Origin: Bdellovibrionales bacterium | GTDB taxonomy: Bacteria; Bdellovibrionota; Bdellovibrionia; Bdellovibrionales; UBA1609 | Length of the DNA: 64,000 nucleotides | Direction of reading: 5' to 3' | NCBI GenBank assembly: GCA_965199825.1 | Contig: OZ241329.1 | Coordinates: forward strand, 1,312,001 to 1,376,000 | In this document: piece by piece, positions 1-64,000 of the stretch | Layout: each line of letters starts with the position of its first letter | Numbering within the stretch: position 1 is the first letter of the stretch | The notes under the pieces: model-generated | The model's database searches: none | Seen by the model: only the letters and a program-made list of their open reading frames with translations | Told to the model about the DNA's origin: nothing | Program-made: the position numbers and the translations under genes

Positions 1-2
1 GA

Positions 3-1508
3 ATGCACGCCGAAATTAAATGGGATCTCAATCTGATCGCATTTTCTTTTGTGATTGCTCTTGCCGCATCCTTTTGGGCGTTTTTGGTCGCGCGCGAACT
101 GACCACAATCAAAAATCCATTGCGCATTCAAATTGGTGCAAGTGTGTTGCTCGGTATTGGGATCGCCGGAATGCACTATATCGGAATGAAAGCTGCTCAT
201 TTTTATGCGGCCGAAACTTCTTCCTTTAGTGATGGCGGGTATGTGCTCGCAAATTCTCAACTCACCGTGATTGTGGTGGGTGTGACCTTTATGATTTTGA
301 CCCTTGCGCTGAGCGGCTCGACCATCGATCGCATTTTAACAAGGCGATCGATTAGCGAAAAAGTGAATTTGCAAAAAGCCAAGGAGGCCGAAATCGCCAG
401 CGAACTCAAAACCCGCTTTTTAGCCAATATGTCTCACGAGATCAGAACTCCTCTTGGAGCAATCATTGGTTTTACCCAAGTTTTAATTGATGAGCCTTTA
501 AGTGAACAACAACGACAGGCCCATCTTAAAACAGTTCTTCGCAGTGCAAGAGCTTTACTCGCATTACTTGATGATATTTTGGATCTTTCAAAAATTGAGC
601 TCAACAAACTTGAGATCGAAAATCGCGATTTTGAATTGAAAACCTTTTTGGATGAGCTGATGAGCATGTTCAAAGTCAAAACAGATGCGAAAGGTTTAAC
701 CCTTGATCTTCAAGTTGATTCGCTTTTACCAAAACGAATCTTTAGTGATTCGAATCGGCTCAGACAAATTTTGATGAATCTGATCGGCAACGCGGTGAAG
801 TTTACCGAATACGGTGGGATCAAGGTGAGAGTAAAAAGAGACGGCAGCGATTACCTTTCTTTCGAAATCGAAGATAGTGGCATCGGGCTCACCGCTGAAC
901 AGACTTCGCGTTTATTTCAACCCTTTACTCAGGCCGATAATTCGACAAGCCGAGTGCATGGGGGCACGGGGCTTGGGCTTGATATCGCAAAAAGAATGGC
1001 CGAGATGCTCGGGGGAACAGTGGTAATTTTAAAAAGCGAAAAAGGTAAAGGCACCACCTTTATTGCAACTATCCAATTGGTTAAAGCAAGAGTCGAAGAG
1101 GTGGCAAAGACATCATTAATTTCAACGTTCTCATCTGGAGAACTTAAAACTCTGAATATTCTCGTGGTTGATGACAATGAAGATAATCAGGCCTTGATCA
1201 GTCTTATCCTCAAGTCCAAAGGGGCAACCGTTGCCTTGGCGAGTGATGGAAGCCAAGGTGTAGAAAAAGCCGAGAAAACGGGCTTTGATGTGATCTTGAT
1301 GGATATCCAAATGCCAGTGATGAATGGTTACCGAGCCATCGAGCTCTTAAGAGCTAAAATGATCACCAGCCCCATTATTGCTCTTACGGCTAACGCCTAC
1401 AAAGACGAGCGGGACAGGTGCTTTAAGAGTGGCTGTGATGCTTACATCACGAAGCCAATTGATGTAGCAGAACTTGTGGCCACAATCCAACAGCTGGTCC
1501 GAGTTTAA
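3..1508 (+). CDS. MHYT-domain hybrid sensor histidine kinase/response regulator (5' end probably outside the window)
   Basis: GIAGMHYIGM (MHYT repeat), H-box [14 protein letters not shown]-box NLIGNAVKFT, G-boxes DSGIG and GGTGLGL, C-terminal receiver (VVDD, ILMDIQMP, KP). Confidence 0.93.
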   Translation: MHAEIKWDLNLIAFSFVIALAASFWAFLVARELTTIKNPLRIQIGASVLLGIGIAGMHYIGMKAAHFYAAETSSFSDGGYVLANSQLTVIVVGVTFMILTLALSGSTIDRILTRRSISEKVNLQKAKEAEIASELKTRFLANMSHEIRTPLGAIIGFTQVLIDEPLSEQQRQAHLKTVLRSARALLALLDDILDLSKIELNKLEIENRDFELKTFLDELMSMFKVKTDAKGLTLDLQVDSLLPKRIFSDSNRLRQILMNLIGNAVKFTEYGGIKVRVKRDGSDYLSFEIEDSGIGLTAEQTSRLFQPFTQADNSTSRVHGGTGLGLDIAKRMAEMLGGTVVILKSEKGKGTTFIATIQLVKARVEEVAKTSLISTFSSGELKTLNILVVDDNEDNQALISLILKSKGATVALASDGSQGVEKAEKTGFDVILMDIQMPVMNGYRAIELLRAKMITSPIIALTANAYKDERDRCFKSGCDAYITKPIDVAELVATIQQLVRV

Positions 1509-1525
1509 TACCTTCGTTCATATTT
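1488..1525 (+). repeat. Direct repeat copy 1 (last 7 codons of the kinase gene, stop included, plus spacer); copy 2 at 3421-3458
   Basis: caacagctggtccgagtttaataccttcgttcatattt vs caacagctggtccgagtttagtaccttcgttcatattt: 37/38 identical, with weaker similarity continuing to the next start codon. Confidence 0.9.
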
Positions 1526-1587
1526 ACCTTTGTACAATATAAAGCTGGGCTGTTTCGAATTTTGGGCGGCTCAGTTATAACACTCTG

Positions 1588-3417
1588 ATGGGCATTGTGT
1601 TTGTTTTGTTTAGTTTTTTGGCGCTGGCCCAGCCCGGTGATCCTTGTATTCAACATCTCACCGAGTATTTTCCACGCACGTGGCGTATTGACCAAAAAAA
1701 AATAGATCAATATTTAGATCAAAATCCTGAAGAATTAAAAACATTTTTGCAATATTCAAAGCTTGCCGAATTCATCGAGGACGCTCGTCACGAAGCATTT
1801 TTTGATTGGTTAGGAACACAATATTATTTAAGCACAGATCAAAAAAATGAAATGGATCTCGATGCCGAAATAAAAAAGTATGTGATTAAAAATAACCCAT
1901 CTTTTTCGCTAAACGAATCAGATCCAGCAAAACTAAATGAAGTGTTTGATAAGACGGTCAACACTCTTTTTAAATTTTTAGAGCAAAACGGACTTGGAAA
2001 TTTTAGGCTGATAACGAAAGGTCCTTTTTTAGAAATTTTTAAAAAGTACGATTTGGATATTTATAATTTTGTTTTAGATAAAAAAATACCTCCGTCGTCA
2101 CTTCGAACTTTTCTGACCCTGACCCAACTTTTGTATGCCGAAGATCCTGAAATTCATTCTTCAACTGAAGAGTTGGAAGGCCTCTATGAACCTTTTTTTT
2201 CACTGCTGGGTGAATCGAAATTTGAATCCAAACAGCCATTGCCAAAAATTGATTTTGGTTACAACAAAGAAACGCTAGATAAAATTTGGCTCTTTCTTAA
2301 ATCCTCGAATTACCCTCTTCCGGAATATTCAACATTACTCAAACACTCTGAGGTCGTGCAGGTACAGGCTGTGGCAAAGATCACTCACCACTCCAAGCAG
2401 AAGTTGACTGAGAATGAAGAATCGGAAGTTTTGGAGATTTACAGAAATCAGATTTTAGGGACTGAGCCTGTTATTCCTTTTAAATTTAAGAACCTCATCG
2501 CTGATCTTGAAGATGATGATATTGTGCTCAAGATCAGTGATTCAAAAAAATCAATAGCAGCTTCAAAAAATATGAGCGAAAAAATTCGCCTCGGGGCAAT
2601 TCAAGCCACCTACCTCGCCCGTGCATCTTATGGACTTATGACCGATAAAAGTATCAACTCGGAGGTGGCTCCCAATGAATCGGTCACATCTTATCGGCTT
2701 TTTTCGAATTTCGTACTTGCATCCTTTCGTGAGATTTCAATTGATCAAGGGCTTGAACCGATGATTCGCAAAGCTTTTGTAAAAGTATTCTTGGACAAAT
2801 CGATTCTCTCAAGCGCGAGTTACCGGGCGATGATGCGGACACGTCTAAAACAAGTCATCGCATTAAAAATAAACACAAGTGCTCAACATGTCCACGCTGA
2901 GAGCAAGCCAACGACACCGCAACCTCAGCCGAGGGTTGGTCCTACGCGCGAAGAGCGCATCGCAAATTATGTGAAAATCGAAAAAGAGCCTGCAGAAGAA
3001 CCGGCAGTCGAGCCACGAAACCAAACCGATGAGACTGAATCAAAATCGGATTTTCTTTCGCAGCTGTTGGATGAGCCCCAAGATTTGGCAACCGATCGCC
3101 GACGTTTATTAGAGCTCATCAAGCCCGACAAGATTATCCCGATTACGTTGAAACGGTTTGGGTTTGTCTATCAGGTTGTGTTCTCAAAACGGGCGCTTGA
3201 GGAATTGGCGTCACCACGTGCTCAATTTCCACAAGATTTTCGGCCCTGGCTCAAAGCCATGAGTATGGGTCCTGCTCGCGGTCAAGGTCAAAACGGATGG
3301 AAAAGGATCAGTGGACATGAATGGAAAATTAAAATTTTGACTTCACCCTATCGGCTCTACAGCTATCGAGACAAAAAGCGAATATGGCACTTTACTCAAT
3401 TTCAGTTGGATCACTAA
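1588..3417 (+). CDS. Secreted protein, paralogue 1, with a putative C-terminal RelE-like endoribonuclease domain (3157-3414)
   Basis: Signal peptide MGIVFVLFSFLALA|QP; Pro/Glu-rich linker; C-terminus YQVVFSKRALEEL...WKRISGHEWKIKILTSPYRL...DH resembles E. coli RelE. The CDS is secure; the domain call is from manual alignment. Confidence 0.8.
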   Translation: MGIVFVLFSFLALAQPGDPCIQHLTEYFPRTWRIDQKKIDQYLDQNPEELKTFLQYSKLAEFIEDARHEAFFDWLGTQYYLSTDQKNEMDLDAEIKKYVIKNNPSFSLNESDPAKLNEVFDKTVNTLFKFLEQNGLGNFRLITKGPFLEIFKKYDLDIYNFVLDKKIPPSSLRTFLTLTQLLYAEDPEIHSSTEELEGLYEPFFSLLGESKFESKQPLPKIDFGYNKETLDKIWLFLKSSNYPLPEYSTLLKHSEVVQVQAVAKITHHSKQKLTENEESEVLEIYRNQILGTEPVIPFKFKNLIADLEDDDIVLKISDSKKSIAASKNMSEKIRLGAIQATYLARASYGLMTDKSINSEVAPNESVTSYRLFSNFVLASFREISIDQGLEPMIRKAFVKVFLDKSILSSASYRAMMRTRLKQVIALKINTSAQHVHAESKPTTPQPQPRVGPTREERIANYVKIEKEPAEEPAVEPRNQTDETESKSDFLSQLLDEPQDLATDRRRLLELIKPDKIIPITLKRFGFVYQVVFSKRALEELASPRAQFPQDFRPWLKAMSMGPARGQGQNGWKRISGHEWKIKILTSPYRLYSYRDKKRIWHFTQFQLDH

Positions 3418-3420
3418 CTT

Positions 3421-3458
3421 CAACAGCTGGTCCGAGTTTAGTACCTTCGTTCATATTT
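3421..3458 (+). repeat. Direct repeat copy 2 (tandem-duplication junction)
   Basis: 37/38 identical to 1488-1525. Confidence 0.9.
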
Positions 3459-3512
3459 GTACAATTGAGAGCCTCAACTGTTTTGAAAACAATCCGGCTC
3501 GGTTATAGCTTC

Positions 3513-5348
3513 ATGATGAGCTTCATTTTTATTTTGTTTAGTTTCTTTGCTTTTGCCCAGCCGATCGACTCTTGTACCCAAGATCTTACCGATCATTTTC
3601 CAAGAACCTGGCGTATTGATCAAAAACAAGTCGATCTCTTTTTGGCTGAGCGTCCTGAAGAAACGAATTCATTCTTACAATATTCTCAACTGGCCCAATT
3701 TGTTGAGGACGAAAAACATGAGGCGTTTTTTGAATGGCTCGGCGTCCAACATTTTTTGAGTGCGGCTCAAACAGAAGAAATTAATCTGGATCAAAAGATC
3801 AAAACATTTCTTAGCCAAAGAAATATTCCGATCTCAGAGGATCCATCAGTTTTACGACAATCGGTCATGAATGCGGTGAATGAGGACATAGAAGGCTTTA
3901 GGCAAGTTGGCCTTGAAAATTTTAAGCACTTATTTGATGGACCGTTCGAAAGAGTCTTAAAAAATTACGATCTAGATGTTTATAATTTTGTTTTTGGTAA
4001 GCCCGTTCCCCAGTCTTCACTGCGAGCCTTTCTTACAGTTCTTAGTTTATTAAAAGCGAATGATCCCGAGATTCATGCTTCAACAGAGGATCTTGATGGC
4101 AATTATGAACTGTTCTTTTCGTTGCTCGACGAGGCTAAATTTGAAAAGCCACGGCCTTTTCCGGCCCTTGATTTTAAATATGATCAGGCAATGCTCAATA
4201 AACTGCGTCTTTTTTTAAAGACTCAGGGGTATGAGCTTCCCGAATATTCGACACTCATGAAACATTCTCGCTACGTTCAAGTGGATGCAATCACAAAAAT
4301 CACATCTCAATCTCATGAATTTTTTAATGAGAGGGAATACGATCAAATCACCGAGATTTACAAAAATATTGTTTTAAGAAATCCAACTTTTGTTCCTCAA
4401 AAGTTTAAATATCTCATCAACGAATTGATTGATGAAAAAAATCAGTTTGTTGTTAAGTATGGTCTTCCAAAAAAATCGCTCTCGAATCCAAAAAAAATTA
4501 GAGAACTGAGCGAAAATTTTCGGCTCTCTACACTTCGCTCGATCTATCTCGCTCGGCTTTTCGAAGGTTTTTTTACCGATGAAAATGGCTCCGAAATTCC
4601 CCATGATAAACTGATCACAACCGAGCGACTGTTTGGGATTCTTTTGGCATCGGCTCCTGAGGAGATTTCGGTAGATCAAGGGCTTGATCCGCTTGTTCGT
4701 AAAGCCTTTGTAAAAGTATTTTTAGAAAAGCCAATTCTTTCGAGCAATGATTACCGAACGATGCTGCGTACCCGGTTGAAACAAATCATCGCTTCAAAAT
4801 TAGCTACGGTTACAAAATCCTTTAAGCTTGATAAAGACCAGAAGGTTGCGCCATCGCAACAGAATCTGGGGCCGACCCGCGAAGAGCGCAAAGCGAACTA
4901 TGTGAAGATCGAAAAGACACCTTTGCAAATAGCAGAAGTCGCTGCAGCTCGAAAAATAGTGGAGATGGAATCAAATTCAGATTTTCTTTCTGAGCTTTTA
5001 GATCATCCTCAAGATTTGGCAACTGATCGCGAACGTTTGCTTAAAATGATTCGGCCAGGTGAGATTATCCCCATTACCCTTAAACGATTTGGGTTTGTTT
5101 ACAATGTCACATTTTCAAAGCGGGCGCTCGAAGAGTTGACCTCTCCCAGTGCACAGCTGCCACAGGATTTTAGACCTTGGCTCAAAGCGATGAGCATGGG
5201 GCCTGCGCGCGGTCGGGGTCAAAATGGCTGGAAGAGGGTCAGAGGACATGAGTGGAAAATCAAGATACTGACTTCACCATATCGTTTGCATAACTATCGT
5301 GATAACAAACGGGTCTGGCATTTTACTCAGTTTCAACTCAACCATTAA
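3513..5348 (+). CDS. Secreted protein, paralogue 2, with a putative C-terminal RelE-like domain (5088-5345)
   Basis: Start moved from 3384 to the in-frame ATG at 3513 (MMSFIFILFSFFAFA|QP) to match the paralogues; last 86 aa are 73/86 identical to paralogue 1. Confidence 0.8.
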   Translation: MMSFIFILFSFFAFAQPIDSCTQDLTDHFPRTWRIDQKQVDLFLAERPEETNSFLQYSQLAQFVEDEKHEAFFEWLGVQHFLSAAQTEEINLDQKIKTFLSQRNIPISEDPSVLRQSVMNAVNEDIEGFRQVGLENFKHLFDGPFERVLKNYDLDVYNFVFGKPVPQSSLRAFLTVLSLLKANDPEIHASTEDLDGNYELFFSLLDEAKFEKPRPFPALDFKYDQAMLNKLRLFLKTQGYELPEYSTLMKHSRYVQVDAITKITSQSHEFFNEREYDQITEIYKNIVLRNPTFVPQKFKYLINELIDEKNQFVVKYGLPKKSLSNPKKIRELSENFRLSTLRSIYLARLFEGFFTDENGSEIPHDKLITTERLFGILLASAPEEISVDQGLDPLVRKAFVKVFLEKPILSSNDYRTMLRTRLKQIIASKLATVTKSFKLDKDQKVAPSQQNLGPTREERKANYVKIEKTPLQIAEVAAARKIVEMESNSDFLSELLDHPQDLATDRERLLKMIRPGEIIPITLKRFGFVYNVTFSKRALEELTSPSAQLPQDFRPWLKAMSMGPARGRGQNGWKRVRGHEWKIKILTSPYRLHNYRDNKRVWHFTQFQLNH

Positions 5349-5353
5349 AAAAG

Positions 5354-7066
5354 ATGATCACACCAATACTCTTCTTTTTATTTAGTTTCTTTGCTTCCGC
5401 TCAACCTGTTGATTCTTGTCTTCAGAGTCTGACCGATTATTTTCCACGCACCTGGCGCATCGATCAAAAACAAGTGGAGCAATACTTAATTCGGCATCCC
5501 GATCAGGCGGCGCTGTTTCAAAAGTATTCTTGGTTTGCATCGTTTATTGAGGCTAAAGAGAATCAATCTTTATTTGATTGGCTTGGAACCCAATATTATT
5601 TAAGCGCTGCGGATCGAATTCAAACTGACAGTAAACAGACTACAGAAAAATATGTGGCGGCAGCAGCGGAGCAGTTAAAGCTCAACTCCGATGAAATCGA
5701 AAAGATGAAGTTGGTCACTCATTCGCAAATCAATTTCGATGTGGATGCAATGGAAGCCCAAGGCCTTCATGGAGTCAGATTCTTTTTTGAAGGCGCTGGA
5801 GTCGAGGTTCTCAAAGCCTATGATTTAGGACCTGAAAATTTTAAACTCCAAACCCGTGTCCCAAAATCTTCGCTGCGGGTTTACCTCACCGTGCAACAAC
5901 TTCTTTATTCGCGAGATCCTTCGGTGCACGCCGCAATGGAAAAATTGACCGAGAATTTTGATTTGTTTTTTTCGCTTCTGGGGCCAGCCGATTTTGAAGA
6001 GGCAAAGCCATTTCCTATTCTCTCAACCGATTATGATCCAAAAAAAGTAAAGCAGATCGAAGTTTTTTTGAAGTCGCGAGGATATATCTTACCGAGCTTT
6101 GTTGACTACACCATACACTCTTCGGCTGCTCGAAACTACGTGGTGAATTTGATCTTAAGATCTTTTAAGCAAAACCTGAGTCGTGAAGAGCTCGACGAGT
6201 TTTTGCTTATTTATAAGAAAAGTGTTTTGGGCGAAGCCCCACCGGTTCCGCCAAAATATCAAGAGATCAATCGGCTGTTGATTGCCGAATACACTCATGC
6301 GGGAACGTTGATCCGCCAACTGATGCCCACAGTAACAAGTCCAAAAAAAGTCAAAGAGCTCTATCAAGATTATTTGATCGATATGATCAATTTTATTCAT
6401 TCGGTACGGATCAACAGTCTTGTTAGAGTTGAAAATGCAACGGTGAGCTCATCAATTTTATTTTATCTTATCGCTCTATCGAACTTTGCCGACTTAACCC
6501 AGGATCGGGGGCTTGAGCCTTTGATTTACAAATCATTTGTGCACTTGGTTTTAAAAAAGCCTTTATTATCTGCCGATGATTATCGCGCGATGCTCAGGCG
6601 AGGCCTCAAGGAAAAAATCTCTGCGATCCTCAAACAGGATGTTGAGCCCAAAAAAGATTTATTGGTTGCGAGCGTTCAACCTCTTGAGCTCCCAAAGTTG
6701 ATGGTGAATGAAAAACGTCAAGCTCCTCCAGCAAAAAAAAATAAACCTGCCGAGACTCAAGAGATCGAAATTCCTGTGGGAATTGTTCCAGAGAAAATTG
6801 AGCCCAATATTCCCATCCAGATCGTGATCAAACCTTTTGGATTTGTGTACCGAGCCTCTTTTTCTGAAGCTGTTGTTTCTGAGCTTTCGACGCCCTGGCG
6901 TGAGGCTCTTGCACGAGGACCGGCGCGGGATCAGAGTCGAGACGGGTGGAAGCAGGTGCGGGATTACGAGTGGCAAATCACTTTGCCCAACTCGCATCAG
7001 CGCTTAGTGGGATACCGAGATCCATCAGGGCTTTGGTATTTTACCCATTTTGTTTTTGATCACTGA
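5354..7066 (+). CDS. Secreted protein, paralogue 3, with a diverged RelE-like C-terminus (6836-7063)
   Basis: Signal MITPILFFLFSFFASA|QP; shares YFPRTWRIDQK, SSLR, FFSLL, FGFVY, GPAR, GWK and the terminal DH with paralogues 1 and 2. Confidence 0.78.
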   Translation: MITPILFFLFSFFASAQPVDSCLQSLTDYFPRTWRIDQKQVEQYLIRHPDQAALFQKYSWFASFIEAKENQSLFDWLGTQYYLSAADRIQTDSKQTTEKYVAAAAEQLKLNSDEIEKMKLVTHSQINFDVDAMEAQGLHGVRFFFEGAGVEVLKAYDLGPENFKLQTRVPKSSLRVYLTVQQLLYSRDPSVHAAMEKLTENFDLFFSLLGPADFEEAKPFPILSTDYDPKKVKQIEVFLKSRGYILPSFVDYTIHSSAARNYVVNLILRSFKQNLSREELDEFLLIYKKSVLGEAPPVPPKYQEINRLLIAEYTHAGTLIRQLMPTVTSPKKVKELYQDYLIDMINFIHSVRINSLVRVENATVSSSILFYLIALSNFADLTQDRGLEPLIYKSFVHLVLKKPLLSADDYRAMLRRGLKEKISAILKQDVEPKKDLLVASVQPLELPKLMVNEKRQAPPAKKNKPAETQEIEIPVGIVPEKIEPNIPIQIVIKPFGFVYRASFSEAVVSELSTPWREALARGPARDQSRDGWKQVRDYEWQITLPNSHQRLVGYRDPSGLWYFTHFVFDH

Positions 7067-7742
7067 TTTTGTAACGCAACCACAACACACCACCTTCGAG
7101 TCGTTTCACCGAAGCCAATTTCATTTTTGTGATCGGCCTTTTGGTATAGCCCTTTTCAACATCAAACAGGGTTGGTGTTTCGGTTGAGCCATCGGCATAG
7201 GGCATAACGAGTTGGCTCAGCTCATCAATCAATTTTGATTTTAAAAAGCTTCCGTTAATGATGCCGCCGCCTTCAAGCAAAAGTCGTTTGATTCCAAAAA
7301 GCGATTTTAATTTTTTCAGTGCGACCGAAAGGTCGATCTCTTTTTTACCCGCAAAAATATAGGACACTTTTTTTTGCTGGAGATGTTCAAGATACGAGTT
7401 CGAAACATTTTCGCTCAAGATCTCGATCACGTGATCTCCTGTAATCGAATTCGAATCCCAGAGGCATTTGCCAGCTCGATCAATCACAATTGCAAAGGAC
7501 TGCGCCTGAAGATCGCCAACGAAATCTCGTTTTATAATTGTGCCCTTGGTCTTGGGCAGTTTTATTTTTGAGCTCGAAAAACCTTGCATTGATGTTCGAC
7601 CAATAATCCAGCCGTCGCCTTTTAATTTTTTATGGCAACTTTCATAAAGGCGATGAATGTTTGTATCTTTTGGCCAAAGGGTCGGCTTAATTTTTCCATC
7701 AACGGTTGTTGTCATATGACAAATAACATAAGGGCGTTTCAT
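7041..7742 (-). CDS. RibD C-terminal / dihydrofolate reductase-like protein
   Basis: MKRPYVICHMTTTVDGKI start, IIGRTS, LLLEGGGIINGSFL..LIDEL, final LWLRY. Confidence 0.9.
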   Translation of the reverse strand: MKRPYVICHMTTTVDGKIKPTLWPKDTNIHRLYESCHKKLKGDGWIIGRTSMQGFSSSKIKLPKTKGTIIKRDFVGDLQAQSFAIVIDRAGKCLWDSNSITGDHVIEILSENVSNSYLEHLQQKKVSYIFAGKKEIDLSVALKKLKSLFGIKRLLLEGGGIINGSFLKSKLIDELSQLVMPYADGSTETPTLFDVEKGYTKRPITKMKLASVKRLEGGVLWLRYKISDQKQNG

Positions 7743-7751
7743 AAAATTCCT

Positions 7752-9245
7752 TTAATGTGAATACTTCTGCAATACCTGATACTGCGGCGCCGTTGGGGAT
7801 TCAATCGAGTAAGCATAATTTCCCCACCAGGGGCCAGCGGCCCAGTAGGTCACTTCAATGCCATGATTCTGCATAAATAAAAGTGCTTTATCAAGACTGA
7901 CATTCCAGTTGAGGTTGTCATTCCCAACTCCGGTTTCACCAAGATGACAAGCAACCCGGTGGGCTTCGCACCATAATGCGAAAGGTCGAATGCGATCAAC
8001 AAGCGTATCAGTGTTCACACCCAATTGAGCTTCATCATTCCAGTTGTAGTGTGTTCCGGAGGAGTCATGATCGGCGTAGGCATGGGCCGAGTAGACAATA
8101 TGATCTGATGGATCTTGCAGAGGAAATGTTGGATTTTGATTATTCCAGTCGGCAGCGTTAGAATAGAAATTTCCCTCAACGTAAATTAGCACCGAGCTGT
8201 CAATCGAGCGAATCGCATTGACCGCATCTTGTGCGGACTCAGCCCAGACAGTTTCTGAAGGCATGGCGTTGGGCTCATTCATTAAATCGTATCCACCAAC
8301 GCCCGCTTGATTTTTGAATTCAGAAGCCAATCTTTTCCAGAGATCGGCAAGATCAGCCGCGGTCACTTGACCTCCGCCGATCACATTGCCCCGATACCTC
8401 GCGTAGTTATGGATATCGAGCAAAACACGCATTGATTTTGAGCTCGCATAATTTAAAATATGACGAATCTGATTTAAATAGATTGTATTTAACTCAGCCT
8501 GAAGCGTGGGTTGAAGTCGTTCCCAACTTAAGGGCAAACGAATTAGGTTAAGATGTGAGCTCTGGTAGGAATCGATTTCGCTGTCGGTGATAAGAGCGTA
8601 GTCAGTGCCTGCTGCTCCCGGGAATTGCGAACCGTATTCCATCCCGCTTGCATTAACACCTAGTTGAAATTGACCCTTGATAAAACCATCAGAAGGGTAG
8701 GGAGTGGGTACGGCACTCGTTGCAGCAACTGCACTCAGCCCGAACTGATTCCAAAAATGCAGGGTGGAAAAGTCGGAGCTAAATGCTGCAAAAATAAAAT
8801 AGTATGTGCCCAAGGCTGCGGATGTTGGAAAAGTGTAGCTCATCGTAAACTGTTGTGTTTCGCCAGTGGTAAAAATTTGGGGTTCAGAGGTTTGACTCAA
8901 AGTGTTTCCATTAGCGTCGCGGACCTCGATTCGGATGACATAATCGCCAGCTTTGATTGCTGTTATTTTTCCGGTAGCTGTCACACTCGAGCCCACACGC
9001 ACTTTTGTGGCTGAGAGCATGTGAGAGGTGAGATTGATATTTGGAGTTGTTGGAGCGTCTTCGGTCCATAAGGAGTAATCATTGGATTGTCTGAGTGTGC
9101 CGGCTTGCGGTGCCGACGAGGACAATCCACTTGTTGCATTTTGAAGCGCATGAAATTGCCCGGAGCTACAGTTATTAAATAAAAAAAGATTTGCGAGGGC
9201 GATCAAAACTAAGGAGATCTTTTTGAATATTTGGAGTCGTTTCAT
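7752..9245 (-). CDS. Glycoside hydrolase family 5 (endoglucanase-like) exported protein/lipoprotein with an N-terminal beta-sandwich module
   Basis: IRLPLSWERLQP, LDIHNY, acid/base LMNEP, nucleophile HLGETG, YWAAGPWW; signal ending LFNNC. Confidence 0.9.
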   Translation of the reverse strand: MKRLQIFKKISLVLIALANLFLFNNCSSGQFHALQNATSGLSSSAPQAGTLRQSNDYSLWTEDAPTTPNINLTSHMLSATKVRVGSSVTATGKITAIKAGDYVIRIEVRDANGNTLSQTSEPQIFTTGETQQFTMSYTFPTSAALGTYYFIFAAFSSDFSTLHFWNQFGLSAVAATSAVPTPYPSDGFIKGQFQLGVNASGMEYGSQFPGAAGTDYALITDSEIDSYQSSHLNLIRLPLSWERLQPTLQAELNTIYLNQIRHILNYASSKSMRVLLDIHNYARYRGNVIGGGQVTAADLADLWKRLASEFKNQAGVGGYDLMNEPNAMPSETVWAESAQDAVNAIRSIDSSVLIYVEGNFYSNAADWNNQNPTFPLQDPSDHIVYSAHAYADHDSSGTHYNWNDEAQLGVNTDTLVDRIRPFALWCEAHRVACHLGETGVGNDNLNWNVSLDKALLFMQNHGIEVTYWAAGPWWGNYAYSIESPTAPQYQVLQKYSH

Positions 9246-9262
9246 TTTAAAACCTTTAGTCT

Positions 9263-9289
9263 TTATCGACCATTGGCCGGGATTTCTTA
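9263..9289 (-). promoter_or_regulatory. Putative sigma28 (FliA) promoter of the GH5 gene
   Basis: Minus strand TAAG-N15-GTCGATAA vs consensus TAAA-N15-GCCGATAA, 17 nt upstream of the ATG. Confidence 0.6.
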
Positions 9290-9314
9290 AACGGTGTTTT
9301 AAATTGAGACAGAG

Positions 9315-10103
9315 TTAATTCAATCCGCAAGATTGTTGATCGTATATTGTTTTAATTTCTTTTGCCAAAAGTGCTGTGTTCCACACTGCAGCTTCGGCAA
9401 TCGTTCCTGATGTCCAATACGCATAACCAGTGTGACCACCAATTTGTAATGTGTAGGTCGAAGAACTTGTCCACGTGGTACTCGCTGTCCCGTCAGCACG
9501 TCCATTGACATAATAGGTGATCGAAGACCCATTGATTACAGCAGCAATAAAATACCATTTTGCTAATTGCAGCGTAGTTTGCCCAGACGCGCCCGAACCA
9601 AAAACAATCTGACCAGGAGGATGTCCATAAGATCCAACTACTCCAAAAATGACATTGTTTGGACCTGATCTTTGATCGATCACGTAGTTGACGAGACTGG
9701 TGTTGTAAGCCGCAAGTTTGATCCATGCACTAAAAGTTAAACCACTTCCGCCTGCAGAACTGCCAAAGTTCAAAGTGCTTGATGCGGGCACTCCAATGTA
9801 TCCTGTCGATCCATCGAACAAAGCAGCAGTCGTTCCCACTCGGCCTGGTACTCCTAATGTTGTTCCACTTTGCGGCACTCCAGTATTTGTAGCGATCGAG
9901 GAAGAGTCTGTGACACTTGTTGCTCCATAACTCTCTGCTAAGGTCCAATACCCTACGAGATGTGACCACTGCGGTGTCCAACCTGACTTTAATTTATAGC
10001 AAGCTCCGCCTGCACCAATCATTGCTGTGAGCGAACTTGTTGGTTGAGCCAGAACAGCAGAGGGCAGACATAGAATAAAAACTTGAACTAAATAATTTCT
10101 CAT
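9315..10103 (-). CDS. Secreted LamG / concanavalin A-like domain protein
   Basis: LVGYWTL, FDGSTGYI, LTFSAWIK, WYFIAAV, YYVNG, GTIAEAAVWNTAL; the ATG at 10103 overlaps the upstream TGA (ATGA) and gives a signal peptide. Confidence 0.88.
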   Translation of the reverse strand: MRNYLVQVFILCLPSAVLAQPTSSLTAMIGAGGACYKLKSGWTPQWSHLVGYWTLAESYGATSVTDSSSIATNTGVPQSGTTLGVPGRVGTTAALFDGSTGYIGVPASSTLNFGSSAGGSGLTFSAWIKLAAYNTSLVNYVIDQRSGPNNVIFGVVGSYGHPPGQIVFGSGASGQTTLQLAKWYFIAAVINGSSITYYVNGRADGTASTTWTSSSTYTLQIGGHTGYAYWTSGTIAEAAVWNTALLAKEIKTIYDQQSCGLN

Positions 10104-13100
10104 TGATACCCACTCGCCCAAGTGACATAGCAGTCATAAGTTGAACCATTATATATTGTTGTCATAGTGATCAGCGTTCCACCAGAACCAGTTGTTACAA
10201 TGGTATTGGCCGCCGACGACAAGGGTTTGTATTTGATTGATCCACAACTGGCCGCTGAGAAAACAATATTGATTGAGGCGGTGTCTTTAAAAGAGATCAA
10301 ATAATTTGCTCCATTTGCAGGAGTTCCGGTAAAGGTGAGTGCCACAGTATCATTTGCAACCGCAAAGGTCGGACTAATCGAAAATGCATTGGTTGCTGAA
10401 AAAGCTAAATTTGCTGCCCAACTTGGACTTGATCCCGTGACGCTTGGACTACTCTGAAGACTGACGATGGCTCCATTCACAGTCAGCGCAGTGGTGGGCG
10501 AAGATGTGCCGATCCCCACATTGCCGCTCACGATCATTCCATTTGTGGGTGCTGCAAGCACACCACCGTAGGTGCCGAAGGAAGCACTGCCTGCGACGTC
10601 GAGGGTTGAAGTGTTGCTGGATGTATTGACCCCGAGACGTGAGCCTGCGCTGTTAGTAATATTATAATTGAGAGTACTTCCAGAATTGCCCGAAATCCCT
10701 CCGGCATTGGAATAGAATCGAACGCCACCGCCGTAATAAATCAGACTTCCACCACTGGTGATATCTAGATTTCCATAAACAGTAAGTGTTGGGTCACTTG
10801 CCGAAGTTTCGGCCTTGGCGGTCCCACCGATCGCCATCCAGCCTTGCACATCGGCCGAGCCGGAGACATCTAAGTTGTTTTGAGGATTACTTGTACCAAT
10901 CCCCACATTGCCTGATGAATCCACGCGCATTCTCTCAGGCGCATAAGAGTTGTTTATATTTGTGGTATGAAAAGCAATGTGTCCGTCACCGGCTGCAGCG
11001 GTGAGGAGAAGTTGTGCTTGTGCCTTTGAAGCGTCTGTAACTACCCCGTCTGAGATGCGGCGATTTGAAGAGAGCCCAAAATTATCGCCGTAGGTTCCCA
11101 AATAAATTTTGTTGCTGGTGTTTGATGCAACGGCAAGATCTGTATTTGCTGATGCACCGACCTGAAGTTGGGCCCCTGGCGATGTTGTTCCAATACCCAC
11201 ATTACCACTCACAATCAAACCATTCGCAGGTGCTGCTGTTACGCCTGCATAACTTCCAACCGACATTCCACCCGTTACATCCAATGAAGATTTGGGAGCA
11301 GCAGTTGCTCCGACGTTGATGGGGCTTGAGATATAATTGTTTGCGCCTCCGTTTGCTTCACCTAAACGAAATCCATTTCCTGTCACATAGCCATGACTGT
11401 AGGCCGTGCCCATGCAGAGATCACTAATGCAAAGACCATCGGCATTGATTCCACCCACAACTGAAAGAGTATTTGTGGGCGAGGTCGTTCCTATTCCAAC
11501 TTTTCCATTTTTTAAAATTTGAAACGCGGTCGAAGGAGTCGACGCGCTTTGCCCATTCCCAATCACGAATAAGGGATCGGTGGCCACCCATGCGTTGGCG
11601 GTCTCGCCGCCGTAAGTGTTGTACGTCCCCATAACGGTTTCGTTGTATGCGGGCGCCTTAACAGCTGATCCGATGGCGACTGCGCTTTGCCCATTTGCTT
11701 GACTTGAAGAACCCAATGCAAGGCTTGCATAGCCTGAAGCATTATTCGCAGTTCCAAGTGCAACCGAATTTGATCCCGAAGTCTGACTCCCATATCCTAA
11801 TGCAATCGAAGCAAGTCCGCGCGATGTGCTCGTGTTCGATTGAACCGAACCATCGTTCATCACTGTGAAAGCCGAAGTCCCATTCGAAAGAATATTTAGA
11901 TTGGATGAGCGCACAAGGCATCCATTGTGAGGCACGGCGGATGTTCCTAATTGACCACGCGAAACTCCGGTAAATGAATTTGATGTGAGTCCCGTGTAGG
12001 AGACCGCTTCGGAGTCGAGCCATAAAATTCCAGAAGAGCCGAATCCAGTGGTTGAACTTACGGGAATGACAGTGACCGTATTATCGATCGAACCTGCAAA
12101 GGTGCCAGCAACAAGGCTTGATGCCGAATTCACTCTGAGACTTCCAGTCACCTCTAGTGTTTCATTCGGAGTGACCGTTCCAATACCGACCCGACCACCA
12201 CCCTGAATAGTCATCAACGGGGTTGCGGTGCCCGTATTTGAATAATCGTAGAATCGAAAACCACCAACCGTTCCGTATCCACGATTAGCTATGAAGTCGC
12301 TTTCACCGTCGCCACCCGAATAATTAGATCCAATCAAATTTTTCCCCTGGAATTCAAGTTTGGTGAGATCAATAGATGGAGAAAGATTTGGATCCAAATT
12401 TCCATTTGGTCCCCCTAAACTGACGACGCCAGAAATATCTAAATTATAACGGGGTGATGTGGTTCCGATTCCAACACTCCCACCGGTCGCCAAAAGATTT
12501 CCGTTGGTGATCGCAACATCACCCCCGCCAAACGCAGAGGGTCCAAAGGATTTGATTGAAACTGTATTAAACCCATTGCCTTGACTGATATTAAGAACGC
12601 CATTGCCGTAATTATTAAACGCGTTGATCACCGAGTTTGGCCCGTTCGGTACGGTCAATTGGCCAACATTTGCGGTCCCTGCCACATCGAGTTTGCCACC
12701 CATACTAGAATTGTTTGTAACCGTGAGGCCAGTGCCTGTGCCGCTGGCGGTGACTGGTCCAGAAAAAGTTTCTGTTCCTGCAATTGTCTGGTTGCCCGAA
12801 GTGTTGAGCAGTGACCCGTAGGCTCCTCCGTTTTGTGACAACATTAATTGGTTGGAGGTGGAATCGAAATACATGCGGGCTTGGGCGCTGGGTGCGACCG
12901 AAGGCGCAATCGTTCCTCGAAGCGAAATCGCACCGTTAACATCGAAAGTTGAGGCGGGTGATGTGGTGCCGATGCCGACATTTCCGCTTGAAGTAATTCT
13001 CATCGCTTCGCTTAAAGCTGTAGCATTCGGCCCAACATCAAATGCGATGATTCCATTTGTTGTATTCTCGAGACGCAAGTTTGACGAATTTGATTTTAAG

Positions 13101-15016
13101 ACAATGTCACCGTCATTGGTTGTATTTGTCCATGCACCATTGCCAACGGCCACACCGAGGACACCCTTTGAAGCCCCATTGGAATCTAAATTTATACCGA
13201 CAGAATTTGTGCCATCAACTACAAGGCCGTCGTATTGACTGGTAGAAAAAACATGTAGCCGCTTAGCCGGCGAAGTTGTTCCAATACCAACATTGCCATT
13301 AGCAAGAAGTGTCATGACTGTCGTTTCAGCGTTTGGAGGGTCGCCGATTGCGGCTTTGAGATTGATATCTAATCGAGTGTTTGGACCATACCCATTAGCA
13401 ATACTATTCGCCGCGTAGGTTCCAAGTTTAAATGCTGCGGCTTGGGAATAAGAAATGCCACCATTGGTCGGTCTTGAAATTTGAAATTCATTTTCGGTTC
13501 CTACACCAGCAGCGGCAAGAGACCCGCTAACGTCGAGCGCGGAGTTTGGTGAAGCTGTAGCAATACCAACTCTTCCACCACGAGGATTTAGGAGTAGAGG
13601 TTGGTAGCTTCCTATCTTTGATGAAGAAATATATGCGGCATCGACTGATCCATCATATCCCATATATAAACTCTGACCGCTTGTACCGGTATTGATTGCA
13701 AAACCGTGAGCGCTTACTTCATACCCACTCGAGCTTGTATCTGCAGTGACTACCAGTTTGGAAATCGGAGCGTTGTCACCAATTCCTACGTTGCCGTTTG
13801 CGGTTACTGTCATGACGTCGCCGATGCCGCTGCGTAAATTTAGAATTCTATTGGTCGCACCGATGGAAGCTACATTCACAGCTAAACCGTTCGCGTGACT
13901 ATCTGAAAATTCGTTATTCAAAATCCCCGCGGCATAGCCACCTCCAGAAGTTGCCCACGAGATTCCGTTTGAATTTTCATATGAGGTGCTCGCATCGCCA
14001 ATACCATACGGTGTATTTGCTAATTGGGTAGACGGTGCTGTCGTCCCAATCCCAACAGATCCATTTCCTAAAATTGTCATTTTCGTTGAAGGGGAGTTAC
14101 TTGTAGTCCCGCTTGAGGTTGGCGTTGCAGTTTGAAATTGGATTGTCGAACCGCCAGCACCTGTAGATACCCCAGAAGACAAATTTAAAAATCCTCCACC
14201 TTTGTCACTTGAAGATAAGGTTGCGCCACCAGCCGTAACGCTCAAATTGTTGCCCGCACTATTCGAAGTGGTCGAGCGCTCCATCGCAATATTGCGCGCG
14301 ACATTGCCACCAAAACTCAAATCAGAACTAGGATTTGTCGTGCCCACACCAATTTTGCCTGAGCCTAAACTTAAATTTCCACCTGCAAGTCCAGCAAACG
14401 AAGTCGATGTTCCGTTGATCAAAGCGAGCAATTCCGCATAAGGCGTGCTCGCAAAGATCGCATCCACTTTAGATTGGGTGGTGTCGCTGCTCGTTTGTAT
14501 AAAACCCGATGAGGCTGCACTTGAAAGTCTCTCGGCTTCAAAGGCATACGGCACAGACTCAATGACGTAAGGCGCAGAAAATGCCACCGTGTCGGGTCCA
14601 TCAACAAAGCTCACATAAATGTTGCGTGAATCGGTCGGTTGCGGAGTGTAGGCGGTAGCAGTGGGTGCTCCCACGCAATTTAAACTCGAAAGTGTTCCGG
14701 CATTTTGAAAAGCACTGGAGACCGAAAGACCAAGATCATTCGATGTTCTTACACCTGTACCGAGCGTGACCGCAAAAATGCCGTTCGAGTTTGTCATGTT
14801 AAGAGGAAAAGTTTCTTCAAACAAAACACATTCGGGCCGTGAGTTCGCAATCGCCATGCTTGTGACACGGATAGTGAGATCCACCGTTGAGGACTCAACC
14901 ACCACGCTGTCTTTTAAAAGTTGTCCTTGAAAGGTGATGCCTTGGGGGGCAGCAAAAGCACCGCGGCTGATAATAAAGAGTGCGAGCCCAATCCTGAGCC
15001 CTTGTTTTAAATTCAT
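10100..15016 (-). CDS. Fibre adhesin 1 (1638 aa), mosaic trimeric fibre-like, no S74 chaperone
   Basis: Signal peptide, shared N-domain (QGITFQGQLLKD...SVPYA), about 12-14 GxVGIGTxxP linkers, YadA-head-like repeats (SIALG/SVALG/SLALG/AVAIG near 11640-11830), distinct C-terminal domain ending YVTWASGYQ. Confidence 0.88.
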   Translation of the reverse strand: MNLKQGLRIGLALFIISRGAFAAPQGITFQGQLLKDSVVVESSTVDLTIRVTSMAIANSRPECVLFEETFPLNMTNSNGIFAVTLGTGVRTSNDLGLSVSSAFQNAGTLSSLNCVGAPTATAYTPQPTDSRNIYVSFVDGPDTVAFSAPYVIESVPYAFEAERLSSAASSGFIQTSSDTTQSKVDAIFASTPYAELLALINGTSTSFAGLAGGNLSLGSGKIGVGTTNPSSDLSFGGNVARNIAMERSTTSNSAGNNLSVTAGGATLSSSDKGGGFLNLSSGVSTGAGGSTIQFQTATPTSSGTTSNSPSTKMTILGNGSVGIGTTAPSTQLANTPYGIGDASTSYENSNGISWATSGGGYAAGILNNEFSDSHANGLAVNVASIGATNRILNLRSGIGDVMTVTANGNVGIGDNAPISKLVVTADTSSSGYEVSAHGFAINTGTSGQSLYMGYDGSVDAAYISSSKIGSYQPLLLNPRGGRVGIATASPNSALDVSGSLAAAGVGTENEFQISRPTNGGISYSQAAAFKLGTYAANSIANGYGPNTRLDINLKAAIGDPPNAETTVMTLLANGNVGIGTTSPAKRLHVFSTSQYDGLVVDGTNSVGINLDSNGASKGVLGVAVGNGAWTNTTNDGDIVLKSNSSNLRLENTTNGIIAFDVGPNATALSEAMRITSSGNVGIGTTSPASTFDVNGAISLRGTIAPSVAPSAQARMYFDSTSNQLMLSQNGGAYGSLLNTSGNQTIAGTETFSGPVTASGTGTGLTVTNNSSMGGKLDVAGTANVGQLTVPNGPNSVINAFNNYGNGVLNISQGNGFNTVSIKSFGPSAFGGGDVAITNGNLLATGGSVGIGTTSPRYNLDISGVVSLGGPNGNLDPNLSPSIDLTKLEFQGKNLIGSNYSGGDGESDFIANRGYGTVGGFRFYDYSNTGTATPLMTIQGGGRVGIGTVTPNETLEVTGSLRVNSASSLVAGTFAGSIDNTVTVIPVSSTTGFGSSGILWLDSEAVSYTGLTSNSFTGVSRGQLGTSAVPHNGCLVRSSNLNILSNGTSAFTVMNDGSVQSNTSTSRGLASIALGYGSQTSGSNSVALGTANNASGYASLALGSSSQANGQSAVAIGSAVKAPAYNETVMGTYNTYGGETANAWVATDPLFVIGNGQSASTPSTAFQILKNGKVGIGTTSPTNTLSVVGGINADGLCISDLCMGTAYSHGYVTGNGFRLGEANGGANNYISSPINVGATAAPKSSLDVTGGMSVGSYAGVTAAPANGLIVSGNVGIGTTSPGAQLQVGASANTDLAVASNTSNKIYLGTYGDNFGLSSNRRISDGVVTDASKAQAQLLLTAAAGDGHIAFHTTNINNSYAPERMRVDSSGNVGIGTSNPQNNLDVSGSADVQGWMAIGGTAKAETSASDPTLTVYGNLDITSGGSLIYYGGGVRFYSNAGGISGNSGSTLNYNITNSAGSRLGVNTSSNTSTLDVAGSASFGTYGGVLAAPTNGMIVSGNVGIGTSSPTTALTVNGAIVSLQSSPSVTGSSPSWAANLAFSATNAFSISPTFAVANDTVALTFTGTPANGANYLISFKDTASINIVFSAASCGSIKYKPLSSAANTIVTTGSGGTLITMTTIYNGSTYDCYVTWASGYQ

Positions 15017-15040
15017 AATCTCTCCATAAATTATTTTTAT

Positions 15041-18000
15041 TTAACGAGCTTGAACCAATCTTTCCAATTGCTCGATCCGAGCTTTGAGCTCGGCTGATTC
15101 TTGTTTTGATTTTTGTTCTGCTTGTTCGAGATCTACGATTCGCTGTTTTAATTGCGTATTTTGACTATAAATCGTTTTTATTGACTCAATCACAGGAGCG
15201 ATAAGGTGATCGTAGACAACCGATTTCAATCCTGACTCAGGATCGGTTTTTATCGATTGAGGATAAACCTTTTCGACATCTTGTGCGATCAATCCAATCT
15301 GCTCTTGATTTCCAAAATGCTCCTGGTCTTTCCAGTCGTAACTAACACCCTGAAGTTTTAAGATATTCTCGAGCGAATTTTGAAGTGGATCGATATTATT
15401 TTTTAGGCGCACGTCCGAGGGTGATGAACACCCAGTCGACGTGCAAACTTGAGTTCCGCCTACGCGCAAAACATTTGTTGATGCGATATTGATGTCGCCG
15501 TTGACGTCAAGTTTGTAGGCGGGTGACGTGGTTCCGATACCGACGTTTCCGCTGACGATAAGCCCATTGGCTGGCGCAGCCGTTCCTGCATATGCTCCGA
15601 TTGCGGCTTCGCCCGCAACATCAAGATGGTTCACTGGATAAATACTGATTCCGATATTATTACTTTTTAAATAACTTGTTCCGCCGTAAGTGTTTCTAAT
15701 TGTAACAGTCCCATCATATCCAAAAGCCAGTCCTGCACTCACAACTCCAGCGACATCAAGAGAATCATTAGGAGCGGTCGTCCCAATACCGACACGACCC
15801 GCCGAATAAGACAGATTCGAACCATTCTGATTCCAATAACTCGAAGTTGAAGTTCCAACAGGCACTCCATTGACGGTGAGCGATGTTGCGTTCACGGTGC
15901 CTGCGACATCAAGCTTTGTTGCCGGATTTGTTGTTCCAATTCCCACATTGCCGGTGCCATTCGGTTTGATAATAATATTGTGATTGGTTGCGCCACCGCC
16001 GCCATCGCTCGTTATAAACAAAGCTGAATTATACGTTGTGAGAGAAGCTGTATTTACACTTGAATCATAATTTGAAAACATAATTCCAGAATTCATTCTC
16101 AGGCTTCCATATTGATCAAATAGGGAGGTGCCCGCAGAACTCGTAAAGCTTGCCACATCTGTTCCGGTGGGGCTTGAGACTGAGAGTCTCGCCCCTGGAT
16201 TTGATGTGCCTATGCCGACGTTGCCGGAAAAATAAGAAGGTGCTGTCGGATCGCTCGTGTAGATAGACCACTTGTTGGTTCCTTGGACTAAACCTGTGTA
16301 CACACCATAGGCGGTTGAGATGACCGAACCTAGATTTTGGGTGACGGCAAAAGATCCACCACTGGCAGTGGTAATACCACCAGTGCCTGACGTGTAGACT
16401 CCACCGTTGATTGCAGTCGCACTCCCAATTGTGGTGTTGTAGGCATTTTGCGCTTGTGCTTCGAAGCCACGAATAATTCCACTTGGAGAATTTGCTCCAT
16501 TAAAACTGACTGTCGAATATCCTCCGCGGACAGTAGCAGTGGATGCACTGGATGGATAAAAATTCTGATTCATAATAAACGCGTTGGAGCTTCCGGATGA
16601 AAGACTGACATTACCTCCCTCAACATCCAGCAAAGCAGAAGGGGCTGTTGTGCCTATGCCGACGTTGCCGTTCGGCAGCATAGTCACGATATTTGAACCG
16701 TTGGTATTGAAATCGTATCCAGCATAGCTGGATTGAGATCCATTAAAGGTCAGTCTGCCCGTTGTTCCATTCCGGTTTAGAGAATATCCGTAGCCGGTTC
16801 CGTTATACAGACCGAGGCCAGCCCCAGCGACGATACTGCCGGTAAAACTAAAGTTTTGAAAGCCATCGGTGGAAATTGAGCTTGCTAAAGTGCCGTCTGA
16901 ACGTTGTGTCTGGATAAGCGGTGAATTTGAATCAGCTATTTTAAAGACGGAGCCCGTAACCTTAACGCTTCCAGTGACATCCAGTGCTTGAGACGGGTTC
17001 GTAATACCGATCCCAACATTCCCACCAACAATCAACGACCCACCTATACTAGAATTATTTACTACCGATAATCCAGTGCCTGTGCCACTTACTGTGACTG
17101 CGCCGGAAAAAGTTTCGGCTCCCGCTACAGTTTGACCACCTGAAGTACTAAGCAGAGAGCCGTAAGCTCCACCGTTCTGTGAAAGCATCAGTTGATTCGA
17201 TGTCGAATCAAAATACATTCTGGCCTGTGCGGTTGGCGAAAGTGCTGGCGCCGACATCGCATGCAGCGAAACCGCGCCATTAAGATCAAGAGTCGATGCG
17301 GGTGAGATTGTGCCGATGCCGACGTTGCCTCCGTTTGGATTTAATAAAATCGGGTAACTCACACCAAAATTTCCACGATCGTGCCCTTGAAACCAAATAC
17401 CATTTGGTGGCGATGCATAAGCTCCAATGTCTAATAGATTTCCATAGGCATAGCTGCCGCCGACTCGTAAAATTCCTACCGGGGCAGCTGCATTTCCATT
17501 GTAGTCGCTGGTCGTGCCAGCGATTTCAAGAGGGAGCGATGGGTGAGTTGTGCCGATTCCGACATTCCCATCATTTCCGCTACCGGTCGTCTTGCTCCCA
17601 GGTTTTAGGAGTATGTGTCCGCCATTGCCGCCACCATTACCCCCACCATTTCCTGCAGTGACAACAACACTTCCTCCGCTGCCGCTCAGTGATCCGTCTG
17701 CTGCGGTGATATTTATATTTGATGAAGCGTCTGAGGCTGAATTGCCGAAGAAGAGGGTCCCACTTCTGATGTTAACTGCGCCTCCACCATAATTTCCGCC
17801 TCCAGCAGTTATGTTTACCGCACCACCACCGCCCGATCCGTTGCCAGCAGAAAGATTAAGAACACCGCCAAGACCATTTGCTGATGAAGCACTGCTTGCC
17901 GCTCCTGCAGAGATGTTCACAGTACCAGCATTGCCATGGCCGGCTGCAGGATCTGTATTCGAACCTGCGGTGAGAGTTATATTTCCAGCAGTCGGTCCAG

Positions 18001-19372
18001 CATAAATATCGTTATTGCTCGAGCCTGCGACTAAAAAAATTGAAGCCGGGCTTGTACTTGTCGGAGCTCTCACATCTAGGATGCCTGCAGGATTTGTTGT
18101 GCCAATTCCCACATTCCCATTATACCCGATTCGCATTCTTTCTTGATTTAAACCAAAACTATTTAAGACACCACTTGTTCTAAAAACAATATTGGTATTG
18201 TCGTCATCAAAATTGGATTGTCGAAGAACTCCAATCGACGCGAATGGTGAATTAGTGCTTTGGTTTGAGCCAAAAATAATATTTCCCATCGATGATCCGT
18301 CGTCAGGATTCCCATGCGTGTCATGTAAAAAGACTTGAGGGGAAGATGCGGTAACATCCAGAATACCAGTCGGATTTGTCGTGCCCACGCCCACATTGCC
18401 ATTGCCCATTACTGTCATCTTAGTCGAAGGGGAGTGACTCGAAGTCCCCGAGCTCGCAGGCGAAGAAGTTTGAAATTGAATTGCAGAACTTCCGCCACCG
18501 GTTGCAATTCCAGATGAGAGATTGAGTGTTCCACCATTTTGATCGGTGCTTGATATGGTTGCTCCACCCGCAGACACAGTTAAATTATTTCCTTGTGAAG
18601 CGGTTGAGCGCTCCATTGCAATATTGCGCGCGACATTGCCGCCAAAACTTAAATCTGAACTTGGATTTGTCGTGCCCACACCAACGCGACCTGAAGTACC
18701 ATTCACAAAAAAGTTGCCTGAACCAATATTGAGATTGCCGCTTGCGAGGCCCATAAATGAATTTGATGTTCCATTGATCAGTGCCAGCAACTCGGTGTAA
18801 GCGCTTGAAGCCATGATGGCATCGACTTTAGATTGCGTTGTGTCGGTATTCGTTTGCAAAAAACCAGAAGAAGCCGCGCTCGAAAGTCTTTCAGCCTCAA
18901 TCGCATAAGGCACAGACTGAATCACATAAGGTTGAGCAAAGGCCACGGTGTCGGGCCCGTCGACAAAGCTCACATAAATATTTCGTGAGTCGGTGGGGAG
19001 CGGAGAATATGCGGTGGCAGTTGGTGCGCCCACACAGTTTAAGCTCGACAATGTTCCGGTGTTTGCAAAAACATTTGGGATTGAAAGTCCAAGATCATTT
19101 GCGGTTCTCGTGCCCGTACCTAAGGTGACCAAAAATATTCCGTTGGATGCGGTCATATTTAAAGAATAGCTTTCTTCAAACACCGTACATTCGGGCCTCG
19201 TGCCCGCAATCGACATGCTGGTAATTCTAAAAGTGACATCGACGTTTGAGTCTTCGACCACAACGCCGTCTTTTAGAAGTTGCCCTTGAAAAGTAATTCC
19301 TTGTGGGCCTGCTTTGGCGACTTTCCCTAAACAAAATAAGAGTAAACCAAAAATAAATTTATTTTTTAACAT
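15041..19372 (-). CDS. Fibre adhesin 2 (1443 aa) with C-terminal peptidase S74 intramolecular chaperone
   Basis: Shared N-domain, GNVGIGT linkers, SDVRLKNNI...GLIAQDVE...YDHL then a coiled coil. Confidence 0.92.
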   Translation of the reverse strand: MLKNKFIFGLLLFCLGKVAKAGPQGITFQGQLLKDGVVVEDSNVDVTFRITSMSIAGTRPECTVFEESYSLNMTASNGIFLVTLGTGTRTANDLGLSIPNVFANTGTLSSLNCVGAPTATAYSPLPTDSRNIYVSFVDGPDTVAFAQPYVIQSVPYAIEAERLSSAASSGFLQTNTDTTQSKVDAIMASSAYTELLALINGTSNSFMGLASGNLNIGSGNFFVNGTSGRVGVGTTNPSSDLSFGGNVARNIAMERSTASQGNNLTVSAGGATISSTDQNGGTLNLSSGIATGGGSSAIQFQTSSPASSGTSSHSPSTKMTVMGNGNVGVGTTNPTGILDVTASSPQVFLHDTHGNPDDGSSMGNIIFGSNQSTNSPFASIGVLRQSNFDDDNTNIVFRTSGVLNSFGLNQERMRIGYNGNVGIGTTNPAGILDVRAPTSTSPASIFLVAGSSNNDIYAGPTAGNITLTAGSNTDPAAGHGNAGTVNISAGAASSASSANGLGGVLNLSAGNGSGGGGAVNITAGGGNYGGGAVNIRSGTLFFGNSASDASSNINITAADGSLSGSGGSVVVTAGNGGGNGGGNGGHILLKPGSKTTGSGNDGNVGIGTTHPSLPLEIAGTTSDYNGNAAAPVGILRVGGSYAYGNLLDIGAYASPPNGIWFQGHDRGNFGVSYPILLNPNGGNVGIGTISPASTLDLNGAVSLHAMSAPALSPTAQARMYFDSTSNQLMLSQNGGAYGSLLSTSGGQTVAGAETFSGAVTVSGTGTGLSVVNNSSIGGSLIVGGNVGIGITNPSQALDVTGSVKVTGSVFKIADSNSPLIQTQRSDGTLASSISTDGFQNFSFTGSIVAGAGLGLYNGTGYGYSLNRNGTTGRLTFNGSQSSYAGYDFNTNGSNIVTMLPNGNVGIGTTAPSALLDVEGGNVSLSSGSSNAFIMNQNFYPSSASTATVRGGYSTVSFNGANSPSGIIRGFEAQAQNAYNTTIGSATAINGGVYTSGTGGITTASGGSFAVTQNLGSVISTAYGVYTGLVQGTNKWSIYTSDPTAPSYFSGNVGIGTSNPGARLSVSSPTGTDVASFTSSAGTSLFDQYGSLRMNSGIMFSNYDSSVNTASLTTYNSALFITSDGGGGATNHNIIIKPNGTGNVGIGTTNPATKLDVAGTVNATSLTVNGVPVGTSTSSYWNQNGSNLSYSAGRVGIGTTAPNDSLDVAGVVSAGLAFGYDGTVTIRNTYGGTSYLKSNNIGISIYPVNHLDVAGEAAIGAYAGTAAPANGLIVSGNVGIGTTSPAYKLDVNGDINIASTNVLRVGGTQVCTSTGCSSPSDVRLKNNIDPLQNSLENILKLQGVSYDWKDQEHFGNQEQIGLIAQDVEKVYPQSIKTDPESGLKSVVYDHLIAPVIESIKTIYSQNTQLKQRIVDLEQAEQKSKQESAELKARIEQLERLVQAR

Positions 19373-19381
19373 CTGTCATCC

Positions 19382-22300
19382 TTAACGCTTTTGATTGAGC
19401 TTTTCGAGTTGATCCATGCGTGACATCATCGCCGCAGTTTGTTCTTCGAGTTGGACTACGCGTTCCTTGAGGGCTTTGTTTTCTGTATCTAACGAAGTGA
19501 TTCTTTCATAAATAGTTTTTATTGATTCAATCACAGGAGCGATAAGATGGTCATAAGCAATAGACTTGTAACTTGAACGTAAATCGGTCTTAACCGCTTG
19601 GGGATATATTTTTTCGACATCTTGTGCGATCAAACCGATCTGTTCTTCTGCTCCGAATGATTCTTGATTCCAGTGATAGCTTACACCTTGCAGCTGCAAG
19701 ATTTTTGCAAGTGAATCTTCAAGTGGCTCAACATGGTTTTTGAGTCTGAGGTCTGAAGGTGAGGTGCAGCCACTTGATGAACAAACCGAATTTCCACCAA
19801 AGCGTAACACATTGGCCGAGGCGATATTGACATCACCGCTAACATCCAGTGTGTAGGCGGGCGAAAGGGTTGCGATTCCAACATTTCCATTGCCCGCAGG
19901 TTTTATAATAATATTTTTAGAAGGGGATTGCTGATAGCCCGAAGTGATATACAGATCGTTAAAAGCCGAATAAGCAAAACTACTTATATTTGCATCGTAG
20001 CCAGCAACTAAATTCGCGTTAAATATGGACACACCGTATTGATTTACTCGAAATGCATCGCCGTATTGAGATGCTATAAATAGCGCGTCAGTTCCAGCGT
20101 CGGACACAATATTTAATTTTGCAGATGGAGTCAGCGTACCGATCCCGACATTCCCACCTTTTGGATTCAACAGTATTGGATAGGTGGCCCCAAAATTTCC
20201 GCGGTCGTGGGCTTGAAACCAAATTCCGTTGGGGTAAGCGGCATACGCACCAATGTCTAAAAGATTTCCGTATCCATTACTGCTTTCTATTCGGAGCATT
20301 CCTGCAGGACTAATCTCACTGCCATTCGAATCTAAAGTGCTGCCTGCAATATCGAGAGGAAGTTTTGGGTTGATTTTACCGATGCCGACGTTGCCCGCCG
20401 GTGCCGCGAGCGTTCCGTTCATTCCGGTTGCGAAAATCACGTTGCCGATATTTAAATAATTGCTTGTTGCTGCAAGTGGAGTATCGACCGAGTTTCCAAT
20501 CAAAATATTTGATGATCCCGATTGAAGAGTTGCTGAGCCAACTCCGTTTCCAACTAAAATATTGTCACTTCCGCTAACGTTCGTGCTTCCGGATGATGCG
20601 CCAAGAGCAGTATTTCGTGATCCTGTTGTATTGATGAGAGAGTTCCATCCAACAGCAGTGTTATAATTGGTGGTTGTCACATTTTGAAGTGCGGAGGCAC
20701 CGAGTGCGGTATTTTGCGAACCTGTGGTCACTCTGTATGCTGTGTTTAACCCTAAGGCTGTGGTGTTATTTGCTGTACTCAATACCGTGCACGAACCATT
20801 ACCCACACACGCATTATTTCCACCAGAATTGACATTGGTGAGTGATTTAAATCCAATCGCTAAATTATTTGATCCGGTCAGTGGACTGCCCGAACCCATG
20901 GCGTAAGTGCCGATGGCAATGTTATACGAGCCTGTTCCGCAGGTGCCAGTAGTCTGGTTTTTAAGTGCGTTGTTTCCGATTGCGATACTCGAACCTGCTG
21001 GCGTGCAGCTGTCTGGAGGTAAACTAAAAGCATTTAATCCATTGACTGAGATCGTGCCATTGACGTCAAGTGAGCTTGCGGGTGATGTTGTGCCGATTCC
21101 GACATTACCATTTGATAAAACTCGAATTCGCTCGGTGGCATTCGACGAGATCGCTGCGCCATTTGCATCGTAATAAAATCCATTGCCGTAATTTCCAAAA
21201 TTCACCGCATTGGGTGCGCCGTAGCCCGAGGTGAATCTCCAGGCTGTGATTCCGCCATTAATTTGAAAATCATCTACTGGACTTGTTGTTCCGACCCCAA
21301 CTTTCCCGGATTGAGTTATTGTCACTATTTTTGTTCCGTCATTCAGTTGAAAACTGAGCGCATCGTTATTGATCGTATCGTCGGCGATAAGAAAATATTT
21401 GCTTGCACCGGTTCTTTTCAAACCGATGCTTGGCCCCACAAGCGATGTTGGAGCGCCAGAATATTCAAGTAGGACAGTAGAGTTGCCAGCATATGCAGAG
21501 AGTGTGTGGAGTGACGATCCGTCGGTCATTGAGTTGGTACCGATACCTAGGCCTGCCATTCGCCCAATTCCGTAGACGTCTAACAAAGCGGAGGGCGAGG
21601 TTGTCCCAATTCCCACGCTTCCATTTTCCACTACACGCAATACTGAAGTGCCTCCAGAGGATAGATCAATCTGGCCGACTAAAGGTGTGGAGCCATTTAA
21701 AAATTTTAAAGCTGCGGTTTGAGTCGAGCCCACGTACTGCAACATTCCTCCTGTTACAGTATACGGAGTTCCGATCCCACTCCCACTTTCATAGTAGTGT
21801 ACTGATCCTCCATCTGAGCTATTGTTGACAAAAGAAGCCAACCCACTCCGTCCACCATACCCATCAGTAGATAAAAATTGTTTAGCGCTGGTTGTTCCCA
21901 TCACTTGAAGAGTGGAAACAGGGGTGGTTGTCCCTATCCCTACATTTCCATTGGACAACAACGTCATGACATTGTAATCACCAGTGGCTGAAATGTTGGC
22001 CGTTGATTTTAAGTTAATATCTAACTCAGTTGTTGGCCCATATCCGTTGGTATAACTACCGAGTTTAAATGTCGCAACATTGGGCCATGCGACCCCGGAA
22101 TTTAGCGGACGAATCAATTGGAGAATATTACTTGTGCTCGCTAGATTCGAGGCTGTTGAACCTTGAATTTCCAAATTAGCTTGCGGTGTCGTCGTCCCAA
22201 TCCCCACATTCCCATTCCCCAAAACAGTCATCTTAGTCGAAGGGGAGTTACTCAAAGTCCCCGATGAAGCAGGCGAGGATGTTTGAAATTGAATCGCCGA

Positions 22301-23152
22301 TGAACCTGCGCCCGTCGAAATTCCAGATGAGAGATTCAGTGTTCCACCATTTTGATCGGTACTTGATGTGGTCGCACCACCCGCAGACACAGTTAAATTA
22401 TTTCCCTGCGATGAAGTCGCGCGCTCCATCGCAATCGTTCGCGCAACATTGCCACCAAAACTAAGATCTGAACTGGGATTCGTCGTGCCCACACCAATTC
22501 TGCCTGAGCCCAAATTTAGATTTCCACCCGCAAGGCCTGCAAACGAAGTCGATGTTCCATTGATCAACGCGAGCAACTCCGCATAAGGCGTGCTCGCAAA
22601 GATCGCATCCACTTTAGATTGAGTGGTGTCGCTGCTGGTTTGCAAAAATCCTGATGAAGCTGCACTCGACAGTCTTTCGGCCTCGATGGCATAAGGCACC
22701 GACTGAATCACATAAGGTTGAGCAAAGGCCACGGTGTCTGGTCCATCAACAAATGAGACATAAATGTTCCGTGAGTCGGTGGCTAAAGGTGTGTACGCAG
22801 TTGCGGTTGGTGCCCCCACACAGTTCAAGCTCGACAATGTTCCGGTGTTGGCAAAAACATTTGAGATCGAAAGACCAAGATCATTTGATGTTCTCGTGCC
22901 CGTGCCTAAAGTGACCAAAAATATGCCGTTCGAGGCGGTCATATTAAGAGAATAGCTTTCTTCAAACAAGGTGCATTCAGGGCGCGTGCCACTCACAGGC
23001 ATGCTGGTGATTTTGATTGTGACATCCACGTTTGAGTCTTCGACAATCACACCGTCTTTTAAAAGTTGGCCTTGGAAGGTGAGGCCTTGGGGGCCAGCAA
23101 AAACGGATCGACAAAAAAGAGCGAAAACAAAAAACCATAAATTCAATTTCAC
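19382..23152 (-). CDS. Fibre adhesin 3 (1256 aa) with S74 chaperone and beta-helix-like NTAxG repeats
   Basis: GTG start, shared N-domain, NTALG/NTAVG repeats (about 20450-20990), SDLRLKNHV...GLIAQDVE. Confidence 0.92.
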   Translation of the reverse strand: MKLNLWFFVFALFCRSVFAGPQGLTFQGQLLKDGVIVEDSNVDVTIKITSMPVSGTRPECTLFEESYSLNMTASNGIFLVTLGTGTRTSNDLGLSISNVFANTGTLSSLNCVGAPTATAYTPLATDSRNIYVSFVDGPDTVAFAQPYVIQSVPYAIEAERLSSAASSGFLQTSSDTTQSKVDAIFASTPYAELLALINGTSTSFAGLAGGNLNLGSGRIGVGTTNPSSDLSFGGNVARTIAMERATSSQGNNLTVSAGGATTSSTDQNGGTLNLSSGISTGAGSSAIQFQTSSPASSGTLSNSPSTKMTVLGNGNVGIGTTTPQANLEIQGSTASNLASTSNILQLIRPLNSGVAWPNVATFKLGSYTNGYGPTTELDINLKSTANISATGDYNVMTLLSNGNVGIGTTTPVSTLQVMGTTSAKQFLSTDGYGGRSGLASFVNNSSDGGSVHYYESGSGIGTPYTVTGGMLQYVGSTQTAALKFLNGSTPLVGQIDLSSGGTSVLRVVENGSVGIGTTSPSALLDVYGIGRMAGLGIGTNSMTDGSSLHTLSAYAGNSTVLLEYSGAPTSLVGPSIGLKRTGASKYFLIADDTINNDALSFQLNDGTKIVTITQSGKVGVGTTSPVDDFQINGGITAWRFTSGYGAPNAVNFGNYGNGFYYDANGAAISSNATERIRVLSNGNVGIGTTSPASSLDVNGTISVNGLNAFSLPPDSCTPAGSSIAIGNNALKNQTTGTCGTGSYNIAIGTYAMGSGSPLTGSNNLAIGFKSLTNVNSGGNNACVGNGSCTVLSTANNTTALGLNTAYRVTTGSQNTALGASALQNVTTTNYNTAVGWNSLINTTGSRNTALGASSGSTNVSGSDNILVGNGVGSATLQSGSSNILIGNSVDTPLAATSNYLNIGNVIFATGMNGTLAAPAGNVGIGKINPKLPLDIAGSTLDSNGSEISPAGMLRIESSNGYGNLLDIGAYAAYPNGIWFQAHDRGNFGATYPILLNPKGGNVGIGTLTPSAKLNIVSDAGTDALFIASQYGDAFRVNQYGVSIFNANLVAGYDANISSFAYSAFNDLYITSGYQQSPSKNIIIKPAGNGNVGIATLSPAYTLDVSGDVNIASANVLRFGGNSVCSSSGCTSPSDLRLKNHVEPLEDSLAKILQLQGVSYHWNQESFGAEEQIGLIAQDVEKIYPQAVKTDLRSSYKSIAYDHLIAPVIESIKTIYERITSLDTENKALKERVVQLEEQTAAMMSRMDQLEKLNQKR

Positions 23153-23173
23153 GAAACTTCCTTTAATAAAACT

Positions 23174-26100
23174 TTACTGCATTAACATTTCGAGCCGAGC
23201 CATACGCTTGAGCATTTGTGCATTTTCTTTTTCAAGACGATCCATTCGAATCGTCATCTGGGCTTTTTCTGATTCAAGTTGTTCGGATTTTAATTTCAAC
23301 GCTGCAAGCTCCGAATCGGTTGAGATCAATTTTGAGTAAATAGATTTAATTGACTCAATAATTGGCGCAACCAAATGATCATAGGCCACCGATTTGATGC
23401 CGGATTGAGAATCTGTTGAGATCGCTTCGGGATAAATTTTTTCGACTTCTTGAGCGATCAAGCCAATTTGTTTATTTTTGTTAAATCGCTCTTTGTCTTG
23501 CCAGTCATAACTGACGCCACGAAGATCTAAAATATTTTCTAAAGCATTCTCAAGAGGCTGAATATTTTCTTTGAGTCGCAAGTCAGAAGGTGAAGTGCAT
23601 CCGGTCGAAGAGCAAACTTGGTTGCCGCCAAAGCGAAGTAGATTTGCCGAAGCAATATTCAAATCTCCACCCACATCGAGTTTGTAGCCAGGTGTTAAAA
23701 CTCCAACACCCACATTTCCATTTGAGAGGATGTCCATGTAGTGGCTGTAGGCAGCACTGTTGTAGTTTTGAAATGTGATGCGCCCATTGTTGCCAGCAAT
23801 AAAATCCAACTGCCCAACTCTTCCAGAGTAATTCGGACCATAAAGCGTCATTGCTGCGCCGTCGTTTGATCCTGTGTTGGCAGCAAAATCGATTCTTCCT
23901 GAGCTGTCGTCTGTTCCGGTTCGGGCGGCATAAATAGATGGCGAATTTCCAGAAAGTTTTATTTTTCCTGCAACTTCGAGCATTTCGGATGGGCTGATCG
24001 TGCCGATTCCAAATCCCGAACCGGTTAGACGCATTCGTGGTGTGCCGCCGAGATACCAGTTCATCGTGTTCATCCCAATAAATCCAAAACTCAACTCGTT
24101 GTACGATTCAACGGTTACAAGATTCTGATTATTTCCGGCGGTGTCTTTTCCGTAGAGCGCATTTCCATTTGCGATCACCATACTCCCATTCACATCGAGT
24201 GTGGCTGAAGGTGATGTTGTGTTGATTCCAACTTTGCCAGGTGCTGCGCTGTAAAGTCCTACGCCCGGTTGTAAAATAATATTTCCGCCTGAGTATCCTG
24301 AATTAACACCGGTACCTGCTGTGACATTGACGTTTCCGCCAGAGGCTCCGGGTGAAGTTCCGCCATTGCCTGCAGTGAGGTTGAGTGCGCCACCGGTAGC
24401 GTAGAGAGAATTACCACTAATTATGTTTATAGGGCCTCCTGCGCCATTACCGCCCGCATACCCTCCGTTGAGATTAAGCGCTCCGCCTACAATATTGCCT
24501 TTTGAAGTTCCACTTGAAAGTGTCAGCGCTCCAGCCGCACCATTTCCGCTGCTTGTATTCGATCCCGATTGTAAAGTGACTGCTCCTGCAGTTGTAGACG
24601 TGGCGCTATTTCCTGCAACAAGGTTGATCGCCGCGGAATTTGAGCCGCCCTCCACATCTAAAATTCCAGCAGGACTTGTCGTCCCGATCCCAACATTGCC
24701 CGCAGAGTCGATGGCCAAACGCGATGTTGAATTAGTAATCAAAGACAGTTTAGCTGAGGCCGCGTCTGCACCCATCCCGATTCCGCTGTAATCGCGAAAT
24801 CCAAACGCGGGCACGGTCATTGTTGAAGTCGAAAGCGCAATGTAAGCCCCCGCAGTGGTAGCTCTCATGGCCTGCTTCAATTCAATTTCACCGCCATAAG
24901 AAAATAAAACGGGCGAGCCGCAGTTTGAAATTCCGATGCTGCAATTGGCATTGCTGTAAAGACCACCCACATTCGGAATTGAAAATGCAGGAGAAGTGAC
25001 GCTACTTGCTCCTGATGAAGCAAACGAACTCGATGTGAGCGATCCACCAACATTTGCATTGTTGGTGACCGATAAGCCAGTACCCGCGGCACTTGCGGTC
25101 ACTGCACCAGAAAATGTTTCTGCCCCAGAAATAGTTTGTCCACCTGAGGTGCTTAAGAGTGATCCGTATGCGCTTCCATTTTGAGAAATCATCAGCTGAT
25201 TCGCCGTTGAATCGAAATACATTCGTGCTTGTGCCACAGGCGAAAGTGGGGGAGCCGAACTTGCTCGCAAAGAAAATGCACCATTCAGATCGAGAGGTGT
25301 GGCGGGAGATGTTGTGTTGATTCCAACATTTCCGCTCGAGCTCACTTGCAAACCAGTATAGTTTATATAGTAATTTAAATTTGGTTTTGTTTGCGAGATC
25401 GATACAATCATCGAACTGCTACTGGAGACAGAAAGTATTGTTCCCCCCGCAACACCGTCTGCAAAAACGAATTGCGAACCAATAAGGTCTGAGGTCCACA
25501 TCGTTCCTGAACCGGTGATTGTGGTTCCTGACTGCGTTGCCAATCCGGTTTGATATTGAGCGGGCGATGCAGAAAATGGATTCATCGGAAACAGAGTATT
25601 CACCCCAACATAACTCGAGTTCTTCACAATCAATCCCGTTGTGAAGTTCAGGCCTACTCCTGCAGCTGGCACTGCTGGAGCTGTCCGTAATAAAATATCA
25701 CCGTGATCAAATCCGATTTGTTGAGCCGGATTGTAGGCTGTTTGACTTGCCCAAAATCCAATGTTGGTTGTTCCTGCTGACAAATAGTAATTTCCGAAAA
25801 AGGGTTGAAAGTTGAAACTGCTGCCACCAGGGGTGCTATTCATACTGATCGATCCGTAATCACCAACCGAGAAATTTATTTTCTGTCCCCGAACGTCGAG
25901 CTGACTTCCAGGACTTGTCGTCCCGATCCCAACATTGCCCGCACCATCAAATCGCGCGACCTCTTTCGTTGTTCCGCTTTGAGCGGTAGAAATCGCTAAG
26001 TAGCCGCCCTCACTTCCTTGAGTCGTAGTTTGAATTCCAGATGTAATATTTGAAAAATCAAATTTGTTTCCGCTACCATTTAACGCTTCGAACAACATTC

Positions 26101-27133
26101 TTGGTGAAGCCACATTTGAGATTCTAAAAACATCGGTACTATCACTTGCGACGTAGAGCTTTGAAAATGCATAAGGACTGGCTTCACCAATCCCGACATT
26201 GCCGGATGGAGAAATGGTGAGAGCCGCATAATTCGGCGAGCGATCGGTTGTTCCGTTGCCTTGAAAACTTTTAACAATATTTAAAGCGATGCCCGAGCCG
26301 CCATTGCCGGTTGCCATTCCCGCATTTAAATTGAGTGTTCCACCATTTTGATTGGTGCTCGATGAAGTCGCACCACCCGCAGCCACAGTTAAATTATTTC
26401 CTTGCGACGAAGTCGCGCGTTCCATCGCAATCGTGCGCGCGACATTGCCACCAAAACTGAGATCTGAACTGGGATTCGTCGTGCCCACACCAATTCTGCC
26501 TGAGCCCAAATTTAAATTACCGCCTGCAAGTCCTGCAAACGAAGTGGAGGTGCCGTTGATCAATGCGAGCAATTCCGCATAAGGCGTGCTCGCAAAAATC
26601 GCATCCACTTTAGATTGGGTGGTGTCGCTGCTGGTTTGTAAAAAACCCGACGACGCCGCAGTCGAAAGTCTTTCGGCTTCAAAGGCATAAGGGACGGATT
26701 CAATCACATAAGGAGCAGAAAATGCCACGGTGTCAGGTCCATCAACAAAGCTCACATAAATATTTCGTGAATCAGTGGGCTGCGGAGTGTAGGCGGTAGC
26801 AGATGGTGCTCCTATACAATTCAAACTCGAAAGTGTTCCCGCATTTTGAAAAACATTGGAGACCGAAAGACCAAGATCATTGGACGTTCTTACACCTGTA
26901 CCTAAAGTCACCGCAAAGATGCCGTTCGAATTTGTCATGTTGAGTGGAAAGGTTTCTTCGAATAAAACACATTCAGGCCTCGTGTTTATCATGGGCATGC
27001 TTGTCACTCGAATGGTGAGGTCTACAGTGGGCGACTCAACAACCACGCTGTCTTTTAAAAGCTGTCCTTGAAAGGTGATGCCTTGAGGGGCAGCATAAAT
27101 AAAATGTGTTAAAATTAAATTTAATAAAATCAT
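23174..27133 (-). CDS. Fibre adhesin 4 (1319 aa) with S74 chaperone
   Basis: Shared N-domain, GNVGIGT linkers, SDLRLKENI...GLIAQEVE. Confidence 0.92.
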   Translation of the reverse strand: MILLNLILTHFIYAAPQGITFQGQLLKDSVVVESPTVDLTIRVTSMPMINTRPECVLFEETFPLNMTNSNGIFAVTLGTGVRTSNDLGLSVSNVFQNAGTLSSLNCIGAPSATAYTPQPTDSRNIYVSFVDGPDTVAFSAPYVIESVPYAFEAERLSTAASSGFLQTSSDTTQSKVDAIFASTPYAELLALINGTSTSFAGLAGGNLNLGSGRIGVGTTNPSSDLSFGGNVARTIAMERATSSQGNNLTVAAGGATSSSTNQNGGTLNLNAGMATGNGGSGIALNIVKSFQGNGTTDRSPNYAALTISPSGNVGIGEASPYAFSKLYVASDSTDVFRISNVASPRMLFEALNGSGNKFDFSNITSGIQTTTQGSEGGYLAISTAQSGTTKEVARFDGAGNVGIGTTSPGSQLDVRGQKINFSVGDYGSISMNSTPGGSSFNFQPFFGNYYLSAGTTNIGFWASQTAYNPAQQIGFDHGDILLRTAPAVPAAGVGLNFTTGLIVKNSSYVGVNTLFPMNPFSASPAQYQTGLATQSGTTITGSGTMWTSDLIGSQFVFADGVAGGTILSVSSSSSMIVSISQTKPNLNYYINYTGLQVSSSGNVGINTTSPATPLDLNGAFSLRASSAPPLSPVAQARMYFDSTANQLMISQNGSAYGSLLSTSGGQTISGAETFSGAVTASAAGTGLSVTNNANVGGSLTSSSFASSGASSVTSPAFSIPNVGGLYSNANCSIGISNCGSPVLFSYGGEIELKQAMRATTAGAYIALSTSTMTVPAFGFRDYSGIGMGADAASAKLSLITNSTSRLAIDSAGNVGIGTTSPAGILDVEGGSNSAAINLVAGNSATSTTAGAVTLQSGSNTSSGNGAAGALTLSSGTSKGNIVGGALNLNGGYAGGNGAGGPINIISGNSLYATGGALNLTAGNGGTSPGASGGNVNVTAGTGVNSGYSGGNIILQPGVGLYSAAPGKVGINTTSPSATLDVNGSMVIANGNALYGKDTAGNNQNLVTVESYNELSFGFIGMNTMNWYLGGTPRMRLTGSGFGIGTISPSEMLEVAGKIKLSGNSPSIYAARTGTDDSSGRIDFAANTGSNDGAAMTLYGPNYSGRVGQLDFIAGNNGRITFQNYNSAAYSHYMDILSNGNVGVGVLTPGYKLDVGGDLNIASANLLRFGGNQVCSSTGCTSPSDLRLKENIQPLENALENILDLRGVSYDWQDKERFNKNKQIGLIAQEVEKIYPEAISTDSQSGIKSVAYDHLVAPIIESIKSIYSKLISTDSELAALKLKSEQLESEKAQMTIRMDRLEKENAQMLKRMARLEMLMQ
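26341..26640. repeat. 300-bp near-identical block shared by fibres 4 and 5 (other copy at 28641-28940)
   Basis: Manual comparison: 5 mismatches in 300 bp at an offset of 2300. Confidence 0.9.
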
Positions 27134-27162
27134 TTGGGTCCCTTTTCAATAGATAGCAATCT

Positions 27163-29433
27163 TCAATGAGGAGAAATTAATTTTTCAAGGCGTTCGAAGC
27201 GTGCCGAAGATTGAGCCGCCTCAAACTCAAGCTGACTCACTTTTTCCTTAAGCACTGCATTTTCGTTTCTTAAAGCTGTGATTTGTTCATAAATTGATTT
27301 TATTGATTCAATGACAGGAGCCACAAGATGATCGTAAGCAATCGATTTAAAGCCCGATTCAGAATCAGTTTTTACAGTTTCTGGATAAATAGCTTCGACT
27401 TCTTGTGCAATCAAACCGACTTGATTTTGTTTTCCAAACTGACTTTGATTTTTCCAATGATAATTCACACCTTGAAGCTTTAAAATATTCTCAAGAGAGT
27501 TTTGCAGCGGCTCAATATCTTCTTTTAACCGCGCATCTGATGGCGAGGTACATCCAGTTGAGGAACACACTTGGGTTCCACCAAAACGCAAGGCATTTGC
27601 TGAAGCGATATTTATGTCGCCATTGACGTCGAGCTTGTAATTGGGCGGATTCGTCCCGATCCCGACGTTGCCGCCGCCCGAGGGCAGCAATAAAATACTA
27701 CTCATAGAATTGGAGCCCCAACCCGATGTTAAATAAAGTGAGTTTACAGATCCGTATCCACCGGGACCGCCGAGATTTGGATCGTTTCCGACAATTTGTC
27801 CGTTTGAACTTGAAAGTCCGCCGTAGCGATCAAAAGTAAAATTCGAGTAGGGTGTGGCGATGCGAACAAGATCAACGCCCGTTGCACCTTGCACAACCAG
27901 CGGCATTGCGGCAGAAGTTGTTCCAATCCCCACATTGCCGCTAAAAGTTGCGTTTCCCACACCATCATCAATCAAATTTCGAAATACGGGATTTCCAAAT
28001 GCACCACTCATACTGCCAACAGCGCCGTTCGGGTTCATTCCAAAAAATGTTTGGTTGCCATTGGCGGGGATAGCACCTTGTAACGCGCCCGAAATGTTGT
28101 ACATCCCGAGTTGAGCTTTTCCGTAGCTCTGGCCAAAATAGGATCCTAAGGTTCCACTAAAATCTCCGGCGTTGCGTATTCTTAAACTTGGATCTGTTAT
28201 CACTGCTTCGACTACACCAGAGGGAGAATTTGTGCCCAAGCCGACATTTCCAGTGCCTCGATCGATGAACAAAGCGGAGATGCCCGCGTAAGAACTCTCA
28301 TGGCGGAGTATGTTTAATCCGCGGGGAATTATGTCTTCGTTGTTGATTGTGAATCCGTAATAATCATCATAAAAACGCAACTTGATTCCATTGGTGTGAA
28401 TGCTTCCTCCGGCACCGTTGATTCTTAGATAAGCATTCGCGGGTGTGTTGATGAGAGCTGAAAGTTCGAGCAACTCTGTTGGTGCTGAATTTCCGATCCC
28501 TACATTGCCATTTCCAAGCAAGGTCATCCTTGTCGAAGGCGTATTACTCGCAGTCCCTGAACTTGCAGACGAAGAAGTCTGAAACTGAATCGCCGATGCA
28601 CCAGCGCCCGTAGAAATCCCAGATGAAAGATTCAGTGTTCCACCATTTTGATTGGTGCTCGATGATGTCGCACCACCCGCAGCCACAGTTAAATTATTTC
28701 CTTGCGACGAAGTCGCGCGTTCCATCGCAATCGTGCGTGCGACATTGCCACCAAAACTGAGATCTGAACTGGGATTCGTCGTGCCCACACCAATTCTGCC
28801 TGAGCCCAAATTTAAATTACCGCCTGCAAGTCCTGCAAACGAAGTGGAGGTGCCGTTGATCAATGCGAGCAATTCCGCGTAAGGCGTGCTCGCAAAAATC
28901 GCATCCACTTTAGATTGGGTGGTGTCGTTGCTGGTTTGCAAAAATCCCGATGACGTCGCAGTCGAAAGTCTTTCGGCCTCAATTGCATAAGGGACCGACT
29001 GAATCACATAAGGTTGAGCAAAGGCGACGGTGTCGGGTCCATCAACAAACGAGACATAAATATTTCGTGAGTCGGTGGGGAGTGGAGTGTAGGCCGTTGC
29101 GGTTGGTGCACCCACACAATTCAAACTCGAAAGTGTTCCGGAGTTTGCAAAAACATTTGAGATCGCAAGTCCAAGATCATTTGCGGTTCTGGTGCCCGTA
29201 CCTAAAGTGACTAAAAATATTCCGTTGGATGCGGTCATATTTAAAGAATAACTTTCCTCAAACACCGTACATTCTGGCCGTGTACCCGCAACCGGCATGC
29301 TGGTGATTTTAAAAGTGACATCGACATTTGAGTTTTCGACCACGACACCGTCTTTTAAAAGTTGACCTTGAAAAGTCACACCTTGAGGTCCGGCATAAAC
29401 AAATTGGCTGAAACAAAAAATAAAGAAGAACAT
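27163..29433 (-). CDS. Fibre adhesin 5 (756 aa) with S74 chaperone
   Basis: Shared N-domain, SDARLKEDI...GLIAQEVE. Confidence 0.92.
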   Translation of the reverse strand: MFFFIFCFSQFVYAGPQGVTFQGQLLKDGVVVENSNVDVTFKITSMPVAGTRPECTVFEESYSLNMTASNGIFLVTLGTGTRTANDLGLAISNVFANSGTLSSLNCVGAPTATAYTPLPTDSRNIYVSFVDGPDTVAFAQPYVIQSVPYAIEAERLSTATSSGFLQTSNDTTQSKVDAIFASTPYAELLALINGTSTSFAGLAGGNLNLGSGRIGVGTTNPSSDLSFGGNVARTIAMERATSSQGNNLTVAAGGATSSSTNQNGGTLNLSSGISTGAGASAIQFQTSSSASSGTASNTPSTRMTLLGNGNVGIGNSAPTELLELSALINTPANAYLRINGAGGSIHTNGIKLRFYDDYYGFTINNEDIIPRGLNILRHESSYAGISALFIDRGTGNVGLGTNSPSGVVEAVITDPSLRIRNAGDFSGTLGSYFGQSYGKAQLGMYNISGALQGAIPANGNQTFFGMNPNGAVGSMSGAFGNPVFRNLIDDGVGNATFSGNVGIGTTSAAMPLVVQGATGVDLVRIATPYSNFTFDRYGGLSSSNGQIVGNDPNLGGPGGYGSVNSLYLTSGWGSNSMSSILLLPSGGGNVGIGTNPPNYKLDVNGDINIASANALRFGGTQVCSSTGCTSPSDARLKEDIEPLQNSLENILKLQGVNYHWKNQSQFGKQNQVGLIAQEVEAIYPETVKTDSESGFKSIAYDHLVAPVIESIKSIYEQITALRNENAVLKEKVSQLEFEAAQSSARFERLEKLISPH

Positions 29434-29442
29434 TTATTTTCC

Positions 29443-29988
29443 TTACCTTTGGAAGGTTTGGGTTTGGACGCCGCCTTTGAGCGTGTAGCGGCCACTTGTT
29501 TTTACAGCTCCTGGCTCTTGGTTTCCAAAATTGCCTAGCAGCTCGTAGCGACTATCGGTGGATGTGATTTTTTTTGCGCCAGCGATGGCTCCAAAGACCG
29601 ATCGGCCCATGGGTGTTGTGAACACAACGTCGGATTTTAATACGATTGCCACATTGTTAACCAAAATTGTTTTCACCCCCACTTGAGTGCTTCGCAAAAT
29701 GCAGGTGGATACTCCATTGCTATTCGAAGTTGTGCAGGGCAGAGCGGTGACGCCACCGCCTGACACAACAGTGTAGGTGGGTCTAAATCCAACAACCGGA
29801 GTGCTGTCAGAATTTGTTAATTGGATGACGATCAATAAATCGGATTGCCCATCAGCTGCAGCAGGACCGTTGGAAATGATTTCTGATTTTTTAAAATCTT
29901 GGATCGATGCGTGTTTGAAAGTTCCAGTGATGGTGCCTTTTGAGCAGTTGACCAAAAACAAAAAAGTGAGAAAAATAAAAAAACGCAT
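29443..29988 (-). CDS. Predicted lipoprotein with an invasin/Big_1-like Ig domain
   Basis: Signal ending LVNC; AAADGQS..I.IQLTNSD.TPV.G and TSNSNGVSTC.L.ST..G resemble Big_1. Confidence 0.7.
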   Translation of the reverse strand: MRFFIFLTFLFLVNCSKGTITGTFKHASIQDFKKSEIISNGPAAADGQSDLLIVIQLTNSDSTPVVGFRPTYTVVSGGGVTALPCTTSNSNGVSTCILRSTQVGVKTILVNNVAIVLKSDVVFTTPMGRSVFGAIAGAKKITSTDSRYELLGNFGNQEPGAVKTSGRYTLKGGVQTQTFQR

Positions 29989-30079
29989 AAGCTTGTCCCC
30001 CGACGCATGCCAGGCTACCGAGCTATTTCATAGAATGTGAAACGGTTTTTTATTTTGCAACCCACTCCGTCGCAAAAAA

Positions 30080-31606
30080 CTAAAAGTCGAAGCCAAGCCT
30101 TATTTCAAAATTTGAAATAAAAAGGGATTGTCTTCCATCGAGTGGAGATTGATTTGTTGGGGCATAGCTAAAATTATAATCATGCCACTGCGCATACCAA
30201 TAAGTTCCAAGGCGAAGATGCTCAGTGAGTTGATAAATTCCACCAACAGAGCCATCAAAAGCGATTTTAGGAGTGATTTTAAAATTTGCACCGTCACTCG
30301 CCGAAGAGCTTACAGGTAATTGATAACGCGCCAACCACTCAAATTTCAAGGAAGGTGTAATGTTGTAAGTCTGCTCAACCCCAAGGGTTGCCATATTGAT
30401 AACATTGGATTTGATTTCGACATTTGCAGTGGATGTATTTAAAAACATAAATGGAACAGAGTGGTGTTGAATCCCTAAACGATAATTGGTGAGCGATTCG
30501 CTTGAAGTTTTATAAAGCACCTCACCACCAAGAGTTTTCCAACGATATTTTCCGCCAAGAACATTCAGATTGTCTGAAGATTGAACTTGGCCTGGCGCAT
30601 CCCGGTAAGTCAAATCGACACCCCAGTTTTCGCCCTGAAATCCTGAGCGCATCACAACACTTGGTCCATTGATATTTTGATATTTCACATTGCCCGCGAT
30701 CGAAGGAATCGATTGCTCATAACTTTGAAAACTCATTCCACTACCAAGCCAAAACCAAAATTGTTTGGCTAATTTCTTGGGCTCTGTGATTTCGACTGCT
30801 GTTACGGGTGGTGGAGGAGGCGGTTGTACGACTGGTTCGACAACTTCGACTTGTGCCGGCATTCGCTTTGGAGCTTTGTAAATAGGCTCGATTTTGACTT
30901 GTTTGATTTCGGGTTGCTCAATTATCGGTGGAGCTTCGACAATTACAGGTTGTTCCACAACAGGTGGTGGGGGCGCTGCCGCCATAATTTCGGGTTCGGC
31001 AGGTTTTGCTTCGGTGATAATATCTTTGGTTACAACTACCACCTGATTTTCTTTGATCTCGACAATCTGACCCTGTTTTTCAACATTGATATGGCCAGTG
31101 ACCACGGTGATATTAAGCTCACCCGCAGGAGCCTGATGAACTTCGACTTGGGTGTCGGAGTCTGAGCTTTTGAGATCAAGATCTTTTCCGTCATGCTGAA
31201 TCTTTAGATGAAACTGTTTTTTGATGCGGCCAAAAAATCCACCGAGTTTTAGATTTAAAACCGAATTGGATTGTTCATTGCCAATCACGATCATGCTGTT
31301 GGCATTCATTGAGAGCGAAACGCCGCTATCCAAATCAATTTCTGCTTTCGAATTTTCACCAGTAAAAATATGATCGCGATTAAAAACTTTGTCTTGGTTA
31401 GGAATTTGGCTCCACGACAATTCACTATCACTGCGCCGTCTCACATCGTTCACATGACTTGTCAGTTTACCAACCGCCATCGTTTTTTGAAATGTAGGAT
31501 TAGCAGAAAATGGATCCATCACCATCACATAAGCCACTGCAGCGATTCCAAAAAGAGCGGTCGCCAGAATCCATTTTTCGAGATGTTTTTTTAAATGAGT
31601 GATCAC
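30080..31606 (-). CDS. FecR-like N-domain, Pro-rich linker and C-terminal outer-membrane beta-barrel protein
   Basis: N-terminal hydrophobic segment, VFNRDHIFTGENSKAEI (FecR-like), PPPP linker, amphipathic strands ending EIRLGFDF. Confidence 0.75.
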   Translation of the reverse strand: MITHLKKHLEKWILATALFGIAAVAYVMVMDPFSANPTFQKTMAVGKLTSHVNDVRRRSDSELSWSQIPNQDKVFNRDHIFTGENSKAEIDLDSGVSLSMNANSMIVIGNEQSNSVLNLKLGGFFGRIKKQFHLKIQHDGKDLDLKSSDSDTQVEVHQAPAGELNITVVTGHINVEKQGQIVEIKENQVVVVTKDIITEAKPAEPEIMAAAPPPPVVEQPVIVEAPPIIEQPEIKQVKIEPIYKAPKRMPAQVEVVEPVVQPPPPPPVTAVEITEPKKLAKQFWFWLGSGMSFQSYEQSIPSIAGNVKYQNINGPSVVMRSGFQGENWGVDLTYRDAPGQVQSSDNLNVLGGKYRWKTLGGEVLYKTSSESLTNYRLGIQHHSVPFMFLNTSTANVEIKSNVINMATLGVEQTYNITPSLKFEWLARYQLPVSSSASDGANFKITPKIAFDGSVGGIYQLTEHLRLGTYWYAQWHDYNFSYAPTNQSPLDGRQSLFISNFEIRLGFDF

Positions 31607-31718
31607 ATCTTACTTTTCGGCTAAAGGCCGATGGGCTGAAGCGTTGAGGGCAATTTAAATACCTTAGTCCAGGTGGTGCGGCTCGCTTCCTAGACCCTAA
31701 CATGATAGGATCAAAATT

Positions 31719-32105
31719 ATGAGTTTTTTGATGATCGGTTTCCTAAGCTTAAATGTTTTGGCCCAACAATTTGCTGATGTTGGATTTCAAGGAAATGACG
31801 ATTACATCGGAATCGAAATCACCGAAAAAGACTTCTATAAATTTACTTTATGCAGCACTCGACTTTCGCGTTGCAGCCTGATGAGCGACTGCGAGTTTGG
31901 TGAGCCAGCCCTGCTGGCTTCGCTGGATGCGATTGGTGATTTAGATATCAAAAATTTATTTTTATCCCACCAAAGCGCTTACGCAAAAAATAAAATTGAG
32001 CGAGTTTATCCACAAATCGCTAGGCTTCTGATTCAAACCCGGCCTGAGTGTTCCGTGACCGAAATCAAACAGGTGCGGGCGTTGTTACATCCCGAGCGGG
32101 GCTAG
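31719..32105 (+). CDS. Hypothetical secreted protein
   Basis: 128-aa ORF, signal-like N-terminus (NVLA|QQ), 4 Cys. Confidence 0.65.
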   Translation: MSFLMIGFLSLNVLAQQFADVGFQGNDDYIGIEITEKDFYKFTLCSTRLSRCSLMSDCEFGEPALLASLDAIGDLDIKNLFLSHQSAYAKNKIERVYPQIARLLIQTRPECSVTEIKQVRALLHPERG

Positions 32106-32498
32106 TGCGAGCAATAAAAGTCGCATCGTCCACAAAGCGGTTCGCACCCAATTGGCAAAAACAAGCGAGCGAATCAGATGCGGTTCATTGGTTTGGCTCA
32201 GCTGATTGTGGTAAGGAACAAGAATAAAAAAGGTGCTGGCCCAAATCAAAATGATTAGGCCAAAATTAATCAGATAAACAAAATTAAGTTGGTACGCGAG
32301 CGCGCCAGCGGTCAAAAGTTCTACAACCATCACAGGCAAGACCACATAAGTGATCCGTCGAGTATGAAAATTATGAAATTCTTTAAATTGGTCGAGCGCC
32401 ACGAACTCAAATGCCGGGTAGTGCACCAGTTGAATGGTCCAAATCAATCCGACCATGTAGGTGCAACACATCAAGTGGATCATAAATACAGTCGTCAT
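32085..32498 (-). CDS. Conserved four-helix membrane protein
   Basis: GLIWTIQLVHYP, F..FH..H, VPYHNQL, L...NWVRT; RBS GGAG upstream. Confidence 0.8.
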   Translation of the reverse strand: MTTVFMIHLMCCTYMVGLIWTIQLVHYPAFEFVALDQFKEFHNFHTRRITYVVLPVMVVELLTAGALAYQLNFVYLINFGLIILIWASTFFILVPYHNQLSQTNEPHLIRSLVFANWVRTALWTMRLLLLALAPLGM

Positions 32499-32526
32499 AG
32501 GTTCTCCGGTGTTATAACTTTAAGCA

Positions 32527-32874
32527 ATGAAAACAAAAATCTTTGTCGATGGAAACTGCATTGTTTGTGATTTCGAAATTTCTCATTACAAGCGCAAAGC
32601 GCCTGATTTTTTTGAAATCGTAGATATTTCAGATGCGGCATTTGACGCCAAAAAGTTTGGACTGACTGCAGAGGCCGTAAATAAAAATATGCACGTGCAA
32701 ACTCCAACTGGCGAAATGAAAATTGGGGTAGATGCTTTCGCATTTATCTGGAGTTGTTTACCCCAATACCGCATTGCCAGTAAAATCATCATGCTGCCGG
32801 TGATCCACAGTTTAGCCAAAGTGGGCTACGCCATTTTCGCAGCGATCCGACCCTGGCTGCCCAAGAAAACTTAA
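32527..32874 (+). CDS. DCC1-like thiol-disulfide oxidoreductase (DUF393)
   Basis: DxxCxxC motif (VDGNCIVC), MHV...GVDAF..IW, Y..FA..R. Confidence 0.9.
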   Translation: MKTKIFVDGNCIVCDFEISHYKRKAPDFFEIVDISDAAFDAKKFGLTAEAVNKNMHVQTPTGEMKIGVDAFAFIWSCLPQYRIASKIIMLPVIHSLAKVGYAIFAAIRPWLPKKT

Positions 32875-33692
32875 TGTGTTCGATGGTGGGCACGATGATG
32901 TCCCGAACAAAAAAGCGTAAGGTTGTCTTCGCTATCGCTGCCCCCTCTAGATTTGGGAATGACATGATGAATATCAAGATGGCGGCGAACAGGACAACGC
33001 TCCCCATTTTGGTTGATATGTGTGCATTGGCTGTTGTGTTTATGATGAATTTTTCTTTTTAAAGTGAGAGTCAATTTTGTCGTGCCCTCTGGTTTTTCTC
33101 GGACGGGTTTTTTAAGTGGATCCAATTTTCGATTGAGCTCTTGAATGGCGGCAACTTGTGTCTCGCCAATACTTGCTGAGCGTTTTAATTTTTGGCTCAA
33201 CAGATCTCTGGTTCTTTCAAACACCGCATATTCTTCTTGAGTAACCGAAAACGAAATCGAGACTCTAAGAGCTTCGCCTGCTCTCTGATATCGTACCCGG
33301 TCAGGAATTGCTTTCTCAGGTTGAACCTTGGCGATTTCTTTTTCAAGATTGCGTTTGGTTCCCTTGGCAAGATCCATCCAGTGCTGAACATTTTCTTTGT
33401 TGATGACCGCGGTAATCCGATTGACTTTTGACAATGAAAGTTCACCGCTTTGCATTCCCAATTTGAGTTCGGGTAGTTCTGTGAATTTCTTGGCAATTTT
33501 ATTTACGATGCTTGCCATCTCTTCTGATAGTTTGAGGTGTTGGATTGAATATTCGAACAACGAACCACAGCCAAATTCATAATAAGTTTTATTTTTCCAA
33601 ACAATTTCCAAGGCGTTGAGTAATTCCATTTCGGATTTGCGATGAGCGTCAGCCGCCTTCACCGCACTCGCATGAATTTTTAAATGATCCAT
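32871..33692 (-). CDS. HNH endonuclease with a DUF222-like N-terminal region
   Basis: C-terminal CTH...RC...LDIHHVIPKSRGGSDSEDNLTLFCSGHH; N-terminal GCGSLFEY...LKLSE...GELSLSK. Confidence 0.9.
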   Translation of the reverse strand: MDHLKIHASAVKAADAHRKSEMELLNALEIVWKNKTYYEFGCGSLFEYSIQHLKLSEEMASIVNKIAKKFTELPELKLGMQSGELSLSKVNRITAVINKENVQHWMDLAKGTKRNLEKEIAKVQPEKAIPDRVRYQRAGEALRVSISFSVTQEEYAVFERTRDLLSQKLKRSASIGETQVAAIQELNRKLDPLKKPVREKPEGTTKLTLTLKRKIHHKHNSQCTHINQNGERCPVRRHLDIHHVIPKSRGGSDSEDNLTLFCSGHHRAHHRTH

Positions 33693-33698
33693 AAATAT

Positions 33699-33740
33699 CT
33701 CCTATTTACAGCAGTGTATCATGGGTTTTGTGAGATGCAT
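33699..33740 (-). promoter_or_regulatory. Extended -10 promoter and RBS of the HNH gene
   Basis: Minus strand ...cccaTGaTACACTgctgtaaatAGGAGatatttATG. Confidence 0.5.
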
Positions 33741-33914
33741 TTTTGAACTTGGCAGAGTCAACCCTACATCACTTGTTTATGGCGAGTTTGTTGGCCAGCA
33801 GCGTGTTTCCTGTCAGTACCGCAAAAGTAAAAATCTTTTTTCCTTTTTTAAGGCGGCTGTGGCCAAAGAATTGCTAAAAAAACGAGTCAACTAAAAACAT
33901 ATTTTAATTTATCG

Positions 33915-34228
33915 AAACTGGGCACGATACAAATTTTTCGAGACCGAGTGGGCACGACAGCAGGCCCCTTTTTCTAAACCAAACTGGGCACGACCTCAAC
34001 CAAGCGGGCACGACAGCCCTCAAAATAATCGGCACGAGCATACGCACGACACAATAATTTTTAAAGATCGAGCGGGCACGAGACAAGGCTCTTTGTTCCA
34101 AACCAACCGGCACGACACCAAAACAATACGGGCACGACAACCCACAAAACCCAGCGCACGAGAGAAGAATTTCTGCCAACCCAAAGCGGGCACGACACAA
34201 CAGTCTGCCCAAACAAAGCGGGCACGAT
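33915..34228 (+). repeat. Irregularly spaced array of 12 (G/C)GCACGA motifs with unique A/C-rich spacers
   Basis: Core starts at 33921, 33951, 33987, 34007, 34031, 34043, 34075, 34109, 34131, 34155, 34189 and 34221, all in the same orientation. Confidence 0.9.
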
Positions 34229-34321
34229 CTACCTTCGTTCATAGCCATCACCGACCAAAAACCACCCAACATACCAACTCAAACCTATCCCAAACCCTCA
34301 ATCCATGCTACAACCTCAACC

Positions 34322-34627
34322 ATGAGTATTGCCAACACCTTCAAGTCCAAAATTGACGAACTTTCTCTCGACGACAAAGATAGACTTGTTCGAATGGGAT
34401 GGGAAGATCGCACAACCTTTGATGCGATAGAAAAACAATTTGGGTTTACACCGAATGATTTTGTGCGCTTTATGCGCACTCAACTTGACCCTAAGGCCTA
34501 TGATCGCTGGCGCAGACGAGCCAATGAGCAAGGACATCTGAAACATGAAAAAACTCGTGGATTTAAAACCACCAGATTCAAATGTTCTCGCCAATCGGTT
34601 GATGGAGTAACAAAGGGTTGGAAGTAA
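34322..34627 (+). CDS. TIGR03643 / DUF2805 family protein
   Basis: DRLVRMGWEDRTTFDAIEKQFG...MR..L....Y.RWRRR. Confidence 0.85.
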   Translation: MSIANTFKSKIDELSLDDKDRLVRMGWEDRTTFDAIEKQFGFTPNDFVRFMRTQLDPKAYDRWRRRANEQGHLKHEKTRGFKTTRFKCSRQSVDGVTKGWK

Positions 34628-35199
34628 AATCTTTGCTGCCCAAAGACGGCGAAGCTTTGTATTACCCCCACTTTTTTTCGCCCGAAGAAAGTCAAAATTT
34701 CTATCAAATTTTAATGTCCGAAATCTTGTGGAAACAAGAACCCATCAAGATTTTTGGCAAACTCATCATGCAGCCGCGCCTCACCGCATGGTACGGCGAT
34801 CCGACAAAAACTTATCGCTACTCCGGGATCGAGATGACGCCACAACCTTGGACGTCCACCTTAGAAATAATCAAATCCAAAATCGAAAAAGTCAGCGCAG
34901 TCAATTTCACCAGTGTTCTCTTAAATCAGTATCGCAACCAGACCGACAGTATGGGATGGCATCGCGACAACGAAAAAGAACTTGGGAAAAATCCGACAAT
35001 TGGCTCGGTCAGTTTTGGTGCGCCAAGAACTTTTAGATTTCGTCACTATCATGATCATAAAATCAAAACCGAAATCGAGCTCGAAAACGGAAGTTTTTTG
35101 CTGATGCGCGGAGCTTCACAAAATCTTTGGGAGCACTCGGTGCCTAAACGTTCTAAAGTTTTAGACACAAGAATTAATCTGACATTTCGAAAACTCTAG
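34618..35199 (+). CDS. AlkB-family 2OG-Fe(II) dioxygenase (ALKBH2/3-like)
   Basis: QPRLTAWYG, LLNQYR, HxD in WHRDNE, WEHSVPK, RINLTFR; TTG start. Confidence 0.93.
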   Translation: MEVKSLLPKDGEALYYPHFFSPEESQNFYQILMSEILWKQEPIKIFGKLIMQPRLTAWYGDPTKTYRYSGIEMTPQPWTSTLEIIKSKIEKVSAVNFTSVLLNQYRNQTDSMGWHRDNEKELGKNPTIGSVSFGAPRTFRFRHYHDHKIKTEIELENGSFLLMRGASQNLWEHSVPKRSKVLDTRINLTFRKL

Positions 35200-35208
35200 G
35201 GGGAAATC

Positions 35209-35904
35209 ATGACGGTCACACTGATCACTGGGGCGAATAAAGGCTTAGGCTATGAAACGGCTCGGCGCTTAATTGCCAAAGGACAAAAGGTTTATATCGG
35301 CGCACGCGACCAAGAACGTGGAACAAAAGCGGCCAAAGATTTGGGTGCTCAATTTATTCAGATCGATGTCTGCAATGACGAGTCGGTAAAAAAAGCGGCA
35401 CAACAAATCGAAAAGCTTGAAGGCCATTTGGATGTGTTGATCAACAACGCAGGGGTTGCGGGCGGCTTTATGAAAGCCGAAGAGGTCTCTGCCGAAGTGA
35501 TGATCAAAACTTTTGACACCAATGTTTTTGGAATCGTTCGCACCACTCAAGCTTTTTTAAACTTACTTCGTAAGTCTAAGTCTCCAGTCATTGTGAATGT
35601 GAGCAGTGGACTTGGATCCTTTGGAGTCGCATTTGATAAATCGCTTTATGAATCGAGCATCATCAATGTGCACTACAACTCATCAAAAGCCGCTGTGAAT
35701 ATGTTGACTGTGCAATACTCAAAAGCATTTCCTGATATTCGAATCAATGCGGTTGATCCTGGCTATACCGCAACCGATCTCAATAATCACGGCGGACCCC
35801 AAACCGTGAGCGAAGGTACCGATGCAATAGTCCAGATGGCGTTAATCGGTAACGATGGCCCCACCGGGACGTATATTAATCGACATGGTGCGCTTCCGTG
35901 GTAA
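35209..35904 (+). CDS. Short-chain dehydrogenase/reductase
   Basis: TGANKGLG, NNAG, YNSSK (YxxxK), DPGYTATDLN. Confidence 0.95.
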   Translation: MTVTLITGANKGLGYETARRLIAKGQKVYIGARDQERGTKAAKDLGAQFIQIDVCNDESVKKAAQQIEKLEGHLDVLINNAGVAGGFMKAEEVSAEVMIKTFDTNVFGIVRTTQAFLNLLRKSKSPVIVNVSSGLGSFGVAFDKSLYESSIINVHYNSSKAAVNMLTVQYSKAFPDIRINAVDPGYTATDLNNHGGPQTVSEGTDAIVQMALIGNDGPTGTYINRHGALPW

Positions 35905-36496
35905 AGCGAAGTTGGGCGATCAATCCGGCTCGCCCCTCTTGAGTGGCACGCAATTTTGCTTCAAAAAGATCGAGTAAGATTTTTTTTATTGCGTCGCCCT
36001 CGATTGCGCCAAGAGCATGGGCAATCGCCTCGAGGGTGGAGAGTCCATTTTCAAAATGTTCTTTACGCAAAGGATTTTTTATTTGTGGAGCTCTGACTTT
36101 GATGTGTCTGACATCTTTGAGCTCGGGCAGACGATAAAACGCCTTGCTCGCTTGACGCCAATTTCCATCACTCACAATCAGTTGCACTGGCTTTTCAAAC
36201 TTTAAGGATGCGATGTCGGTTGCGGTGTCTGAAGGATAAAGAATCAAAGGCTCATAGCCCTCTGCAAGCACAGACCCCATCGGGGAATTTTGTAAACCCC
36301 GAATATGCATCGTTGAATTTTTGAGGGCATGCACCGCGAGTTGGCCGGTGTTGGTGGTGCGCTTCATTTCTTTATGATGAATAATCAAGGTGAGGCGAGT
36401 TTTTAAACTCAATTGAGGAATTTGACTGCAGATGCAGCGCAAAGAATGCATCAAACATTTCGGGCATGGATCTTTAGTTTTTCTTTTTCTATCCAT
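35876..36496 (-). CDS. DTW-domain tRNA-uridine aminocarboxypropyltransferase (TapT-like)
   Basis: CxxC...CIC, HHKE..RTTNTG, DGNW (variant of DxTW), LSTLEA; start may instead be 36511. Confidence 0.88.
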   Translation of the reverse strand: MDRKRKTKDPCPKCLMHSLRCICSQIPQLSLKTRLTLIIHHKEMKRTTNTGQLAVHALKNSTMHIRGLQNSPMGSVLAEGYEPLILYPSDTATDIASLKFEKPVQLIVSDGNWRQASKAFYRLPELKDVRHIKVRAPQIKNPLRKEHFENGLSTLEAIAHALGAIEGDAIKKILLDLFEAKLRATQEGRAGLIAQLRFTTEAHHVD

Positions 36497-37214
36497 TATA
36501 ACCAAGCCCATTCATCACCAATTTTAAATCTTCTGCGAGGGGCGCCTTGATCAACACTGGCGCTCGAGTAATAGGATGGTTAAATCCAATCTCGGTGCAG
36601 GCGAGCAGCAGGCGCTGAACCCCAAAGGTTTTTAAAAAAAAGCGATTGTGTTTTCCGCTGCCATAGTTGACATCGCCAATGATCGGATGGCCCAGATGCC
36701 TCAGGTGTCGGCGGATCTGATGTTTTCTTCCTGTTTTTGGAATCGCTTCAACAACCGAGTAGCGCGAAGTGGGATATCTATCGACCATCTCTTGAAATTC
36801 AAAACTGCAAAGAGTTTTGAAATCAGTTTCTGCTTGTTGGGCCTCTTTGTTTTTTAGGGCGCGCTTGTCAGAGAGTTTGTCTAATTCTTCTTTTAAGGGG
36901 TGAGAGATTGTCCCGCTCAAAGGAGGTATTCCGCGCACAACGCATAAATATTTTTTGGTTATTCGAGAGGCAGCAAAATCTTCTGACAGTGTGCGGGCCA
37001 CAGCGGACGATAACCCAAACACCAATGCTCCAGACGTTGGTCGGTCCAGGCGATGGACAGGATAAACGTGTTGTCCAATCTGATCGCGCAGCATTTGCAC
37101 AGCGAATTCGGTGGCGTGATGATCGATGGCACTGCGGTGAACCAAGAGCCCAGAGAATTTATTCACAACCACCAAATGAGAATCTTGAAACAGAATCGGC
37201 AACATTTTCGGCAT
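36489..37214 (-). CDS. truC: tRNA pseudouridine synthase TruC-like (RluA family)
   Basis: VVNKFSGLLVHRS...QMLRDQIGQHVYPVHRLDRPTSG, RYPTSRYS, TGRKHQIRRH, HPIIGD. Confidence 0.88.
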   Translation of the reverse strand: MPKMLPILFQDSHLVVVNKFSGLLVHRSAIDHHATEFAVQMLRDQIGQHVYPVHRLDRPTSGALVFGLSSAVARTLSEDFAASRITKKYLCVVRGIPPLSGTISHPLKEELDKLSDKRALKNKEAQQAETDFKTLCSFEFQEMVDRYPTSRYSVVEAIPKTGRKHQIRRHLRHLGHPIIGDVNYGSGKHNRFFLKTFGVQRLLLACTEIGFNHPITRAPVLIKAPLAEDLKLVMNGLGYNG

Positions 37215-37316
37215 TGTTTTTCATTCTTTATTAGAGGTCAAACCTCAAGCCGAAGATTTTCATTTAAGTCGCAAAATTCATCTGAAGGTTGAAAGTTTTT
37301 TTAAATCTCGCTCAAA

Positions 37317-37328
37317 TAGTTGCAACTA
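37317..37328. promoter_or_regulatory. Perfect palindrome TAGTTGCAACTA, possible operator of the efflux operon
   Basis: 12-bp perfect inverted repeat directly upstream of the RBS (AAGGAG) of the gene at 37342. Confidence 0.4.
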
Positions 37329-37341
37329 AGGAGCGGCATCT

Positions 37342-38562
37342 ATGATTTTTATTTGGTCTTTACTTGTTTTGTTTTCTTGGGCAAGCGAGTGCGAAAATTG
37401 TTTTAATGTGGAAGATCTGATCAAGCTCTCGCTTGAAAAATCACAGGAAATTCAGGCAAGCGATGCCGCAACAGAATCATTAAAGTATCGCGCCAAAAAT
37501 GCGGGGCTTTGGGAAAATCCAAAGCTTTTTTACGGTCAAGGGGAACGCTCAGAAGTGCAGCAAAGCAAAAGTCGGGTGGCTGAGTTTGGTGTGGAACAAA
37601 ATATTCCTCTTTGGGGTCAAAAATCTGCGGCCCGCCGAGCAGCAGAGGGTGAATTCAAAGCTTCGGTCTACAAAAAACTCAATACCAAACAAAAAGTTGT
37701 TTATGAGGTCTCGCGGCTTTCGTTCGAGGCTGCAAGCCTAATTGAAGAGCGCGAATATATGAGTGAGCGCCGAAAGCGCTTGCAGCTGATACGGCAATAT
37801 CTCAAAAGCCGAACATTTAAAGCACCAAGTAAAATCACCGAAGCTCTTTTACTTCGTAACCGCTTGACCATTATCGAAACCGAGTACGAACATGTCGAAC
37901 TCAATCTTAAAGAGACCTTAGAGCACCTCAATATCTTTACAAAGCTCCCGACACCTCCACAGCCTAAGGTGGAATGGCTTGAATCTCTTCCACCCCCTCC
38001 GGATGCTGCAACTTTTTTTTCCAAAGCCACAACCAATCTTCAGGTGCAAAGTTTAAAGAGCACGATCGATGCGGCTCAAGGTGAATTGTCGGTGGCTAAA
38101 AAAAGTCAGCTGCCCGAAATCAATTTAGGTTTTTCTGGATTTAAAGAATCTGCGGGTGCCGAAGAAAATTACAACAAGATAACCCTTGGCCTCACCATTC
38201 CGATTGGTGGACTTATTGGTGACAATATTCAAAGTGCCAAATCAAGAATCAACGAGAGCGAAGCACTTTACCGTTTGGCCCAAGACGAATCGAAGGCTGA
38301 GATTGCAAAAGCTCTTTTAAGAATCGATGAGGCGCGCAAACGGATGGAGCGCTTTCCACTTTCGATCCGCAAAGAATTAGAACAAGAACTCTCGCAAACA
38401 GAAGTCGAATATAAACGGGGACTAATTGAAACCTTGTTGTTTATCGAGCTTGAAAATCAAACTCATGAACAAATAAAAAATATTTATTCTGCTCAAAATG
38501 ATTTTATGCGTGAGATGTCTTATCTCACATTTATCACAAAGGATGGTCAACATGTTGAATAA
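37342..38562 (+). CDS. TolC/CzcC-like outer-membrane efflux protein
   Basis: Signal-like start, twofold helical repeat, ENPKL, EQNIPLWG, LPEINLG, GLTIPI, YKRG; directly upstream of an RND pump. Confidence 0.82.
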   Translation: MIFIWSLLVLFSWASECENCFNVEDLIKLSLEKSQEIQASDAATESLKYRAKNAGLWENPKLFYGQGERSEVQQSKSRVAEFGVEQNIPLWGQKSAARRAAEGEFKASVYKKLNTKQKVVYEVSRLSFEAASLIEEREYMSERRKRLQLIRQYLKSRTFKAPSKITEALLLRNRLTIIETEYEHVELNLKETLEHLNIFTKLPTPPQPKVEWLESLPPPPDAATFFSKATTNLQVQSLKSTIDAAQGELSVAKKSQLPEINLGFSGFKESAGAEENYNKITLGLTIPIGGLIGDNIQSAKSRINESEALYRLAQDESKAEIAKALLRIDEARKRMERFPLSIRKELEQELSQTEVEYKRGLIETLLFIELENQTHEQIKNIYSAQNDFMREMSYLTFITKDGQHVE

Positions 38563-41500
38563 AATTATTGCTCTGGCAATGAAGCAGCAGTTTTTTGTTG
38601 GGATCTTTGTTTGTATCGCCATCGCAGTGGGCATCTTGACGTTGAGAAAACTTCCGGTGGATGCGGTGCCCGATATCACAAATACCCAAGTGATGGTTAT
38701 CGCAAAAACAAATGCGCTTGATCCTGAAAAAATTGAATCTCAAGTCACTTATAAAATCGAAGTCGAGATGGCGGGAATTCCTGAGATCGAAGAGATTCGG
38801 TCAATTACCAAGTATGGACTCTCACAAGTTTCGGTGATCTTTAAAGAGGGTGTTGATCTCGCATGGGCGCGCCAACAGGTGCTCGAAAAAATGCTCAATC
38901 TAGGGGGCCAACTTCCTGACGGTATCAATGCCGAACTTGTGCCGCCACTCACCGGTCTTGGCGAAATTTTATTTTATACCCTCGAGTTGAAATCTGATGC
39001 GAAGCCGATGATCGAATACGAAAAGCTAAAATATCTGCGCACAGTTCAAGATTATCATATTCGGCCGGAGCTCAGAAAAGTTTCGGGCGTGGCCGAGGTT
39101 GATACCATTGGTGGATTTAAACGCGAGCTTCATATCAATTATTTTCCCAATCGCTTAAAGAGCTATGGCCTTTCGGTCGAAAAATTGGTCGAAAAAATAA
39201 ATAATCTTGGCGAAAATTTTGGCGGTGGCTACATCCAGCACGACGGAAATCAAATTATTGTGCGCGCCACAACTCAGTTTAAACATTTTGATGATATCGA
39301 AAAAATTCCGCTCGCGCTCAATTACGGCGGCAAAAAAATTCATCTCGGCGATGTGGCAGATGTTCGTGTGGATCACGCTCTGCGCTTAGGATCGGCAACT
39401 CAAAACGGCAACGAGACAGTACTCGGTGTGGTGTTGATGCGAGCGGGCTCAAATAGCGAAAGAGTTTCGGCTGCGGCCTATGGGCGGCTAAAAGAATTGT
39501 CGCTCCCTGATAATGTCGAACTCAAGGTTCATTACAACCGAAGTCAATTGGTGGATGCCACAATTTCAACCGTGCTCAAAAATTTGGTTGAAGGTGCGGT
39601 GTTCGTGATTGTTGTTCTTTTATTGCTGCTCGGAAATTGGCGCGCTTCGATCATTGTTACAGCAGCCATTCCGGTTTCGATGCTGGCTGCCACAACAGGA
39701 ATGTATTGGCTCGGGATCAGCGCAAATTTGATGTCGCTCGGTGCAATCGATTTTGGATTGCTGGTGGATGGTTCTGTGGTGGTGATCGAAAATATTTTAC
39801 GGCGATTTGGTCAAATCGATTCGCACAAGATGACCAAAACCCAAAAGCTCGAATTGATTTTGGATGCCACAAAAGAAGTGGCAAAGCCGGTCGCGATGGG
39901 CCTCTTCATTATTATGGTTGTGTATGTGCCCATCTTGATGCTCGAGGGCACCGAAGGCAAAATGTTTAAGCCCATGGCTAAAACAGTTTTGTTAGCTCTA
40001 GGCTCATCTTTGTTTATTGCACTGCTTGTGATGCCGGCTTTGAGCTATATTATTGTGGCAAAATCAGAACATCACAAAGATCCATTTATTTTTCGGATCG
40101 CCCAAAAAGGTTATCAGGCTTTATTTCCATGGGCGTTTAAAAATCGAAAAGTAATTTTGGGACTTGCCGTGCCCCCTCTGATATTTGCGGCGATCGCTTT
40201 TTCACGCATGGGTGCCGATTTTATTCCGCAGCTGGATGAAGGCGATATGGTGATCGGCTTTACTCGCGACGCTAAATTAGGAATTGATGAATCTACAAAA
40301 TGGCAAAAACAAATCGAAACAATCATTCGAACTTTTCCTGAAGTCGAAAATGTTTTTTCGCGCATGGGAACGCCCGAATCAGCCTCAGATCCGATGGGTG
40401 TGAATTCCTCAGACACATTTATTATTTTAAAGAAAAATAAAAAAACATGGCCTTTGATCGATGGACATCGCCGCCAAAAATATGAACTCTTTGAAGCCAT
40501 CACCAAAGAGGTCAAAGAAAAACTACCGATCTCTCAGGCCGCACTCATGACCCAACCGATCGAGATGCGCTTTAACGAAATTCTCGAGGGCAGTCGGGCC
40601 GATGTGACCTTAAAAATTTACGGTCCTGATCTAGATCAATTGTTAAAATATATTGAGCAAGCCCAAAAGCTGATTGCACCAATCAAAGGTGTGGGCGAGG
40701 TGCTCAATGATCCCGCTACTGCTCTGACCAAAACTCCACTGCTCGATATCTCACTCGATTATCCAAAATTGGCCGAGCTCGATTTGCCATTATCAAATGT
40801 GCAGTCGGCGATGGCTTCAAGTATGAGTGGCCACACCGTGGGCTCTTATTTTTTAGATCATGTGCGGGTCCCAGTTCGAGTGATTATTGATGAGAGCTTG
40901 CGAGACAAGGTGGAGCATATCGCAAAAATTCCTGTCGGACTTGCCGAAGGCGGCACAGTGCCGCTAGATTTAGTGGCCGACCTCAATATGAAAGAGCAGG
41001 TCACAACCATCGCGCGCAATGATGGCAAAAGATTTTCGGCTTTGTCGATTTTTTTGCGAGACCGTGATGTGGATTCCTTTGTGAAAGAGGCCCAACAGGT
41101 GATTAAAAATCAATTGCATGTTGAATCTGGCTATGAACTTTATTGGGGCGGACAATTTCGTAACCTAGAAAAAGCCCGCAACCGACTAATGATCGTCGTG
41201 CCACTGACACTCCTTGCGATCTTTTTATTGATTCTCAAAAACTTTGGTTCTCTCAAGCAAGCGGTCTTAGTTTATAGCGCTATTCCCTTTGCCTGCACCG
41301 GTGGAATCTTTGCCCTTTATTTTAGAGGGATCAATATGAGTGTGTCTGCAGCGGTTGGATTTATCGCGCTCTCAGGAATTGTAATTTTGGATTCGATGGT
41401 GATGGTCAGCTTTTTTAATGACCTCATCAAAGCAGGGAAAAGTGTTCGCGATGCGGTGTTCGAAGGTACAAACTTAAGACTTCGCCCTGTGCTGATGACC

Positions 41501-41680
41501 GCATTGGTGGCAAGCCTCGGGTTTTTTCCGATGGCCTTTAACACCGGGTTAGGTGCCGAAGTGCAAAGACCACTGGCCTCAGTGGTGATCGGTGGCCTTG
41601 TCACTTCGACTTTTTTAACGTTGATCGCGCTGCCCCTCATTTATTTTACTTTGTATAAGTCGACTGACTCAAAAGAGTAA
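38552..41680 (+). CDS. czcA: CzcA/CusA-family heavy-metal RND efflux permease
   Basis: LPVDAVPDITNTQV, ANLMSLGAIDFGLLVDGSVVVIEN, FIPQLDEGD, RLRPVLMTALVASLGF; start set to the ATG at 38552. Confidence 0.92.
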   Translation: MLNKIIALAMKQQFFVGIFVCIAIAVGILTLRKLPVDAVPDITNTQVMVIAKTNALDPEKIESQVTYKIEVEMAGIPEIEEIRSITKYGLSQVSVIFKEGVDLAWARQQVLEKMLNLGGQLPDGINAELVPPLTGLGEILFYTLELKSDAKPMIEYEKLKYLRTVQDYHIRPELRKVSGVAEVDTIGGFKRELHINYFPNRLKSYGLSVEKLVEKINNLGENFGGGYIQHDGNQIIVRATTQFKHFDDIEKIPLALNYGGKKIHLGDVADVRVDHALRLGSATQNGNETVLGVVLMRAGSNSERVSAAAYGRLKELSLPDNVELKVHYNRSQLVDATISTVLKNLVEGAVFVIVVLLLLLGNWRASIIVTAAIPVSMLAATTGMYWLGISANLMSLGAIDFGLLVDGSVVVIENILRRFGQIDSHKMTKTQKLELILDATKEVAKPVAMGLFIIMVVYVPILMLEGTEGKMFKPMAKTVLLALGSSLFIALLVMPALSYIIVAKSEHHKDPFIFRIAQKGYQALFPWAFKNRKVILGLAVPPLIFAAIAFSRMGADFIPQLDEGDMVIGFTRDAKLGIDESTKWQKQIETIIRTFPEVENVFSRMGTPESASDPMGVNSSDTFIILKKNKKTWPLIDGHRRQKYELFEAITKEVKEKLPISQAALMTQPIEMRFNEILEGSRADVTLKIYGPDLDQLLKYIEQAQKLIAPIKGVGEVLNDPATALTKTPLLDISLDYPKLAELDLPLSNVQSAMASSMSGHTVGSYFLDHVRVPVRVIIDESLRDKVEHIAKIPVGLAEGGTVPLDLVADLNMKEQVTTIARNDGKRFSALSIFLRDRDVDSFVKEAQQVIKNQLHVESGYELYWGGQFRNLEKARNRLMIVVPLTLLAIFLLILKNFGSLKQAVLVYSAIPFACTGGIFALYFRGINMSVSAAVGFIALSGIVILDSMVMVSFFNDLIKAGKSVRDAVFEGTNLRLRPVLMTALVASLGFFPMAFNTGLGAEVQRPLASVVIGGLVTSTFLTLIALPLIYFTLYKSTDSKE

Positions 41681-42806
41681 CTGCGAGGGCAAGCACACCC
41701 ATGCTTGCCATAAATAAAAAATAAAAATGCATACCCCAATTTTCAAAAAGATAGCCTGCCGCCACATTACTGATGCTCGCTCCAAGTCCGATGGCGGTTG
41801 CAAGAAGTCCTGCCGAAAATGCAAACGACTGATTCGAAATTTTTGAAATCGCCAAGATTGGTGCTACCGCCAAAACCCCTGCAGCCACACCATCAAACAC
41901 TTGGATGAATATGAGTACATTCACGTTCGTCACAAAAGCAAAGCACAGGGCTCGAAGTACGACCGCATGGATTCCGATGATCAAACACCACCGAATCGCA
42001 ATTTTTTGGGCGGCCCAACCTGTCAGCCATGCAAACACAATGGCAACAACCTGCGAGACCACAATTCCGTAAGATAAAAATCGTGCGCCTTCACTTTTTG
42101 AAACAAGCGAAATATTTTGCACCGCAATTGGTAAGAGTGAAGCATTAGCAAATTGGAACAGAAGTGCAGTCACAAGTAATAAAATAATTTTCTTTTCAAA
42201 ATAAATTTGAGGCCGTTGAGTTCGGGGTCTTGATTCGATTCGAGGGATAAACAAAACCGAAAAGGCCGAAATGATCGACATGATTATAACGAGATAAAAT
42301 GCCGACATCACCGAATATTGACCAATCAGATAAGCGACCAAAAGTGCTGCACAAAAATTTCCGGCGTGATTAAAAGTTTCGTTGCGCCCGATACGCATGC
42401 CCAAATCCTTTGGCCCAGCGAGTGCAAGACTCAGAGTCGCAATGCCTGGACCTATAAAAGCGCACGCGATCCCCGTACCGATTTGGAGTCCAATGATTGG
42501 CCAAAACTGATCCGCGATCATAATGCAAAAAGTGAAAAGGGCAATTGCGAGCGAGGGCCCAATTAACCACCAACGTTTATTTTTCGAAGAATCAAAAATA
42601 AAACCCGCCGGGGTCGCACAAAACAGCGAGGCCGTATTTGCTGCAGCAAGTGCCCAGCCAATTTTTGATGGAGTCCACTCGGTCTTTGAAACCAATAGCA
42701 GGGTGAGGTACGGACCTACACCATCACGCATGTCTGCAGCACAGGTATTTAAAACGTCTAAAGCTCGTTCAGAGGACTTTCGCATTAATCTTGTTGTAGT
42801 TTGCAA
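41646..42806 (-). CDS. MFS transporter
   Basis: About 12 hydrophobic segments; ADMRDGVGPY, RIGRNETFNHAGN, LFQFANASLLP. Confidence 0.9.
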   Translation of the reverse strand: MQTTTRLMRKSSERALDVLNTCAADMRDGVGPYLTLLLVSKTEWTPSKIGWALAAANTASLFCATPAGFIFDSSKNKRWWLIGPSLAIALFTFCIMIADQFWPIIGLQIGTGIACAFIGPGIATLSLALAGPKDLGMRIGRNETFNHAGNFCAALLVAYLIGQYSVMSAFYLVIIMSIISAFSVLFIPRIESRPRTQRPQIYFEKKIILLLVTALLFQFANASLLPIAVQNISLVSKSEGARFLSYGIVVSQVVAIVFAWLTGWAAQKIAIRWCLIIGIHAVVLRALCFAFVTNVNVLIFIQVFDGVAAGVLAVAPILAISKISNQSFAFSAGLLATAIGLGASISNVAAGYLFENWGMHFYFLFMASMGVLALAVTLLSQSTYTK

Positions 42807-42832
42807 ACGTGATCGAAGGTAGGACTATTTGT

Positions 42833-43375
42833 TCAGTTACCCAGAAATTGAAATAGATCAATCGTCGACATTTCTCCCTCTCGGCCATAAAGCAGCAGGC
42901 TGAGATCTTTTTTATTTCGCACTAAAAGAATTTTGTTGTTGCTATTGAATTTCAAAAATTTCTCTAAAAGAAATTTGATTTGTTTGATTTTGGCTTGATG
43001 ACCCAAAGCCTCGCCAAAATCTTTAGAAGCTTGATCCGCAGAGACTTCTGATGTCCATTCGTTTCGGAAATTAGAAAATGCGATATTGTCAGAAAGAAAT
43101 TTTTTTTTAACCCCCTCAATGTCCAGGGGAAGCTTGCTGTTCTGGTGCGCTCCTAATAATGAATACGGAATATGATTTTTTGTGAGACCTGAGTAAAACC
43201 TATCACCGGCCTGAAAAGAGCCTGACTCCATTTCGCCCTCAATCAGAGTCTGAAGTTTATTGCAAAAATCAGCATGACTCCCAAAGACACATCCAAAGGT
43301 AGCCCAACCACGTGGATCCTTCTCGAGTTCAAAAGATTGTGCAGACAAAAGAAGGAAGAAAAATAATTTGGTCAT
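42833..43375 (-). CDS. Hypothetical secreted protein
   Basis: 180-aa ORF with a short signal-like N-terminus. Confidence 0.65.
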   Translation of the reverse strand: MTKLFFFLLLSAQSFELEKDPRGWATFGCVFGSHADFCNKLQTLIEGEMESGSFQAGDRFYSGLTKNHIPYSLLGAHQNSKLPLDIEGVKKKFLSDNIAFSNFRNEWTSEVSADQASKDFGEALGHQAKIKQIKFLLEKFLKFNSNNKILLVRNKKDLSLLLYGREGEMSTIDLFQFLGN

Positions 43376-43452
43376 GAACTTATATTAACAAATCAGAATC
43401 GCTGCGAGTGAGGAGTTTTGTTCATAAACAGAATCGTTGCCAGACCTCAGGC

Positions 43453-43517
43453 TTAGGAGCCGAGCGTGAATGCTAATTTTTCAAACGGACCCGCAATCAA
43501 GATTTTGCCTATTGATC
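43453..43517 (-). pseudogene. Diverged duplicate of the 3' end of the marR-family gene
   Basis: Encodes KILIAGPFEKLAFTLGS* vs KIMIASAFEKLASSLPS* of MarR; shares the exact 14-mer gctaatttttcaaa and the same stop position. Confidence 0.75.
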
Positions 43518-43527
43518 TGGGTACTTC

Positions 43528-44003
43528 CGCGGGCACGACAAACTCTCGCGGGCACGACAAACTCTCGCGGGCACGACAAAACTCTCGCGGGCACGACAAA
43601 CTCTCGCGGGCACGACAAAACTCTCGCGGGCACGACAAAACTCTCGTGGGCACGACAAAACTCTCGTGGGCACGACAAGCTCTCGCGGGCACGACAAGCT
43701 CTCGTGGGCACGACAAACTCTCGTGGGCACGACAAGCTCTCGCGGGCACGACAAGCTCTCGCGGGCACGACAAACTCTCGCGGGCACGACAAACTCTCGC
43801 GGGCACGACAAACTCTCGCGGGCACGACAAACTCTCGCGGGCACGACAAACTCTCGCGGGCACGACAAACTCTCGCGGGCACGACAAACTCTCGCGGGCA
43901 CGACAAACTCTCGCGGGCACGACAAACTCTCGCGGGCACGACAAACTCTCGCGGGCACGACAAACTCTCGCGGGCACGACAAACTCTCGCGGGCACGACA
44001 AAC
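43528..44003 (+). repeat. Tandem repeat, 25 copies of the 19-bp unit CGCGGGCACGACAAACTCT
   Basis: GGGCACGAC cores from 43531 to 43991; four 20-bp units (extra A); point variants confined to copies 3-12. Confidence 0.97.
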
Positions 44004-44180
44004 AAAATAAAAGCCCAGATTTATATTCTCACTCACTCACTCAATCAATAACAGGAAGCCCCAATACCAAAACGAACGGAGCTAAAAAATGCTCACCTCT
44101 AGCGCAGCTCAACCACCCGAACGGTCAAAGCTCGAGCGCAAAATTCACCGATCGCAATTGAGCTTGCTCAAACGCCAACT

Positions 44181-44603
44181 TCACGAGGGAAGTGAAGACG
44201 CTAATTTTTCAAATGCACTCGCAATCATGATTTTGTCTGTTTGATCAAAGGCCTCAAGCGCCTCTTTTACCGATTGATTTGAAATGGCGTTAATCTTTTC
44301 GACCACGTGCTCGCCTCGTTTGGTCAGACCTAGTATTTTGGATCTCTTGTCCAAAGGATCGTTAACAATCTGAATCAACTTTTTATTTTTTAAAACGGCG
44401 ATCAATCGGCTCACCGACGATTTTTCAAGATGGAGCAAAGCGACCAAATCATTGGCCTTTAAATTTTCAATACGATCAATATCAATCAGTGCACTACACT
44501 GTGAAAGCGAGAGTCCAACACCATAAGGGTCAGATTTTAGAACTCCGGCTCGACGATTGAACTGTCTTAAGGCATCACGCACGACTTTAATCTGATCTTT
44601 CAT
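44181..44603 (-). CDS. MarR-family transcriptional regulator
   Basis: LSLSQCSAL, LEKSSVSRLI..L, DPLDKRSKILGLTKRG. Confidence 0.93.
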   Translation of the reverse strand: MKDQIKVVRDALRQFNRRAGVLKSDPYGVGLSLSQCSALIDIDRIENLKANDLVALLHLEKSSVSRLIAVLKNKKLIQIVNDPLDKRSKILGLTKRGEHVVEKINAISNQSVKEALEAFDQTDKIMIASAFEKLASSLPS

Positions 44604-44604
44604 A

Positions 44605-44642
44605 AGTTGTAATATACAACTAAATAGATGTATTATACAACT
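44605..44642. promoter_or_regulatory. Two palindromic operator-like sites between the divergent marR and anmK genes
   Basis: AGTTGTA-ATA-TACAACT (44605-44621, perfect) and AGATGTA-TTA-TACAACT (44626-44642, 1 mismatch), 21 bp apart. Confidence 0.8.
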
Positions 44643-44647
44643 AAGAA

Positions 44648-49159
<4,512 letters not shown>

Positions 49160-49177
<18 letters not shown>

Positions 49178-51232
49178 TTTTGCAAATCGGTAAACAGTCT
49201 CAACCAAATCGCGCTGCACGATGGGTTTTGGCAAGTGATCGTTGCATCCCACATCTTGACATTTTTTTCGTACATCCGACATCGCATGTGCGGTGAGTGC
49301 AATAATTGGGGTCTTAAATCCGCGTGAACGCAATTTGCCGGTGGCAGTGTAGCCATCCATCAAGGGCATTTGAAGATCCATCAAAACCACATCATGTTCA
49401 TGCGAAAGAGCTTTGGATATTCCCTCGATTCCGTTGTCTGCAATCTCGATCACCGCGCCGTATTTTGTAAGATAGCGCCAAATCAATTGCTGATTGTCGG
49501 GCGAATCCTCAACCAGTAAAACACGTATCCCCGCTAATGCATCAATCGCAATGTCTGGATCTTTTGATTTCGATTTAGAAATCGAGTCGGTTTCGGACTT
49601 CGCCAAAAGATCATCCCGACTCTGTACCGAAAATCGAAAGGTACTCCCATTGTTTTTAGAACTCTCCACAAGAATCACATCTCCACCTAGCGAGCGGGCG
49701 AGTGAGCGCGACAAGGCTAAGCCCAGTCCCGTGCCGCCGTACTTTCGAGTCATCGAATTGTCGGCCTGCACAAACATTTTAAATAATTTTTGGGCGGCGT
49801 GCTCTGGTATTCCGGTTCCGGTGTCTCGTACATCAAATGAAAAATTCTTGTTTCCCTCTGCATCCAAACGGCTTGAGAGTTCGATGTGGATAGATCCGAC
49901 CTTGGTAAATTTCAAAGCATTGCCCACAAGGTTCATCAGCACTTGGCGCATGCGGGTCGGATCAGAAACAATTTCGTCATCCCCAGGGTTTGAAAATGTC
50001 AGAGTGAGTCCTTTTTCTTTTGCAAGCACAGACATCAGTGAGACAACTTCATTGACAATTTGCACCGGGCGCACTTTTAAATATTCAAAATTGATATGAC
50101 CGGTTTCGACTTTTGAAAGATCCAAAATATCATTGATGATGCGACTGAGTTGTTCACCATTGCGATGAAGAATATCAATGTAGTTGGCTCGCTCAGCAAC
50201 CGTTGCGCCGGGCTCACCAAGTAAATTTGCAAACCCCATCATCGCTCCAAGAGGTGTGCGAATCTCGTGCGACATATTTGCTAAGAAGGCTGATTTTAAA
50301 TTGTTCGCGCGCTCGGCTTCATCACGAGCCGCTTCGGCCTCGCGCTTTGCTTTTTGCAAGGATTTGGTCGCGACCACGCGCTCAGTGATGTCGCCAATTA
50401 ATCCAGAAAAACTTTTGGCTTCACCTTGATCATTCACTGCCACAGCACCTCGAGAATTCATCCAGCGAGTGGAGCCATCAGATAAAACAATCCGGTACTC
50501 ATCGTAGTAAAGAGTTTTGTCTTTGACCGCTTGTTGCCAAATTTTGTTTGCCGATTCACGGTCGTCAGGGTGCAAGACTTTTTCAATTGCACTAAAAACA
50601 TTTTCGTTCAAATCGTTGATGCCTAAGATTGCTGCGGCCCCATGTGAACTTGAGACAACCATTGTTTCAAGATCGATATGCCAAGATCCCATCTGCGCCG
50701 AATCAAGTGCAAAAACCAATTGTCGTTGGCTTTCGTGAAGCTCGGTGAGCAATCTTTCTTTTGCCGCGGTGGCTAATTTTTTTTCGGTGATTTCAAAAGC
50801 GGTGTTGTGGATCCCTTGAACTTTTCCAGTGGCGTCTAAGATTGGACTTAACGAATAATCGAAATAGGCTTCTTTAGGTTTATCGAATCGGTCCATCAAA
50901 AGCATTTGATCGTTTAACGCGATGCCGACTTTAGTCTTCATCACTGATTCGAACTGTTGTGCAATGGCTGGCCAAATTTCTTTCCAGACTTCGGTACCCG
51001 GTTGACCAAAGCCTTGAGGATGCTTGCGGCCCGCAATGGGAGCGTAGCTGTCGTTATAAAATAAATAAAATTCTGGTCCCCAATAAATTGCGGTGGGAAT
51101 TTTTGAGGCAAAGCACGACATCAATGAGGATTTTAAAAGATCTGGCCAGGATGCAAGAGGACCGAGAGGTGTGCTTGCCCAATCTTTACTGAGTAAAAGT
51201 TCTGATGCTTCGGAGTGATTCGGAAACTTCAT
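49160..51232 (-). CDS. PAS-domain hybrid histidine kinase/response regulator
   Basis: DWASTPLGP..SWP N-terminus, two PAS-like domains, [20 protein letters not shown], receiver LMDLQMP. Confidence 0.93.
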
Positions 51233-51290
51233 GCTTACGCACAATACGGCAAATCTCAAAGACTCACCAGTTCGAAATTTATTAGAATGT

Positions 51291-53702
51291 CTAGCTTACT
51301 TTTTTCTGTTGGCTTTCAATAACCGAGATCCACTTGCGTAAAATGTCATCGAGCTTTTTGAGTGAGACAGGTTTTGAAATATGATCGTTCATACCTGCGG
51401 CTAAACAGCGCTCGCGATCACCTTTCATTGCATTAGCAGTCATTGCGATGATCGGAATTTTATTATTCAACAAAATATTTCCACGCCGAATTTGACCAGT
51501 GGCCTCATAGCCATCCATCTCGGGCATCTGGCAATCCATCAAGATCAAATCGTAGGGACGATTTTGAAGTGCATCGAGTGCTTCCTTACCATTTGCGACA
51601 ACGTCGGCACGAAGCCCAAGCTTTCCAAGCATCTTCACCGCAATGACTTGATTCACTTGGTTATCTTCAGCCACCAAAATACGCCAAGGTTTGTTGATCA
51701 ATGGAGTTAAGGTTGCGGGTTCAGAAGAAATATCCTGATGAGCTTCTTTTACAACCGGCAAAAGATGAATACTAAACCAAAAGCGAGAGCCCGATCCAAT
51801 GGTGCTCTCGACTCCAATGCGGCCAGACATCTGCTCGACCAAACCTTTGCAAATTGAAAGGCCCAAACCTGTGCCGCCATAACGGCGAGTGGTTGAGGCA
51901 TCGGCTTGGCTAAATTCGGTAAATAAGTGATTGATAACTTCTTGAGAAATTCCGATTCCAGAATCTTTGATCTCAAAATAAAGTTCGATATCTGATTCGG
52001 TCTGCTTTAAACAAGATAAGTTGACTTCAACTGTGCCATGCTCGGTAAACTTAATTGCATTACTAATCAGATTATTTAAAATCTGTCGCAAGCGGCCGGG
52101 GTCGCCTTTGACATAAGTTGGAAATCCCGGAGCAATATTGATCTCGAGTTTTAAATCTTTGTTGCGAACCGAAAAGGAAAACGAAGTCTTAATATCTTGA
52201 ATGGTGCTGATCAAATCAAAATCAACTTGTTCAAATTGCAGTCGTCCCGCTTCAATTTTCGAAAAATCAAGAACATCATTAATAAGATAAAGCAGCGATT
52301 CGCCCGAATATTTAATTGCATCGGCAAATTCCTTTTGCTCATTTTTAAGTGGAGTGTCGAGCAGTAACCCAGTCATACCCAAAATTCCATTCAGTGGAGT
52401 ACGAAACTCATGGCTCATGTTTGCAAGAAACATCGATTTTGCTTTCGTTGCTTCTTCTGCCTGATCGCGCGAAACGGTCAATTCCGATTGGGCTTTTTCA
52501 AGCGCCGCAATAGCCAAAGACTTTTGATTGAACTCCATCGCCTGGCCAAGTGCTGAAATGAGAGTTCCCGTGATGAGTTCTAAAGATTTAAAAGTTTGAT
52601 CATTAAAGTGATTGGGCTGATGAGAATAAGTTTTTAATACTCCGATGGTTTTTTTACCATCTCTCAACGGCACCGCAATCATCGATCGCAAATTGGCCGT
52701 ACGACAAGCCTCGCGATTGACCCTTAAGTCTGTGTCTGAATCATCGCATCTCAAACTTTTATTTTGATCAAGAGTCGAGCCCGAAAAACTGCCCTCGCGC
52801 TTCATGCGCATGTTTAAAAGTGGAATTGCTGAGCCTGCGACATATGCATAAACAAGTTCTTCACCTTCAACAATTTCGATCACGCCACCATCGGCCTGTG
52901 TCAGCTCCATAGAACGCTGGACCACAAAGTCCATCATCTTTTCGGGAGTCAACTCAGCTGTAACAATGCTTTTTTGAATTTCGATGATTTTTGTTAAAAG
53001 AGTTTTTTGTTCGTTCAAAGAATCATTGGTTTGATGAAGTGACTTTTGCGCCCGCATCCGCTGACTTTGGTTTTTCTTAAGTAATAATAGGAAAAACCCT
53101 ACTAGCAAAACCGCAACCGAACTACCAAAAAAGATAGTCAATGTGCTGCTGTGAAGAATAATCTCCATCTGTTGGTTCTGCTGAGCTACTTTTTCCCATT
53201 GAACCCGATTCATCTGTTCAATGATCGAGCGCACTTCGACCATCAAATTGTGGCCTGCATTTGTGGTCACAACCGCAAGAGCCGCTTTAAAACCTTTTTG
53301 ATTTCGAAGTTCGATAGTGTGAGTGAGCTCTAACAGTTTTTTTGCAACTAAGTCTTGAACCCGATCAAGATTTTGTATTTGGTCGGGCTGTGATTTGAGC
53401 ATCCCACGCAAGTTTTCAATTTGCTGAGGAATCATTTTTACAGCTAAAGTATACGGAGTTAAATATTCCTCCTGACCCGTCAGCAAATATCCACGTTGAC
53501 CTGTTTCAGCATCAACAACATTCGAAATCAACTGATTGAGTTGGAGAACAATCTGGTGCAGCTCAACATTTCGTGCGCCAATAGTTCCAACATTTTGCAC
53601 ACTTTGACGCAAAAAAATGCCGATCAGAATCAATCCGCCGATTGCCAAAGCAAAGCCGATATTGAGACGATTTTCGATGCGATTTTCTGTGCGTTGGTCC
53701 AT
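51291..53702 (-). CDS. CHASE3-GAF hybrid histidine kinase/response regulator
   Basis: [13 protein letters not shown] (CHASE3) between two TM helices, GAF (RSMIAVPL), [13 protein letters not shown], receiver LMDCQMP. Confidence 0.94.
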
Positions 53703-53797
53703 CGATGACTTATCGGAAGATTGAACCAAACAATTGCTGTTATATAGACTAGTTTTTGTGCAGAGCAATACTGGCGATGCGTCTCGACCTGAGAAAA

Positions 53798-54916
53798 TTA
53801 AGCCTTTATCAAAACCAGACGGGTGATTTCAGATCGCGTTCCAATACGAAATGGTGGTCCCCAAAAACCCGTACCAGTGTTGGTATAAACCCACATCGAT
53901 CCGCATTTCTTTAGGCCCTTTGTAAAGGGTTGAAACAGTCGAATGACCAAAGTCCATGGAAAAAATTGGCCACCATGAGTATGTCCTGAAAGTTGTAAGT
54001 CAAAAATTTCACACACACTGGGCGCAATATCGGGTTGATGCGCCAATAAAACTTTTCGTAAATTGAGAGGTGCATTTAACATCGCCTTTTGCAGATCGGG
54101 CGCATTTAGAGCATCAAAATTTTTTGCCGCAGGATCTGTCACTCCAACAAATAAAATTTTGTTTACACCCTTAGTAACCACAAAATGAGCGTTGAGTAAA
54201 ATTGTGGCGCCTAATTTTTTAAACTCGTTGGTCCACTGGTGTGAATCTTTATAGTACTCGTGATTACCGGTAATATAGAGCGTCGGGCAATGGCTTGAAA
54301 GTTTCGACAGCGACTCGACACGATCTTTAAAACGATCAAATTTTCCATCAGCGATATCTCCGGTTAACACAATAATATCGGTTTTGAGGCTCATCACCTT
54401 TTCGACCACTCGATCGACAAATTGTTTTCCTATACCAGGCCCCGCATGCAGATCACTCACCTGAACAATGGTATAGTTCTCTAAATCGGGCTCAAGGCCA
54501 ACGATTGGAACTTGGACCTCAACCAGTGCAGGACCGCGATTCACATTCCAAAATCCGTAGATCAAAAGCAACGTTGATAAAGAGGCCATCATTAGGGTGA
54601 CAGTGCCCGAAAATGCAAACCCGTATTCATTGGGATAAACCAAGTTGAGAGGAACAAAAATCAAATCACGCACAAGAATTTGGGGCAGCATCAAACTAAA
54701 AAGGCCCATGTTGATAAACACCGCGCTGTGGATCCACTTTTCGATTGAGGGACTGAGGGCGTGGTCACGATTCCAGCGAAATAAAAACATCAAAAACAAA
54801 CTCACGGTTGCGATTCCCCATGAGTAATTTCCAATGCCAGTCAGCCGAAATCCAAAGAAAACAAAAAAGCTTGTAAGGATCGTTAGTAGAATGACGACGA
54901 CACGATTCACGCTCAA
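53798..54916 (-). CDS. Membrane-anchored calcineurin-like metallophosphoesterase (YkuE/YaeI-like)
   Basis: [28 protein letters not shown]-terminal TM helices. Confidence 0.93.
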
Positions 54917-54992
54917 CCTCGATGTAGATTCTATGATAGGTTCGCATTCCCACGAGTCAAACTTTTAAGCGTGCCTAGCCCGCCTTGATGAG

Positions 54993-55008
54993 TGGCATCC
55001 AATGTGCT
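54993..55008 (+). promoter_or_regulatory. Possible sigma54 -24/-12 promoter
   Basis: TGGCATCCAATGTGCT = GG-N10-GC, 33 nt upstream of 55042. Confidence 0.4.
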
Positions 55009-55041
55009 TTGCAAAACTTAAAAAAAACTTAAAAGGCTTAT

Positions 55042-55620
55042 GTGAAATCATTTTTGATAGGATTTATAGTTGTTGGTGCACTTACAGGACTCTACACTCA
55101 CGCCGATACGGGCCCAATGTGCGGGTTGTTATTAAAGATTCCCAAAAAGTTTCGACCCGCATTTAAAAATTACACCGACTCGCGTTTTTTACAAATGCCT
55201 GAAAAAATGATGATCGGTTTTGAATTCAATCCCGATGGCACAGTCACTCATAAAGTGGTGGTCGACACGGTTGGCGACGCCTTGAAAATTTCTGCCGACA
55301 TTATCTTTGATTCCGAGAACAAAAGTATAATGATCCAAAAAATTTCAATTCCCGACCGGATGAGCTCAGTCTTTGGAATCAAACTTTTGTTTGCCCTTTA
55401 TCTTGAGCGTTACCCAAAAATTAAAAATATTCAGATGGTGATGTCATCCATTTCTCTCTCAATTTTGAAAGAAGAATTGGCGAAAGGCGAGTCGATGGAA
55501 AGCGCCTTCGTTCAAACGCCAATTTTTGAAGCGCTCGACTCATTGGGTTTTACAAAGATTAGGGTCCTGGATTTTCCAAATCCGGCACAGGCTGAATTTC
55601 GGGCCTCGATCAGTAAATAG
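55042..55620 (+). CDS. Hypothetical secreted protein
   Basis: GTG start, signal peptide ending THA|DT, 192 aa. Confidence 0.72.
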   Translation: MKSFLIGFIVVGALTGLYTHADTGPMCGLLLKIPKKFRPAFKNYTDSRFLQMPEKMMIGFEFNPDGTVTHKVVVDTVGDALKISADIIFDSENKSIMIQKISIPDRMSSVFGIKLLFALYLERYPKIKNIQMVMSSISLSILKEELAKGESMESAFVQTPIFEALDSLGFTKIRVLDFPNPAQAEFRASISK

Positions 55621-55693
55621 AAAAATTAGCGACCCGACGCAGTCTTTTGAGGGGCCGCCAAAGCCGGCCACACTCCTAGCAGCAAAAAATAAA

Positions 55694-56644
55694 TCATTTT
55701 GCCTTTGACGACATCTCTCCTGAACGTTTGCCAAAAGAAATTGCATAAGCGGGCGAACGAAATTTCAGCACCGGATCGTCAGAAGCTTCGATTCCTGCGG
55801 CCAAGCGGTTCGGATCAAAGTTGACCTTGACGCATTTGCCATCCTCGCTGGCCGATGTCAGGGCCAATGTCCCGAGTTCCACTTTTTTTCTTGCGTCCGG
55901 CCACATCTCGCTCGGATCGACTAAGCTGTCGCCATTTTCGGCGAGTACTGCTTCAAGCTTCCAAGTGGGTTTTGATTTTGCGCGCTCAATGATTTCGGTT
56001 TTGAGATAGTTCTTATCTTTTGTTTTGAGCTCAGCCTCAGAAAAATATTTCTCACCCGCATCGGCTAAAAAATTCCAGCGCACAAATTGGCTCTTTCCGG
56101 CCCCATTGGTAAATTTAAATGCGTGAAGGCTATGATAATTTTCGGTGGCATAACTTTGAGGAGCCGGATGACCACCCACAAATTCAAAAAACTTTGCCGA
56201 GCGAGGATATTTTTTTTTAAAAGCCCCGATGTCCTCTGGAGTCTTCAGTTGCATCAGTTCGTGAAAGCCGTTGGGTGTGGCAACCGGAAAGACCGGAGCG
56301 TTAATCATCGACATGTTCATGATTTCACCTTTAGGTCCGGTAAATTCAAGCGCCATTCCTCGTGGCATCAGGGCGCGATCGTTGGAGTCAGGATCACTTC
56401 CTGGATTTGAAAATCGACCAATTACTGGCACTGTTTTTTGGCTAAATAAAAATGATTTTGATAAATCCTTGGCTGTGGGGCTCGCGGTAAAGGTGGCTTC
56501 AAAGCAAACCCCTTTGGCATGATTACGACGATAGCCGGGGTGCTTGCCCGTTTTTTCCATCACGTCCACCACTTGCGAAGGTGTGACCGTTTCGGCCTGT
56601 ACTGTCTTTGTTAAAAAAATTGTGAGCGCAAATAATAAAATCAT
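55694..56644 (-). CDS. Exported catalase-related heme peroxidase (SrpA-like)
   Basis: RRNHAKGVC, VIGRFS, RGMALEF, INAPVFPV, SDDPVLKFRSPAYAISF; signal peptide. Confidence 0.92.
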   Translation of the reverse strand: MILLFALTIFLTKTVQAETVTPSQVVDVMEKTGKHPGYRRNHAKGVCFEATFTASPTAKDLSKSFLFSQKTVPVIGRFSNPGSDPDSNDRALMPRGMALEFTGPKGEIMNMSMINAPVFPVATPNGFHELMQLKTPEDIGAFKKKYPRSAKFFEFVGGHPAPQSYATENYHSLHAFKFTNGAGKSQFVRWNFLADAGEKYFSEAELKTKDKNYLKTEIIERAKSKPTWKLEAVLAENGDSLVDPSEMWPDARKKVELGTLALTSASEDGKCVKVNFDPNRLAAGIEASDDPVLKFRSPAYAISFGKRSGEMSSKAK

Positions 56645-56763
56645 ATCGACATCCTTGTTTTTTAAACCACAGTTTAGGGCAAGCGGAGTAAAAATCACCA
56701 ATAATTTTTAGCGACACCAAATGGAAATATGAAATTTAAAAAGAAGGCTTCAGGAGTTGATTT

Positions 56764-56801
56764 TAAAAAAACTTTAGGCGGAGCTCGACAGCTGCGCCTA
56801 A
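56764..56801 (-). terminator. Intrinsic terminator downstream of azoR
   Basis: Hairpin TTAGGCG-g-AGCT / AGCT-g-CGCCTAA followed on the minus strand by a T7 tract. Confidence 0.7.
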
Positions 56802-56812
56802 GCAAAGAAGAT

Positions 56813-57412
56813 TTAGATCTGAATCGCAGCAATCGCTTGGGCTAGTGCAGCTTCTTGTTTGTCGGCAACGCCCACACCCTCAACACGAAAAGTGGTGACG
56901 TCGGTCATACCTAAAAATCCAAATACCGTTTTCAGATAAGGCTCGGTAAAATCATAAGCCTTCATTGGACCACTCGAATAAACTCCACCTGTTGCAATGG
57001 CGAGATACACCTTTTTGTTTTTGATAAGACCCTCTGGTCCAGTGGCGGTGTAACGAAATGTTTTTCCAGCTCGTGCTAAATGATCAATCCAAGCTTTTAA
57101 AACCGATGGAATCGAAAAATTATACATCGGCACACCAATGACAACAGCATCCGCATCCATAATTTCGGCAATCAAAGCATCCGAATGCTGAATGGCTTCT
57201 TTATTTTGTGAGGTGTGTTGCTCTGGTGGAGTAAAAAATGCGGCGAGGTGACTCTCCTCCAAGTGAGGAGTTGGATGAGTACTGAGGTCGTGAGTTTTTA
57301 CCTTACAGCCCGAGTGTTTTTGTTTGAGCTTTTCAACCAGAGCATGGCTGAGCTTACGACTAAATGAAACTTTTCCGCGAGGACTTGATTCGATAACTAA
57401 AAGATTTTTCAT
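56813..57412 (-). CDS. azoR: FMN-dependent NADH-azoreductase
   Basis: SSPRG..SFS, PMYNFSIPSVLKAWID, RAGKTFRYT..GPEGL, GGVYS, FGFLG. Confidence 0.94.
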   Translation of the reverse strand: MKNLLVIESSPRGKVSFSRKLSHALVEKLKQKHSGCKVKTHDLSTHPTPHLEESHLAAFFTPPEQHTSQNKEAIQHSDALIAEIMDADAVVIGVPMYNFSIPSVLKAWIDHLARAGKTFRYTATGPEGLIKNKKVYLAIATGGVYSSGPMKAYDFTEPYLKTVFGFLGMTDVTTFRVEGVGVADKQEAALAQAIAAIQI

Positions 57413-57435
57413 ATTTGTTCCTTTGTAATAAAAAT

Positions 57436-57771
57436 TTAAAGGCCTTTAGGCATTCCGCCTTGGCTTTGGCATTGTTGACCGATCTGTGCCCACGATTGAC
57501 TCGCTGGTGCTGGAGGAAGAGCCTGCTTTGCGTTTTTTGGTTGATGGGAGCCGCCATTGTGAATGATGGGTTCTGCACAATCTGCATAAAAACCGGTTCC
57601 GACTTGCATATCGCCAACTAAAAAATTTGCGCTTTCACATGCTTTACAAATTTCAAGACATGCCGCCGCAGAGCTCGGAATCTTTGTGCAGTTGGCAGCG
57701 TGAGGTGCCTTCTTTGCAAATGCTGTTGATCCACAAATCGAAAGCAGCACCCAAATCATTTTCATGTTCAT
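57436..57771 (-). CDS. Small secreted Cys-rich protein
   Basis: Signal ending AFA|KK; 6 Cys in the mature part; start could be the 2nd or 3rd Met. Confidence 0.7.
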   Translation of the reverse strand: MNMKMIWVLLSICGSTAFAKKAPHAANCTKIPSSAAACLEICKACESANFLVGDMQVGTGFYADCAEPIIHNGGSHQPKNAKQALPPAPASQSWAQIGQQCQSQGGMPKGL

Positions 57772-57968
57772 CCCCCTTAATTTATTAAAACTCTAATCAA
57801 ACAGGTCATGCGACTCAATCCCTTTGCCGGCGGCAACTGACAAAGGTCCATACGCAACCGATTCTCTTTTTAATACGCCCAAACAAATTTAGATTTCTCC
57901 ATCTGTTATACTGATCTCAACCATGAACTGTCTGAGCGCTAAGCTCATGAAATCTTGAGAAGCCAGAC

Positions 57969-57995
57969 AAAAGTTTGGAATTTAAATACCGATAA
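57969..57995 (+). promoter_or_regulatory. Putative sigma28 (FliA) promoter
   Basis: AAAAGTTT-N11-ACCGATAA vs consensus TAAAGTTT-N11-GCCGATAA. Confidence 0.65.
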
Positions 57996-58027
57996 AGATG
58001 ATGTCACTTAGAACAAACAGGATATTT

Positions 58028-60343
58028 ATGAAGTTTCCGGAATTCAAAATTTCGAGCATCGGACTGATGCTGATCCTCTCACTGTATTTGGTGACGATGT
58101 CCAATTGGATCGAAATTTCAATTCTTCTAACAGTAAGTGCTCTGCTTGCAATCTCATATCGCCTTGCAAAAAAATCCGACTCGAATTTTGATATTCTACC
58201 GATCGCTATTGCTCAACTCGATCAACAATATCAATTTACCTCCGCGAATGCTTCATGCTCACAATTTTTTGGATATTCTGAAAGTGAGCTCAAGGGTCTG
58301 TCGATCAGCGATTTGATCTATGACAAAAACCAAAGCGCTGATCTCACCCAAAATTCAGAGCGTGAAGAACGCTTTAAGCACAAATCAGGTAAGATCATTT
58401 GGGGCTTAGTCAAAACGAGGCAGCTCCAAAACCTTGGGTCGCTGATCGTGATTGAAGATATCACCGAGCGCAAACATCGTGAGCTTTTGACCGAAACTCT
58501 ATTAGAAACCATGAACGATGCATTGATCGTTCAAGATGCTGTTGGAACAATTAAGAAATTCAATACCGCCGCTTACACAATTTGCGGCCTCAAAGAGGAT
58601 GCTTATCAGGGACGGGTGAGTTTTGATCCTATCCGCGAAGTGATCAAAGAAAATGGCGATCCTTTTCCATCTGAAGAATTTCCTGCGGTTGTTGCTCTCA
58701 AAACTGGCCAAAAAGTAAATGGCGTAATGATGGGAGTCAAACTTCCTACGGGTGAAGTGCGTTGGATTCGGATCAACTCCACTCCGCTTTTTTTAAACGA
58801 ACCAGGTATGGATCCCCAAGTTGTTACGACGTTCTCTGATATTACCGACTTGATCACAGCAAGAAATGAAAATCGTTATTTTTTGGAGGCTCTCCAAATC
58901 GGACTATGGAAGCTTGATCCGGTCAATGGAACTCTGCTTTGGGACGAAAGCATGTACCGTTTATTTAATGTGAACAAAGAAGACTTCACCGGAAATTTTC
59001 AAGCCTGGGAAAGTACTCTAACTCCAGCCGCGCGCGACAAAGCGGTGGCTGAAGTTGAGCTCGCCCTTCGTGGAGATAAAGATTTCGATACCGTGTTTGA
59101 GATCGATACCAAATCAAAGGGCAAGCGATTTATTTCAGGCCGTGGAAAAGTGATTCGCAATGACAACGGTGATCCGATCATGATGTTTGGAGTCAATGCC
59201 GACGTGACCGATCAAACACATGCCGAACTCGAGCGACAAAAAACTTCGAAATTTTTAGAATTGATCTTGCAGAATATTCCATCGATGATTTTTGTAAAGG
59301 AATTCAATAAAGATCTGACCTATTCGCTGTTAAATAAATCAGGTGAAAAATTGCTTGGATTTAAACAAGAGTATGTTCTTGGTAAAAATCATTTTGATTT
59401 TATGAGCCAAGAAAAAGCCGAAGAGCGAATGAAGAGTGATAAGGAAATCTTTCTTAAAAAAGAAAGTGTAAAGTCACTGCCGCAAGAACTCGAAACAACA
59501 GCTGGGAAAAAAATTATCGAGACGATTCAAGTCCCGGTTTTTGATAAAGAAGGCAACCCTGAATTTATCGTTGGAATCTCAAACGACATTACCGATGAGG
59601 TCAATGCGCGCATCGCACTCGAACGCGAACGTTCAAAGAGTTTGCAGACCGCTAAGCTTGCCTCACTGGGTGAAATGTCTGCGGGTGTGGCCCACGAAAT
59701 CAACAACCCGCTTGCCATCATTGCTGGTTCCATTTCTCTTTTAAATAAATTTAAAAATGATCCAATCAAGTTTGATGCTAAAGTTGATGCTGTCTTAAAA
59801 GCCAGCCGACGGATCGAAAAGATCGTCAATGGACTAAGAAAATTTTCGCGATTAACAGCAAGTTCTGTGCATGCGCAAAGGGCATTGAACGATATCGCAA
59901 ACGAAGCCGTCACGATGACAGAAAATAAAGTAAAAAAACACTCAGCCTCAATTCAAGTTCTCAATCGCTCAGCCAAAAAGGTTTTATGCGACGAGATTGA
60001 AATAGAACAAGTTTTGATCAACCTCATTAATAATTCGATCGATGCGATCCAACTGCTTAATGAAAAATGGATCAAGATCAATATCTTTGATGAAGGAAAT
60101 TTTGTGGTTCTGCAAGTCGAAGACTCGGGATCGGGAATTTCTGCAGAAGTGGAACAAAAATTATTTGAACCCTTTTTTACCACAAAGGCAGTGGGGCAGG
60201 GAACAGGTCTAGGACTTTCAATTGCAACCGGTATTTTAGAAGCACATGGTGCTACGATCCAACTCAATCGAGATTTTGAACACACCTGTTTTGAAATCCG
60301 ATTTAAAGTCTCACCACTTCAGGAGTTGGCAAATGCCTCTTAA
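58028..60343 (+). CDS. Multi-PAS sensor histidine kinase (NtrB-type H-box)
   Basis: Two TM segments, four PAS-like domains, GEMSAGVAHEINNPL, FEPFFTTK..GQGTGLGL; start placed at 58028 (RBS CAGGA, downstream of the promoter). Confidence 0.92.
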   Translation: MKFPEFKISSIGLMLILSLYLVTMSNWIEISILLTVSALLAISYRLAKKSDSNFDILPIAIAQLDQQYQFTSANASCSQFFGYSESELKGLSISDLIYDKNQSADLTQNSEREERFKHKSGKIIWGLVKTRQLQNLGSLIVIEDITERKHRELLTETLLETMNDALIVQDAVGTIKKFNTAAYTICGLKEDAYQGRVSFDPIREVIKENGDPFPSEEFPAVVALKTGQKVNGVMMGVKLPTGEVRWIRINSTPLFLNEPGMDPQVVTTFSDITDLITARNENRYFLEALQIGLWKLDPVNGTLLWDESMYRLFNVNKEDFTGNFQAWESTLTPAARDKAVAEVELALRGDKDFDTVFEIDTKSKGKRFISGRGKVIRNDNGDPIMMFGVNADVTDQTHAELERQKTSKFLELILQNIPSMIFVKEFNKDLTYSLLNKSGEKLLGFKQEYVLGKNHFDFMSQEKAEERMKSDKEIFLKKESVKSLPQELETTAGKKIIETIQVPVFDKEGNPEFIVGISNDITDEVNARIALERERSKSLQTAKLASLGEMSAGVAHEINNPLAIIAGSISLLNKFKNDPIKFDAKVDAVLKASRRIEKIVNGLRKFSRLTASSVHAQRALNDIANEAVTMTENKVKKHSASIQVLNRSAKKVLCDEIEIEQVLINLINNSIDAIQLLNEKWIKINIFDEGNFVVLQVEDSGSGISAEVEQKLFEPFFTTKAVGQGTGLGLSIATGILEAHGATIQLNRDFEHTCFEIRFKVSPLQELANAS

Positions 60344-60668
60344 AGTTTTTTATCTTGATGACGAGCCTGATCTTACCGAAATTTTTTGTGATCTTTTTTC
60401 TTCCGACCAGATACAAGTTTTTCCGTTTACCACGGTGGATGAATTTTTGGCTGAGGTTCGCATCAACCCGCCCGATGTTGTCCTCCTTGATTACAGATTG
60501 CCAAACACCACGGGTGATAAGGTGGCTCAACTGCTTGACCCTGCTATCCCAAAGGCCCTCATCACCGGCGAAATTTCGGTGAAGCCCAATCCTTCGTTTG
60601 TGACAATTTTAGCGAAGCCCTTTGATATGGATTTGATCTCAAAGTTTTTAAGAAATTATATTCGCTAA
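60333..60668 (+). CDS. Single-domain response regulator
   Basis: YLDDE, LLDYRLP, ITG, KPF; the ATG at 60333 follows AGGAG and overlaps the kinase 3' end. Confidence 0.9.
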   Translation: MPLKVFYLDDEPDLTEIFCDLFSSDQIQVFPFTTVDEFLAEVRINPPDVVLLDYRLPNTTGDKVAQLLDPAIPKALITGEISVKPNPSFVTILAKPFDMDLISKFLRNYIR

Positions 60669-60771
60669 AGATCGAGCTCACCCAATTTTAATGTAGCGCG
60701 CGCTGACTCTAGCTGCGGTTCTTCGTACCAATAACTTAAGACATTCATAAAAATCGCAAAGAGGTTCAATC

Positions 60772-61974
60772 GTGGAAACTGACTCTAGTTCTAAATCACT
60801 TGATCAACAACGCGATCTTACAGACAAGAGTTTAGTGAGCGAGCGAGGAAAGTCAGACGATTCGTTCGCAGCCCAACGTCGCAAAACCGAGAACAAAACC
60901 AATGTGAAGGTAAAAGACAATCGACTCAAAGCAGATCGCTCTCGCACTGCCAGTCGAAACGACATAGATGCCCAAACTCAAATTACTCGTCGATCCAAAG
61001 GGCATCAGGCTCCTCATGCAACCGCTCAGCAAAAAGCCGTGGACCTCGACATCGAGACGCAGCGTAAATCTGATGATTTAGCGGTTGAAAATGAACGCCA
61101 ACTTATGGATGAAGCCCTGATCAATGAACGAAAAATTTTAAAGGCTGAAATCAATAAACATCTCGAAGCCGAAAGAAAAGCCACCGACCAAAATCTCTCG
61201 CATGAGCGGACACGCACCGATGAAGATGCAAAATATGCCTTAGGGGTTTTAACACGTGAACAAACCTCTCACAGCGCAACCAAAGCTCAGCTCACAACTC
61301 GAGACGAATTTTTGGCTATCGTCAGCCACGATTTACGAAATCCTATTGGATCCATTCTTTCTTATGCCGATTTGGTTTTGTCAGAAGGTATTGATAAAAA
61401 TCCCGAACTCAAACAATGGATCGAGACAATCAAGCGGAATGCTCAAACTTCGTTACGACTGATCGGGGATATTTTAGATATGGAACGCTTTGCTGAAGGA
61501 AAGTTGCTGGTGCAATTTGCTTCGGTGGACTTTGGCAAAATTATTGACGAGACAAACGAAGCCTTTCAAAGCATGGCGGGCGAAAGAAATATCACGTTAT
61601 CGGTTGATCAACCTCGGCCCATTGGAGTGATCCATGTCGATGGCGAAAGACTCAGACAAGTTCTTATGAATTTGATTGGCAATGCGCTGAAGTACACTCC
61701 AAAAGGCGGCAAGGTCAGAGTCATTGCCGAAACTATTGATTCAGAACTCAAAGTTTCGGTTGAAGACACGGGTATCGGAATTCCACAAGAGAAGCGTCAG
61801 CAAATCTTTGAGCGTTTTGCCCAAATCCAAAACAAAGACCGGAGTGGGTTGGGGCTGGGGTTGTATATTGCAGCGATGTTTATCGAAGCTCATAATGGCA
61901 AAATTGGTGTGGAGTCCAATAAGCCTGCAGGCAGTCGATTCACTTTCACAGTTCCACTTGCCCAGGACCATTAA
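60772..61974 (+). CDS. Cytoplasmic histidine kinase with a charged coiled-coil N-terminus
   Basis: FLAIVSHDLRNPI, NLIGNALKYTP, DTGIG, GLGLGL; no TM segment. Confidence 0.92.
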   Translation: METDSSSKSLDQQRDLTDKSLVSERGKSDDSFAAQRRKTENKTNVKVKDNRLKADRSRTASRNDIDAQTQITRRSKGHQAPHATAQQKAVDLDIETQRKSDDLAVENERQLMDEALINERKILKAEINKHLEAERKATDQNLSHERTRTDEDAKYALGVLTREQTSHSATKAQLTTRDEFLAIVSHDLRNPIGSILSYADLVLSEGIDKNPELKQWIETIKRNAQTSLRLIGDILDMERFAEGKLLVQFASVDFGKIIDETNEAFQSMAGERNITLSVDQPRPIGVIHVDGERLRQVLMNLIGNALKYTPKGGKVRVIAETIDSELKVSVEDTGIGIPQEKRQQIFERFAQIQNKDRSGLGLGLYIAAMFIEAHNGKIGVESNKPAGSRFTFTVPLAQDH

Positions 61975-62100
61975 ACAATTTTTAATTATATTGAGGGGGC
62001 TAGGCCATTGCCGATTTGCAACTAGTAAAAATTGCCTAAAAAATAGTTTTCAAAGACTGATCAATCGCAGTGTTGGTAAGACCTCGGTCACTCAAAATAT

Positions 62101-63456
62101 ATGAAACTTACTAAAATCTGCTTTAAGCTCTTAGGCTTTGGTCTTTTATTCTTTTTTACCCATGTCTTTGCAAATCCGGCGGAGGTGCTCAGTTTTCTGA
62201 ATCAATATGATTCGATTCGGGTTGCTGCGGTCGCTGCACACGGCAATGGCCACCAGGCTCTCGCAATTACGATTATCAAAAAATTAAGAGCTTTGGGTTA
62301 TCGTGGTAAAATAGAATTTGTTTATGACGTTTATGATAAAAAAAAGATTGAGTATCTTTTGCCTCCCTTTGATAGCACTGGTCCTGATTCTCAATTTATT
62401 CGTGGGCTCGATGTCGAAACCCATTCTTACAGCGACAGCTTTTATATGGATGCAAATTTTAAAAAAATCCCACTCACTATTGTTTCTGCAAAAAATGGCT
62501 ATATTCATCGTGCAAGATTTTTTAATTCTGATTACGTGCTTTATTTTTGCCCGCCTCACTGGGATTCGGTTCCATTTATAATCAGCCAGAATATTAAGAA
62601 TTTGAGTATTATTAAAGATGACTACCCTCTTAAAACGGAGATGCGTCCAATCGGTGAGCTTGCAGAATTTCTGTCAGATGAAATGTCTCATAGCCAAAAA
62701 TTAGCTCATAAAATCGACGGTCTTCGATCCCTGATCGAGGCTGCTCAATCGAAACAAATTCATTTGATTTCAGCTTATGGATTGGGATTTGCTGGAGTGG
62801 ATCGTCTCGTTCATTTGGTAAAGTCGCTTTTGCGTGCTCAAGAATTAAATCAGTCCTTTCCCAAAAATGTGGTGATCGGTTTGATTTCAAATTTAAATGC
62901 GGAAGAGTGGGACGCTGTCACATTGAAGCTCAGCGGCTTAAAATGGCAGGTTTCTGACATTAAAGATGCCAAACTTTCATCAGGTGTATCGATCGTTAAA
63001 ATTGGCAATGTCACTCAAGAGGTTTGGGGTTTGCTGATGAAAGAGAGTACCTTGCCTCCGCTTGCTGCAGGTTCAAACGGCGTCGATTTTTTATTTCAAA
63101 CGGGTAAACCTTTTTTAATTACGATCATGAGCCAACTTGGCGGTGAATTTAAATTTGATTCTAAACTTACAGATATTGATAATCGAAGATTTGTAAAAGG
63201 CTTTTTAGATCATAACATTCAATTCATTTACTTAGCTCTGGAGCTTGGAGACTTGGATACAGTTGCGCACTTCTATATCGAAAGTCTTGACTCACAATCA
63301 CCCTTAAATAAAAATTTTGCTCGATTTTCGCAGATTCGTTCTCGATTGCCGGACCGCCTCTGTGCCACACTTCTAGAAGTAAAAAAGGTTTTAAAAGGTC
63401 AAGAGGATAAGCCTCTAAACGCTTTTGTTAAACGTATTAAAAGCATCGCAAAATAA
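62101..63456 (+). CDS. Hypothetical secreted protein, possibly GT-B glycosyltransferase fold
   Basis: Signal ending VFA|NP; HGNGHQA..I.IIKKL..LG and VTQ...LM..S......GSNG......GKPFL resemble GT-B motifs. Confidence 0.7.
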   Translation: MKLTKICFKLLGFGLLFFFTHVFANPAEVLSFLNQYDSIRVAAVAAHGNGHQALAITIIKKLRALGYRGKIEFVYDVYDKKKIEYLLPPFDSTGPDSQFIRGLDVETHSYSDSFYMDANFKKIPLTIVSAKNGYIHRARFFNSDYVLYFCPPHWDSVPFIISQNIKNLSIIKDDYPLKTEMRPIGELAEFLSDEMSHSQKLAHKIDGLRSLIEAAQSKQIHLISAYGLGFAGVDRLVHLVKSLLRAQELNQSFPKNVVIGLISNLNAEEWDAVTLKLSGLKWQVSDIKDAKLSSGVSIVKIGNVTQEVWGLLMKESTLPPLAAGSNGVDFLFQTGKPFLITIMSQLGGEFKFDSKLTDIDNRRFVKGFLDHNIQFIYLALELGDLDTVAHFYIESLDSQSPLNKNFARFSQIRSRLPDRLCATLLEVKKVLKGQEDKPLNAFVKRIKSIAK

Positions 63457-63781
63457 CCATTTGGGTACGGATCTTGATCTCTCTTTATTGATGACATTTT
63501 TTTCTCAGCGATTTCAATGGTGTTTTATCCTGCTGTCGATGTTTTCGACATTGGGGTTACAATCCAGCCACAACGTTTGGGTTTTTAAACTCAAACCTTG
63601 GGATCATTTCTCATCCCTATACCTGGCTTGATGGTCTTCCTGTGGGAAATTGGCTCGACTTCGATGCAACGATCGTGGTGGGCAAATAATATTTGCGAAC
63701 GAAGGTAGATAGATTGCGGTAAAAGTTCTACAGATCACAATCCAAGGTGCATCAAACTGCAACAAATGATATCGCACCACT

Positions 63782-64000
63782 ATGAAATTCATTTTATTTT
63801 TTTCGTTTTTGATTCCAAATTCAGTTTTTGCGGCGGTCGAGAACCCATTCTCAGATTGGGTTGAGCAGCTTGACTCAAATCGTTTCCGAAATGCTGATTG
63901 GATTCGCTTTCAAGAAGCCGATGATCTTATCAGTCATTATTCGTCACGCCCTGAGGATAATCCAACAGAGGGCCTTAAAAAACTCAGCGCTGTTTTGATC
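63782..64000 (+). CDS. Partial hypothetical secreted protein (runs off the window)
   Basis: MKFILFFSFLIPNSVFA|AVENPF..., open to the window end. Confidence 0.7.
   Translation, partial: MKFILFFSFLIPNSVFAAVENPFSDWVEQLDSNRFRNADWIRFQEADDLISHYSSRPEDNPTEGLKKLSAVLI

Follow-up and report, generated by a model that had tools for sequence, protein, structure and literature searches.

RelE-like C-terminal domains on signal-peptide proteins of Bdellovibrionota: a family of candidate exported translation-blocking effectors

Gene layout and host

Three tandem genes lie in the 64,000-nucleotide stretch of contig OZ241329.1 analysed here (the window), each encoding a signal-peptide protein with a C-terminal RelE-like domain (Table 1). 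The ORF calls place all three on the + strand with 609, 611 and 570 aa, in agreement with the 570-610 aa of an earlier note on this DNA, and the ORF coordinates reproduce exactly its gaps of 95 and 5 nt; from the kinase gene through paralogues 1, 2 and 3, the spacing is 79, 95 and 5 nt. The longest frame of paralogue 2 opens at 3384, and we placed its start at 3513/3516, as indicated both by the signal peptide and by the duplication of the DNA upstream. Positions 1488-3404 and 3421-5335 are 65.6% identical (blastn), and in the alignment the duplicated upstream piece takes in the final codons of the kinase gene as well as a TATA-like hexamer that sits 6 nt before an ATG. As judged from these alignments, a tandem duplication extending into the upstream DNA gave rise to paralogue 2. 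Paralogues 1 and 2 have a lower dN in the RelE-like domain (0.12) than in the body (0.39), and low-depth contigs of a related strain have 10 synonymous versus 2 non-synonymous codon changes in the two domains (35 of the 74 differences examined). We identified a fourth paralogue outside the window, 89 kb further on (G000:C1:1408082-1409908, G000 being this genome; 608 aa, 38% identical), and no fifth one among the 2,564 script-called ORFs of the genome (49-row HMM).

Table 1. Coordinates of the genes and predicted features at the locus (positions of the window)
Feature	Position	Strand	Remarks
Hybrid sensor histidine kinase	3..1508	+	Upstream neighbour; not an antitoxin
Paralogue 1	1588..3417	+	609 aa; signal peptide, Cys tag, body, linker, C-terminal RelE-like domain
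Predicted Sec signal peptide, paralogue 1	1588..1629	+	14 aa, ALA|QP; short, without basic n-region; from sequence and hydropathy
Cys20-x-x-x-Leu24 tag, paralogue 1	1645..1659	+	Sole Cys in the protein
Conserved beta-strand extension before RelE core, paralogue 1	3100..3165	+	Residues ~505-526; strand in predicted model
RelE-like domain, paralogue 1	3166..3414	+	From fold matches and sequence alignments
K582 codon, paralogue 1	3331-3333	+	Equivalent to RelE K54
R589 codon, paralogue 1	3352-3354	+	Equivalent to RelE R61
H609 codon, paralogue 1	3412-3414	+	RelE R81 by extrapolation
Intergenic DNA copied from 1488-1587	3421..3512	+	blastn and alignment
Paralogue 2	3513..5348	+	611 aa; 56% identity to paralogue 1
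Cys tag, paralogue 2	3573-3587	+	
RelE-like domain, paralogue 2	5097-5345	+	84% identity to paralogue 1 domain
Paralogue 3	5354..7066	+	570 aa
Cys tag, paralogue 3	5417-5431	+	
RelE-like domain, paralogue 3	6845-7063	+	Arg and His kept; Gln/Thr at both Lys positions; 10-residue deletion
RibD C-terminal/reductase-like protein	7041..7742	-	Downstream convergent neighbour; below curated cut-off; not an immunity gene

The nearest RecA, best among the 80 matches listed, belongs to an uncultured Pseudobdellovibrionaceae MAG (77%), and the next ones reach 69-74%. This family sits in Bdellovibrionales and includes Bdellovibrio, and from its taxonomy we infer that the host is predatory. We also take the genome to encode, judging by motifs, many long fibre proteins and pilus ATPases. 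A type II secretion cluster, gspC-N, is present as well, with GspC, D, E, F, G and N above NCBIfam cut-offs.

The RelE-like domain, its family and its putative catalytic residues

A predicted model of the C-terminal ~85 residues, of low confidence (pLDDT 60), has its strands and helices in RelE order (beta-alpha-alpha-beta meander, the BECR/RelE fold), and RelE/ParE-type toxins lead its fold matches, occupying the top 22 places, in line with the RelE-like domain proposed in the earlier note. The likeness to RelE, which had been noticed by eye, holds against the actual E. coli protein (hhalign 25.6, versus a shuffle maximum of 15.9, n=100), and the 49-row HMM scores E. coli RelE at 14.5 bits, a value reached by 0 of 944 scored shuffles. 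The further resemblance to YoeB and YafQ did not extend to sequence, where no significant alignment was obtained. Thus, two routes, the low-confidence model and the family profile, identify the C-terminal domain as RelE-like, with a fold in common with E. coli RelE and YoeB, YafQ and HigB. It has no Pfam match (six queries at E 10; 13 domains at E 1, with two unrelated weak ones) and, for 10 family members, no NCBIfam match. Its C-terminal position was correctly described, but the conserved part begins ~20 residues before the peptide first delimited; this earlier stretch has an aromatic at residue 517 (Tyr in 41/49 members).

The family set comprises 49 members: 4 proteins of this genome, 9 from metagenomes and 36 from 28 other Bdellovibrionota genomes. 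When 1.84 billion representatives were searched with a profile, 13 matched, namely two proteins of this genome, nine of 503-587 aa, in all of which the domain is C-terminal, and two repeat proteins that were left out of the family. An 18-row profile found matches in 10/400 other genomes of the phylum and in 21/300 of the order, corresponding to 28 distinct genomes altogether. All 49 are long fusions (240-740 aa) that end in the domain, whose median identity is 21.5%. Since the bodies, of 60-533 residues, split into 24 BLAST clusters, the constant part of the family is the toxin domain and not the body. The shared body described for the three paralogues is therefore a property of one subfamily and does not extend across the family. 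The proteins of the window form a supported clade with P0004-P0008 in the tree. Within this genome the body was found only with the RelE-like domain, the family having been collected via the domain, and a word-limited search retrieved no stand-alone relative of 48-203 aa among 263 candidates. The existence of a phylum-wide family had escaped the earlier note.

Paralogues 1 and 2 contain the K580-x-K582-x6-R589 motif, and all three paralogues end in His, as had been claimed. The alignment with RelE pairs K580, K582 and R589 with K52, K54 and R61, respectively, and H609 meets R81 only by extension two residues past the aligned end. The general base of RelE is K52 or K54, and the general-acid position is common to RelE R81, YoeB H83 and YafQ H87 (PMC5027501); the His of the family lies near this position. 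R589 is conserved in 49/49 members and K582 in 47/49, which makes them the most conserved polar residues of the domain in the 49-row alignment; G570 is present in 49/49 and G561 in 48/49. A His occupies the 609 column in 21/49 and is found within one residue of it in 31/49, its position being extrapolated relative to RelE R81. The K52-equivalent Lys, previously regarded as a retained catalytic residue, is not a conserved feature: position 580 is Glu in 39/49 members and Lys in 5/49, among them paralogues 1, 2 and 4. Likewise, equal competence of the three copies was overstated, as paralogue 3 has Gln/Thr at 580/582 and is probably weaker or altered in function. The domain thus differs from RelE in the mostly Glu-occupied K52 position, in the extra N-terminal strand and in having no Pfam match.

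Given this fold and residue conservation, we predict, by analogy with RelE family biochemistry, a RelE-type mRNA interferase activity. That the fold is kept for another job, either poisoning gyrase as ParE does or binding RNA or ribosomes without catalysis, seems very improbable to us, given that ParE toxins, whose N-terminal helices are extended, lack the catalytic residues of RelE (PMC7180214), and that the Lys and Arg are here the most conserved polar positions.

Predicted export signals, absence of an adjacent partner gene and the Cys tag

The A-x-A|QP signals reported earlier are borne out by inspection and hydropathy (ALA|QP, AFA|QP and ASA|QP in paralogues 1-3), and a heuristic calls a signal peptide family-wide in the 49-member set. 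A downstream transmembrane window is absent in 48/49 members. We consider the proteins, on these predictions, to be probable exported effectors. Each paralogue has one Cys, 5-6 residues past the predicted cleavage site and within C-x-x-x-L. The possibility of a lipoprotein processed by signal peptidase II was rejected, because a Cys so placed past the A-x-A site, behind polar residues, does not constitute a lipobox.

It could be argued that the N-terminus is an anchor and that the RelE-like domain acts in the producer, in dormancy or anti-phage suicide, restrained by the body or by the extra beta-strand. The signals of paralogues 1-3 have no basic n-region, a conserved strand precedes the core, and a hybrid kinase gene comes before both loci of this genome (the tandem trio and the fourth paralogue). 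Fused, regulated RelE domains also exist, such as Cami1, a cytoplasmic CARF-RelE fusion that acts as a CRISPR effector activated by cyclic oligoadenylate (PMC11229360), from which the present proteins differ by their signal peptide and by having no CARF match in Pfam and PADLOC profiles. Nevertheless, we regard an anchored, self-directed toxin as highly unlikely: the hydrophobic stretches, each ending in an A-x-A site, are too short to hold the protein in a membrane, Lys/Arg n-regions do occur in many homologues, the transmembrane prediction just mentioned is negative, 18 members gave no PADLOC match and no defence genes were present in the homologue neighbourhoods read.

In agreement with the earlier note, no antitoxin is adjacent to the genes, the gaps being those given above and the flanking genes coding for a hybrid kinase and, in convergent orientation, for a RibD-like protein. 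In 39 loci, neither a small downstream ORF nor an antitoxin or immunity gene recurs; an ATG-started ORF of 45-140 aa follows the gene in 6/39, none of them alike, and the upstream neighbours in four homologue loci are unrelated larger genes. PF05016 and PF02604 had no match in this genome, and as controls each matched in 7/14 genomes. A distant, unrecognised inhibitor may exist. The proteins were thus not assigned to a type II toxin-antitoxin module, having neither an antitoxin nor the form of a stand-alone cytoplasmic toxin of ~90 aa.

A Cys that precedes a hydrophobic residue by three or four positions occurs within residues 13-80 in 46/47 intact N-termini (43/47 under a strict +4 rule), compared with 1/47 within residues 113-180; P0008 and L179 were left out of this count as incomplete. 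L182 has the Cys motif and no in-frame signal. In this genome, the motif falls within the first 22 mature residues of 108/883 signal-like proteins, against ~29 expected, both counts being made by home-made rules that include false positives; about 65-70 other exported proteins carry the Cys-x-x-x-hydrophobic motif after the signal peptide. This link between the three proteins and a large exported class was not seen in the earlier note.

Among 66 hand-picked tagged proteins, 14 reach a Pfam cut-off, and 11 of these have domains that we take to be of cytoplasm type (DnaJ, PrkA, SpoVR/DUF444, two OmpR-type DNA-binding, peptide deformylase, two GNAT, GTPase, MaoC and AIM24), the remaining three being an EEP nuclease/phosphatase, an Omp85 and an M14 peptidase. 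For PrkA, DUF444 and the deformylase, separate signal-less copies are encoded elsewhere in the genome. For comparison, 14/42 untagged signal-like proteins from the loci in hand reach the cut-off, nine of them envelope or extracellular and five others (three apparent false signal calls and two sensor kinases); the difference in domain types gives a Fisher p of 0.054 unfiltered and of 0.0003 with those five set aside. The enrichment of the tagged class in cytoplasm-type domains is suggestive and not proof.

Proposed mechanism and relation to known systems

We lean, by a modest degree, towards the proposal that these proteins are exported translation-blocking effectors of a predatory Bdellovibrionales bacterium, aimed at the cytoplasm of its prey. 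The Sec signal would drive export, and the toxic domain, placed in the final 85 of ~600 residues, would for that reason exit the cytoplasm before folding; the periplasm being without ribosomes, an antitoxin would therefore be unneeded. After cleavage, the mature protein would start with a short Cys-x-x-x-Leu helix, which may serve as a sorting or delivery tag. The outer membrane might be crossed via the type II secretion system observed in the genome, and the prey cytoplasm would then be reached. There, by analogy with RelE biochemistry, the domain would enter the ribosomal A site and cut mRNA with Lys582, Arg589 and His609, stopping prey translation.

A digestive role is an unlikely, though the next most plausible, explanation: the proteins would be RNases that recycle prey RNA, either inside the bdelloplast after secretion or on lysed prey, without a specific delivery step and perhaps independently of ribosomes. 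B. bacteriovorus secretes signal-peptide nucleases that reach the bdelloplast (PMC7925074), the RelE-fold proteins MqsR, BrnT and HP0894 were suggested to be ribosome-independent (PMC7180214), and Glu 580 together with His 609, found in many members, may resemble T1-like chemistry. Nevertheless, a variable body of 60-530 residues would be superfluous for a small RNase, the DNA-binding, chaperone and GTPase domains of the tagged class are sensible only in a living cytoplasm, and the nearest relatives by sequence belong to the ribosome-dependent RelE branch.

Less probable still is a target other than bacterial prey, namely a eukaryote (a host or an organelle) or a competing predator. RelE is able to cut mRNA on eukaryotic ribosomes; polyA RNA-Seq runs exist under the species label of the best sequence holder, a hint of a eukaryote-associated sample, and the taxonomic family of this genome includes genomes of 1.2-1.8 Mb. 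The listed carriers, however, have 2.1-4.3 Mb, the OmpR-type DNA-binding, PrkA/SpoVR/DUF444 and peptide deformylase domains of the tagged class fit bacterial targets, and attack on kin normally requires immunity genes, none of which recur.

In B. bacteriovorus, Sec, Tat, type I and type II systems are present, and secretion has been little explored (PMC12622784); prey killing needs only secreted agents, by a mechanism that was not known (PMC11003981), and Lipocone effectors of predators were proposed for Bdellovibrionota (PMC12419801). The secreted nucleases and the 'kiss of death' secretome of B. bacteriovorus are likewise predator signal-peptide enzymes released into prey (PMC7925074, PMC11003981), and the members named in these texts are DNases, proteases, lipases and wall enzymes. 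No RelE-type protein is named in the examined parts of the two articles and their supplements, and the predator literature examined names no killer acting in the prey cytoplasm (PMC11003981). In the open-access literature, at the level of titles and abstract openings, we found no account of this RelE-like family or of the Cys tag, nor of Bdellovibrio together with CxxxL.

The lack of precedent suggested by the earlier note, which knew of no described system with this architecture, was overstated, as Sec/T2SS-exported RelE-fold domains were predicted before (PMC3482391). Tox-RelE domains were predicted as exported RelE-fold tips of polymorphic toxins, associated with T2SS, RHS/HINT and Imm54; in the text examined, classical RelE appears in a single instance and Bdellovibrio is not mentioned (PMC3482391). 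Both groups have a C-terminal RelE-fold domain on a longer protein with a predicted export signal, and a T2SS route is listed there. In contrast, the present family has no RHS/FHA repeats or HINT (Pfam/NCBIfam, members scanned) and no recurring immunity gene; its toxin domain is constant whereas its bodies vary, its members carry a Cys tag, and the host is a predator by taxonomy. This comparison draws on the article text, and the authors' full lists may bear on novelty. Relative to RelE toxins proper, in which the K54 and R61 positions are matched, the domain is here the C-terminal part of a signal-peptide protein of 240-740 aa without an antitoxin.

More tentatively, we raise the possibility that Bdellovibrionota deliver proteins into the prey cytoplasm by an undescribed route marked by the Sec signal and the Cys-x-x-x-Leu helix, each genome supplying dozens of such effectors (RelE-like mRNases, DNA-binding domains, acetyltransferases, and chaperone and ATPase copies), the RelE family halting prey translation at contact. 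As a candidate prey killer with a predicted mechanism, the family is small and open to direct testing, and the Cys tag would give a means to list candidate cytoplasm-acting effectors phylum-wide and to probe for a delivery pathway. If the proposal is true, a toxin of toxin-antitoxin systems would have been recast as an offensive weapon, with export replacing the antidote.

Promoters and upstream kinases

Since paralogues 1, 2 and 4 of the signal-peptide proteins with a C-terminal RelE-like domain have a TATAAT-like hexamer shortly before the ATG (Table) and no Shine-Dalgarno sequence ahead of their starts, the sequence suggests that each is expressed from its own promoter as a leaderless transcript. 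This arrangement is not enriched across the tagged class as a whole, i.e., the ~65-70 other exported-type proteins of this genome with the same Cys-x-x-x-Leu/hydrophobic motif (Cys tag) shortly after the predicted signal peptide. A hybrid histidine kinase gene lies immediately upstream of both paralogue loci, and such kinases, identified by motif, account for 16 of the 2,564 ORFs of the genome; no upstream hybrid kinase gene was found at four homologue loci.

Table. Coordinates of the features described (window; L001, locus of paralogue 4; G000:C1, contig of the source genome).
Feature	Position	Remarks
Hexamer and ATG, paralogue 1	window 1576-1590	ATG 6-8 nt further on
Hexamer and ATG, paralogue 2	window 3504-3518	ATG 6-8 nt further on
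Hexamer and ATG, paralogue 4	L001:7069-7085	ATG 6-8 nt further on
Hybrid histidine kinase genes	window 3-1508; L001:3816-6881
PrkA-type AAA+ protein (800 aa), SpoVR-DUF444 fusion (1030 aa)	G000:C1:1097685-1108547 (L040, L041)	both with predicted signal peptide and Cys tag
Second PrkA and DUF444 set	G000:C1:800899-804079	no signal peptide
OmpR-type DNA-binding domain proteins	G000:C1:1217176-1218801 (L042)	tandem pair, both signal-peptide and Cys-tagged by sequence
Peptide deformylase-like protein	G000:C1:1380343-1381242 (L043)	signal peptide, Cys tag
Exported-type protein	G000:C1:1520386-1521339 (L046)	Cys tag
192 aa signal-peptide protein	window 55042-55620	Cys-x-x-x-Leu tag
Six fibre-like genes	window 10100-29433	- strand, tandem, 756-1638 aa
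Similar array	G000:C1:201074-240927
Repeat ORF	window 43466-44161

Family members with unusual ends and repeat-containing genes

The family member L182 (G534:C81) has the Cys motif and no in-frame signal peptide; its start is possibly broken or mis-assembled, because stops lie just upstream. Seven members (L175, L176, L179, L180, L181, L184 and L185) form one branch, mostly with short bodies, in which the domain has a conserved Cys at its very end and another in the last sheet strand, a pair that could form a disulfide.

The window fibre-like genes share a common N-terminus and GIGT repeats, and one has an S74 chaperone domain. The repeat ORF contains a short tandem peptide repeat close to its N-terminus and may be a spurious frame across a DNA repeat.

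Tagged proteins

The L046 protein gave a weak Phd/YefM antitoxin-like match (E 0.0023, below cut-off) and is not among the matches of a genome-wide PF02604 search; the 192 aa protein has no Pfam match. A B. bacteriovorus PrkA, with or without a signal peptide, is a row in an empty-bdelloplast proteome supplement (PMC11003981). Besides the tagged deformylase-like protein, a housekeeping copy is present, and the OmpR-type pair are candidate exported transcription effectors.
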